DNA of 64,000 nt. Origin: Mobula hypostoma (taxonomy: Eukaryota). Below are positions 1 through 64,000 of this stretch, piece after piece. The notes under the pieces were generated by a model that had not been told where the DNA came from, ran no database searches, and was given only the letters and a program-made list of their open reading frames with translations. Both the position numbers and the translations under genes were made by a program. The DNA is taken from positions 126,792,001-126,856,000 of the forward strand of contig NC_086097.1 of assembly GCF_963921235.1 (NCBI RefSeq). Reading direction: 5' to 3'. The first letter of the stretch is position 1. Each line of letters opens with the position of its first letter.

Positions 1-2346
1 AGCCCATGACCAAAACCATAAGTAGTGATTATTTGGAGGTCTCATTCCTACAGCTAGAGTTGATATGGGCAAATCTGCCACCCCAAGTCAGAGGGTTTAC
101 TGTAGTATTTCCATCCATGTTCTTCTAATGGACTTGGGAAAGGGAACAGAAGGGAAGAGTTTCAGATGGAATGGCTGTAGTGAGGAAGCTATTATCCACA
201 TTCAGATTAGTTTATTGTCATATATACCAGGCTGCAATACATTTCTTTGCTCAGATGAAAGAATTGTGTGTGTACGTAACACACATAACAACTTGTGCAA
301 AGATAGAAATTGGAAAAGTCGTGAGGTAGTGTTCATGGATTCAATGTCCATTCAGAAAATGGATGGCAGAGGGGAAGAAGCTGTTCCTGAATCGCTGAGT
401 GACTGCCTCCTTCCTGATGGTAGCAAAGAGAACAAGGCATGACCTGGGTGATGGGGGTCCTTAATGACTGACGCTGCCTTTTTGAGGAATCGCTCCTTGA
501 AGATGTCCTGGTAAAGAGTATGCATATTAATGAATACATCAATAAATACAACACCGAGTGCAAAAACAACGCGATATAGTAGAATGATTTGGTGCAAAAA
601 AACAATGCTGAAGTGGCAATAAAGATTTTCTTGTACCTGGGTCTTCAGAACACAGAACTATAAAATTGTATCAGAAAACAACTTTAGTGCATAATGTGAA
701 TGAAATGATCAGCTCCACAGGAACTAGATTTCAACTGTGTAATAGGCTTACTCCCTGCTGATAGTGTTTGTATCTATTCCCGGTGGCACTCTGTATTGTT
801 TGCATTATCTGTGCTAGTGCTTGGCTGCTCAGTGGTATCTTTCCATCAATGAGTGGACAGTTTGGTGTCCAGGAATAGAATGGGAAGAAAGGAGTTGTGA
901 AATGGTGTGGATATACCACTTAGGCTTGTTCATGGATCTTGAGCAGGCAATGATCAACAGGGGCATGACTTGACAGTATTCACTAGATCCTACCGAGCTG
1001 GTTTCCCATGGTTCATTACTTTCTCCAAACAGTCTTTCAAAGTCTTATGGGTGCAATCACTTTGGAAGTAATAATTAGTCTGGGCTCATGCATTTCTGTT
1101 ACAATAAATAATGCATTTGTTCACAAGGCCTTCATTTGCTCCAGATCCTGCTGCAATTTTCCATGCTTCCTCATGACTAGTAATGAAGATAACACTGTTC
1201 CCTTACCATTCAAGCAAGCTGGACAACAGGGATTTTGGGAAAGCCTAGTGGGACAAGGTGAGGGCAGAGCCGCAGGTACTGCTATCTACAGGCTTGGGAT
1301 CGTAAAGGCTCTGAAGAGGGAGTCCTTGATTTCCCTGCCTTGGTCCCACATCCACTCGACTCTCCTGGCTTGAAACATGGTACAAAATCACTTTGGTGAC
1401 AGATTTTATTTTAATATATTTGAATTCGTAATGTACTAAAAACAACATTTTGCTCTTTATTTGCTTCTAAGATGTAGTAGTCTTTGGCAATTATTGTCCA
1501 TTCCATATTATCCACAAACCAAGGAACAGTTAAGAATCAAACACATTGGGCGCCGGGGGGGGGGGCGTGGGCGGGGGGGGGAGCGGGGAGGGAGGGATGG
1601 GGTCACATATAAGCCAGACATGTTATGGACAAAATATTTTCTTCCATTAAGAAGGCAGTGAAGTAAATTGATATTTACAACCATCCAATAGGTTTCCTAG
1701 ACACCACTGCAGACATGTTCTTTTAAGTAATGAGCTGAACTTAAATGTCCTTCTTGTGTTCGTTCCACAGTAAGACTGTGTAAAAAGTGAATTATTGGTG
1801 GCCTATCCTTGCAAACCTTCCTCTTCTTTCAGCAGCTGGAAGTCATTGAGTCATTGCTCTTTGGTCATAGATCTAAAGTGGTGACAACTATCTGCCACTC
1901 ACAGTACAGACAAAGTGAATTTCAATTTGATTAGCTTCACTGGAGAGTACAATGCAAGGGCTGCTCTTCAACACTTAATTAGCATTACTGACTGATTCCT
2001 CCTCCGTGGCTTTGCTTGAACTTGTATTTTGTCCCTCTGAACATCATTCCACTGTTCTATATAATTTGTTTTCTTTTCTTGTCAATGCTGCTTGTATAAA
2101 GCTAAGTGCCCATGATGTTGTAAGTTTTCCATTACACCTGTGCACACATGTACTTGTGCGTATGAGAATAAACTCAACTTTGACCTTTGACTTGATTTTG
2201 GCTTTGTCCATAACAGATGGGTAGAATTGGAACAACATTTATTTTCTAAGAATTATGAAAGCTATTGCCGCTTAAGTTTTGGAACGTATCCCTCAAGTTT
2301 TACCTTCATCTTTCAAAAAAAGATGGCATTTTTGTGATTCTTACAG

Positions 2347-2737
2347 ACTCGTGCATCCATATGGATTCCCGACAGAATTCTCCATGGTCACAACCTTTAG
2401 GATGAGAGAAGACACTCCGAGGACGGTGTGGGATTTGTGGGAGATAACTGACAGATATGGTGACAAGCAGTTCCGACTTCGTCTGTACAGTGAGATCAAA
2501 GCTGTTGAAATCTACAGTGTGGCAGCAGTGGGAGGGGGCGTCACCACCTTTGAGAATGTGGAACAGCTGTTTGACCGGGACTGGCACAAGCTCTTACTCG
2601 GTGCGACAAGGACCCAGTTGACTTTATTTGTTGATTGCCAGCAGGTTGGCACAGCTCCCATCCAACTGCTCGGATCCATTGCCATTGATGGAGTTAGTGC
2701 TATAGCTAAAGGAGCAACGACTGATGCTACACTTCCT
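2347..2737 (+). CDS. Collagen exon: TSPN (NC4-like) domain
   Basis: ttacag|ACTC...CCT|gtaagc; [19 protein letters not shown]...[12 protein letters not shown]...LFVDCQQV resembles the COL9A1 NC4 domain. Confidence 0.92.
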
Positions 2738-5700
2738 GTAAGCACCTTGTGTTCTATAATGTCCCGGTCACCAGTTCTTTATCCTCAGAGTTATATAAAT
2801 TAATGTTGAATATGCTTGTAATAACAGTAAATGTGACCATTGTTAATAATGAACTATATTTTGGGACTTTCTAGATTGTTTCATGTAATTTCCAGTGCAC
2901 AAGTGTAAAGGAGAACAAAATTACTCCTACTCCAGATCCGATGCAGCACAAACAAAACACAGTAAGATTAGGAACACAATAATAAATATAAACACAATCA
3001 ATTCAGTATAATTACCTTAGATAGCTTATGTACATAGATGGATTGCATGTCCATAAAGTGATGCTAGGCACAGGAGTGTCAGTACGTAAGGTGATTCTGA
3101 TAGGAAATGATAAAATAGTGGTGTTGAGGGGTGTGGTGGGGCGGGTTAGTGAGTGGAGATCCTTACTGCTTGGGGAAAGTAACTGTTTTTGAGTCTGATG
3201 GTCCGGGTGTGGAAGCTACGTAGCCTCCTCCCTGATGGGAGTGGGATGAGCAGGGTGGGTGGAATCCTGCATGACGTTGCAGGCCCTTTTCTACCACCTT
3301 TCTGTATATTTGCCCTTGATGGCGGGTAGGCTGGTGCTAGTGATGTATTGGGCAGTTTTGATTACCCATTGTAGAACCTTTCTCTCTGCCACAGTGCTGT
3401 TTCTGTACCAAGAAGTGTTGCAGCATGTTAGCATGCTCTCTACTGCACATCTGTAGAAGGACATGAATAAAGACGTGCATAGTCCAGCTTTCTTCACCCT
3501 CCTCAGAAAGTAGAGGTGTTAGTGACCTTTCCTGAATCTGTGGAATGTGTTTCGGGATTATGAGAGGTTGTGCAAGACGTGCACTCCCAGGAGTTTGAAA
3601 CTGTTCACAGTTTCCACTGCTGTGGTAGCGGTGTAAAGAGGGGTGTGAGTGGTGCGAGTTCTCCTGAGGCCGATAACCATCTCCTTTGTCTTGTTGACAT
3701 TGAGGAAAAGTTATTTGCCTGGCACCAGGCCTCGAGCTCTTCCACCCCCTCTCTGTAGGCAAATTTAAATTTAAAGCAACTATCTCATGATGTTTGAATT
3801 CAATTCATTTTTCCTTTTTATGTCTTTTGACATTTTTGACTGAGGGGGATTTGTATGGAGTAAAAGTCATTTGAATTCTTTTACTGTGTGATAATGAGGG
3901 GGTAGCTCAACGAAGCTGGGAGATGTTGCTGTTAGTTACATATGGGTGGGCAGTGTTTATAATTTTCCCTCTTGATATGCCAGTAAAACACAGGTGAAGT
4001 AGCAAAATATTTAAATGCTATAAACCAGACAAAGCACAATAATAATCAGCATTTCAGATTGAAGCCCTACATCCAGATTGTTTAACATAAAGTGCTGACA
4101 ATTCCTTTTCCCCTTACAGATGTTGCTCAGTCTGCTGTATTCTTCCAGATCCCAGCAAAAATAAACTTCCTGTTCCTTAGATAATATTAATAACTCATTT
4201 GGTTCAAGTGGCTAAAAGTGTCCTACCGAGCTGTTGAAGTTCTTTAGGGAAAAGCTGGATGAGGGATGCATTTTACTACTTGTAAGTCACAGAGTTCAGA
4301 GCACTAGTTTCAGACAGTGATTTATATTCACTTGCACAGTAGTGCAGCTTAGTAGAACTGCTGTCTCACAGCTCCAGTGACTTGGGTTTGATCCTGTCCG
4401 TGGGTGCTGTTTGAGTGGAATTTGTATATTCTCCCTGAGACCATGTGGTTTTCAGCCATGTGCTCCAGTTTCCTCCCACATTCCAAAGACACAAATTTGT
4501 AGATTAACTGGCCACTGTCAATTGCACTTGTGTGTTGTGGGTGGTAGAATCGGAGGAATGATTTACAGAGGTAGTTAGGGGAATTGGATTGTGCCATGAG
4601 CTGGCATATACTTGATTGGCTGAATGGCCTCTTTTTAAGCCGTATGGAAAAACGGAAATGTGGTTGTATGCTCCTCTTCAGACTCATTCGTTCTTCTATG
4701 TACCAGGTGGATGTACAACAATTCGAGATCTACAGCAACCCAAACAAGGCGGCTGAGGTATCCTGCTGCAACCTGTCAGGTTCTGTAAGTACACACCCCA
4801 CTGGAGCACATTCCCTATGCCCACTCTCCTAAAATGAAAAGTTTTCACTGTGATTTACTTTCACTTCCTGATTCGGAGCTTTGTGGTGACAGTTTCTGCT
4901 CCTGTGAACTCCCAAAGTCTCATGTTGAACGGAAAAGTTGGTGGGCTTGCTTGCGTACCTCAGTTGTCAGATCAAAGATGAAACCAGCAGAGAGCTGAAG
5001 TTTGTTTTACTTCTCTGACTTTCAGCTTTTTCTATTTCAAAGATATACTTTATTCATAATACAGCGGATTCTGGTCAATTGGGCCATTGGTTAATTGGGG
5101 CAGCCGCTTATTTGGGACTACTCTTAAAGAATCAAAAACTAATCGAGAAAATAGCCGGGATTTCCTTTGTACCCTTGGGAAATTACGTCACTTAAACTGG
5201 GACAGGAGACTGTTGCCAAACGGGTTCTAACTAGTCGATTGCACGCTGATGTCACCACAACAGGTGATGAAATGTTTGTGACCTAACCTCTAGGTTCGGC
5301 AAACAAGCAGCCAACCCGAGCTACCGATCTTCTCTTTCATTTTATCCAACAGATTTGTCAGGCCAGCTTCTCTCTCATGCCCTTTACTTCACTGTAATAC
5401 TGATACACCTGACTTTATCCTCTCCCTCCCAAACTGAAGAGTGAATTCTCTCATATTATGATCACTATCTCCTTCGCGTTCCTTTTCCTTAAGTTCCCAA
5501 ATCAACTCTGGTTCATTATTCAACACGCAATCCAGAATTGCCTTTCTCCTAGTGGGCTCAACAACAAGCTGCTCTAAAAAGCCATCTCATAGGCATTCTA
5601 CAAATTCCTTCTCTTGGGATCCTCACCAACCTGATTTTCCCAATCTACCTGTAGGTTGAAAACTCTCATGACTATCATAATATAGCCCTTTTTACATGCC

Positions 5701-8700
5701 TTTTCTATCTTCTGTTGTAATTTATACGCCACATTCTGGATACTTTTCGGAGGCCTGTATATAACCCCCATTAGGGTCTTTTTTACCTTTGCGATTTCTT
5801 ATTTCTATCCATAAGCATTCCATATCTTCCAATCTATGTCACCTCTTTTGATTTCATTTTTTACCAACAGAGCCACCCCAGCCTCTCTGACTTCCTGCCT
5901 GTCCTTTTGATACAATGTGCATCCTTGGATGTTAAGCTCCCAACCGTGATCTTCTTTCAGCCATGACTCAGTGAAGCCCACAACATCATTCCTGCTAATC
6001 TCTAAACACGCTACAAGATCATCTACCTTATTCCATATACTACGTACATTCAAATATAACACTTTTAGTTCTGTATTCATCACCCTTTTCAAATTTGCCC
6101 CTGTGTTACAGGAAGTTAAATTCTTACTTCTTCCTAAATCTAAACAACAGGAATTCTGCAGATGCTGGAAATTCAAGCAACACACATCAAAGTTGCTGGT
6201 GAACGCAGCAGGCCAGGCAGCATCTGTAGGAAGAGGTGCAGTCGACGTTTCAGGCCAAGACCTTTCGTCAGGACTAACTGAAGGAAGAGTGAGTAAGGGA
6301 TTTGAAAGTTGGAGGGGGAGGGGGAGATTCAAAATGATAGGAGAAGACAGGAGGGGGAGGGATGGAGCCAAGAGCTGGACAGGTGATTGGCAAAAGGGAT
6401 ATGAGAGGATCATGGGACAGGAGGTCCGTGAAGAAAGACAAGGAGGTGGGGGGGACCCAGCGGATGGGCAAGGGGTATATTCAGAGGGACAGAGGGAGAA
6501 AAAGGAGAGTGAGAGAAAGAATGTGTGTATATAAATAAATAACAGATGGGGTACGAGGGGGAGGTGGAGCATTAGCGGAAGTTAGAGAAGTCGATGTTCA
6601 TGCCATCAGGTTGGAGGCTACCCAGACGGAATATAAGGTGTTGTTCCTCCAACCTGAGTGTGGCTTCATCTTTACAGTAGAGGAGGCCGTGGATAGACAT
6701 GTCAGAATGGGAATGGGATGTGGAATTAAAATGTGTGGCCACTGGGAGATCCTGCTTTCTCTGGCAGACAGAGCGTAGATGTTCAGCAAAGCGGTCTCCC
6801 AGTCTGCGTCGGGTCTCGCCAATATATAAAAGGCCACATCGGGAGCACCGGATGCAGTATATCACCCCAGCCGACTCACAGGTGAAGTGTTGCCTCACCT
6901 GGAAGGACTGTTTGGGGCCCTGAATGGTGGTAAGGGAGGAAGTGTAAGGGCATGTGTAGCACTTGTTCCGCTTACACGGATAAGTGCCAGGAAGGAGATC
7001 AGTGGGGAGGGATGGGGGGGACGAATGGACAAGGGAGTTGCGTTCACCAGCAACTTTTATGTGTGTTTCTTCCTAAATCTGTTGTCTCTTTTGTATTTTG
7101 GGGACTCTCGTAACCTCTGCTGCACTCTGCTTTTTAGTTTATCTTCGCTTTACCCAACTGTTTACCTACTATTTAGTTTAAAGACGTATTTTAACCTATC
7201 CCAGCCCTGATAATTGACTTCAACTTAAGAACAAGGCTTAGGCAGTAAAAGTTCATTGAATATATTTGATAAAGCCAAGAAAAAAAGCAGACATTTATCA
7301 TAGCCACAATAGCAAATTAATTGAAATCAAATTCATTACAAAGATGTTTAAATCTTCTGTATAATCAGGATTATTTAAGGGAAGCAATACATTCTGATAC
7401 ATCATTTCCATTCCAGAGAGAATTTATTTATTTTGACTTCTTAGTGAATTTCACTGTTGGAGATTTAATCAGGCTTCCATTGGGTAGAATGTAGTCAACG
7501 TTTTCAAGCACTAATAACAAAATAAGTTTTCTTAGTTTGTGAAACAAAATGGACAGGGACATTAAGCAGAGAATGCCTACATCTATTTATACATAAATTA
7601 GCAAAAAAAAAGAAAAACATATTGTAATTTGTTGACTGTTCCTGCACACTCCAATATAAAAATTTCAAAGATGGAGTATTTATAATGATCAAATAAAGAA
7701 CAAAATGGGGCAACACCATGGCACAGCTGGTAGAAATGCTGCCTCAGAGCTCTAGGTTTTAACCTGCACTGCTTTCTGTTTGAAGTTTGCACGTTCTTCA
7801 TGAGCTCATGTGAGAACCTAAGTTTTCTCTATATGTTTGGGTTTCCTCTCATATTCCAAAGAATTGTGAGTTGGCCCTTTAAAATTACCCCAAAATATGT
7901 TGGTGAGTGGTATAACCTCAGGGAGGTTGATGGGAATGTGGAGCGAATAATAAATGGGATTAATATAGGATTGGTATGAATGCTTGGTTGATGATTAGAG
8001 TAGCCTTTGTGTGCCAAAAAATCTTGTTCCCCTACAGTAGAAGTCTAAAGCATTACAAACAAAAATTGCTAATGAATGATTTTTTTTATAACATACTTCT
8101 AATGCAGAAACAGATCTCTCATGAGATTAAAAATTAATGACATTAAGAGTAGAAACACTCCTACCCGTGTGCTCCATAATTCTGGATTGCTTCATGTCAT
8201 TTTCAGCACACAAGTGAATGAAATAATGGTTACTCCAGATCCAATAGTCACTTAAAAAATAATAGGATAAAGAACACAATAATAAAAAGAAAACACAATA
8301 AATAAAAGCACATAAAATAGCTTATGTGCGTCGATTGTATGTCCACCCAGTGACCTTAGGCACAGGTGTGTTTGTACATAAGGTGACTCTGACAGGAAAA
8401 GATAAAATAGTGGTGGGGGGGGGGATGTGTGGAGGTGTGAATTAATGGGTGGAAGTGTTGATCAGCCGTTCTGCTTGGGGAAAGAAGTTTTTGAGTCGGT
8501 GGTCCTGGCGTGGATACTATGTAGTCTCCTCCCTGATGGGAGTGGGACAAACAGTCCGTGAGCAAGGTAGGTTGGATCCTTCCTGATGTTGTTGGCCTTT
8601 TTCTGGCACCTTTCTGTATACATGGTGGGTAGGCTGGTTCCATGATGCTGGGTAGTTTGACTCCGGTGATGCATTGGGCAATGTTGACTACCCATTGTAG

Positions 8701-11700
8701 AACCTTCCTGTCTGCTGCAGTGCAGTTTCTGTACAATGTAGTGATGCAGCATGTGTAAGCACTCTTTACTGCATATCTATAGAATGAAGTGAGCATAGAT
8801 GTGCATAGTCTAGTTCTGTTCAGCCTCCTCAGAAAGTAGAGGTGTTGGTGAGCTTTCCTGATAGTGTATAATGGTTTTTTTTGGGACCAGAACATGGTCA
8901 AAAGTTGGTTGGTGAAAATGCATTCTGTTTTACATGTTGGTAGCATAAGTTACACAATGAAGCATGTAGTAGTGAGATAATACTTTTGTTGACTGCAGGG
9001 GGTTGTTGGATACACAGGTCCACGGGGGTATCCAGGAGGAAAGGGAGATATTGTAAGTATCTCACTATGTATTATCAATTATATATAGTCATGGAGAAAG
9101 CACTACAGCTCAGAAATGGGCCCTTTAGCATGTCTGCACTGAACGATTATTCTGCTTGGTTCCATTGACCTGCAGCTGGACCATGGCTCTCCATTCTTCT
9201 CTCATCCTTCTACTTGTCCAAACTTCTCCTAAGTGTTGAGATGAAACCTGATTTCATCACTTCCACTGGCAGTTCGTTAGACACTCTCACCACCCTCTTG
9301 AGTGAAGAAGTGCCCTCTCATGTTTCCCTTAAACACTTCACCTTTCAACCTTAACCTGTGACCTCTAGTTTTAGTCTCACCAAACCTCAATGGAAAAAAA
9401 ACGTCTTGCATTTATGCTATCTAAACCCCTAATAATTTTGTATACCACTATCAAATATCCCCTCATTCCTCTATGCTGCAAGGAATGAAGTGCTAACCCT
9501 ATAAGTCATGTTTTATGCACTTTATACAGTCCTGGGTAGGTCTGTAGTCCAGTGTAATTTTTGTGTTGTTTTACGTAGTTCAGTGCAGTTTTTGTATTGT
9601 TTCATGTAGCACCATGGTCCTGAAAAATGTTGTCTCATTTTTACTGTGCACTGTACCAGCAGTTATAGTGGAAATGACAATAAAAAGTGACCTGACTTGA
9701 CTCAAGTCCTGACAGCATCTTTGTAAATTTTCTCTGTAGTTTTTCAATCTTACTGATATCTTTCCTGTAGGTAGGTGACCAGAACAACACACAATACTCC
9801 AAATTAGGCCTCACCAATGCCTTATACAACTTCAGTACACTATCACAACCCCTGTACTCAATACTCTTATTTATGAACCTAATGTGCTGAAAGTTCTCTT
9901 TACTTATCTACCTGTGACACCACCTTCAAGGAATTATGGATCTGTATTTTCAGATTCCTCTGTTCTACCACACTCCTCAGTCCCCTGCCATTCACTCTGT
10001 AACTCAATACCCTGGTTGATCCCACCGAAATGCAACACCTCACAGTTGTCTGCATTAAATTCCATCTGCCATTTTCAGCCCATTTTTCCAGATCCTGCTG
10101 CATGGTTTAACAGACCTCCTTGCTGTACACTACGCCTCCAATCTTGATGTCATCTGCAAATTTGTTGATCCAGTTTACTACATTATCTTCTGGATCTTTG
10201 ATATAGATGGCAAACAACAATAGACCCAGCCCCAATCCCTGTGGCAACCACTAGTTGCAGGCTTCCAGTCAGAGAGGCAACCATCTACTACCTCTCTCCC
10301 TTATGGCTCTTCCCATGAAGCCAATGTCAAATTAAATTTGCTACCTTATTTTGAATGCCAAGAAGCTGAACCCTGTTGACCCAACTTTCCATACAGTTGG
10401 TTAGGAAAGTTCAGTCATATAACAGCACTGTTATTGCTCAGTCATTATAACAACCTATAGTTAAAATATTAGCAACATTTAAGAAATTGTGAAGTGATAT
10501 TTCTAAGTTTTATTTTAAGGGTGAAATAGGAAGACCAGGTGAAGAAGGCAGTGGAGATTCTTTTGGTGAAGTGGTAAGTGAAACTTCATAAAAATTCAAC
10601 ACAATAATCACTCAAGAATTTCATCATCTATTTAAAAATTTGTAAAGATTTCATGTAAATCTGTTTGGAAGATATTTGGTATTGCATGACTAAAGATGAC
10701 TGACAAAGTATAATTCCCTATTTGAACAGTGTTCCAAATGTTAACAACCTGGAGCAAATGAATACACATTATTGCACATCAAGCAAGCCAGAGTTTGTGT
10801 TGTTGTCCCTCTTCACGCCTTGTGGCACATCAGGCGGCAACTTTACCGTTTCTTTAGCATTTTTGCCTGTTTTTTATGAGGCTGAGTTGCTAGCTTGATG
10901 CTCAACCCAGCATGGATAGAAAGTGTGCAAGGAGCCAGCCAGATTTGAACCTGGGACCTCTCACCTCGAAGTCCGGTGTGAATGCCACTACATCACCAGC
11001 CGGCTATAATTAGTTTGTAAATAGGATAAAAACTATAAGATGTATATTGGAGGAAAGAAGTTAGCAATAAATATTAGAACTAAAAAATTACTTAGAAATT
11101 GGTTAGTGCCTCTAAATCTGTACTAACTGGATTGTTCATGACGGGATCTCCTGGTATGTCATTGATAGCTCATGAGGCTCAAGGAAACCAGCCCAAGGAC
11201 TGGGGTGTAAGTCTGTTTGTGCCCAGGTCAGGTGCATCATCCAAGTGGAAAAGGTTGGTGAGGGTCAGGGATTGGAAGCAGGAGCTCATTAGCAAGGCTA
11301 AGCAATGAATAGAGAATTGGTGAGTTGTTACCTTGGTGGCTGGGGAGGAGATGTATATGTGAAGATTGGAAATCAAAGATATGATTATTGTAACCATTAG
11401 TTGGATGATGATGTACTTTGAGGTGATGGTTTGTGTGGTGTGGTGTGCAACTTCAGGGGGTGAGTGTTGGCTATGACTTAGGGGATCAGTGGTCAGTTGT
11501 TATTTAGTGGGGTGGGCTGAGTCAGGCCTGAAGGTTGGTGGGTTGCAGACATGTTGGTAAAATTCCTGCTTGAGATGGGGGTTAGGGTGTTTCAGTGCCC
11601 TAAGGACTTCGCAGTGCTTGAAAAGCCTGCTACTGCATGAAGTGAAGCGATCTACCTGTATCTCAGCCACTGTGAAATCCTCCTTCTGGAGGTGTGGCCC

Positions 11701-14700
11701 AGGGACACTGGATTAACTGAGAATCACCACTGTGACCTCAGGCATCACAGGGACATTGCATCATACAAGCAGTATTCACAAGCAAAACATAAATTAATCA
11801 TAGTTGTACACAATTTTATAAGAAAGAAAAACAGTTTGAACAAAAAACCCAAATTCATTTTTATTGCAAGTTCTTCGGAGTGCCCTAGTGTTGCTAAACA
11901 GTAGTGGTGATTAGGGAGTTTAGGGAGATATTTATTTAGGTAACATTAAGTCAGTGGGCACTTTATTCATTACCTCCTGTGCCCAATAAAGTGACTACTG
12001 AGTATATGTTCATGGTCTTCTGCTGCTGTAGCCCATCCACTTCAAGGTTTGATGTGTTGTGCATTCAGAGATGTTCTTCTGCACACCACTGCTGTAATGC
12101 GTGGTTATATGAGTTGCTGTCGCATTCCTGTCAGCTTGAACCACTCTGGCCTTTCTCCTCTGATTAATAAGATGTTTTTGCCCAGAGAACTGTTGCTCAC
12201 TGGATGTTAGTTTTCTGTTTTTCACACCATTCTCTGTAAACTCCAGAGATTGTAGTGGATGAAAAATCCCAGGATATCAGCAGGTCTAAGATGCGCAAAC
12301 CATCCCATCTGGTATCAACAATTATTCCACAGTCAAGGGCACTTAGATCACATTCCTTTCTCATTCTGATGTTTCATCTGAAAAACAACTGAACCTCTTG
12401 ACCATGTCTGCATGCTTTATGCATTGAATTGGTGCTCCTATAATTGCCTGGTTTGATATTTGCATTAATGAGCAGGTATAGCTAATAAAGTGGCCACTGA
12501 GAGGAGTGTTGAAGCCAGAAGTCAAGTTACAGGATGAAGCGCTCTGATCATGTATTCTGTGGTCTGAGTGGTTTCAATCTGGAGCTATTAGTTTGGGGAG
12601 TGACTGTCTTAGCATTTTTTAACAACAACATTTTTCTGTACACTACTTGCAAAACTTGAAGCACAGAATAACAATTTCACCCTTATGGAACTTGTGAAAA
12701 CAAAATAAACACAAAATGTCTACGGAAAACTGACGATGATTGCAGGCTACACACACAAGATGCTGGAGGAACTCAGCAGGCCAGACAACATCTGTGGAAA
12801 AAAGTACAGTTGACATTTTGGGCTGAGACCCTTTGGCAGGACTGAAGGAAAAAAGATGGGAAGTTGACTGGTGAAAGAGATACAGGGCTGGAGAAGGAGG
12901 AGTCCGATAGGAGGGAACAGAAAGCCATGGAAGAAATGCCCCCCCCCCGCCCCCCGCCAGCTCACCAGTCCCCATACTCTTTTCCCGCTCTCACCTTATC
13001 TCCTTGCCTGTTCATTGCTTCTCTCCGGTGTTCCTCCCCCTTTTCTTTCTTCCATGGTCTTCTGTTCCCTCCTGTCGGACTCCCCCCTTCTCCAGCCCTG
13101 TATTTCTTTCACCAATCGACTTCCCAGCTCTTTACTTCATCCCTCCCCCTCCCGGTTTCACCTGTCACCTTGTGTTTTTCTCTCTCCCCTCCCTCAACTT
13201 TTAAGTCTACTCCTCATCTTCTTTTCTCCAGTCCTTCCGAAGGGTCTCGGCCCAAAATGTCAATTGTGGTACTTTATTTCAATAGCAGCTGCCTGGCCTG
13301 CTGAGTTCCTGAAGCATTCTGTGTGTGTTGCCTGGGTTTCCAGCATCTGCAGATTTTCTCTTGGTTGTGAAATGATTGCAGGCTGTTGGTTCACAGCAGG
13401 AGGCCACTTGATGGATTTGCTTTGCAATTGACAAAGTAATCTCTTCTATCAATGCTTGCAGCTGCCTGGTTACAATAGGAGGCCACTTACAGTGTGTGCA
13501 GATTTAACTGGAAAGTTAACTGGCATTACCTCCTCTTATTTACCCCTCGATCATGACCCCACTAAGGAGCACCAGGCCATTGTCTCCCACACCATCACCA
13601 ACTTTATCCGCTCAGGGGATCTCCCATCCACTGCTACCAACCTTATAGTTCCCACACCTCGCACTTCCCGTTTCTACCTCCTACCCAAGATCCACAAACC
13701 TGCATGTCCTGGCAGACCTATTGTCTCAGCTTGCTCCTGCCCCACCAAACTCGTTTCTGCATACCTCGACACGGTTTTATCCACCCTTGTTCAATCCTTC
13801 CTACCTATGTTCGTGACACTTCTCATGCTCTGAAACTTTTTGATGATTTTAAGTTCCCTGGCCCCCACCGCTTTATTTTCACCATGGATGTCCAGCCCCT
13901 ATATATTTCCATCCCCCATCAGGAAGGTCTCAAAGCTCTCCGCTTCTTTTTGGATTCCACACCTATCCAGTTCCCCTCTACCACCACTCTGCTCCGTCTA
14001 GCGGAATTAGTCCTTACTCTTACTAATTTCTCCTTTGGCTCCTCCCACTTCCTCCAAACTACAGGTGTAGCCATGGGCACCCGTATGGGTCCTAGGTATG
14101 CCTGCCTTTTTGTTGGCTTTGTGGAACAATCTATGTTCCAAACCTATTCTGGTATCTGTCCCCCACTTTTCCTTCGCTACATCGACAACGGCCTTGGCAC
14201 TGCTTCCTGCACGCATGCTGAGCTCATTGACTTCATTAATTTTGCCCCCAACTTTCACCCTGCCCTCAAGTTTACCTGGTCCATTTCCAACACCTCTCTC
14301 CTCTTTCTAGATCTTTCTGTCTCTATCTCTGGAGACAGCTTATCTACTGATGTCTCCTATAAGCCTATTGACTCTCACAGCTATCTGGGCTATTCCTCTT
14401 CTCACCCTGTCTCTTGCAAAAATTCCATCCCCTTCTCGCAATTCTTCCCTCTCCGCCGCATCTGCTCTCAGGATGAGGCTTTTCATTCCAGGACGAGGGA
14501 GATGTCCTCCTTTTTTAAAGAAAGGGGCTTCCCTTTCTCCACCATCAACACTGCTCTCAAACGCATCTCCCCCATTTCACACACATCTGCTCTCACTCCA
14601 TCCTCCCACCACCCCACTAGGAATAGGGTTCCCCTGGTCCTCACCTACCACCCCACCAGCCTCCGGGTCCAACATATTATTCTTTGTAACTTCCGCCACC

Positions 14701-17700
14701 TCCAACGGGATCCAACCAATAAGCACATCTTTCCATCACCCCCCCCCCACTTTCCACAGGGATCGCTCCCTACGCGACATCCTTGTCCATTCGTCCCCCC
14801 ATCCCTTCCCACTGATCTCCCTCCTGGCACTTATCTTTGTAAGTGGAACAAGTGCTACACATGCCCTTACACTTCCTCCCTTACCACCATTCAGGGTCCC
14901 AGACAGTCCTTCCAGGTGAGGTGACACTTCACCTGTGAGTCGGCTGGGGTGATATACTGCGTCCGGTGCACCCGATGCGGCCTTCTATATATTGGTGAGA
15001 CCAGACGCAGACTGGGAGATCGTTTCGCTGAACACCTATGCTCTGTCTGCCAAAGAAAGCAGGATCTCCCAGTGGCCACACATTTTAATTCCACGTCCCA
15101 TTCCCATTCTGATATGTCTATCCATGGCCTCCTCTACTGTAAAGATGAAGCCACACTCAGGTTGGAGGAACAACACCTTATATTCCGTTTGGGTAGCCTC
15201 CAACCTGATGGCATGAGCATTGACTTCTCAAACTTCCGCTAATGCCCCACCTCTCCCTCGTACCCCATCCGTTATTTATTTATATACACACATTCTTTTT
15301 CTCTCTCCTTTTTCTCCCTCTGTCCCTCTGACTATACCCCTTGCCCATCCTCTGTTTTCTCCCCCCCTCCCACTTTTCTTTCTCCCTAGGCCTCCTGTCC
15401 CATGATCCTCCCATATCCCTTTTGCTAATCACCTGACCAGCTCTTGGCTCCATCCTTCCCCCTCCTGTCTTCACCTATCATTTTGGATCTCCCCCTCCCC
15501 CTTCCACTTCCAAATCTCTTACTAGCTCTTCTTTCAGTTAGTCCTGACGAAGGGTATCAGCCCGAAATGTCGACTGTACCTCTTCCTAGAGATGCTGCCT
15601 GGCCTGCTGCGTTCACCAGCAACCTTTATATGTGTTGCTTGAAATTCCAGCATCTGCAGATTTCCTCGTGTTTGAGTTAACTGGCATTCCGGGTTCTTTT
15701 TTTGTAATATAGTTTTTATTGAATTTTCAAAAAGAATACATGAAAAAAAAGAATCTGCCCTCCCCCCTCCCCTTAACCCTCCCCCCCATATATAGTCCTA
15801 CCTAAAAAAAAGAAAAGAGCCGCCTGGGTATTGGAAGGTTTCCACATGCTCCATGGGATTCAAAATAAATTTGGTATAATTATTCGTTACTTTCCCCAAG
15901 TGACCAAAGTCTTTATCGGAGCACTTAAATATGCCATCCTATCTTTTGTAAATAAGGGCGCCAAATATTCAAAAATGTTACATATTTATCTCTTAAATTA
16001 TAAGTAATTTTTTCGAGTGGAATAGAACTAGCCATTTCATTATTCCAACGATCCATACTTAAATACGAATCAGATTTCCAAGTAACTGCTATAGTCTTCT
16101 TAGCTACTGCCAATGCAATTTTTATAAATTCTTTCTGATATTTATTCAATTTAAGTTTCGGTTTTATCCCTTCAATATCACCTAATAAAAATAATACAGG
16201 GTTATGTGGAAGTTGAGTTGCAGTAATTTGCTCCAATAAGATTCTTAAATTTATCCAGAAGGGTTGAATTTTAAAACAAGACCAAGTAGAATGTAAAAAA
16301 GTACCAATTTCTTGATTACACCGAAAACATTTATCAGATAGGCATTCCGGATTCTTGTAGCAACCTCTGAGGTCTAGCATTTTCTATGGTTCAGCACCAG
16401 GCTAGGGAGTTTCAACTTGTTGTTTAAAAAAAATATAGCTGAAAAGTCTGAGAGTTAGATAAAGATATTAGGAGAGTTAAAATATTTAAAGAGGTAAACT
16501 TCATTGAACCAATGCTTGTTCTTCCCCTTTTTAAATTTACCAGCTTTCTGAATTGCCATCTTTTTTCCCACTTTGATTGAAATGTGACAGGGGTTCTCTG
16601 GAGATCCAGGATTCTCAGCAGAGGTGAGAGATCTGGAATACGTGGTAAGCTTTTGCAGTCTCAAACTGCATATTCAAGCAATCAATTCACTACAGCGTGC
16701 GACCTGTTTTATGGTTGTTTCTATATGAATCTTGTTGTCATTAATTGAAACAGCATATAACAATTACTAAAGGTAAAGCAAGCCATGTGAAAGAAGACAG
16801 AATTATAGACTGGTAGGATCTGCTTCAGGAGTCAGAAAGTTCATGGACACCAGACTACGTTACCTCTTGTAATTTACTTGAGGAATGTTGAATGGCAAGT
16901 GGGACAATTTAAAGAGCTTTCAAGGGGTGAACATCAACAAGATGGGCTGAAAGGCCAAAGGATTAATTGATTTTTATGAATAATATAGAATTGTTTCACC
17001 CTTTGAAAGGGATACTTACCAATATAACAGGGAACAGGGTTTTCCGGCCCAGCAAACTGCCTATTTAACAATAGCCTAATCACAAGACAATTTACAATGG
17101 CCAATTAACCAACGAACTGGCACGTCTTTGGACTGTGGATGAAACCAGAACACTGGTGACAGGGAGAACGTACAAACTCCTTACAGAGAGCACTGAAATT
17201 GAACATCGAACTGCAGAATGCCCTGTGCTTAGGGCTATGATACTGTGACTCCCAGATCAAGGACAGCTTCTATCCTGCTGTTATAAATTCATTAAACAGT
17301 TCCCTAATACAATGAGGAGGACTCTTCACCTCACAATCTACCTCATTATGGCATTGCACCTTATTTTCTACCTGCACTGCACTTTTTCTGTAACCATAAC
17401 ATTTGATTCTTTTATTGTTTAATATTATACAACCTCTATGTACTGATGTACTGAAATGATGTGTGTGGATGGTATGCAAGACAAGCTTTTTGCTGTACCT
17501 TGGATATATGGAAATAGTAAATCAATTTACCAATTTTCCTATCTCTGTTTTGGAAACTCTATTAAAGGAATATATAATAGTCTAAAGAATATATAATCTT
17601 CCCAACCCAAAACATTGACTGTCCACTTCCCTCCGCAGATGCTGTCTAACCTACTGAATTCTAAGAGCAGTTTGCTTTTTGTCTGGATTCCAGCATCTTC

Positions 17701-20700
17701 AGTATATTATATCTTCCATATAAAATATATTACTGTTTATAAATAAAAAATCTTTACTATGATACTTTATTTTAGAATATCTGAATTAATGGTTAACATT
17801 TCGCAGTGTTTAGATTTCATTGACAAAAGTTGTTAAGCTGTGGAATACAACCAGAGGATTTAGTTTAGAAACTAATAGGAAATATCTTATTCTTGATGTT
17901 TGATTTTTACTAATCAAATCGTCTTCCTAAAACATAACTACTTTGTAAATCAAAGAATACCTGCAGTATGCAATCTACTCATCTAATACAGGTATTGAAT
18001 AAGTTTTGAGCAAACATGGTTAAACCATACTCTTTCAATACCAATGCATCTGATGGTTATTATGAACACTTACTTTAAGTACAATAGAATTGCAGCTGTT
18101 TTACAACTCCAGTACAAGTAATTGACATCATCCTCTATAGTGGCAAGTCTTAAATATTTTGCATATTTTTTCCATTGACTGTCAAAAATAAGTTGCATGT
18201 TCATAGAAAGCTGTTTTTTTTTTAAATCATTCTTTTAGGGATATGCAGTGTCAATAGGGGATAAAGAGGCGCAAGGCAGAAAGGTAAGTGGAGACCTCGT
18301 TATTGAGTCATTAACATTTATGCACCACAGATCTGAATTTGTTTATGCATCTTCCTTTAGGGTTCACCTGGATTTCCTGGAATGCCTGGTAGTGATGGTT
18401 TACCAGGCAAAGATGTAAGCTGAAATTATAAACAAAAAATTTTTAAAGGGAAATATACAAGAGAAAATAAAAAGATCTTATTTTTTGACTTCAGGGCCCA
18501 CGGGGAATACCAGGAATACAAGGGGAAAGCGGGTCAATGGGACCCAAAGTACGTAGTTTCACATGTCTAATTCTGCTGTGTTTTAAATATTTTTAAAGTT
18601 CACCAGTTTAGACCTCTTTGCTAAGTTATTGGTCTATCAGTGGGACTTGCCAGGGAAACATTTTCTGTAATTTGTACCTAGGGGCAGAAAGGTGATCCAG
18701 GATCCAGAGGACCACAAGGCCCACGTGGTTTATCAGTAAGTTATATTTTATTCTGCATTGAATTTTCTGTGACCTTTCTCAATTCCATTTGGCGGCATAA
18801 TGGAGAAATAGTTGAAAGCTCAATAATATTGTTATGAATGAAGTTCTAGTTTGAAAATCAAAGTTGCTGGTGAACGCAGCAGGCCAGGCAGCATCTCTAG
18901 GAAGAGGTGCAGTCAGCGTTTCAGGCAGACCCCTAGTCCTGACGAAGGGTCTAGGCCTGAAACGTCGACTGCACCTCTTCCTAGAGATGCTGCCTGGCCT
19001 GCTGTGTTCACCAGCAACCTTGATGTGCGTTGCTTGAATTTCCAGTGTCTGCAGAATTCCTGTTGTTCTAGTTCGAAAATGTTTGGTGAGACAAGCTGTG
19101 CTTCAGATACTGGAATAGGGTTTTTCCACAATGCCTGGAGATAGGATGTACATGTTTAACAGGAAATTAAACCAGGTATCCAACTTGTCATCTGCACTTA
19201 TTCTTTGTGACCCAATGGACCCTTTCAAACAGTGAGACCTATTGCTGCAGCCATCCCACAAGACAAAATGGTGGATCCTGAGGGCCTAAGGCCGGTGAAA
19301 ATTGAAAATGGAAATCTGGAGTCTGGAGCAACACACAAACTGCTGGAGGACCTCAGTGGTTCAGCAGCATTTATAGAAGGAAATGAACAGCTGATGTTTC
19401 GAGTCGAGACCCTTCATCTGGACTGAAAGATAGAGAGGAGATAACCCTTATAAAAAGGTGGAGCGATGGGAAAGAAAGAGCCAGCAGGCAACAGGTGGGT
19501 CCAGGTGAGGAGAGTGATAGGCAGATGAGAGAGCATCAGAAGCCGATTTAAAATATTGACTTTGTAGTTTTGCAAACAGTTGGAAATCGCGGTGTTATGA
19601 CTGATTAAGGAAATGGTTTTGACCTCATCTGACTACTTTTCTGGAGCTATTTATAGGTGATGTTTTTTGTTGTTATTCACCAGGGGCTAAAGGGTGATCC
19701 AGGTGAACCTGGAATAGCTGGGGAACCAGGATCTCAGGGAGCAAAAGGCCTACAAGTAAGTGGATTTGCCATTCAGACCATTCTAGGTAATAAATCACCT
19801 CTTTTTGTAATATGTATCGATAGTGTTGTTTTTTTTTTCATTACAGGGTGAGCCAGGTGAAATGGGTCCTGATGGTCAGAAGGTAAGACATCTGTATTGG
19901 AAGTGAAAAAAGAAAACTATCAACCAAATTGACCTGGTGTTAAAATAATGGATCAGGTCTTCCAATGGAGTTTTGGCCATCGGGCTTACCTGGGCCACTG
20001 TGGAGTACCCATCTCCCAGACCGTTTGTACCCAGTTGCACAAGAGCATGGTTCTAATAGTGGCTGGATGGCACAGAGATGAAATCCCATCTTTGGAATGC
20101 CACATCCACCTATGGAGCTGGTGATGAAGATTGTAGAATTCAGAGACATTTAAAGTCTTTAAGTCTTTAAATGTGAAGTAAATCATGAAGTAAATCACAG
20201 TGCTCGACCATGGTTTTCAGTCGGGCACCGGACGCTCGGAGAGATTCGGCGGGGGGGCGGGTGCCCAGTGCTTGGCCGGGGGCCATGGTCGAGTGGTCGG
20301 CGACTTGGGCTGGCTCCCCCACCGGACTTAGTCTGGTGAGGAGGGTGTGAGGACACCCAGCAGGACTAAAGAAAAACAAGACCTGACAAAGGGCAGATGA
20401 GCTTCTTGTGAGCCAACGGCCATCTTCCATGGAAGAGATTAAAGCCTCACCAGGTACCTACGGATCGTATGCTATGCACTTAGTTAGAAGAGACATGATG
20501 AACTTGGGGCTGCACCGTGTGCCTGGACCTGCCCAAGGCCTCCGTCTAAGGAAGGGCCAAGCTCGAAGAAGCAGCCGTGGCTGGAGGCCGACACGGCCTC
20601 GGGCTCGAGTTTGGTGGGGCCGGCAGTGGGTGGTGCCAAGGCTGCCAGCGAGAACAAACTGGAGGACAGGCTGTACTCGGTGCCGTCACAAGATCGAAGA

Positions 20701-23700
20701 AGATGGAAGTGCATAGCCGCCAACCCCAGATTCAGGACGGCACCCACTGACTGACTGACTGAAATCATTAAACATTGTTCTAGAATTTAAAAAAAAATCT
20801 AAAAACACAAAGTTGTGAACAGTCAATTGAAGCAAAATAGTGTTTCAAAAACAGTCTCAGTCACTCCTAATTATTTTTCCTGCAGATCCCATTGAAATCA
20901 GAAATGTTTCAGATCTTGTCAGGGCTCAGGAATCCCAGTTGCCACCGAATCTCATGTCAATATCATGCTTGTTCGATCTTGCCAATTTTTATGCTGTCAC
21001 CTATCTTTGGCCAGTTGGATTGCAAGATTATCAGATAATGCTGCTGTGCTATCCGACTTCTGGAGAAATTATTCAGATGAAGTAGACCGTCCATTAACTT
21101 CTTCGTCCCTCCTAACTTTTGGGGAACTGCTGAAATCTGCTACCCTCATAGTATAACTGCGAGTGAAAATGTGAAAAATAGGCCTTGACAGGCACGCTGT
21201 TTGTTCATCACACACTTGGGTAACTTTGGTAGAGAGTTAGCCTTCCTGCAACTTTGTGTGAAGGAACATTCAGGGTTTTATTTTACTGTCTAAAAAAGGT
21301 AACTTTACAATCCAAATCTTCTTATTAGGGTGAGACTGGAACAACTGGAGCCAAAGGAAAATCTGGACACAAGGTATTTTGTATAAGCTGGAAATAAACT
21401 TAATAATTCTGTTTGAAAATTTTCATTTTTACATATATTTATTCTTTTTCTACCTAGGGTAACCAAGGTGATAAAGGTGACAAAGGACAGGTTTGTAATC
21501 ACATTTTCAAGACAGGTACAAACAATAAAAGTAACAGAGAAGAACTATTTACAGCATATTTCTTTTGAGGTATTAATATCGTTCTTTTGATTTTTTTGTA
21601 ATATTTGTTATTGCAACTCTACTATAAGAGAGTAACCATTTAACTTTGAAATCGTCAAGTCGCAAGTAGAAATTGCCTTTTAAACTCACGAGAGAGCGTT
21701 GGCCATCTACTTTTTGCTGTCGGTGTTTCTGCAGCAGGCAACTTCTTTTTTACAAGGTCAAGTTGCTAGCTCGACGCTCAACCCAGCACGGATGGAAAGC
21801 GCGCCTGGGGAGCAAACTGGGTTCGAACTCGGGAGCCTTCGCTCCAAAGTCCGGAGCTGATGCCACTACGTCACCAGCCGGCACAAAGCATATGTCAGGA
21901 GCATAATCCATGCTCTTCACGTGCCTGTATCTGTGCAGATCCAACAACAATTAAGATGCTTGCCTTTATCTAGGATGAAGCAATCTCTTTAATTGGCAAT
22001 CTATTCGCAACTCTGAACATTAATTTCCCAGATGAAACTTCAGTCCAACGCAGTAGCGGCGTGTACCATCTGCAACATGCCATTTGCCAATTATAACCTG
22101 ATAACACGTCACAAACCCATGACCTCTACCACCAAGGAAGTCAAGGCCAGTGGGCATATGGGAACACCTCTACCTGCAGTGTTCTGGTTACCATCAATGG
22201 ATGGACTGCTTGAGTAGTTTCCCAGCCAAATATTCATAGAGTTGTCATGTCTTGTCTCATAGGTGTGGGAAGCTAGTAATATTATCCCTCCAAATCCAAC
22301 CTAGATAACACTGGGCATGTGACTATTCTGGACAAAAAAACAATATCTTACTGTATAAATCAACATCTGCAAAGTTAAATCAGATAAAACCTTACAGCCA
22401 AAGTAGCTGGAGTAGAAAATTAAACACTTAGATAAAGGTTGGGGTGGAGAGGGAGTATTTTGATAATTCAATATGCAGTTTGGATGGCTGCCTCTGATTG
22501 AATTGACTCACTTTCCTCCAGCCCTTGGAGATCAATTTAAGAATGCTCTTTTTCAAATGTTGTCACTTCTTTCTGAAGATGATGGATTCTGTTTCTGCCG
22601 CTGTTTTGTCTAAGTTTTTCTATTTTTCTCTCATCCATGTGTTTATCTAGGAGTCTCATAAATGATACAAATGTTAATGTATCTGCCTCTACCACCACTC
22701 CTAGCCGAGTGTTCCATGCACGTACCTCTCTCGTGTACAAATTTTACCTTTGACATCCCCCTATACTTTCTATCAATCATCTTAAAATTATGCCCCCTTG
22801 TATTAGGCATTTCCATCCTGGGACAGTCACTGGTTCCCCACTTGATCTGTGCCTCTTATCATTTTGTACACCTCTATCAAGTTACCTGTCATCCTCCTTT
22901 GTTCCAAAGAGAAAAGCCTGAGTTTTCTTCATGTAGACATGTTCTAGCTTGTTAGCCTGTTTTACGCTGTTCTTACAAATGTAAAGGCCCCTCTCATTGG
23001 TGAATACTGAAGCAAAGTATTCATTAACAACTTCCTGTACCTCCTGCAACTCCAGCATGTTTCTTCTTCATCCCTGATCAATCCTACCCACACTCTAATC
23101 ATTACCCTGTTCTTCACATACATGTGGAATGCCTTGGGGTTTTCCATAATTCTACTCACCAAATCCTTCCCATGTCCCCTTCTACCTTTCCTAAATCCAT
23201 TCTTAAGCTTCTACCTTGTAACTCTCTAGAACCATATCTGATCCTTGCTTCCTTAACCTTAAGTAAGCTTTTTTTTCTTGACTAGATATTCCACATCTCT
23301 TGTCAACCATGGCTCCTTCACCCTATCACCTTTTCCTTGCCCCAAAAAGGACAAACCTCTCCAGAACCCACGCAAGTACTCTCTTAACAACTGACTCTCT
23401 TCTGTTGTGCACTTCCCTGAGTACATCTATTTCGAGCATATCCTTCCATGGGTACTGAGCAGACAAAAAAAAATCTCTGCTCTCCTTTTCTTACCTGAGA
23501 AGAGAGATCTTTATATTGTATTTACTCACCTGGGCGTTCCTCAGTGCTGCAGAAATTACCCCCATTTCCTGATGAGCTGAGGACAAGAAACACATTCAAA
23601 AATATTTGCAAAATCTTGCTACAAATTTAATCACAGTGCTGTTTATATGTCTGTACATACTGTGTCCTTGTAATCTATCTGCCCATTTCGTATGAAAAGA

Positions 23701-26700
23701 AGAATGAGTTCTGCAACTACACAAAACCATTATTATATAGATCATATTACTGAGACTATTTTTCATGTAATTCTAAACTGGCGGGCATTTCTGGCCCACA
23801 TGCAAACACCAAACAAAAAAGTAGATTAAGCTAAATGAGTAGAAATATGAGTAACTTTTCCTCAATATTTGTATCCGTTACATGGCTTTACACAAATGGA
23901 AAGTCTAACATACTGTATTCATTTACAGGATAGTTTAGTCTTTTGATAATTAAATTGTGCCCTGGAGGCAGTTACATGTAGTAATAGAATTTCATTTTAT
24001 TTGAATACAAGGAGTTGAATTCAGTCAATATGCTGGAGGAAGATGATAAATATACAGTAAATTATTGTAAAGGATTTTTCTTATTGTTCAATCACAGATG
24101 TGATTTATAGTCCATCCCTAATTGCCCCTGAATAGAGCAGGCAGTTAATAGTCAACCTCACTGATGGGTCAGAATGAGTAAGAGTTGCAGATTTCCTTTT
24201 CTAAAGGACTAAAGTATGTTTTTATAACAATGGATAGTTTCAAAGTCAGTTACCCAGGCTTGGCATTTAGAAAGAAATCTTATTTATATAGTTAGTCTTA
24301 AGTTCCCCAGCTGCCATATCTCTAGATCTGTCATTCAGAACTCTGGCTGGTAGTGCAGTAACTTAACCATTATGTTACAGTAATTAAACGGTTTTGAAGG
24401 TTAGATTTTTTAGGATTTTTAACAAGGAAGTGGATACATTTGTTTTGAAAGTTTAAGGAGCTGGCACAGAAGAGAGGAGCCCTGGGGCAGATTAATCACT
24501 GTCATATTGCTTTCTATTGCTAATGACTGGCAGGGCAGATTTGAGGTACCAAGGGGTTTACTCTTTCTTGTGGGATTCAGTGAACAAGAGGGGAGGGATT
24601 GTTCAAGGACAGAAGGTAACCAGATTCCATATTGGAAAATCAGGATTCCAGGATGATGTCTGCACTTATTTGTGGAGAATCTGGCATCAGTCTGATCACT
24701 ATCTTAATGAGACTTAGCACATGAGTTAAAGTCTACACTCATGCCTTTTCCTGACTACTAACATTTTCTAGTAACCTGTTGGATGGCACAGTGCTGTGAA
24801 AGCCTACAAGCTTCTTTGCTCCAATCTATAGCCATGGAAGCAGTCTGAATTTTTCTGGAGCTTTCAGACACTGGGTGACTGCTGCTGCTGCTGGAATGAA
24901 AGCTGCAAGTTTGGCCATCAGATACTACATAGCCATTGGTTCCTGATGTGCAAACATAGCGTCCATGTTATGGGTTGGATGTTCTGTCCCCGGCTTCTGC
25001 ACTCCCCAACACTGCTCCAGCCCCGGGCTTCATTTAGGCCAGAAACAAAATAGTTCCCAACTGTCAGAGGAGAGAGTGGACTGCTGATTAACTGGAGCTT
25101 CATGTGCTCAATAGAAGGCACCTTGAAAGGAAGTAAATAGAAGGACAAGTTCATTAAAGGGACAGAAACTTTAAGGAGATTAAATGTAAAATTCAGATGG
25201 CCGTGGCAAGGCAGAGGTTCAGTGTGCATAGTTGAAATTTGGGGCAGCTGAGAGCAATGTGGGGAATTGGAACTGAACTAAGAATTCAGGGTAGATTTAA
25301 GACAAAGGTTGACAGGAGTGTAGGCATTCCAGTGCAGAAGGTGCACTTTAGGGGGTAGCATCCATTTTGATCTTGTGGGAGCTTTAGACTTGTATTTGAA
25401 TCATAACAAAATGAATTTGGAGCACCCAGGTTCTGTAACCGAGCTAGAAGATCTGTACAGACTCTCAAACTCAGTAGCAGAAACAACAAGATATAAGGAT
25501 CAGGTTTATTATCACTGATGTTGGTCAGTAAATTTGATGTTCTGCTGCATAAGTATGAGACACAAAATACAGTATTGTAACTTAAAAATAGTGAAAAGGA
25601 GGAATAATGTGGTAGCATTCATGGATTTGTGAACTGTTCAAAAATCTGATTGCAGAGGGGAAGAAATTGCTTCGGAATGTATTTCTTCTAAGGACCTTTC
25701 CATATTTCCAAGTCTCCATAGACTTGTTGCTGTAGACTAGAAAATAGATTATCATTTGAATCTGCAGTTAAGAATTCCTAAAGCTATAGGAAGTGTAGTT
25801 AAGAAATCCTAAAGCCCTTTTACAGCTGAAAATGAATAATACAGTAGCAGTAAATGATAAAATGTTCATAGCTGAACTCTACTTATGGTTTGTATATGTT
25901 TTTGACAGCTAAGTTGCAGCAAATCTTTGTTTTAATTTAGCCTGGCATACATGGTCCACCAGGAAGCATTGGAACAGCAGGCAGACGAGGTGTACCTGGA
26001 GTACCTGGACCACCTGGATTCCCAGGGCCTGTAGGAGAGACTGGTGAACCTGGACCAAGAGGGGAGCCGGGGCCTGTAGGAGTACATGTACGTCCAAAAG
26101 CATCTCGCAAGAGCTCTCGGAAAATAAATAGCATTCTGATTAATCTGCCGTCATCAAAGGATAATGTTCAGGCTTTTCCAAGGTTTTCTGATTCCTTTAT
26201 TTTAAAGTATAATATTATTCTTTAACAGTATTTAGGTGCTGAAATAGGGCTGCATATACACACTGCCCTAATCAGTTGACTGGCCTATGCTCAATTTAAC
26301 AAAAGCTCATTTTGGCTTATTTCAAGGAACTCTGCTGCACTTGTCAGATTCTATTTTACATGGAAAATTATTTTACACCTTCTTTAGTGAGTACTCAGTA
26401 ACTATTGCAGCATGGCCAGATTTAACTGATAGCTAAATCTCATTTGATGAACCAATCAGACTTTTTCCCATTCACTTGAAGTACAATCCAGTTGTAGTAC
26501 AAGGTAATTTTTGTTCTGTTAGTAAAGTAAATAATCTCAAATTTAAAAATTGTGGCTCATTAACTATCCATTTTAATGTGGTTGTTTCTTCCCCCCCCCC
26601 CCATTGGCTATTTGTCACTGATTTTTTAATCTTTGATTTTAATCCAGAAAACAAAAGAATCTACCTCCAAAGTTGATCCTAGGATCAAGATTGCCTGTGA

Positions 26701-29700
26701 TAAATAAAAGTATTCTGGTACTGTGATGCTAAGTGACATCTTGCCAGTGGTTGAGGTCAACAGCAAAGAAGATCACAATTTGAGTTTTATGCAATTGGAA
26801 AAAGATTAGATATTCTTACTTCAATAGTTTTACTCATAAGTGTAAATGCTTGGAAAATTAATGAGATGGAAATGTGAATTAATGAATGTACTGTTGGCTT
26901 AAGCTCACTGAAATAAAGACATGGGGTCAATCCTATATCTTTGAAATTCTCTCTGGAGATCAACTCAGCCACAAAGAACTTCTCCCATTAAGCATTTGTA
27001 TGACATAGTGCTTTGCAATTGAATGCATATAGACGCAATTAAAAATACCTTATTCTTTAGTGTTCTCTGAAAAAAAAATCTACTGGTATCTGTGTAGAAG
27101 GAGTAGTAGTTGCAACACATTAATTTCAAAAAGGATGACACAAGAATGTAAGACATGGGTGGCTGGGGGAAAGGGGACAACTGCTCAAAAATACATTGTA
27201 TATTGATAGAGTTTCTTCAAAAACGATTGTATTTATTTTTCTAATGTTTATGAGGAATTTGTATTTAGTCAGAAATCCATTGTAATTTCTTAAATGTGTT
27301 GGCAAATGCGTTTCAATAATGAGGTTATTTTGTGATAAGTTAATTGAAAGAGAAAAAAATACATTTCTTTCTTTCAGCAGTACAGTTTAAGGTAAAATAT
27401 TTTTAACAAGCACATTTCTGGCTATTGTAGCAGAAGTGCAATTGATTTGAAAACAGAAGAACCTGCCAGTTTACAAAGCACAATATCTGTTAGTTTGTAT
27501 TTTCAAAATCCACTAAATGTCCAACCATGATAAATTATTTGTGTCTCTTCTAGGGCCCAGGAATGCCTGACGATCAGCTCTATGAATTGTGTGAAAGAGT
27601 AGTGAATGAACAAATAGCCATCTATGCATTTTTGATCCAACGGGTTTGTACGAGGGCCTGCCCGACCAAAAATGCAACATTGATAGGACCCCCTGGTTCT
27701 CCTGGCTTGCCAGGAGAACGAGGACGGCGAGTGAGTTACTGCCCACTCCCTAATATTATGTTTGTGTTTTACATGTACAGTACGATGCTGATACTTTGTC
27801 TGATTATTTGGAAATCCCTATGGCACCTGGCTCATCTGGTGCTATTCTGACACCCCTCCACTACCAGGGTCCTGCTCCCTCTGCTCCGACTAACTGGTGC
27901 CCTGGTCCCTGCATTCACTTTGACACACAAGGCCCAGTTTCCTGCATTCCTTTACACACACAGGATTCTGGTTCCAATACACCCTTGCTCCTTCCCAAGC
28001 TCGCTGCTTCCCATGTTCCCTTTAAACTTACTGTGTTCACTGGAAAACTTATTATAAAACTTAATATCTAAACAAATGTGAATTTAAAGTGTGATAGAAC
28101 ATAACAGAGTAACATCCAATAATCCAGGCAATCTGCCAGTCTGGTGCCATTGAGGTACTTAAGCAGCAATAGGGTTTTACAGTTTGGTGTGAATTATGCT
28201 CTTCCTAGCCCACTGCCTCATCTCCCACCTTTGGAGATTCAAGGGACTTAGCAAGCTGAGCCTGCAGAAGAGGTAGTGGGATGTGATGGTGGTTGTGGTG
28301 GGGAAGGGTGAGTCCTACAAGTTTAAGTGGATTCTACCTCATGAGCAGTGCTCACAAATTCGCCGCTGTCCAAGACTCTGGAACAATTCTTGAATGCCTC
28401 TGACACTTCTAATAACCTTTGAAATTGCTTCAAGCAATTAAAATATAATAATTATTAAAGAGACAAAATATAATTTAAATACTTTAAGTTATAACACAAT
28501 CAATAGCTGTTAGTCAGCAGGATTCCTGCGTTGTGAATTTTCTCTCTGAGTTTTGGAGTATTGGTAGGGAATGGGCAGGTGTTAGTATTGGAGACAGGAA
28601 ACTCTGCACCATGACTCAACACAGGCATAGATAGTACATCTATTGTCTCACTGATCCTGTGATGCAGGTTCAGTTCAGGTTGGTGTAGATGGTCATAACC
28701 TTTTGACATTTCCATCCTGGTATAACACTCGATAGCATAGGTGTATGGTGAGAGGGAAAACATTCAAATTATAACATAATTAATAGAAGTCTTGTTTCAA
28801 TAGGGTGATTCTGGTAAACCAGGATTGGTTGGTAAACCTGGACCAAGAGGTAGAACAGGATTACCTGGACCAATAGGTGCTCCAGGACAAAAAGGTAACC
28901 CTTGCTTTGGAGTTCAACATGAATGGTTTCCATAAAGATCCTTCTTGGGGTTCACTTTTGTGATTTAACCATAATTGTTCTCTGTTTTAGGAGATAAAGG
29001 TGAAAAAGGTCCAACTGGTGTGCAAGGGTGTGGACTTCCTGGAGCAGATGGAGTACAAGGACCTAGAGGTTTATTTTCTTATACTTTGAAAAGCAAAACC
29101 TGATTCTGTCTAATTTTATTATTTTTCAAGTGCCTCTCCAAAATATCGTTTAAGTTGGGAATAAACATTTCTGGCCAGAATTTGTTTCTGATTGCTTGGA
29201 CTCTGATGATAGGAAATCAAATCATATTCAGACTAACATTGTGGCAAACAAACACAGCTGTGGCAAGTTCAAAAGAAAAGCAGGAGCCAGTGATGAGAAC
29301 AAAACAGTAGTAGCACTTCAAATAGATGAGCATTCTTCAGGAGACTGTAGGTACTGGAATCTGGAGCACCGTAGGAGCTTAAAGGGTCAGGCAGTGGGCA
29401 TTTCAGGTTGACTCTTCATCTGGACCTCCAGCATCTTTTGTGTTGAGCATTCATGAGGACTGTTGTGGTTTGAATCTATGGCTGGATGAGAAGGGAGGTA
29501 CAATATGTTAGAAGTGTTTTTAATCAGAAGAATTAGAATCAGGTTTAATACCACTGGCATGCATCATGGAAGTTGTTGTTTTGCAGCAGTAGTACTGTGC
29601 AATACATAATGGAAAATGGTAAATTACAATAAAAATATTTTTTCAAGATTTAATTAAAAGTAGTGCTAAAAGAGAGCAAAAGTAATACTGAGGCAGTGTT

Positions 29701-30975
29701 CTTTGTCCATCAGGAATCTGATGGTGGAGGGAAAGAAGCTGTTCCTAAAGCATTGAGTGTGTGCCTCCAGGCTCACCTCCTTGATGGTAGCAATGAGAAG
29801 AGGGCACGTACTGGGCAATGTGGGTTCTTAATGATGGTTGATGCTTTTTTGAGGCATCACCTTTTGAAGACGGGATGCTACTGCTTATGATGGATCTGGC
29901 TGAATTTGCAGCTTATTCTGATCCTGTGCAATGGCCCCTCCATACCAGATGATGATGATGCAACAGTTGGAATACTCTCCATGGTACATCTGTAGAAATT
30001 TCCGAGATCCTTTGGTGTCATACCAAGTCTCCTCAAGCTCCTGATGAAACGTAGCTGCCTTGTAATAGCATCATTATGTTGGGCCCAGGATAGATCTTCA
30101 GAGATGTTGATACCCAGGAACTTCAAATTTCTCAGCATTTCTCCTGCTGATCCCTCGATGAGGACTGGTGTGTGTTTCCTTGACTTCCTGAAGTCCAGAA
30201 TCAATTCCTTGATGTTGAGTGCAAGGTTGTTGTTATGACACCACTCAACCAGGTGGTCTATCTCACTCCTGTCGCCTCCTCATCACCAGAATCATGTGTG
30301 TTGAATATTTTTGGTTAATAGGGTCCTCTGAAATTGATATGAGTCAGAACATACTTTGGTAGGGATACTGAGTTTTCTGGGCTTATTCACTTTCAAATCA
30401 AGTAGGGTGCCATGGTACTGCAGCTGTTAGCATCACAAAATTACAGCTCAGGGTGTGGTGTTCAGAGTTCAATTCTGGCATCCTCTGTAAGCAAATTTCC
30501 TTCCCATGTGCGCGTTGGTTTCTTTTGGGTGCTCCAATTTCCTCCTACAGTCGAAAGACGTACCAGTTAGTAGGTTAGTTGGTCATTGTCCTGTGATTGG
30601 GGTTAATCGGGTGATTGCTGGGCAACATGGCTCAAAGGGCCAGAAAGGCCTGTTTCATGTTGTATCTCCGAATAAAATAAAGTTACCATACAGAACTTCA
30701 TCACAAAGGTGACCTTTTCTGGAAATGTTACAGCTTGCCCATTGACATGAAAGTCATTGTCTCTCTCTTGTCATTTAGGATACCCTGGGTATCCGGGAAT
30801 TGCTGAAGATGGAGAACCAGGCCCACAAGGACCAGTTGGATACAGTGGGCCTTCAGGCCCACCAGGACAGCCTGGAATACCAGGAATTCCTGGAATATGT
30901 GAATCTAGAAACTGTGGAATCCATACTGCTGCCGTTCGGGCTCAACATAGACACCTGAAAGGTTCGATTTACTAG
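2347..30975 (+). CDS. FACIT-type collagen alpha chain (type IX/XXI-like), 3' portion, 18 traced exons; 5' exons not found
   Basis: TSPN exon, phase-0 Gly-X-Y exons of 54/45/72/36/33/147 bp with GT-AG ends, NC2 ([10 protein letters not shown]...VCTRAC), COL1 with two imperfections, terminal GICESRNC (C-x4-C) then stop. Exons join in frame. Orthology cannot be assigned by eye. Confidence 0.9.
2880..3760 (-). mobile_element. Rex1/Babar-type LINE 3' fragment
   Basis: Remnant ORFs [38 protein letters not shown]. Confidence 0.7.
4335..4645 (+). mobile_element. tRNA-derived V-SINE-like element
   Basis: tRNA-like head and tgctccagtttcctcccacattccaaagac core; related copies near 7710, 17030(-), 30405, 43295, 49535(-), 53160. 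Confidence 0.6.
4707..4784 (+). CDS. Collagen exon: end of TSPN domain (78 bp)
   Basis: taccag|GTG...TCT|gtaagt; [26 protein letters not shown]. Confidence 0.85.
6142..7066 (-). mobile_element. Penelope-like element 3' fragment (GIY-YIG, terminal repeat), 14-bp TSD
   Basis: ORF 6572-6898 [21 protein letters not shown] ttcttcctaaatct at 6128-6141 and 7067-7080. Confidence 0.9.
6240..6275 (-). ncRNA. Minimal type I hammerhead ribozyme (PLE-associated)
   Basis: Minus strand AGUC-CUGACGA-A-AGG-UCUUGG-CCU-GAAA-CG-UC-GACU. Confidence 0.8.
8190..8890 (-). mobile_element. Rex1/Babar-type LINE 3' fragment
   Basis: [28 protein letters not shown] and [13 protein letters not shown] motifs. Confidence 0.75.
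8999..9052 (+). CDS. Collagen 54-bp Gly-X-Y exon
   Basis: ctgcag|...|gtaagt; [18 protein letters not shown]. Confidence 0.88.
9130..10395 (-). mobile_element. Degenerate CR1 LINE 3' fragment
   Basis: [18 protein letters not shown] motif; short unrelated insert near 9500-9705. Confidence 0.75.
10520..10573 (+). CDS. Collagen 54-bp exon, one Gly substituted
   Basis: tttaag|...|gtaagt; [18 protein letters not shown]. Confidence 0.8.
10797..11004 (-). mobile_element. tRNA-headed SINE
   Basis: Minus-strand head with A/B-box-like motifs; same family as 21690-21882. Confidence 0.6.
11144..11206 (+). pseudogene. Probable dead collagen exon (acceptor AG lost)
   Basis: TACTAAC branch-point match at 11121-11127, no AG before 11144, GSPGMS... 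start, GTAAGT donor at 11207. Confidence 0.5.
11952..12499 (-). mobile_element. Internally deleted Tc1-like DNA transposon
   Basis: Terminal inverted repeats cagtgggcactttatt / aataaagtggccactg; ORF 12010-12225 resembles the Tc1 transposase N-terminus (QADRNAT...MGYSSRRP). Confidence 0.75.
12749..13371. mobile_element. Non-coding Penelope-derived fold-back element, 13-bp TSD, two decayed hammerheads
   Basis: Inverted terminal-repeat arms; TSD atgattgcaggct at 12736-12748 and 13372-13384. Confidence 0.75.
13528..15674 (+). mobile_element. 5'-truncated Penelope-like retroelement (RT, Cys linker, GIY-YIG; Neptune-like), inactive
   Basis: [29 protein letters not shown] (catalytic DD changed to DN), frameshifts, TGA at 14922, VIYC..YIGET; TSD agttaactggcatt at 13514-13527 and 15675-15688. 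Confidence 0.93.
15540..15575 (+). ncRNA. Minimal type I hammerhead ribozyme in PLE terminal repeat
   Basis: AGUC-CUGACGA-A-GGG-UAUCAG-CCC-GAAA-UG-UC-GACU. Confidence 0.75.
15699..16340 (-). mobile_element. L1-type LINE 3' fragment
   Basis: ORF2 C-terminal CCHC ([18 protein letters not shown]), AATAAA and oligo(A) on minus; TSD ggcattccggg(a)ttctt at 15683-15698 and 16341-16357. Confidence 0.82.
16591..16644 (+). CDS. Collagen 54-bp exon, three Gly substituted
   Basis: tgacag|...|gtaagc; [18 protein letters not shown]. Confidence 0.75.
18239..18283 (+). CDS. Collagen 45-bp exon, two Gly substituted
   Basis: ttttag|...|gtaagt; [15 protein letters not shown]. Confidence 0.78.
18361..18414 (+). 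CDS. Collagen 54-bp exon
   Basis: ctttag|...|gtaagc; [18 protein letters not shown]. Confidence 0.93.
18495..18548 (+). CDS. Collagen 54-bp exon
   Basis: cttcag|...|gtacgt; [18 protein letters not shown]. Confidence 0.93.
18682..18735 (+). CDS. Collagen 54-bp exon
   Basis: acctag|...|gtaagt; [18 protein letters not shown]. Confidence 0.93.
18859..19064 (+). mobile_element. 206-bp Penelope-derived fold-back mini-element, 16-bp TSD
   Basis: Inverted arms 18857-18932 and 18947-19024; TSD gttctagttYgaaaat at 18843-18858 and 19065-19080. Confidence 0.85.
18935..18970 (+). ncRNA. Minimal type I hammerhead ribozyme
   Basis: AGUC-CUGACGA-A-GGG-UCUAGG-CCU-GAAA-CG-UC-GACU; predicted cleavage after C18966. 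Confidence 0.8.
19684..19755 (+). CDS. Collagen 72-bp exon
   Basis: caccag|...|gtaagt; [24 protein letters not shown]. Confidence 0.93.
19847..19882 (+). CDS. Collagen 36-bp exon
   Basis: ttacag|...|gtaaga; [12 protein letters not shown]. Confidence 0.92.
19960..20762 (+). mobile_element. RTE-like LINE derivative
   Basis: CpG-rich; ends [26 protein letters not shown] followed by an (ACTG)n tail. Confidence 0.5.
21329..21373 (+). CDS. Collagen 45-bp exon
   Basis: tattag|...|gtattt; [15 protein letters not shown]. Confidence 0.9.
21458..21490 (+). CDS. Collagen 33-bp exon
   Basis: acctag|...|gtttgt; [11 protein letters not shown], last triplet completed by the Pro that opens the next exon. 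Confidence 0.87.
21690..21882 (-). mobile_element. tRNA-headed SINE
   Basis: Minus head GCCGGCTGGTGACGTAGTGG (A box)...GAGTTCGAACCC (B box). Confidence 0.65.
22620..23430 (-). mobile_element. Degenerate CR1 fragments
   Basis: AWN...VVEADT and [11 protein letters not shown] remnants. Confidence 0.65.
25941..26087 (+). CDS. Collagen 147-bp exon
   Basis: atttag|CCT...CAT|gtacgt; P plus 16 perfect Gly-X-Y triplets. Confidence 0.94.
27554..27730 (+). CDS. Collagen exon: NC2 and start of COL1 (177 bp)
   Basis: ttctag|...|gtgagt; [59 protein letters not shown]. Confidence 0.92.
28804..28894 (+). CDS. Collagen 91-bp COL1 exon
   Basis: caatag|...G|gtaacc; [30 protein letters not shown]. Confidence 0.93.
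28991..29068 (+). CDS. Collagen 78-bp COL1 exon
   Basis: ttttag|GA...G|gtttat; [26 protein letters not shown]. Confidence 0.9.
29530..30285 (-). mobile_element. Rex1/Babar-type LINE fragment
   Basis: ILDFRK...[12 protein letters not shown]...FYRCTMES. Confidence 0.7.
30779..30975 (+). CDS. Collagen last coding exon (COL1 end and NC1)
   Basis: atttag|[16 protein letters not shown]...[30 protein letters not shown], stop TAG. Confidence 0.94.
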
Positions 30976-31006
30976 TGTTCAGCCGCAAACAAAAGCCAGT
31001 ATCTAA

Positions 31007-31012
31007 AATAAA
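31007..31012 (+). promoter_or_regulatory. Candidate polyadenylation signal (further AATAAA near 31410-31425)
   Basis: AATAAA about 30 bp after the stop in an AT-rich 3' UTR. Confidence 0.35.
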
Positions 31013-31614
31013 AGCATAACCAGAGACGACAAGAACTGATCATTACTCTGAGAAGTGATGATCAATATTACACTATATAGCTTTGTATCTCTTGGTAAAA
31101 CTGACATTATGTAAGGTGTTAATGCACAGCTGTTTTAAAGGATATAATTTTGTAGTTCGATGTTAAAATTGCATGTAAGAATTATTCTTCAAATAATGTG
31201 CTTAATTAAACAAAATATTTCTTTTTAATGCTATGGATTTTTCAATCCAATAGAATACTTAACATTATATCCAACTGCTTATTTATAAATTTCAAATAAT
31301 TTCAAACTTTTTAATTTAAAATAGTGAGTAAGGTAAAATTAAATCAACAAATACTCGGGTAAAAATTGACACGTTACTCAAAAATAGGTTTATTTTGAAT
31401 ATTGTTAAAATAAAAAACAAAATAAAAAAAAATGTCAATCTGCTATTCTTTACACAGCTCACAACACTGTGCTGGCTCAGCTCACAAGTCTATGAGGCTC
31501 GACATCACACATTCACTTAAAATTCCTTGGTATCATTTTAGATTTAAAACTAAAATTGAAACAGGAATGTATATTGTTGTGGTTCTACAAGCTACTCATG
31601 GTCATATAATAATA

Positions 31615-31958
31615 AAGCACAGAAACAGGACATTTGGCCCAATACATCCATGCCGAGCGAGATTGCCATGTAAGCCGGACCCATTTCCCCCTCAGCTATT
31701 CCTATCCATGAATTGTTCAACTGTTTTTAAAGTGTTATTAATGTATCTGCCTCAGTCACTTCCTCTGGCAGCTTGTTCCATACGCCCACTATCCGTGCGA
31801 AGAAATTGCCCCCTCAGGACCTTTTTAAATCTTTCCCCTTTCATGTTAAACCTATGTCCTCTAGTTTTTGTTTCTCTTTTGCAGAGGATTAAACAGCTGT
31901 GTGCATTCACCTATCTATGCCCCTCATGATTTTATACACCCCTATAAGGTCACCCATC
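31615..31958 (-). mobile_element. CR1 3' end fragment
   Basis: Matches the other CR1 3' ends in this window (ttaaacctatgtcctctagtt). Confidence 0.55.
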
Positions 31959-32629
31959 AGTTTTAATTTCTCTTCTGCCTGTCTGATCTCTTGTTCAGAA
32001 GTTCCACAGTTTCAACAGCAACTTACCTGTACTAGCATGAGAAACCTCCAGATCTTTCTTGCCCTGCTCAGATTTGAAAGGAAATCGATTTTTTAACCCA
32101 TTTCTCCCTTCCCCCAAAATCCCATACAATGATCAAAGAAATCAGTGAAAACTAATGCTTTACTGATCCTTTTGTCTAAGGAAGAAGCAGAAGAGTTTTT
32201 ATCATGTTACCGATGCGATAAATCTGTGAATTGGTGTAAGGTTATGAGGTGAGCTCCCTTATTGGAGGAGATTACAGGGAAGATGATGGATAGGATGTAA
32301 AAATGTTTAGAAAGTTTCTTTGAAAATGTGCAACATTCCCACTAATTCCTGGGTATCTTTGGTATCCCCCATGAACTACCACACTGTTATATCAGGCACA
32401 CTTCATCTACTCAATCTGCAAAAGAGTCTGCCATCCACACTGGCCACCTCTGAATCAGAAATCATAACACGAACCAGCTTTTATTCTAGGGAATTGCCTA
32501 AGAAGGAGAAGGACATAGATTATTAATTCTGTTTAACAGAAAGACTGATATTAATACTTCCTAATTGTATTTTTAAACTTGAGTTAAGCATTAAAATTAC
32601 TCAATTGGGTATTTACAATGAAATAGTGT

Positions 32630-33450
32630 AAGGCAAGGCAAGTTGATTGGTGCAGCACTTTTCAAACACAAGGCAATTCAAAGTGCTTTACGTAAAACAA
32701 GATATAAAAATCAAACATCAAATTTCAGACAATATAAGGAGAATAAAATCACACATAAGAATAAAGAAACAGAACTTACAGTGCAGGAGGATCTAATTAA
32801 AAGCTACAACAGAAAGAAAAAATTTAAGCCTCGATTTAAAAGAGCTTAAGGTTGAGGCAGACTTCAGATCCTCTGGAAGGTTATTCCAGATACGTGGAGC
32901 ATAATAACTAAAAGCTGCTTCACCGTGTTTAGTTTTGACCCTGGGGACAGTAAGCAGACCTGCCCCAGAACACCTGAGAGCTCCAGAAGGATAATAATGC
33001 AGCAAGAGATTGGAGATGTATTTTGGCCCTAGACCACTCAGTGCTTTATAAACTGGTAGTAATATTTTAAAGTCAATCCTCTGATGGACAGGAAGCCGGT
33101 GCAGTGATCTGAGAACTGGAGTGATATGTTCTACTTTCTTGGTCTTAGTGAGGACTTTAGCAGCAGTGTCTGAATGAGCTACAGCTGTCTGAGGGATTTT
33201 TTATAGAGACCTGTGAAAACGGCATTACAGTGGTCAAGCCTACTAAAATTAAAAGCATCGACAAGTTTTTCTAGATCTTGCTGAGGCATAAGCCCTTTAA
33301 CTCTCGCTATATTTTTATGATGGTAGTAGTGCACTTTGTAATTGTCTTAATGTGGCAGTTAAAATTTAAGTCTGAGTCCATCACAACACCATGGTTTCTG
33401 GCTTGGTTTGTGAACTGTAATGACAGGGATTCTAAGTGAGCACTGACTGA
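32630..33450 (-). mobile_element. L2 LINE 3' fragment
   Basis: LLTVPRVKTKHGEAAFSYYAPRIWNNLPEDL; 3' end AAAGCACTTTGAATTGCC...AACTTGCCTTGCCTT. Confidence 0.8.
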
Positions 33451-34929
33451 ATTGATGTCTAATTCCTAATCATACTATCAAAAAAAAAACTTTTTGTCCT
33501 AGTGATGGCTGGCATGCAAAGCAAAGTTTTTCACCGTATCTTGTACACATGACAATAATAACAAGTTACCAAATTATTATCAACAGAATCAGATACATCA
33601 TGTTCAATCAGATACATCATGTTCAAAGTTCCGAGTAAATTTTATTATCAAAGTACATATGTGTCACCATATAGAACCCTGAGATTAATTTTATTATGGG
33701 CACACTCAGCAATTCTATAGAATAGTAACTATAACAGAGTCAATGAATGACTGGCAAATTAGGGCTTTCGACCAGAGTGCAAAAGACAACAAACTGTGCG
33801 AATGCAAAAAGAAGAAACAGTAATATAAATAAATAAACAACAAATATCAAGAGCGTGAAGTAAAGGGTCCTTGAAAGTGAGTCCATTGATTGTGGGAACA
33901 TTTCAATGATGGGACAAGTGAAGTCGAGTGAAGTTATCCCCCTTGTTCAAGATCTTGATAGTTGAGGGATAATAACTGTTTTTAAACTAGGTGGTGTGAG
34001 TCCTAAGGCTATTGTACCTTATTTCTGGTGGTGGCAGTGAGAAGAGAGCATGTGCTGGCTGGTGGGGGTGGGGGGGGGTGGTCACTGACAAATGGATGCT
34101 GAACACAAGTTTGTCAGACGCTGTTGAAAGAATGCTTCATTCAGGAGCTCAAGCTTCAGCTCTTTCCCCTTTCTTTAACCTCATTCAGCTACCAGACCAC
34201 CAAATGCTCCCGAAGGTATATTAATGATAGCAGCTGATTGACTTCCACTAGCAGAGTACAAGGGCTAGAATGGGTGTTGGTATGCTGGAATAGGGAGTGG
34301 GAAGACTTCATATACCTTGATCAAGGTCAAAGTTGAGTCTACTCTCAAATGGACACAGATGCACATGTGCAATATAAGTTTTACTCACATCAGCATTACA
34401 GGCCCAGGGCATCACATAGCAGTACTAACAAGAAAAACATAAATTATACACCACTTTTACAATTAAAATAAAAAAATGAAGTCCAATTTAGTGCAAGGTG
34501 ATCAAAGTGGTCATAGTGTTTCTATATTGAGGTAGTGATTAGGGTTGTGTAGTTGTTGGTTGTAGGGAGGGAGCTGTTCCTGAATCTGATGACGTGGAAC
34601 TTCAGGCTTTTGTGCCTCCTATCTGATGGTGGCTGTGAGAAAATGGCACGGTCCAAATGGTGAGGTTGTTGCCTTCGTGAGGTGGTGGGGAGGAATGTAC
34701 TCATGATGCAATGGAAAGTGTCCACTGCTCCCTGCTTTAATGTTCCTGCGCATTTGAAATTGCTGAAACAGGCCATGATGCAACCTATCAGGGTACTTAC
34801 AACAGTGTTTGGGAAAGAGACCTGACTAGGTGCATTACATCTGGGTTGGGTTGGGTTGTATGGCCCAGAATGAGGCCTATAGCCCATCGTATCCATATAG
34901 ACCTTATGGGCATCAATATGCCTTAATAA

Positions 34930-35113
34930 TGCTTTAAGGATGAACCCTGGGTGCCCTCCCAAGACTATGGTCAACACACTTCTAGAAGACAGTGGTGCGG
35001 CTAATGTAGATGAACTGAACACACTGATGAGGGAGAGGGAGAAGTGGAGAGTCCGTCATCGTGCCCGACGCCGGCCCCCTAGGCCTGAGTCGACGTAGTA
35101 GTAGTCGTAGTAG
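34930..35113 (+). mobile_element. RTE-like LINE 3' end
   Basis: ORF remnant ending ...ERE KWRVR... with a (GTA)n tail. Confidence 0.45.
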
Positions 35114-36659
35114 TTGCCATCAATATTAATTCCTCTTGTTTGCATTAGGTTGGTATCCTTCCAGTTAAACTCAGGTGACTATAGTCAAACCCAAGTCGTG
35201 CAATCAGCATGGCAAATTCTGCTCTCCATGTGGTGTTTGCAGATGTGACTCCCATGTTGGTATCAGTATGGCCACTACATTTTCACACCAGAGCTGGGCA
35301 AACAATTATGGTCAACACTCAATGGAAACATGATGTCTGTTCTTAAAGCTGGCATTAAAGCATCTCCCAGTATCCTCGTCAATGATGTTCCATGAGCCAA
35401 TACCATCAAAGTCATTAGTTCAGTGAACAGTATTGGCCAGGATACTTTTCTCTGTCAAATTCCATTTATTGAATGTGAGATCCTGCTGTAAGCAAATTTG
35501 CAATTCAGCAACCTTTTTTGTATTTAAATTTAAAGGTTTTGTTTGCTGTCTTAAATGCTCCATTTGTTCTTTCTGTTTCGAGATGCAGTCAGGGAATACT
35601 TGATCAACGATTATTGTAGAAATTGCCAGTGGAATGGCGGGGTGGTGGGATGAACCTGCTGACCATGGCTGATGCTTGAATATTTTCCAGATTACTCTTC
35701 AGACAAGCACCTGGTCATGCACTAACTACATGGTGCTGTTTAAACAGCAAAGACTTCTAGCGTAATTCTTTAAGCAAAAACTGAAAGTTGGTTGATGATT
35801 TTATAATCTTGACCCTAATATAATTATTCAATCGTCATAAATTATGGCAAAATTTTGTTGTAGTTAGGTACTAAATTTCAGAACTGTTTGAATCAATTAT
35901 AATCATTCCTATATAACTTCTTATAGATTTTCTGATCTTATCTGTTTTGGGTACCTAAGGATAACTACATTTAAATGATGAATGAAAATTTAATTAAAGG
36001 TACAGTCACAAAAGACTTTGTGTGATAATAGACTTACTCTCAATTTTCCACCATATACTGAATGAACTGCTCTGGAGCTTCCTTGTGTTTACAACGTTTT
36101 AAATGGTAATTGTCACTTCAGCTTCATATAATGGATGCAACTTCATCAACTCAGTTTAAAAAATCAATTACATTCCCAAATGCTTTGACCTCTTCTTGGT
36201 ACCTTTTACACAACTTTACTTAAATGATTATGAGAGCTTAACATACATTTCAGTTTCTATGTTAAGTGAATGTTTGAAACAGAATGAATATTTTAAAAAA
36301 AGAATTTTTCAGCAACTTGGCCACCAGATGGAGATAAGTGTCAACAGGTGCTTCAGCACAAGTATCAGGATTCTAATTCAGTCTTTCTGAAATCAATATT
36401 GACAGGTGCACCAGCAATCCTAGGATGGGAATTCGAAATTAAATCTGAAACCTGAGTAACATTTGCAACAGAAATGTTTCCAGTGGATTTAATTCAATCA
36501 TGTCAGTGATTCACAGAATCACAGAAGAGTGCACCATGGAAACGAAGCCTTCAGGCTGACTGTGATGCCTATCTATGTTAATTCCATTTGCCCATATTAG
36601 GCCTTGAGCCCTCAGAGCCCTTCCTACACGAGTACTTGTCTAAATGTGTTTTAGATATT

Positions 36660-37295
36660 TTAGAACATAGAATAGTACAGCACAGTACAGGCCCTTCAGC
36701 CCACAATGCTGTGCCAACCCTCAAACTCTGCCTCCCATATAACCCCCCACCTTAATTTCCTCCATATACCTGTCTAGTAGTCTCTTAAACTTCACGAGTG
36801 TATCTGCCTCCAACACTGACTCAGGCAGTGCATTCCAGGCACCAACCACTCTCTGAGTAAAAAACCTTCCTCAAATACCCCCTTGAACTTCCCACCCCTT
36901 ACCTTAAAGCCATGTCCCCTTGTATTGAGCAGTTGTGCTCTGGGGAAGAAGCTATGGCTCTCCACTCTATCTATTCCTCTTAATATCTTGTATACCTCTA
37001 TCATGTCTCCTCTCATCCTCCTCCTCTCCAAAGAGTAAAGCCCTAGCTCCCTTAATCTCTGATCATAATCCATACTCTCTAAATCAGCAGCATCCTGGTA
37101 AATCTCTGTACCCTTTCCAATGCTTCCATATCCTTCCTATAGTGGGGCAACCAGAACTGGACACAGTACTCCAAGTGTGGCCTAACCAGAGTTTTATAGA
37201 GCTGCATCATTACCTCGCGACTCTTAAACTCTATCCCTCGACTTATGAAAGCTAACACCCCATAAGCTTTCTTAACTACACTATCTACCTGTAAG
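36660..37295 (-). mobile_element. CR1 3' fragment
   Basis: LYKTLVRPHLEYCVQFW, LGLYSLERRRMRGDMIEVYKI. Confidence 0.85.
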
Positions 37296-37437
37296 GCCAC
37301 ACACATTGTATCTACCTTCACTACCTCCTGTGACAACTCATCCCAGATTTCTATACCAAACATATCCCTTTAATTTTTTGCCTCTCTCTTTAAAACTGGA
37401 AACCGTACCTCCAAAATTCCCTGTATGATAAGTGTGA

Positions 37438-38200
37438 GGTGGTTTATCTTGGTAGGTCAAATATGATGACAGAATATAGTATTAATGGTAAGACTCCTGG
37501 CAGTGTGGAGGATCAGAGGCATCTTGGGGTCCGAGTCCATAGGACACTCAAAGCTGCTGCACAGGTTGACTCTGTGGTTAAGAAAGCATACGGCGCATTG
37601 GCCTTCATCAATTGTGGGATTGAGTTTAGGACCCGCGAGGTAACGTTGCAGCTATATAGCACCCTGGTCAGACCCCACCTGGAGTACTGTGCTCAGTTCT
37701 GGTCGCCTCGCTATGGGAAACCATAGAAAGGGTGCAGAGAAGATTTACAAGGATGTTGCCTGGATTGGGGAGCATGCCTTGTGAGAATAGGTTGAGTGAA
37801 CTTGGCCTTTTTTCCTTGAAGCGACAGAGGATGAGAGGCGACCTGATAGAGGTGTATAAGATAATGGGAGACATTGATCATGTGGATAGTCAGAGGCTTT
37901 TTCCTGGGGCTGAAATGGCTAGCACAAGAGGGCACAGTTTTAAGGTGCTTGGAAGCAGGTACAGAGGAGATGTTAGGGATAAGTTTTTTACACAGAGAGT
38001 GGTGAGTGCATGGAATGGGCTGCTGGCGACGGTGGTGGAGGCAGATACGATAGGGTCTTTTAAGAGACTCCTGGACAGGTACATGAAGCTCAGAAAAATA
38101 GAGGGCTATGGGTAACCCTAGGTAATTTCTAAGTTAAAGACATGTTTAGCACAGCTTTGTGGGCTGAAGGGCCTGTATTGTGTTGTATGTTTTCTATGTT
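37438..38200 (+). mobile_element. CR1 3' fragment
   Basis: LVRPHLEYCAQFWSP, RMRGDLIEVYKIM; ttctatgttt tail. Confidence 0.85.
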
Positions 38201-39386
38201 TCTGCACTTCCTTTATTGTTACCACATCCTTCTTTAGTCCAGTATCCAGAACTGTGCACAATACCTTATGTGCAGCCTAACCATGCTTTTCAACTGCAAC
38301 ATTATGACCCAACTCTTAATGCCACGACTTCTGGAAGTAAGCATACCAAATGCTTTTTTTCCTATCTTGTGTCACCTGTGCGGAGAACCGAGAAAAATAA
38401 CTTCTCAGTAATACACACAAAATGCTGGAGGAGCTCATCAGGTCTGGTTATTCTGTGGAAAGGAGTAAAGAGTCAATGTTTTGGGGTGAGACTGTTCATC
38501 AGGACACATGATATGAAGAAGAATTTATCATATATACTGTATGGAAACAGGCCCATTGACACACTGAGACAATAGTTACCATTAAGTACTCAATAGCACT
38601 AATCCCACACTGGTCCTATTTTATTCTCTGAGCTGAAAGATATTCACTCGTAATTAATTCTTCTTAAGACTTGAATTATGTGAAATGTTGGCAATGTAAA
38701 TGGCTTCTGGGATGTTGCATTTTAATTGTGTTAACTCCTTCAGTGAAACCATTATTGGCCTGGAATGTTACACAAGGGCACAAAAAACAGGGGCTATAAG
38801 AGGCCATTGGGCTCCACCAGCATGTTCCACTATTCAATGTGTTCATGGTTAACTTGACCTGTGCCCTGACTTCATTTTCCCATCTGATTCTTCAGTTTCT
38901 TGCAATACAAAAATCCATGTATATCAGCCATGAGTATACATAATTTCTTTCTTAACACCTAATAAAAGTATCAAACCTGCAGTTCTTTTCCTATGCTCCA
39001 GTCTGTTTGGGTGACATACAGTATTCCAATGAGTTGTTTTGGCCCCATTTTCAAGCATGTTAGCCTTATGTATTTCAGTGTTAAACCTGACCTCACCTGA
39101 GACCTTTCATTGTATTCCACCTGTTGCAATGTTACTTTCCTGTTCACATCTTTTTATCTTCTTCAGTTCAGACATGAGTTTACTTCTAAACAAAGTCAGT
39201 CAGTTATTTGTTCTGAATGAACTTCAGATTGTTTATTTGACCCCTAATTAAACATTGCACGTGGCTTGAGATCATCAGAGTTTTGCTTTCATTATAATTG
39301 GAATGATCAAATATATTCATGTCATCTCATTCTGATAAAAAGTGTTAAAATCATTCCATTTGTTAATTTTTTACATTACATATGTA

Positions 39387-40065
39387 TGTAAGGGGTTTCT
39401 TCTTTTATGTTATTGCTAAGGCTAATAAAATGGTTTCTCTGTGATGTTAACCACTGAGACAGTGGTTCTCTCTCTAGCAGCTAGTTTGGGTTATATTACT
39501 GATAATGAGAACTGTATTAATTTGCTGCCCAATTGGGATAGATGTTATTCTTTCTTGTGTGTCTGTAAGCTATTGTTTTCGCGGGCTTTGGGCAGAAGGC
39601 GGATGGGGGCAGAGAGGGGAGACGCGATGCTGTTGCTGGGTGATGGAACGGACCCCGAGCGGGAGTCTGAGGCCCTGGGTCTTCAGCGAGGAGAGGAGAC
39701 GAGGACAGACTCGTGTGGAGCGTCTGGTCGACCACCGTGGTTGGTCCCAGGCTGCGGGTCGAGGAGGTCAGAGGAGATTGAATGGTGGAAAGAAGACTCC
39801 GTTAATCAAGCTCCAACGGTTGTGTATGAAGTGGTTGAACTCTGATAGGTTTGGCGCCTTCTACTTTCCCTTTTATATTGTATCTCTATTAAATACATAG
39901 TTTCAGTAAGATTTATAAAGTATAATTATTTAATCGCATATGGTGTACTGTTTGTTATTCGGTGTGGTGGGGTATATCACACAGCATCTACCCAAACTTG
40001 ATTACCCAGTTTGGAGGGGTTGAAGGCTGCTCCCCCTAGATGAAAGCGAGCTGAGTGATAATACA
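39387..40065 (+). mobile_element. Solo LTR (679 bp)
   Basis: TG...CA ends; 4-bp TSD tgta at 39383-39386 and 40066-40069; ATTAAA near 39888. Confidence 0.75.
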
Positions 40066-43000
40066 TGTAAAATAGTCATAATACTTATTGTTATGTAAGA
40101 CATTAGTTTGAGAAGCCCATGATTATAAACAAAGGGAAAGTTGACAGCACTTAGATATGGAAGTAGAGGATAGTTTCATTGTGCAGAAGAGCACAAATGT
40201 AGTTGGCGTGCTCTTGAGAGTGGCAAGCTGGCTTTGAGAAACTGAAGATATGGCTATGATTTAAAAATACTATAATCAAGGGCAATTTTGGAGAGAGCAG
40301 CAATATAAGAAAGAAGATCAGAAGCGGCTGCAGAATTGGAAACAGAAGAAGAACTAGGATCGCATTGATAGCAGATTAGGTCACTGGTGTAATAGATGAC
40401 ATGTGTAGGAGCAACTCAGTGTGTCAGGCACCATCTAGGAGGGAATGCACTCGGCATTTTGGGTTGAGACCCTTCACCTGAACTCTCCTAGATGCTACCT
40501 GTCCTGTTGATTTCCTCAAGCAGTTTGTGTTTAGCCCTTCATTCCACCATCCACAGCGACACTTTGTGTTGCTCTACCGTATGTAGCCTGGTTTTCAGGG
40601 CATGATCCAGATGTGGTTTCTGGCCATTGTATTAAGTAGGCTAAAATATTTTGGTTGCTTGCAATAGTAACATTTTCACCGATTTGCTTATTTTAGTAGT
40701 GAAGTTTGTTCAAATATGTATACATGGGGAATTTTTGGTTCAAATATTGTAAGTTAGTGGGTTAATAATTTTTGATGCTGCACAGAAACAGTGCTGCCAG
40801 AGAGTGGAGAGAAGGGGAGGAAGGTGGAAGGAAAACGTTTGGTCAAATTCCCTTTGGCAGTGCTTCATATTTAGGTCCATTTGTTGCTTGATAGATTAAA
40901 GAAATATTTTGTTTCAGACTCAAATGTTTTTGTTAGTGTAGACAGAAGAAGGTGCTTCTTCTGACCGGTGAAATGGTAATCTGACAATCCAAATTTAAGA
41001 TAATTATTAACAGAACTAAATAGTGATGAGGGGAAAGAAAAACAATAATGGTGAATTGTTCTGATCTGTTATGCAATGCCTGAAAGGATGGTGGAAATTG
41101 TTTCAGAAGGGCTTTGGATGTAGACATGGAAAGGGATATGTTCTAGTGTGAAGAAATGGGCAATAAAGTGGGACTTACTGGAACTCTCTTTCAAATAGTA
41201 GAGTGAAATGGGCCAAATGGCACCCTTCCACAATGATGCAAGTGGGTTTTAAACCACTTGTTGTCCAGGAGACCACCACAGTCATCTGAAGAGACCTGCA
41301 GCACTATTTCTAAGTTATTTCATCCCAGTAACTGGAAAGCAAAAGCTGGGAATCTGAAATATAAGCAGGGGTTGTTGGAAATACTTACTAGGTCATGCAG
41401 CATCTGTGGAGGGAGAAGTAGAATCACAAAATCATTGAATGAGTACAGGAGGGAGGCTATTCAGCTCATTAAATCCATACTGTTTCAATAGTCCTGCTAA
41501 TCCCTCTCCCCTGCATTCTCATCATGGACCCATTTGATTTCTTTTCTTTCAGACATCTGTCCAACTCACTTTTGAAATCTCCAGTTTAGCATTTGCACTC
41601 TGCATTCCAAACCCTAAACATTCATGGCATAAAAATTATTCTTTATGATACTCTTGCATTTTTGCCAATCACCTTCACTCTCTCTCCCCTATTTTGTGAC
41701 CAGCCATCAGGAAATATTTATTCACCATCTACATTGTTCAAAGTGATCCGAAACACATCCATCCAAAAGACTTTCTGAAGGTCCCTTCAGAACCATCTCA
41801 ATGCTATTTTACCACTTTCTCAACTTGCCCATCTACTTTTAACAATCTATGCACATGTACCCCAGATCTGTCTTTCTTCTACTCTTTAGAGACTTCTTAT
41901 TTCTGTTTATTTTGACTCTTCACATTTCTCAGCATGAATTTTCACCTAACAACACACAAAGTGCTGGAGGAACTTAATGGGTTAGACAACATCAACGAAG
42001 GATAATGGCTAGTTGACGTTTCAGATTGAGACCCTTCATCGAGTCTGACCCAAAACATCAATTGTCCATTTTTCTTTATAGATGCGGCCTGGCCTTCTGA
42101 ATTCCTTCAATTCCTTTGAGTGTTGCTCCAGATTTCCAGCACCTACAGTTTCTTTTGTGTTTGCAATAATTTTCACCTACCATCCATCTGCCCATTTCAA
42201 CAGCCTAAGTACATTATCTACATGTACTTTAAGTAAATCACTATCTGGTCTAAATGTTGTGTCATCTACAAAACTGGAAACAGTACTCTCTACATCTAAA
42301 CCCAAGAGAAAAATAATCAAAATACATTGTTTTACACTTGCTTCAGTCTGTAAAATGACCTTTCATTATTTCTTTCTGATTCCTGTTACCTAGCCAGCTT
42401 TTGAGCTGTGCTTCCAAGGTTTTGTTTGTTCCATGGCTTTAATTTTGATGATAATTTTTATTAAACATCATTCAGAAGTCTGTATAGACCATATCAACTT
42501 CATTTGCCTCTCTGTTACTTCATCAAAAACCCCCAATTTAGTTGGACACAATTTGCCTTCAACAATTACATGCTGGCTTTCTCTAAACCTTCCACATTTG
42601 TCCAAGTTACAGCTGATGCTGTTTCTGGTATTACTTTTCTCAGGTTAAGTTGGGTTGTAATTATTAGATTCATCCCGTACTTTTTCCTAAATAGGTGTAA
42701 CTTTTGCAATTTCCAATCTATAACTGCTACCTTAATCTGTGGACGTATGTAAGATTATGACTTGACCTTCTGCTACCGCCTTTCCTATTTACCTCAGCAA
42801 CCAGATGAACATTTCATTGAAACTAGATTAATCATCCATTTTTAGTACAATTAGATGTTCAAGACCCAATCTTTTTCTTTAGCGTTTGCAGAATAATGTC
42901 TTCCTTTGCTGAGACACCTAAAATGTCTAGAATTTTTAATACTAAGAGATCCAGTGCAATGAAAGTAACTGGGGGCTTTGTTTAGATCAGTACAATTGAG

Positions 43001-43294
43001 TACATTCACACACTCACACACTTCAATTTGGGTGCCCAGTTGGAAAGTTGCATTAAGTTTTCCACTGTGGGCCCCAGGAAAGAAACACTGCAAAGCATAG
43101 CAACCTAATAAAACACAAGAATACTGCAAACACTCAGCAAGTCAGGCAGAACCAAAGTTAATGCTTTAGGTTGGTGACCTTCCATCAGATTTATTTTCTT
43201 TCCCATATTTGATGCAAGATAAAGCAATAAAAATGTGGTATGATTGGCTTACTGTTCCAACAGCAAAAGCATTTATAAATGATTTTCTGAACAA

Positions 43295-43602
43295 GGTCAC
43301 CACGGTAGCATAACGGTTAGCGTGATGCTATTACAGCTTGGGGTGTTCCAGAGTTTGGAGTTCAATCCTGGCGCTGTTAGTAAGGAGTTTGTACGTTCCA
43401 CCCATGGCTGCCTGGGTTTTCTCCAGGTGCTCTGGTTTCCTCCCACAGTCCAAAGACATACTGGTTAGTAGGTTCATTGGTCATTGAAAACTGCTTGGTG
43501 ATTAGGCGAGTGTTAAAGAGATGGATTGCTGGGTGGTGAGGCTCATTGGGGTGGAAGGGCCTGTTTGGTGCTGTATCTCTAAATAAATAAATAAATAAAT
43601 TA
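43295..43602 (+). mobile_element. V-SINE-like element
   Basis: tRNA-like head, V-domain-like core, (TAAA)n tail. Confidence 0.7.
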
Positions 43603-45301
43603 AATGTGCATGAAAGATTCGTTAGTCTAAAAGGTATCACATCTGTTTTTCATATTTCAATAGAAAAAGGCACATACAATGCTCTAAATAGTTTCATAAT
43701 TTGATGCTAATTGCATCAAGATTTATTTAATTAAACACTGTCATAGTGTAGTTTGTATATTTAAATGATAAAGGACCTTCCATGAAGTCTTTCTTTTGAA
43801 AAAGTCTTAATCTAATGTATGAATCTTTACACAAACTGAAAAGTTCATTAATATTAATTGCTTGCTTTTAGCAGATGACTGTAAGGGTTCATTTCCTTTA
43901 AATGTGACCATGGGATTAATGGTTGTGTGTGAATTCCAACTGATTTGTTGAGGGATTGAGATGCTATAGGCAAAGGCGAGAATTGACTATTTTGGTCTGT
44001 CTGATAAAATGCTCCATTTGCTCTAAAGAAAATTACACTATAAAGATTATCTGGCAGATCAGTCAGCAGAACAAATCTACAGAATTTTTCTTGAAATGAA
44101 CTAGTGGGCAAAGGAAGCAGTGAGTAATTTATGCACACTGCCCAGAACCTTGTTTACACCTTTAAGTCTAAAACTCAACCTAACCATTGCCAGTCTGAAT
44201 TGGAAGTGGGTCCAACACTTATAGTCAGGTCCCTCTGAGCTCATGTTGGCTGGACAGACAGTAAATAATGCACTGCGCCACATTTATAAAGAGATCACCC
44301 AGACAGTTTTAATCCACACCCAAAGGATTGCTGTTTTTTTGATGGTTTGCTTCCATCCAGGTTGTTTTGGGTAGCCAAGCTCAAAATACCTCAACACTAA
44401 AACTGCACTCCTCTCCCTCATTCTCAAGAAAGGTGTCAGCTCAATACCCAAATGTGTTACACTTTTTAAGGAACTTATGGAGAGTTCTGCCTGTGACACC
44501 CTCCCCCTCCCCCTCCCTGAAACCTGAAGGATTCTCAGGTGATGGATCCAACTTCTGTGACTGAAGTTCCAGTTTGTGACTGAACCTGGCTGGATCAACT
44601 TGTCATTGCTTTCCAGGGTCTGGCAAACCCAACAATCACTGTTACTTTCTGTGGAGAGAATATTCACAGCAAAACAGCACTGCCTTATGTTGCAGTAGAT
44701 CTTGGCTGCTTTATCCCAGCACAATGCTTTTCACTGTAACTGGTAGGGTTGAGTTGAGTTGGATAAGGTCTTACCTTTGTCTGTGGTAGGACCAGTGTTC
44801 TCTATTCTCCGTCAAGCATGTGTGCAATGTAGCAAGTCCTTTGTGTGCAAATAGCTGTGTTGAATGTGAAAAATGTTAAAGCTCTTTGGATTTAAGTTCA
44901 GTTATAATTTAATATCCAGTGAGATCCTTGTCTGAATGAAACTCCAGACAGGTCATGAACCTACTGTCTCTATCTGCTGAAGGATACATTCAGACCAAAA
45001 CTTCTATTAAAACAATCCACTAACTTGCAGCCATTGTTCAGTTGGGTACTATGGTCCTCTCAACTTCCTTTAGAGTATTCCATTGTAAAGTGTGCCCTGT
45101 TGGAGTAAATCCATGTGCACCCGAACCTGGATCACTGGGCTCTAAAATTCACCCAAGCTCAATGTGCTACTGATTCTTCATTTCACATCCCTCAGGACAC
45201 AGCAACAGACACGATGTGCAAAACATCTGGATCTTGCACTCACTCATTCATCAGAACCTCTCTGAACCACTGCACCCTCTCCTCACCACCCCCAACTCAG
45301 C

Positions 45302-45995
45302 ACATAGTTTAGAAATATAGAAAATAGGTGCAGGAGTAGGCCATTCAGCCCTTCAAGCCTGCACTGCCATTCAGTATGATCATGGCTGATCATCCAACTC
45401 AGAACCCTGTACCTGCCTTCTCTCCATATCCCCTGATCCCTTTAGCCACAAGGGCCATATCTAACTCCCTCTTAAATATAGCCAATGAACTGGCCTCAAC
45501 TGTTTCCTGTGGCAGAGAATTCCACAGATTCACCACTCTCTGTGTGAAGAAGTTTTTCCTCATCTTGGTCCTAAAAGGCTTCCCCTTTATCCTCAAACTG
45601 TGACCCCTCGTTCTGGACTTCCCCAACATCGGGAACAATCTTCCTGCATCTAGCCTGTCCAGTCCCTTTAGAATTTTATACGTTTCAATAAGATCCCCCC
45701 TCAATCTTCTATATTCCAGTGAGTATAAGCCTAGTTGATGCAGTCTTTCATCATAGGGAAGTCCTGCCATCCCAGGAATCAATCTTGTGAACCTTCTTTG
45801 TACTCCCTCTATGGCAAGAATGTCTTTCCTCAGATTAGTGGAGCAAAACTACACAAAACTCCAGGTGTGGTCCCACCAAGGCCTTGTACAACTGCAGTAG
45901 TACCTCCCGGCTCCTGTACTCGAATCCTCTTGCTATGAATGCCAGCATACCATTCGCCTTTTTCACCGCCTGCTGTACCTGCATGCCCACTTTTC
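45302..45995 (-). mobile_element. Young CR1 3' fragment
   Basis: ORF 45399-45782 nearly identical to the C-terminus of the adjacent long CR1. Confidence 0.9.
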
Positions 45996-46047
45996 AAGGA
46001 AACCTTTCTATATTGCTACCCACACCTTGACAATATCGGTGAGGACA

Positions 46048-49000
46048 TAGAGACATAGAAGCATAGAAAATAGGTGCAGGAGTAGGCCATTCGGCCCTTC
46101 GAGCCTGCACCGCCATTTATTATGATCATGGCTGATCATCCAACTAGAACCCTGCCCCAGCCTTCCCTCCATACCCCCTGATCCCCATAGCCACAAGGGC
46201 CATAGCTAACTCCCTCTTAAATATAGCCAATGAACTGGCCTCAACTGTTTCCTGTGGCAGAGAATTCCACAGATTCACCACTCTCTGTGTGAAGAAGTTT
46301 TTCCTAATCTCGGTCCTAAAAGGCTTCCCCTTTATCCTCAGACTGTGACCCTTCGTTCTGGACTTCCCCAACATCGGGAACAATCTTCCTGCATCTAGCC
46401 TGTCCAATCCCTTTAGGATTTTATACGTTTCAATCAGATCCCCCCTCAATCTTCTAAATTCCAACGAGTACAAGCCCAGTTCATTCAGTCTTTCTTCATA
46501 TGAAAGTCCTGCCATCCCAGGAATCAATCTGGTGAACCTTCTTTGTACTCCCTCTATGGCAAGGATGTCCTTCCTCAGATTAGGGGACCAAAACTGCACA
46601 CAATACTCCAGGTGTGGTCTCACCAAGGCCTTGTACAACTGCAGTAGTACCTCCCTGCTCCTGTACTCGAATCCTCTCGCTATAAATGCCAGCATACCAT
46701 TCGCCTTTTTCTCCGCCTGCTGTACCTGCATGCCCACTTTCAATGACTGGTGTATAATGACACCCAGGTCTCATTGCACCTCCCCTTTCCCTAATCGGCC
46801 ACCATTCAGATAATAATCTGTTTTCCTATTTTTGCCACCAAAGTGGATAACTTCACATTTATCCACATTAAATTGCATCTGCCATGAATTTGCCCACTCA
46901 CCCAACCTATCCAAGTCACTCTGCATCCTCTTAGCATCCTCCTCACAGCTAACACTGCCACCCAGCTTCGTGTCATCCGCAAACTTGGAGATGCTGCATT
47001 TAATTCCCTCATCCAAGTCATTAATATATATTGTAAACAACTGGGGTCCCAGCACTGAGCCTTGCGGTACTCCACTAGTCACTGCCTGCCATTCTGAAAA
47101 GGTCCCATTTATTCCCACTCTTTGCTTCCTGTCTGCAAACCAATTCTCTATCCACATCAATACCTTACCCCTAATACCGTGTGCTTTAAGTTTGCACACT
47201 AATCTCCTGTGTGGGACCTTGTCAAAAGCCTTTTGAAAATCCAAATATACCACATCCACTGGTTCTCCCCTATCCACTCTACTAGTTACATCCTCAAAAA
47301 ATTCTATGAGATTCGTCAGACATGATTTTCCTTTCACAAATCCATGCTGACTTTGTCCAATGATTTCACCGCTTTCCAAATGTGCTGTTATCACATCTTT
47401 GATAACTGACTCCAGCAGTTTCCCCACCACCGACATTAGGCTAACCGGTCTATAATTCCCCAGTTTCTCTCTCCCTCCTTTTTTAAAATGTGGGGTTACA
47501 TTAGCCACCCTCCAATCCTCAGGAACTAGTCCAGAATCTAACGAGTTTTGAAAAATTATCACTAATGCATCCACTATTTCTTGGGCTACTTCCTTAAGCA
47601 CTCTGGGATGCAGACCATCTGGCCCTGGGGATTTATCTGCCTTTAATCCCTTCAATTTACCTAACACCACTTCCCTACTAACATGTATTTCGCTCAGTTC
47701 CTCCATCTCACTGGACCCACTGTCCTCTACTATTTCTGGAAGATTATTTATGTCCTCCTTAGTGAAGACAGAACCAAAGTAATTATTCAATTGGTCTGCC
47801 ATGTCCTTGCTCCCCATAATCAATTCACCTGTTTCTGTCTGTAGGGGACCTACATTTGTCTTTACCAGTCTTTTCCTTTTTACATATCTATAAAAGCTTT
47901 TACAGTCAGTTTTTATGATCCCTGCCAGTTTTCTCTCATAATCTTTTTTCCCCTTCCTAATTAAGCCCTTTGTCCTTCTCTGCTGAACTCTGAATTTCTC
48001 CCAGTCCTCAGGTGAGCCACTTTTTCTGGCTAATTTGTATGCTTCTTCTTTGGAATTGATACTATCCCTAATTTCTCTTGTCAGCCACGGGTGCACTACC
48101 TTCCTTGATTTATTCTTTTGCCAAACTGGGATGAACAATTGTTGTAGTTCATCCATGCAATCTTTAAATGCTTGCCATTGCATATCCACCATCAATCCTT
48201 TAAGTGTCATTTGCCAGTCTATCTTAGCTAATTCACGTCTCATACCTTCAAAGTTACCCCTCTTTAAGTTCAGAACCTTTGTTTCTGAATTAACTATGTC
48301 ACTCTCCATCTTAATGAAGAATTCCACCATATTATGGTCACTCTTACCCAAGGGGCCTCTCACGACAAGATTGCTAATTAATCCTTCCTCATTGCTCAAA
48401 ACCCAGTCCAGAATAGCCTGCTCTCTAGTTGGTTCATTGACATGTTGGTTCAAAAAACCATCCCGCATACATTCCAAGAAATCCTCTTCCTCAGCACCTT
48501 TACCAATTTGGTTCACCCAATCTACATGTAGATTGAAGTCACCCATTATAACTGCTGTTCCTTTATTGCACACATTTCTAATTTCCTGTTTAATACCATC
48601 TCTGACCTCACTACTACTGTTAAGTGGCCTGTACACAACTCCCACCAGCGTTTTCTGCCCCTTAGTGTTACGCAGCTCTACCCATATCGATTCCACATCC
48701 TCCTGGCTTATGTCCTTCCTTTCTATTGCGTTAATCTCCTCTTTAACCAGCAACGCCACCCCACCTCCTTTTCTTTCATGTCTATCCCTCCTGAATATTG
48801 AATATCCCTGAACGTTGAGCTCCCATCCTTGGTCACCCTGGAGCCATGTCTCTGTGATCCCAACTATATCATAATCATTAATAACAATCTGCACTTTCAA
48901 TTCATCCACCTTGTTACGAATGCTCCTTGCATTGACACACAAAGCCTTCAGGCGCTCTTTTACAACTCTCTTAGCCCTTATACAATTATGTTGAAAAGTG

Positions 49001-49183
49001 GCCCTTTTTAATGCTTGCCCTGGATTTGTCGGCCTGCCACTTTTACTTTTCTCCTTAGTACTTTTTGCTTCTACCCTCACTTTACACCCCTCTGTCTCTC
49101 TGCACTGGTTCCCATCCCCCTGTTGTGAACTAACCTCCTCTCGCCTAGCCTCTTTAATTTGATTCCCACCCCCCAACCATTCT
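46048..49183 (-). mobile_element. CR1 LINE, near-complete ORF2 (APE endonuclease and RT) with one premature stop
   Basis: ORF 49176-46771 (VNARSIRNK, GKSDH, LDFQKAFDKV, GVPQGSVLGP, KFADD); TGA at 46771-46773; same frame continues to 46144; TCTATG-type tail; possible 6-bp TSD aggaca. Confidence 0.95.
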
Positions 49184-50099
49184 AGGACAGATGGATTAGA
49201 TCCAGAACAATAAAGTTGAATCTAATCTAATCTAATTGTACTTGGAAATTGTGGAGTGAGCAGGAGATTGATTTGTTCGAAAGTACCCAACAATGAATAT
49301 CCCTCAGTTAAGACCATAACCACATTAAACACTTCAATTATTTTTAATATTCTGCTTTCTACCGTGGTTATTGGTCCAGATTTTCCCTGGCAGCCATTTG
49401 TGACCTTGCAGTTTTGGCAGAGGCTTTTCATCATTTTTCTGATCACAATGTGACAACTGATAAATAACACAGCCTGTGGAGCAGACAAAAGAATTTAAGG
49501 ATGGCACTGGCCTGACTTGACCTTTATTGTTCTTAACTAAAGCGACCGCACGGTAACAGGCCATTCCAGCCCAACTAGCCCACACCGCCCAATTACCTCC
49601 ATGTAACCAATTAACCTACTATCCTGTACATCTTTGGAATGTGGGAGGAAACCAGAGCACCCAGAGGAAACCCACATGGTCACGGGGAAAATGTACAAGC
49701 TCCTTACAGACAGTGGCATCTCTCTTACCCTGGTAGGGGAGGAATTGAGATATGGTAATCATGGCCATCAAGAAAGGATGTACCCAACTGTGGTTATTGT
49801 AATCACTACCCCTCTGCTACAGGGAAATCACTGCCAGAATCCTCCTCAACTGCATGCATCTGGTGGCTGAACAGTTCCTTCAAAAGTCGCAACAGAATCA
49901 TAGAGTTGTTTAGCACTGAAATAGGCCCTTTGGTCCATCACAGCTATGCTGACCCTTTTGCCCAGCTACATTAACCCCATTTGCCTAGTTAGGTCCATAT
50001 CCTCCCACGGCTCGTAAATGTAGTAGTTGTATCTGATTCCCCCAATCCCTTGGGCAACGTGTTCCATGTAGATTCTGGCCTTCAAGATGTACAGTGAAT

Positions 50100-50310
50100 A
50101 TGATCTTCATTATGGGATGTCCAACACAAATATAGCCAGTAACAGAATCCATTCTGTCTGGCTCTCTCTGACCTCACAAAAGCCGTCGGCACCAGCAACC
50201 AAGAAAGGATATTGGGAGCCCTCCTCAATTTTGGCTCTCCTTGGAAATTCATTATCATCTTACATTTACTACACAAGATCATGCCAGCTGTGATCCTAAT
50301 AAATGGGTGC
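50100..50310 (+). mobile_element. Old RTE/BovB-like RT fragment
   Basis: gacctcacaaaagcc (DLTKA..) and downstream decayed RT motif spacing. Confidence 0.4.
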
Positions 50311-51479
50311 ATCATTCAGCTTTAGGAAAACGATGTCATCACCTACTCACTCTTCTTTGGTGCAATAATTTGGAATGAGAGTTCATCACAGGACCAATGG
50401 TTCATTCTTGTTTTCTACTCCAAAGCTAAGATTAGCTGTTACAAATGCAGAACACAATAGACAATAGACAATATAACACACTACCACAAAGCATTCTTGT
50501 GGATGAACTAATCCTAGATTTTCAGAAAATATATCGTGAGATGCTGCATCAATGGTTAATGAAAAATAAAAGCCACGGCTTAGAAGGAACTTATTAGTGT
50601 GGATAGAAGAAAGGCAGGACTAGGCATACATTTTTTTTGTCTTTCTGGTTAGCGGGATGTAATAAATTCAAAGATTGGAAGTACACTTATCTGTCTTCCC
50701 ACAGACAGCCACGAAACAAAGAAACACCATGGAACTCGTTCAAAGAAAATTTTAAGCACCCAATGTGCAAAAAGAAGAATGCATTGCGCAAACGGCAAAA
50801 ATCGAGTGAAAAAGGCAGGATATAAAACATCAAACCACAGTCATTGAAACAGTCCAGGAATGTCCACTCATTTCAGTTCAATTCATCGCCGTGTCATTCG
50901 TTGATGGCAGGCCGCAGAACCAGTCGGCCCCGGTCAAAATCCCACAAAATAGCCATCAAAAAGGAGAAGTCCAGCTCACAAACCGCGTCGATTAAACCTT
51001 GCCCAGGACCCAAGACCCAAGACTCTGGTAGCAGCGAACGAGAGACCCGTCAAACGCAGAGAGGATTGGATTGACACATGGCATCCCGGGTGATGTTGAC
51101 ACAAACAGCAATGGGAGCCTCGAACATCTGAGTGTACCCTTCACCTGCCCCTGCGAGTCTGCCGATTGCGCACAGGACCCTTCAAGCTCCTCAGAACACA
51201 CAACTGGAGTGAAAGCAAGTCCACAACAGAAGGACAGGTGGGACCCCAACTTGCAGCAGTTTTTCTCCACCAATTTTTCCCCCAGACATCCTGTACCAAT
51301 TTGGACTCGAAGTGTGAAGCATGGAGGAGGTATTCCTCGATTCGTTGCCTTGGCGGAGTACACATTTTGCCGAGAATTTATTTTGAGATGCTTGAATGTT
51401 TTCATGCATTTATTTCCAAGATTAAAAAAAAAATGAAATGCTATTTTACACTTTGCCGATGCTCACTATGAAGTGCTAA

Positions 51480-52075
51480 AAAAAATACCCTGGATCCTCC
51501 TCGGGCAGGTGTGCGGAAAGATCAAAGAAGTAGAGCTATGTTAACGCAGCCACAGGATCCGAAAGTTACAGTGCGCGCGCAAAGGCTCGTGCAACCGCGA
51601 GCTCCCGCGCGCCTGTCGCCCACACCTGAAACCGAGAGCCCATGCGCGTGGTTGTGGGTCTCCCCTTGGTGGGGTGGGGTCTCGCGCTATGCGGGGCGCG
51701 TCACCCTGTTCCCGAGGCGTCACGCTGCAAAGGTACAGAGGTGCAAGTGTTGCTGCGACTCTTTAATAGGGAGCGCAAGGTCTGGGCAGTGCAGAGGGAT
51801 TATAATGCATTGAGCGCATCAGGGACCAGATGTCTTTAAGCCTTGCAGAGGTTAACCGGCGCAACAGTGAGAGGAGCGGGGGAGAGCAGGAGTGTTGGAC
51901 GGATAGACAAGCAGAGAGTGACCGTGCAGAAAGCGACGGAGTTGCTGATTCCAGTGACTGAACTCTTTAAGTACCGATCACTCGGAAGTACCTATTAGTT
52001 CAGTGACAGCGAACAGCAACCAGAGCTTCTGTACTGTGTCCGCCGAGCCAGCATCCCACCAGCTCGATTTTAACT
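51480..52075 (+). promoter_or_regulatory. CpG island promoter with probable non-coding first exon of an unidentified gene
   Basis: Dense unrepeated CpG (gcgcgcgc, cccgcgcgc, ggggcgcg) in a CpG-poor window; donor AACT|GTGAGT at 52075/52076. Confidence 0.6.
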
Positions 52076-55000
52076 GTGAGTGCGTAATTGTCTGCAAACA
52101 AGCTCTCCTTCCCTTTAAGACGGTCGTTTTCAGTTGTAGCTAAGAGCTTGGCTGTGAATCAAGTGTTTTTGTCCTTCTTTCGGGAATGTTGTGCTATTTA
52201 AATAGTTGCCTTGTAGATTAGAATAAGATTTGTTCAACTTGTAATATATTATTTTACTGATAGCGATTCTGCTACAAGACCTCTGTTATACAGTTGTAAG
52301 GTGTTAATCTGATGATGTTTGGCATCAAATCCATACTTACTAGATAATTACCAACTTGTTATAGGCTTAATATTTTTTTAAGAATTCTTGCGTTGCCTCC
52401 AGTAATTCAAGCCTGTGATCGTCACACCCATATACTTTTACAGGATGTGTTCACCTATGTAAAGCAACCAGTTTTTTTGTCTTAAAACAGGACCAAATGG
52501 AAATGTTTTTCTTACAAGGCATTTCATAAAAGGACGGGAAGAGGACTTGGGGTACCTACATTTTAATAAAGTTAATTTGCTGTATGTTTCACACAAAATA
52601 CTAAGTATTGTGGAGATTAGATCATTCAGGATTTGCTTTAAATGCTCAAGAAAAAGAACAGCATGTGTGAATGAAAGAAATTTGAAAGGTTTGTATCAGA
52701 CTCCCAAAAATCATTTGGGAGGGTTCCAGGGGAGAGACCTGTTGCAAAAAAAAGTGTGCACTGCATTAAACTAATGGTGCCAGATTGAGAGAAATCTGGG
52801 GACAAACTTTCAGAGGTGTAGTTCAGAAAGCGTAAATGCAGATTGACCTGCTAAGTTTTGTGGTCTTACCCATATTTCCAGCATTTTTTTTGGCTTATTT
52901 TTATACAATTGCAACCTATTGTCTCATTTTGATTATAACACAAATTCCATTTCCATTGTACCTTTAGCATTGTGAAAATATAGCAAGTATTTCACAGGAA
53001 CATTTGGAAGCAAACAGTTGAAATAGAGCTATATTGAAGTACTTGGATAGTTTGCTGTAGGTTACTGTGGGATATAGACAGGATGTAGAGTTGGGCAGAG
53101 GTGGTGTTCAATCTGGGAAAGTATGAAGTGATATATTTAGGACGATCAATTTTGAAGACACATGCCACAGTAGCGTAGTGGTTAGCACGATGCTAACACA
53201 ACTCTGGAGTTCGGAGATCAATTCTAGTGCTGTTTTAAAAGAAGTCTCTGTGCATTCTCTCCATGGAATACGTGGTGAATGACATTATCCACACCAGTTC
53301 AGGAGCCTGATGATTGTGGGTTTTACCTGTTCATAAACCTGGCGATGTTGGACCTAAAGCTTCTGTGCCTCCCACCTGATGGTAGTAGTGAGGAGAGAGC
53401 ATAGTCTGGATGGTGGGGGTCATTAATATGGATGCTTTCCTGTGGCAGTGCTCCAAGTCAATGTACTCAGTTGTAGGGAGGGCTTCTCCTGTGATGGACT
53501 GGGCTGTATCTACCTCTTTCTGTAGTGGTTCTCTTCCTTCCTATACCCAAGTGGCAGAAGAGCTGGTTATGCTGTATTCTTAACCTCAACTTGGGATCAA
53601 ATGCTACACTACAATGATCAATCACAGAAAGCCACGTGGTGCTGGGGAATGCCATTCCTGATGCTGGGTAGCTTTTTGGGGGTAAAGATGCTGATGCATG
53701 TTTTTCAAATATGGTAGCTCCCCAGATTACAGAAGACCTAACTTACAGAAACTTGACATTACAAAATCCCCCCATAAGTTTTTAAATGATTTTTCTAGAG
53801 AGAATGACTCCTTACAGTACATGTGCCTTTAATTATGGGCAGCGTTAGGATGAACATAGAAGATATTCACTGAAATGGAAGAGTTTATAGGAAGTGTATG
53901 CAGAGCAGTACAGTATGAGTAGCAATGGGAAATGGATGACAGAGTAACACAATACAGTAGTACTTCGGGAAGGGGAGGCTCGACTGTTTCATATAATGGG
54001 CTTTTATCTTGGTTTTGGAGAAAATTGTTCATTTACATTATATGTTACGGAAGAATTAGTTTACGGTCAGTTCTCATGAACAGAACCCTTATGTAAACTA
54101 GGGACTTCCTGTAATTGATCTGGGCAGCCCAGGATCTCCATATTTATCGCCCAGGTCTGCGCCCCGGAACGGGCGCATCCATTGTCTACTTAGACAGAGA
54201 CAGACGGAGCCATGATGATCCTATAATTGTAAGAACAGCTCACTCAGTCGTAGCTGGTAAATGCCTCTGAGAGAGGTGGAGATGAAGTCCACAAATGGAA
54301 TCTTATGCCATGCTCTCCATTGGTATTGCAGTGGAGCGCCATGCAGATGGGAATAATGTTGGCCAGTGACAAATCCCTGCAGGACACCATGGTAACAATG
54401 CTGGGTGATTCCCTGGATAAGTGCTAGAAAAGTGAGGATGCCAGTAGGTAATGATGGTCCCAGCCCAGGCAGCTGGAATGCATCAGAGACACTGGAGGTG
54501 CTTTGAGTACTAATAGCTGAAGGGAAGGAGGGACAGGTTACATTGGATGTAATCACAAAAGATTTCATTGTGATCAGTGCATTTCCATTGGTGTAGTAGT
54601 GAGGATCCTTGAATTTGGGGCATTTCAACAAGGTGTTCCTGTTAAGGATAGGAAGAATTTAGGATCTCTAGCATAGGAAGAGGGATATAAGAAGAGATGG
54701 GTTTTTCTTGGGAGGATCCTGGAAAAGTGGACTGTTAACTGAAGTCCAGCCAGGTCTGATGGTGAGCATCCAAATTAGCTTTTCAAATCTGAATTCTTTG
54801 GTCATAAGGGGGTGGAGATGAAGATTGTATTATTGAAATGACAGCTTGGTGAGTGCATTGGTTTTAAAAAGGCTTAGCTGAAGTTAGGTTGATTGAGCAT
54901 GTTTGTAGCTGCAAGAATATTGTAACAATGGTTACATAGTTGAGTCTTTAAAAGTTTTTTTTAAAGCCAGGGCTGAATACAGATGGAAAGAAGTTTGAGA

Positions 55001-55559
55001 AGAGGAAGATGGGTAGAGAGAGAGATACAAGGAAGTAATCAGAGGCCTATCTGTGATTACGATAGAGGGAATAGCAAGGCTATGAGAGTTGGTGAGGTGC
55101 TATTTTCATGGAGGGAAAGGTTAGACATTTAGTCTATGGTGATTGTGCAGGCTTGTGTCTTATCAGTTTAGATATTTTGATTTCTGTAAAGGGCATATTA
55201 ACAGATGTGCACTCTCAGCAGGCTTGTAGAAAATAAACACCCACATGAACTAAACTCCATCTCCACATTTTTATTAGTCATGATATTGGTGATGAGGAAA
55301 ATTGTCTCAAAATCAAGCAGTAAGTGATTGGATGAATAAAAATGGGGAGAGACAAAGTCCAACCATTACCTGCTTTAAAAATATAAGGATAGAAAGAATT
55401 GCCATAAATCTCACTGTAGCATTTGACTCTCAGATCTAGTCAGGGGAAGAATATTTTGAGATACTGTACTGTCAAATTTCTTTGCTGCATGTGACATTGA
55501 TGATGCAGACAGGTTATAGCCTAAAGAGTGCATCAAGTGCCCCTACATAAAGTTTATTG

Positions 55560-56700
55560 TGAAAACTGGAAACCCAATTGTTAAATGACTTGAAAACAAT
55601 TGGGAAAACCCAATTGTTAAATGACTTGAAGTGGAGGTGGATGGAAACTCAAGAAAAAGCCCGTGTTCACCAGAAATTATTCATGTGATGCAAAACCCTA
55701 CTGTCCTGGTGGCACTCCATCTGATGATAGGTGGTTCTGAAATCCAGTAGGGGTTATCTCCAGAAACCCAACAGCAGAAGAGGGAAAATACATATTTAAG
55801 CCCATCACTCCTACTGGGCATAGGCCACCAACAGCAGCTTATCAGAGTCCTCTGTCCTGGGCCAGTCTTTCAAGTTGTCCCCAGGTGTAGCCCATCTTTT
55901 TGGTATCATTCCTCTCCCAGAGATATCTTTGGAATTTGTTTTGGCTTTTCTGTAGCTCTGGGTTTGTTACAGAATGGGGTTGCTAGCCCCATGCCAAACA
56001 CGCCTTCACAGCCAGGCTTGGCAGTATTCGTGGTGGAGTTGAGAAGGAAAGTACTCAGCTGGATAAAGTTCTAGGCATGTTCAGAGTAAAATGGTTTCCA
56101 GAAGTACATTTCATCATTCACACAGACCGCAAACCCCTTTCAGGAAATGAAGCTAATGCATCAGCTAGTTCTCCTATGGGTTGAAAGATTGTCTTTGACC
56201 TGTTCAGATCTGGAAAATACCACAGAAACATACATGCGCTCAGTGATCTCCTGATGATGGAGGAAGACATGGCCAATGGCAATGATGAATCATCTGGGCA
56301 ATCCTGCAAGTACTATGCAAATTGGAGAGCAGACAGCAAAATACCCTACACTGTCAAGTTCAGGAGTACATCGTGGGAGGGGGCTTACAGAGAAAATACC
56401 ACAGTTAATGTCCTACCATTCCGGTACTTATAACTGAGTATTAGGAACAGATACATCATGTGAAGAGCTGGAGCTTTGAGTTCCCCTTAAGGATGGGCAT
56501 TGTTTCCAAAGGAACAGTTCCAGGAATTATATCAGTATGTGTCAGCTGGTTGATACAAGTGGACTCTGACAGTGAGCAAGAAGCACAGTCTTGCATGAAA
56601 TGTAAAGAAAACATTTGGGAATGTTGGAGTACATGCCATGTTGATTATGTTGGACCATTCTAAGGGAAGATGTTCCTGCTGCTAGTTGATGTTTAAAATG
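55560..56700 (+). mobile_element. Decayed Gypsy pol remnant with an RTE-like insert near 55800-56035
   Basis: Traces of EKE, TD(H)KPL and HVDY(V)GPF...FLLLVD motifs. Confidence 0.55.
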
Positions 56701-56931
56701 GATTGCCGGAGTTATGTTTTATAACTCCAGAAACTAATCAGAAGAAAAACACGAAAAGCCAAGAAACATGTCAACTTAGCATTTACTTTCCTTTAGTGAG
56801 GCGCTCCCATATGATGTGGTGGTGTATGAGTGTTTTCGGTTGGATATCTGCAGACCTCAATTCAGTGTCTTTGAAATGCCATTCAAACCCATTTTGTGGA
56901 TTGACTGAAACTGCTGAGCCAGTGTCCAATT

Positions 56932-58305
56932 CATAGAAACATGGAAAACCTATAGCATAATACAGACCCTTTGGCCCACAAAGCTGTGCTGAACATGTCC
57001 TTACCTGAGAAATTACCTAGGGTTACCCATAGCCCTCTATTTTTCTAAGCTCAATGTACCTATCCAGGAGTCTCTTAAAAGACCCTATCATATCTGTCTC
57101 TACCATTGTCACCGGCAGCCCATTCCGCGCACTCTCCACTCTGCGTTTTGTGACGAAAAACCAAGTTATCAGAAGATTGATGCTAATGAGAGAGAGAGAT
57201 AAGGGAGACAATGGAGAAACGTTCAAAATGTTAATGAGAGAGGAGAGAGAGATAACGAAAAGAGGCACAATTCAGAATATTGACAGACCAGTTGCTTTGA
57301 ACCTGAACTGTTTGAAGTTTGATGGACAGGCGATACCCCAGCAGGGGGATAAAAAGAACAGGTTCGCTAAGGCACGACACACACCACGAGATCACGAGAT
57401 AACGAGACCCTGGAAGAGTGGTGTGCCTCCACAAGTTGGTGCGCGTTTGGAGGTCTGGTTCGAGGGAACCGACAATAGACTGACAGGGTGAAAAGGTACG
57501 ATTGGCGGGAACCTGGTGTGTGTCCCCGCCCTTGCCTGGGTGCCGGGTTCACTGCGGAAGAACGGTCGTATCTGGAACGGAGGGGTCACAGTCGGTGACC
57601 ACAGAAGACATAAAAGGGTCTGCCCGAAAGCTAACTGCAAAGAACATCAAAGGTCTGCTTGAATCAAATTTGCGCGCTCTTCTCTCTCTCTCTCTCTCTC
57701 TCTCCTCTCTCACTGTCTCTCTCTCCCTCCCCCCCATGGCACAACAGCGATTACTGCGAACTGTACTAAGCTGAACTGAATTCTGCGTCACTTGAGACTG
57801 ATCATTTTTCCTCTAGACTGCGATAGAGCTTGGCTGAGTCCTATTACCCTAGTTCTGTGTACATGTGTGTTTTATCATTGCTAACCTGTTGCATTTATAT
57901 CCTTACCATTAGAGTACTGTGTTACTTATTTCTTTAATGAAACTTTATTAGTTTCCAGTAATCCAGACTCCAACTAGTGGTCCATTTCTGCTGGTTTGGC
58001 AACCCAGTTACGGGGTATGTAACAGTTTAAAAAAAAAACTTACCACTGACATTTCTTCTGTACTTACTTCCAAGCACCTTAAAATTATGCCCGCTCATGC
58101 TAGGCATTTCAGCCCTGGGAAAAAGCCTCTGAATATTCACACTATCAATGCCTCTCATCATCTTATACACCTCCATCAGGTCACCTCTCATCCTCCGTCA
58201 CTCCAAGGAGAAAAGGTCAAGTTCACTCAACCTATTCTCATAAGGCATGCTCCCCAATCCAGGCAACATCCATGTAAATCTCCTCTGCACCCTTTCTATG
58301 GTTTC
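56932..58305 (-). mobile_element. CR1 3' fragment split by a solo LTR
   Basis: Same family as 37438-38200; colinear across the LTR insertion. Confidence 0.8.
57149..58024 (+). mobile_element. Solo LTR (876 bp)
   Basis: TGTGAC...GTAACA ends; 4-bp TSD gttt at 57145-57148 and 58025-58028; internal (CT)n. Confidence 0.88.
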
Positions 58306-58479
58306 CAATTCCATTCTGATTAATTTACCATTCTCTTGTGGTGTAAGCCATATTGCTTGTCCCTCATTAGTTTTCTCATTTTAAATCTCAAGGCTAACAA
58401 GTCCTGCGTTATTCTCATTATCAGATTTTCATCAACAGCTTGCAAATTAATGCTCTGTTTGAAACTGCAACTACACTTT

Positions 58480-59580
58480 TATTTTTTTCTTCTTCCCTGT
58501 GCGGACCATTTATTTTTGTCTGCCTGACATGCTCTTTTTATGTGCCCTACTTTGTCACATTTTCTTTAAGTTTCGCCTTTAATCTTGTATTGGTCTGGTG
58601 TATGTGAGCCCCTGCCACAACACTAACACGATTTGTTTGTTCTGGCAGATTTCCATTTAGACATTGCAATTTTGTTCAACACTCACTTTCATTCCGGGCT
58701 GCAACTCACTTGTGCCTCTGGTTGCTGTTTTCATTGATACAGCTATTTCAATTGCTGTTTTAAATGTGAGTTGTGCTTCAGTTAGGAGCCATGTTTGAAT
58801 GCTTTTCTGTAAGACTCCACAAACTAAACGATCTGTCGGTGCATCATTAAGCCAATCATTGAACTGACAATACTTGGGAAAATTTCTTCAATTCAACTAC
58901 AAATGCTGGAATGGACTTCCCGTCCTTTTTGATTCCAGTTATGAAACCTAAAGTGTTCTGCAATCAACAATGGTTTCAGTTCTAAGTGTTCCTGCATTGC
59001 ATTCATGATATCAGCAAAGCTTATTTCAGCTGGAGCAGTGGAACTTCTAAGCAAACTGTATGCCTTTCTACCTATTACATTCAGCAACACTGCTTTTATT
59101 TATTATTACTATCACCTGGTTCTTACTGTTTATGAACCCACGATTTTCATTTATTTTCTACCTTTTTTTGAACTCTACCTTCTTTCTCCCTTTCTGAAGA
59201 AACATCTCTCTCCTCCTTTAAAAACTTGAACATCTCTCTCCTCCTTTCAATGAAAAACGAGCTGTGCTTTCTTAAAACGTGAATGCCTCGCTGAGCTTCA
59301 CCAGGTAGGTAGCTGTCTCAGGTTCGTTTAAAACCTGCTCATCGCCTCTATTATGTTTTGTAACTCCAGACACTAACTGAAAGAAGAACACAGGAGCCAG
59401 GATATGCTTTGTCTCCTTGCTTTTTATCCCTTCTTCCTTTTCCTTTAGTGAGACGCTAACGTATGAGGTGGTGGCGTAATGACATGTACCATTCGCCTAC
59501 TTCTTAGATAGAAGTCATAATGAATTATGTAAACAAAGAATGCTTAAACAATATATTTACAATATTACTCAAATATTAAT
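58480..59580 (-). mobile_element. Gypsy 5' LTR, PBS and gag remnant
   Basis: LLNVIGRKAYSLLRS...IAEHFRFH gag remnant; PBS-like GGCGATGAG next to the LTR end at about 59354. Confidence 0.6.
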
Positions 59581-59964
59581 GAAATATTAAATGCACTACA
59601 CATGGTGTCAGACAATAGAACTTGTTTTATGAGTGTGAAGTTTGAAGATTCCATTGATAACAAAATGGCATAAATGATCTTGCATCTGTCCATTGTCATC
59701 CTTCCTTTAATGGGAAAACAGAGTTGTTCAGACTTCCAAAGAAGAATGAAGGAAGCAGCAATGAAACTAGTCTCTTTGTTCCTATTTGGTCCCACTTTCA
59801 CTGCAATCGACAAATGGGCAGTCTCTCGTAGAATTACTTATGGTAAAGAAATTGAGGTCAACTTTACTTCTCATCAGTCACAATCTAAACCAATCATACA
59901 GCACAAAGCTGAAACATACTATGACAAAATGCAAAAATAAAGTGATAGCATGGGATGCTGTGTA

Positions 59965-62900
59965 CATATATCTATTGATGCTTCTGAACACATCTTCAGT
60001 GATGTTCCTGGAATCATTGGGTGTTTCGGGTCTTTCAACATCATACAACCTCCTCCAGGTGACCCAGCCGGGGCTGATCAGACCCCAGCTTGTGTCCAGA
60101 TGGCTAGCTACTTATGACTCCATGGCTCCCCTCTTTTGAGCCACAGCCATCTCGAGGCCCTCTCTGCCGCATCGGTGGTACTGCGGATGGCTCTCCTCTT
60201 CCTCTCTCCCTCAATGCCCAAAACGCTGAAGGCTCTAACTAAAGAACGGGCTACGAATCCCCTACAACCAACCTCCACTGGGAGACACCTCGCTCTCCAT
60301 CCAGCCTGCTGACAGTTGCTGACCAGTCCTGCGTACTTGGAGAGCTTCCTTTCAAAGGCCTCTTCCAAGCTATCTTCGCATGGGACTGTCAGCTCCAGCA
60401 GCACCACTTGCTTAGTAGACTCAGACACTAGGACAATGTCTGGTCGCAGGGTGGTGGCTGTGATGTGATTGGGGAACTTCAGCTGCCCTTCGGGGTTCAC
60501 CAACAGCTGCCAGTCCCTTGCAGAGGTCAGAATGCCTGCAGATGTTCTTTTGGCAGGTATTGGCTGCTCCCCAGCTCTGACAAAGGCAATGGTCTGCTTG
60601 GAGGGTCGGGACTGCTTCGCCCACTCAACTCCTGCGCTGACAGCTTCAGCGATGGTCTTCAGGACCTGATCATGCCTCCACCTGTACCGTCCCTCACCAA
60701 GTGCCCTTGCACAGCCGCTGAGGATGTGCTCCAGGGTTCTTCGCTTAGAGCACAGTGGGCACGCAGATGACTCTGCCTTGCCCCATGTGTGCAGGTTTGA
60801 TGGACTTGGAAGCATATCGTACACTGCCTGGATGAGAAATTGGATGCGGTGTGGTTTGGCTTTCCAAAGATCAGCCCAGGTCACCTTCCTCTCAACCGCA
60901 TTCTCCCATCTTGTCCAAGCTCCCTGTTGCTTCATTCCCACCGCCTTGCAGGCTCTCATCTCCTCCACTACTGCTCTCACCTCCTCCTGAACTAGATGAC
61001 GCCTTTCCTTCCCTCTGGTGTCCATTTGGGGAGTTGGAAAGGATCCTAGCCCAGCTCGGCCTCGTGTGACCACTCCCACCGGCCTCGTGTGACCACTCCC
61101 ACCAGCCTCCTGTGATGCAGCCTCGCCTCTGCCTCCTGAACAGCTTCCTCTGCCCTCCACTTCCTGCCAATACTTACTTGGATCCCTGCTCTAGCCACCT
61201 TCGGGTCACTTGAGTCCCTATACTGTAGCACTTCTCTGGCTCTTGTTACCTTGAATTCTTCCTCCAAGGATTTGAAGGGCAGTTGCAGTTTGTTGTGGTG
61301 TCCATAGAGTGCGATGCTGCTCAGGCTCTTTGGCAGCCCCAGCCATCTCCTGAGGTGGTTGCTAACCCTCCTCTCTAAGGTTTCGACTGTCGAGATCGGG
61401 ACTGCATAGATGAGGAGGGGCCATAGGATTCTGGGAAGAATGCCATGCTGATACATCCAGGCTTTAAACTTCCCAGGTAGGCCAGACTTGTCCACAGATC
61501 TCAGCCAGCCATCCAACTCGGTGCAGGTTGCCTGAATGGATGTTGTGGCCCTTAAAGAGCTGTCAAAAACTTTGCCTATGCTCTTGACTGGCTTTTCTGT
61601 GATGGTTGGGATGGCTGTGCCTGCGATGCTGAACCGGAACTTGTTCTCCACCTTCCCTTTCCTCAGCACCATCGATCTTGATTTGGCAGGTTTGAAACAC
61701 ATCCGGGCCCACTCCACCAGCTTTTCGAGCCCTTGCAGAATCCTCCGGCAGCCTGGGACTGATTCTGTGGTGACTGTGAGGTCATCCATGAACGCCCTGA
61801 TCGGTGGTTGCCGTTGAACAGAATTCATTCTGGGCCCTCTGCACTCTGGTTCAGCAGACTTAGTGAGCATGTTCATGGCTAGGGAGAACAGTGTCACTGA
61901 GATGGTGCACCCTGTGATGATGCCGACCTCCACCTTGTGCCAGGTTGATGTAATTGTTCCTGAAGAGACCCTCATCCTGAAGTTGCTGTAATAATCAGCG
62001 ATAACTTCTCTGATTCTGCTGGGGACGTGGTATTTGGTCAGTGTGAGCTGCACCAGCTTGTGCGGAATGGAGCCATATGCATTTGCCAGGTCGAGCCACA
62101 ACACTGACAGGTTGCCCTTGTTCTTTCTGGCCTCCCTGATGAGCTGTGTCACCACGCCGATGTGCTCCAGACAGCCCAGCATCCCTGAAATGCCACTCTT
62201 CTGGACTGATGTATCAATATAGGTGTTCTTTGCTAGGCAGGTGCACAGCCGTTTAGAAACTGCACTGAAGAAGATCTTCGCCTCGACACACAGCAGGGAG
62301 ATGATGTGAAACTGATCTATCTGGGTGGCATTTTCCTCCTTCTGGATCCACACCCCTTCAGCCACTCTCCACTGCTCTGGGGTTTTCCCCCTTCTCCAGA
62401 AGATTCTCAGGATCTTCCACAGATGCAGCGGGGGTTTGGGGCAGTTCTTGTACACTTTGTACGAGGTGTTGCTTGGTCGTGGAGCCGAGCTTGCCCTTGC
62501 TTTGCGGACGACCTCTCTGACTTCCTTTAGCTGCAGCTCTGACATGTCGAACTGCACATCTGGTTCAGGTGGGTCTATTAGGATGTCGCACTCTCCCAAC
62601 TCCTGCTCTCTTTCAGGATCATTATATATCTTCTTCAGATGTTGGTCTATGTCTTCCTGCGAACAGGCCAGTTTCCCACTGCGCTTCTCCCCCAGAAACT
62701 CCTTGGTGAACTTGAAGGGGTTGGTGATAAAGGCAGCACGTTTTCGGGCCCTTTCACGACGCCGCCTCCAATGCCACTCTGCCCGGCAGAGGACCCTGAT
62801 CTTCTTTCGTAGTATGCACGTCAGCTGGGCCAAGCCATTGTGCTCCTCTTCTCCTGCCTCCTTGTATTGGGACTTCAGCGCTTTCATCTCCTGCCTGATG

Positions 62901-63505
62901 TTGTGGATCCTCAACGCTCTTTGGTTCTTCGAGTAAGATGTTTTGGAGCCTTCCTTCTCCTCTTCTCCGAACCGTTCAGCTGCGATACTGACAATAATTG
63001 TTGTCATGGCTTGCATCTTCCTATCAACCCCTCCCTTCGCCGTTGCCTCCAGAATTTGGTTAACATCTTCATCAAACTGCTTCCACAGTGAAGTCATGTT
63101 AGCTGCAGGCCATTTGATCCGCCTCCTGTTAGACTTCATGTTAGAGGGATTAGTTTGCAACACTTGGAGGTTCCGGGCACTATGGGGTGACTCCAGGCCT
63201 GGCCCCTCCTTCGTCTCACCAGGTTGGACACCTGCGTGTTGTGCTGCTCCTGCTCCCGCCAAACGCTTCATCCTTGCTTGGTGGATCTTCAAGCCACGAT
63301 CGTTCTTGCAGATTCTGCCACATGCACACTGCTCCCTCATCGTCGTTTGTTCATTGCCTGGGTCTGATGTTGTTGTGTCCTTCCGACTGGGGTGCTCATC
63401 CTCACCACCCCCCCCACCCCCCGTGCACCCCTGGGGGTATCTTTTCCTTAGATTCTTTGTAGCTTTTGTGGGGGTCCTCCTCTCAGGGGACACAGATTGG
63501 GTTGT
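59965..63505 (-). mobile_element. RLE-type non-LTR retrotransposon (HERO-like, R2 group), near full-length
   Basis: N-terminal zinc finger CACGRICKNDRGLKIHQ, RT (LDLANAYGSIPH, AFMDD), CCHC (CPLC..LEHILSGC), RHD and RPDIVL..LLELTVP endonuclease. Confidence 0.92.
60108..63493 (-). pseudogene. RT-RLE ORF frameshifted by a 23-bp tandem duplication
   Basis: ORFs 61046-63493 and 60108-61160 merge into 1120 codons when one copy of the 61058-61103 repeat is removed. Confidence 0.88.
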
Positions 63506-63785
63506 AATATTTACACATAACTTCAGTTTTGGATTCTGGGATTGAGATTACAGGGCAATTGTCACATCTAATTATTCTGGGAAATGCAAGCAGGGCAACT
63601 ACTCAGGATAAGCAAAGGTCACTGGGATAATGAGGTAGCAAAGCATATGGTACATGAGGTGACTTTGGACAATTGTGCGTCAGCACATTGTTGTGATAGA
63701 ATCTGGGGCCAGAATCTTTTGAAGCTATAGATCAGTGGACTAAGAAATAGTCTGTCCTATCGTAAGTGGATGTTAGCCCCTCTTC

Positions 63786-63819
63786 GAGAGAGAGAGTGAG
63801 AGTGAGAGTGAGAGAGAGA
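63786..63819. repeat. (GA)n / (GAGAGT)n microsatellite
   Basis: gagagagagagtgagagtgagagtgagagagaga. Confidence 0.85.
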
Positions 63820-64000
63820 TTGGCAGTTGTTGAAACATTTTGTAAATTTATTTCTGGAACTGGCTTTGGTGATTGGTGTGTTTGTGGGATGAGGAATGTG
63901 CTAATGCATTTAATTTGTTTAGTAACATGTAATTGGGTGCATATTGCAGTTGATAATTCTCTTCTAAGCCAGCGAAAGTCTCGGTGGTTTTGGATGCTTG

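Follow-up and report, generated by a model that had tools for sequence, protein, structure and literature searches.

FACIT collagens end in a short C-terminal COL1 that follows NC2, carries two imperfections of the Gly-X-Y repeat and closes with a Cys-x4-Cys motif. Collagen XXI is laid out as a TSPN domain, a Cys linker, one long COL2, NC2 and COL1. Collagen IX alpha1 (COL9A1), whose COL2 is similar in length to the ancestral COL2 of the gene described here, also has a short form made from an internal promoter, and the NC3 of collagen IX alpha2 adds a further proteoglycan collagen to types XV and XVIII. Collagen chains associate at NC2, and the helix lying N-terminal to it extends in that direction, so that its N-terminal end folds last. 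NC2 is where the chains of collagens IX and XIX trimerise (PMC7824840, PMC7034273), and helix formation is delayed N-terminal to a Gly change (PMC9320522).

An unnamed FACIT gene and its relatives

The window (the whole 64,000-nucleotide stretch analysed, from a stingray-type fish) contains on its + strand an unnamed FACIT collagen gene with the layout TSPN-COL2-NC2-COL1, the earlier exons of which lie upstream of the window. The gene model has 570 open codons across 18 exons, with no stop or frameshift. The TSPN (laminin-G-like) exon (2347–2737) is open over 130 aa, as had been reported earlier, and its match to the collagen IX NC4 structure 2UUR (E 9e-25) places this N-terminal FACIT feature in the gene. 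The Laminin_G_3 profile stayed below its cut-off on the orthologues P0002 and P0004 and gave no match on the window's lone TSPN exon; ESM Atlas matches were to generic TSPN/LamG clusters only. A 78-bp exon with a Cys-Cys pair, located by tblastn with five orthologues, closes the TSPN (4707–4784). At the C-terminal end, NC2 (Cys..Cys-x3-Cys-Pro) and the start of COL1 are encoded at 27554–27730, with 92% identity to Hemitrygon, followed by two COL1 exons (28804–29068, as 28804–28894 and 28991–29068) and by the last exon (30779–30973), which holds the end of COL1, Cys-x4-Cys, NC1 and the stop. The model translation and the orthologue alignment give the short COL1 after NC2 ending in Cys-x4-Cys. 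Both imperfections are present and common to the orthologues, the triplet concerned being too short in exon 28991 and too long in exon 30779. A PDB search with the NC2 stretch at E up to 10 returned no collagen match, and no neighbouring gene was identified in 31000–64000.

The orthologue group includes Hemitrygon (P0002), Amblyraja (P0004), Heptranchias (P0003), Latimeria (P0010), frogs, turtles and gavial, under the database labels 'collagen alpha-1(IX)-like', 'alpha-2(IX)-like' and 'alpha-1(XXII)-like'; TSPN identity to the window ranges over 52–90%, the highest value being with Hemitrygon. A quick tree, in which the outgroups carry no database name, makes the window sister to Hemitrygon (SH-aLRT 99), then joins the skate (93), within a 16-row clade (99). 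On this sequence comparison the tree points to a FACIT subfamily, labelled collagen IX- or XXII-like in databases, that forms its own clade. No mammal appeared among the 22 named of 23 matches in a homology search of limited reach, and further searches (12 matches; NC2 query, 4 matches) yielded no batoid beyond those already known. The gene resembles COL9A1 in its TSPN/NC4 head and its NC2-COL1-NC1 end, but P0069, a true COL9A1-type protein, reaches 301 bits against 2UUR (window 90) and lies in another clade; by alignment and tree the window gene's orthologues are without COL3/NC3 and do not group with COL9A1. Likeness to collagens XXI and XXII lies in the collagen XXI layout and in the nearest tree outgroups, which include the VWA-TSPN proteins P0045 and P0046 with the same NC2 cysteine pattern (fork support 92), whereas P0002 and P0004 have no VWA, the corresponding exons of the window gene lying outside the window.

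Shortening of COL2 and loss of triplet glycines

The gene shares TSPN, NC2, COL1 and Cys-x4-Cys with its orthologues and differs from them in COL2. In the shark, skate, frog and reptile proteins this helix is nearly unbroken over ~106–113 triplets, whereas only the 57 C-terminal triplets adjoining NC2 run unbroken in the window. The distance from the end of TSPN to NC2 is 363–373 aa in 11 of 18 orthologues against 250 in the window and 199 in the Hemitrygon model. About 118 orthologous residues, the cysteine linker among them, have no detectable remnant in the window. The intron at 4785–8998 stands where orthologues code ~100 extra residues (the Cys linker and ~24 triplets; skate 338–437), and the window has no N. 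The intron at 10574–16590, which contains repeat elements as shown by read depth, is without an 18-residue, exon-sized block (skate 474–491), as judged by alignment and scan. Each of five exons used as controls for the remnant scan was the top match in its own intron, although an exon decayed like 18239 scores 26.0 against a background maximum of 26.6; at this detection limit, exons that have lost their splice sites might escape notice, and those still visible would then be a selected set. Two of 15 scan windows exceeded the background maximum (6474–6509 and 6742–6777) and were rejected as exon remnants because they have no AG/GT ends and lie inside a repeat with a reverse copy near 15040–15330.

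Hemitrygon is without the same residue blocks. Its model extends from a long N-terminal region, acidic and Ser/Thr/Gly-rich in place of VWA, through TSPN, and retains only exon 10520 of the four N-terminal collagen exons found in the window, those at 8999, 16591 and 18239 being absent. It has also lost a Cys, gained an extra Gly>Ala change and acquired a stop immediately after Cys-x4-Cys.

Three of the window's N-terminal exons have lost glycines. As the earlier note described, exons 10520–10573, 16591–16644 and 18239–18283 are 54, 54 and 45 bp long with AG..GT ends and open frames, and 6 of their 17 triplet Gly codons are replaced (GAT, GCA, AGA, GAA, GTG, GAG), each one base off GGN. All three exons are in phase 0. 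Exon 10520 keeps 5/6 Gly, with one Gly>Asp; exon 16591 keeps 3/6 (Ala, Arg and Glu); and exon 18239 keeps 3/5 (Val and Glu). The next eight exons (18361, 18495, 18682, 19684, 19847, 21329, 21458 and 25941; 18361–26087) encode the intact C-terminal COL2 with Gly 55/55 (39/39 in seven exons and 16/16 in 25941–26087), again as described. The clustering is beyond chance, both for 6 of 78 triplets falling within 12 consecutive ones (P = 1.4e-4) and for all six falling within the first 22 (P = 2.9e-4); no other orthologue shows more than two Gly losses in COL2, and those are isolated. These are not the most N-terminal collagen exons, since a 54-bp exon with Gly 6/6 (8999–9052) had been overlooked upstream. 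It has no counterpart in the Hemitrygon model, and 5 of its 12 X/Y residues match no skate or shark. With this exon included the N-terminal region has lost 6 of 23 Gly, so the gradient of loss is not monotonic and a simple polarity is broken. Nor were the three exons consecutive in the ancestral gene, where the 18-residue block lay between 10520 and 16591. What stands, on firmer ground than in the earlier note, is a shortened FACIT chain with its N-terminal helix freed of constraint, supported by the missing residues and by the Hemitrygon model, which has gone further.

An old conserved interruption is contradicted by the alignment of 15 orthologues, 14 of which have residues at the five substituted sites of exons 16591 and 18239 (Hemitrygon being a gap); all 14 have Gly at all five. 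At the substituted site of exon 10520, 13 of 15 orthologues have Gly, Hemitrygon has the same Asp as the window and Scyliorhinus has, independently, Glu. Assembly error, as a source of the substitutions or of the missing exons, is hardly credible: the independent Hemitrygon assembly has the same Asp and the same blocks missing, the window is free of N and its gene model of stops and frameshifts, and errors would not single out triplet Gly in three exons. DNA contigs of run X5 (organism B) span the three exons with 11/604, ~12/750 and ~22/1287 differing letters, which shows that these exons are present in a close relative; the 45 differences observed are too close to both the 43 expected from shared codons and the 49 expected from window errors to separate the two. 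The pattern of Gly loss is real and specific to the lineage.

Fate of the four N-terminal exons

We consider it about an even chance that the stingray lineage has trimmed COL2 back from the N-terminal side in a FACIT that still works, with the four remaining N-terminal exons spliced in as a predicted non-helical linker. A reduced helix, tethered to the head domain through a flexible stretch, is the probable form of the protein. TSPN, NC2, COL1 and Cys-x4-Cys all remain intact, and in none of TSPN, downstream COL2, NC2 and COL1 are changes on the window side in excess. This, with the 570 open codons and the intact downstream glycines, speaks against decay of the whole gene to a pseudogene, which we regard as very improbable even with the large exon losses and the lost Cys, Gly>Ala and early stop of the Hemitrygon model on its side.

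Comparing changes private to the window with those private to the skate gives 12:4 for the four N-terminal exons, 11:13 for COL2 downstream of them and 12:9 for TSPN. The N-terminal exons carry 12/59 window-only changes against 11/132 in downstream COL2 (Fisher P 0.03), although by itself the 12:4 relative-rate excess falls short of significance (binomial P 0.077; against 11:13, P 0.10). X/Y residues are not elevated, with 8/34 novel in the N-terminal exons and 28/110 downstream, a count that neutrality would allow (8 or fewer, P 0.21). As the excess of Gly over X/Y changes is not significant either (6/17 against 3/26, P 0.12), we do not claim active selection against the helix. In simulations of neutral decay, for which the mutation rates were assumed and the ancestor approximated, GT/AG, frame and length were all kept in 0.02–0.06 of accepted runs, falling to 0.005–0.03 when donor positions +3 to +5 were added. 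Donors of the four exons fit the consensus at 6, 7, 6 and 8 of 9 bases (8 for exon 18239), against 5–8 in the other 13.

These intact splice sites and frames lead us to favour the linker over skipping, in which exons 8999, 16591 and 18239 would be mostly left out and 10520 kept, the three being silent remnants heading for deletion and the protein consisting of TSPN, one short interrupted exon and the C-terminal helix. We hold skipping to be possible but doubtful. Exactly such a join is present in the Hemitrygon model, from which three of the four exons are missing; gene models may, however, omit short divergent exons, and the near-identical P0141 and P0144 differ in this same region. Among the 17 acceptors scored downstream of the TSPN exon, that of exon 16591 has the weakest proximal pyrimidine tract (0.47), which counts for skipping and against the linker, as does, against the linker, the full set of six Gly in exon 8999. 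Skipping of phase-0 triplet exons can leave the register unbroken (PMC9320522), neutrality is not rejected at X/Y positions, and the ~118 neighbouring residues have already gone; set against this are the retained ends, lengths and frames, jointly improbable under neutrality, and donors on a par with those of other exons. Read mapping of four of 24 listed runs (X10, X11, X15 and X5) on 2300–19900 was dominated by repeats, with no exon-boundary joint among the 15 joints listed (6280 more are unlisted), and low cover in run X10 for the bins with 18239–18735 (1.14) and 16591 (0.13) is not assignable to exons.

The earlier note had also raised an internal promoter giving a short chain from exon 18361, with everything upstream relaxed. 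Gly loss does end at the 18283/18361 boundary in the window genome, and the collagen IX alpha1 short form offers a precedent. But TSPN is not accelerated, the Hemitrygon model retains it and runs into it from a long N-terminal region, and the intron preceding 18361 is only 77 bp. A strict scan of five introns (background 1 match per 96 kb) found no exon that runs from an ATG to a donor and encodes a hydrophobic core, as a signal-peptide first exon would, and, as a weaker point, no TSPN-less form appeared among the 4 NC2-query matches. We give this explanation very little weight.

Under the linker reading, loss of the cysteine linker and of the first helix exons would have removed whatever needed the full-length rod, although in what order this happened can only be guessed. 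The four remaining exons would still be spliced into at least part of the mRNA and would give a frayed, mostly non-helical spacer of ~66 residues between TSPN and the 171-residue helix, selection maintaining their splice sites and frame but no longer their Gly register.

Exon 10520 and the possible origin of a non-collagenous segment

Exon 10520 is the sole one of the four present in both stingrays, and its motif reads EEGSAG in sharks, where it sits within the helix, EEGSGG in skate and EEGSGD in the window and Hemitrygon. One unlikely idea is that this triple-helical exon is turning into a candidate glycosaminoglycan attachment site. The Asp in EEGSGD would break the helix and add an acid beside Ser-Gly, and selection would have favoured unfolding that exposes the site, with decay of the flanking exons as a side effect. 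Xylosyltransferase preferences (Ser-Gly, Gly at -1/+1, acidic neighbours) fit EEGSGD, and no consensus predicts glycanation (PMC13038410). Collagens XVIII and XV bear HS and CS, as stated in a portion of PMC4859157; the putative site would share with them a Ser-Gly in acidic context outside the helix, but the window gene is without multiplexin architecture. If the idea is true, a rod-like FACIT becomes a part-time proteoglycan.

A literature search, mostly of open-access papers, found none that deals with the gene or with a shortened collagen in stingrays, and collagen terms are absent from the main text of PMC3296468 and from four supplementary files of PMC10208646. The effect on the animal may be small. 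FACIT collagens differ chiefly in the number of their helix segments and interruptions, and the window gene shows a change of this kind under way. Its outgroups still have all 112 triplets of the helix and one relative is further gone, which suits the gene to testing how new non-collagenous domains originate, with exon loss, skipping and Gly decay in still-translated exons as the alternatives to be told apart.

Gene architecture and family placement

The gene comprises 570 open codons across eighteen exons (2347–30973), its start lying upstream of the window, and encodes in order TSPN, COL2, NC2, COL1, a Cys-x4-Cys motif and a short NC1; by architecture it is a FACIT collagen. A search with the TSPN exon matched 23 proteins, labelled in the database as collagen IX-like, XXII-like or uncharacterised, with identities of 90% for the stingray Hemitrygon akajei, 52–75% for skate and sharks, and 52–62% for coelacanth, frogs, turtles and gavial. 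In a quick tree built from 62 TSPN rows the window sequence groups with Hemitrygon (99) and next with skate (93), a placement that points to a batoid of the stingray lineage. Both groupings sit inside a 16-row clade (99), which lies near unnamed VWA-TSPN proteins with an identical NC2 cysteine pattern; VWA is absent from the Hemitrygon and skate (Amblyraja) orthologues, P0002 and P0004. The COL9A1-type protein P0069 falls outside this clade and matches collagen IX NC4 with 301 bits, versus 90 bits for the window. The gene is not COL9A1.

Several unnamed TSPN collagens (P0045, P0046, P0067, P0074, P0082, P0141 and P0144), some of them carrying VWA, form a sister set that shares the NC2 cysteine pattern and suggests a wider unnamed FACIT subfamily. 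In the unnamed predicted protein P0011, Pfam PF00868 is fused to the N-terminal part of this collagen; this is probably a merged gene model, and hints at a transglutaminase neighbour gene. Elsewhere in the window, a CpG-rich stretch at ~51000–51800, containing ORFs of 113–156 aa on both strands that gave no credible Pfam match, is possibly the start of a neighbouring gene. The reverse strand carries a non-LTR retroelement at 60108–63547 (two overlapping ORFs of 833 and 360 aa that match RVT_1 and zf-RVT) and an 816-aa open frame at 46771–49221, presumably a LINE endonuclease/reverse transcriptase.

Clustered glycine loss and a shortened COL2

Three forward-strand collagen exons, 10520–10573 (54 bp), 16591–16644 (54 bp) and 18239–18283 (45 bp), all phase 0 and open with AG..GT ends, carry GAT, GCA, AGA, GAA, GTG and GAG among their 17 triplet positions; sizes, splice ends, frames and the six non-Gly codons are as the earlier note described. 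Gly is present at 39/39 triplets of the seven exons after 18239 and at all 16 of exon 25941–26087, and the six changes among 78 triplets all fall inside 12 consecutive ones (P = 1.4e-4). The glycine loss is indeed local to these exons, but its N-terminal polarity is not a simple one: because exon 8999–9052 (+), which the earlier note had overlooked and which lies upstream of all three, keeps 6/6 Gly, the decay follows no simple gradient from the N-terminus.

An old interruption common to vertebrates, which the earlier note had weighed, is excluded because the orthologues keep Gly, in 14/14 of those with residues at the five sites where 16591 and 18239 are substituted and in 13/15 at the exon 10520 site (Asp in Hemitrygon, Glu in Scyliorhinus). 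Contigs from X5, a DNA sequencing run from a close relative, span the three exons. An assembly error is scarcely credible.

Among 18 orthologues, one of them not parsed, the distance from the TSPN-end cysteines to NC2 is 363–373 residues in 11, 352–358 in 4, 322 in one and 243 in one; over the same interval the window model has 250 residues and the Hemitrygon model 199. In sharks and most frogs the chain comprises 108–113 triplets with at most one break. Missing from the window are a block equivalent to skate residues 338–437, comprising a cysteine-bearing linker and ~24 triplets, and a second block, residues 474–491. A profile scan of the matching introns, with stops allowed, found no remnant of either; of five control exons, four scored 49–65 and the remaining one, 18239, reached 26.0 where the background peaked at 26.6, so remnants in a worse state could escape the scan. 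The two exon-loss introns hold between them two oppositely oriented copies of a high-copy repeat (~13540–15600, + strand; ~6150–7050, − strand).

The Hemitrygon model runs from the 78-bp exon straight to the counterpart of 10520 and from there to that of 18361, in which it carries a separate Gly>Ala; the other three exons are missing from this model through deletion, skipping or incomplete annotation. One of the two post-TSPN cysteines is gone as well, which would fit an orphaned partner; that the cysteine linker was the first part to be lost is a guess. The model ends right at the Cys-x4-Cys motif, after which the window has 19 more residues.

Inclusion or skipping of the N-terminal exons

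Window-only versus skate-only changes at shark-conserved sites number 12:9 in TSPN, 11:13 in downstream COL2, 5:7 in the NC2 exon, 3:12 in the last exon and 12:4 in the four N-terminal collagen exons (P = 0.077 taken alone); the N-terminal exons at 12/59 versus downstream COL2 at 11/132 give P = 0.03. These counts lend modest support to a relaxation that would be confined to the N-terminal exons. Decay of the whole gene is very unlikely, as is a short isoform from an internal promoter.

Judged from sequence, we lean towards the N-terminal exons still being included in mRNA. Their donors match 6–8/9 consensus bases versus 5–8/9 for the other 13, and the weakest proximal pyrimidine tract belongs to the acceptor of exon 16591. 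Neutral decay was simulated conditional on the Gly and X/Y changes seen, with 0.07 indels per substitution, a rate derived from eight X5 contigs (8 gaps, 116 other letters); GT/AG, open frame and exact length were all kept in 0.021–0.061 of accepted runs, the value varying with the exon set. X/Y residues found in no skate or shark number 8/34 in the three exons versus 28/110 downstream; the neutral expectation for the three exons is ~12 (95% range 4–21), and the observed 8 (P = 0.21) points the same way as inclusion without rejecting neutrality. Against inclusion stand the exon joins of the Hemitrygon model, the assumed rates of the simulation and a possible survivor bias arising from the detection limit of the remnant scan. 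Skipping of N-terminal exons is a possible, if doubtful, alternative.

A proposed frayed N-terminal spacer

Two reviews assign trimer formation in collagens IX and XIX to NC2 (PMC7824840, PMC7034273). A Gly substitution holds up helix formation on its N-terminal side, and triplet exons can drop out in register (PMC9320522). The helix would nucleate at NC2 and run through the 57 unbroken triplets N-terminal of it before reaching a 12-triplet stretch with six breaks. Past that stretch lie 10 clean triplets, those of exon 8999 and the start of 10520; this segment is short and remote from a nucleus, and would probably fail to fold. We give about an even chance that the 22 N-terminal triplets are translated as a frayed spacer.

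Exon 10520, the sole N-terminal collagen exon kept by both stingrays, might be becoming a glycosaminoglycan attachment site, though this is unlikely. The peptide reads EEGSAG in 5/6 shark rows, EEGSGG in skate and EEGSGD in both stingrays. According to PMC13038410, xylosyltransferase requires the serine to be flanked by Gly at −1 and +1 and works better with acidic neighbours, and the model substrate used there contains EEEGSG; the same paper states that glycanation is not predictable by any consensus. The proteoglycan reading is weakened because acidic Ser-Gly pairs are common in the family (each chain of the nine relatives scanned has 4 to 7) and the Ser-Gly in exon 10520 predates the Asp.

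Turtle, gavial and P0028 (unnamed) models are likewise short in N-terminal COL2, and on these unverified models that end may be generally labile; COL2 is incomplete, mostly towards its N-terminal end, in the models of P0028, P0014, P0022, P0067 and P0144 too, through real losses or missed exons. A literature search, mostly without subscription papers, returned nothing on this gene or this COL2 shortening. Variation in the length of FACIT helices is known in kind; the glycine loss and COL2 shortening described here are real and lineage-specific.
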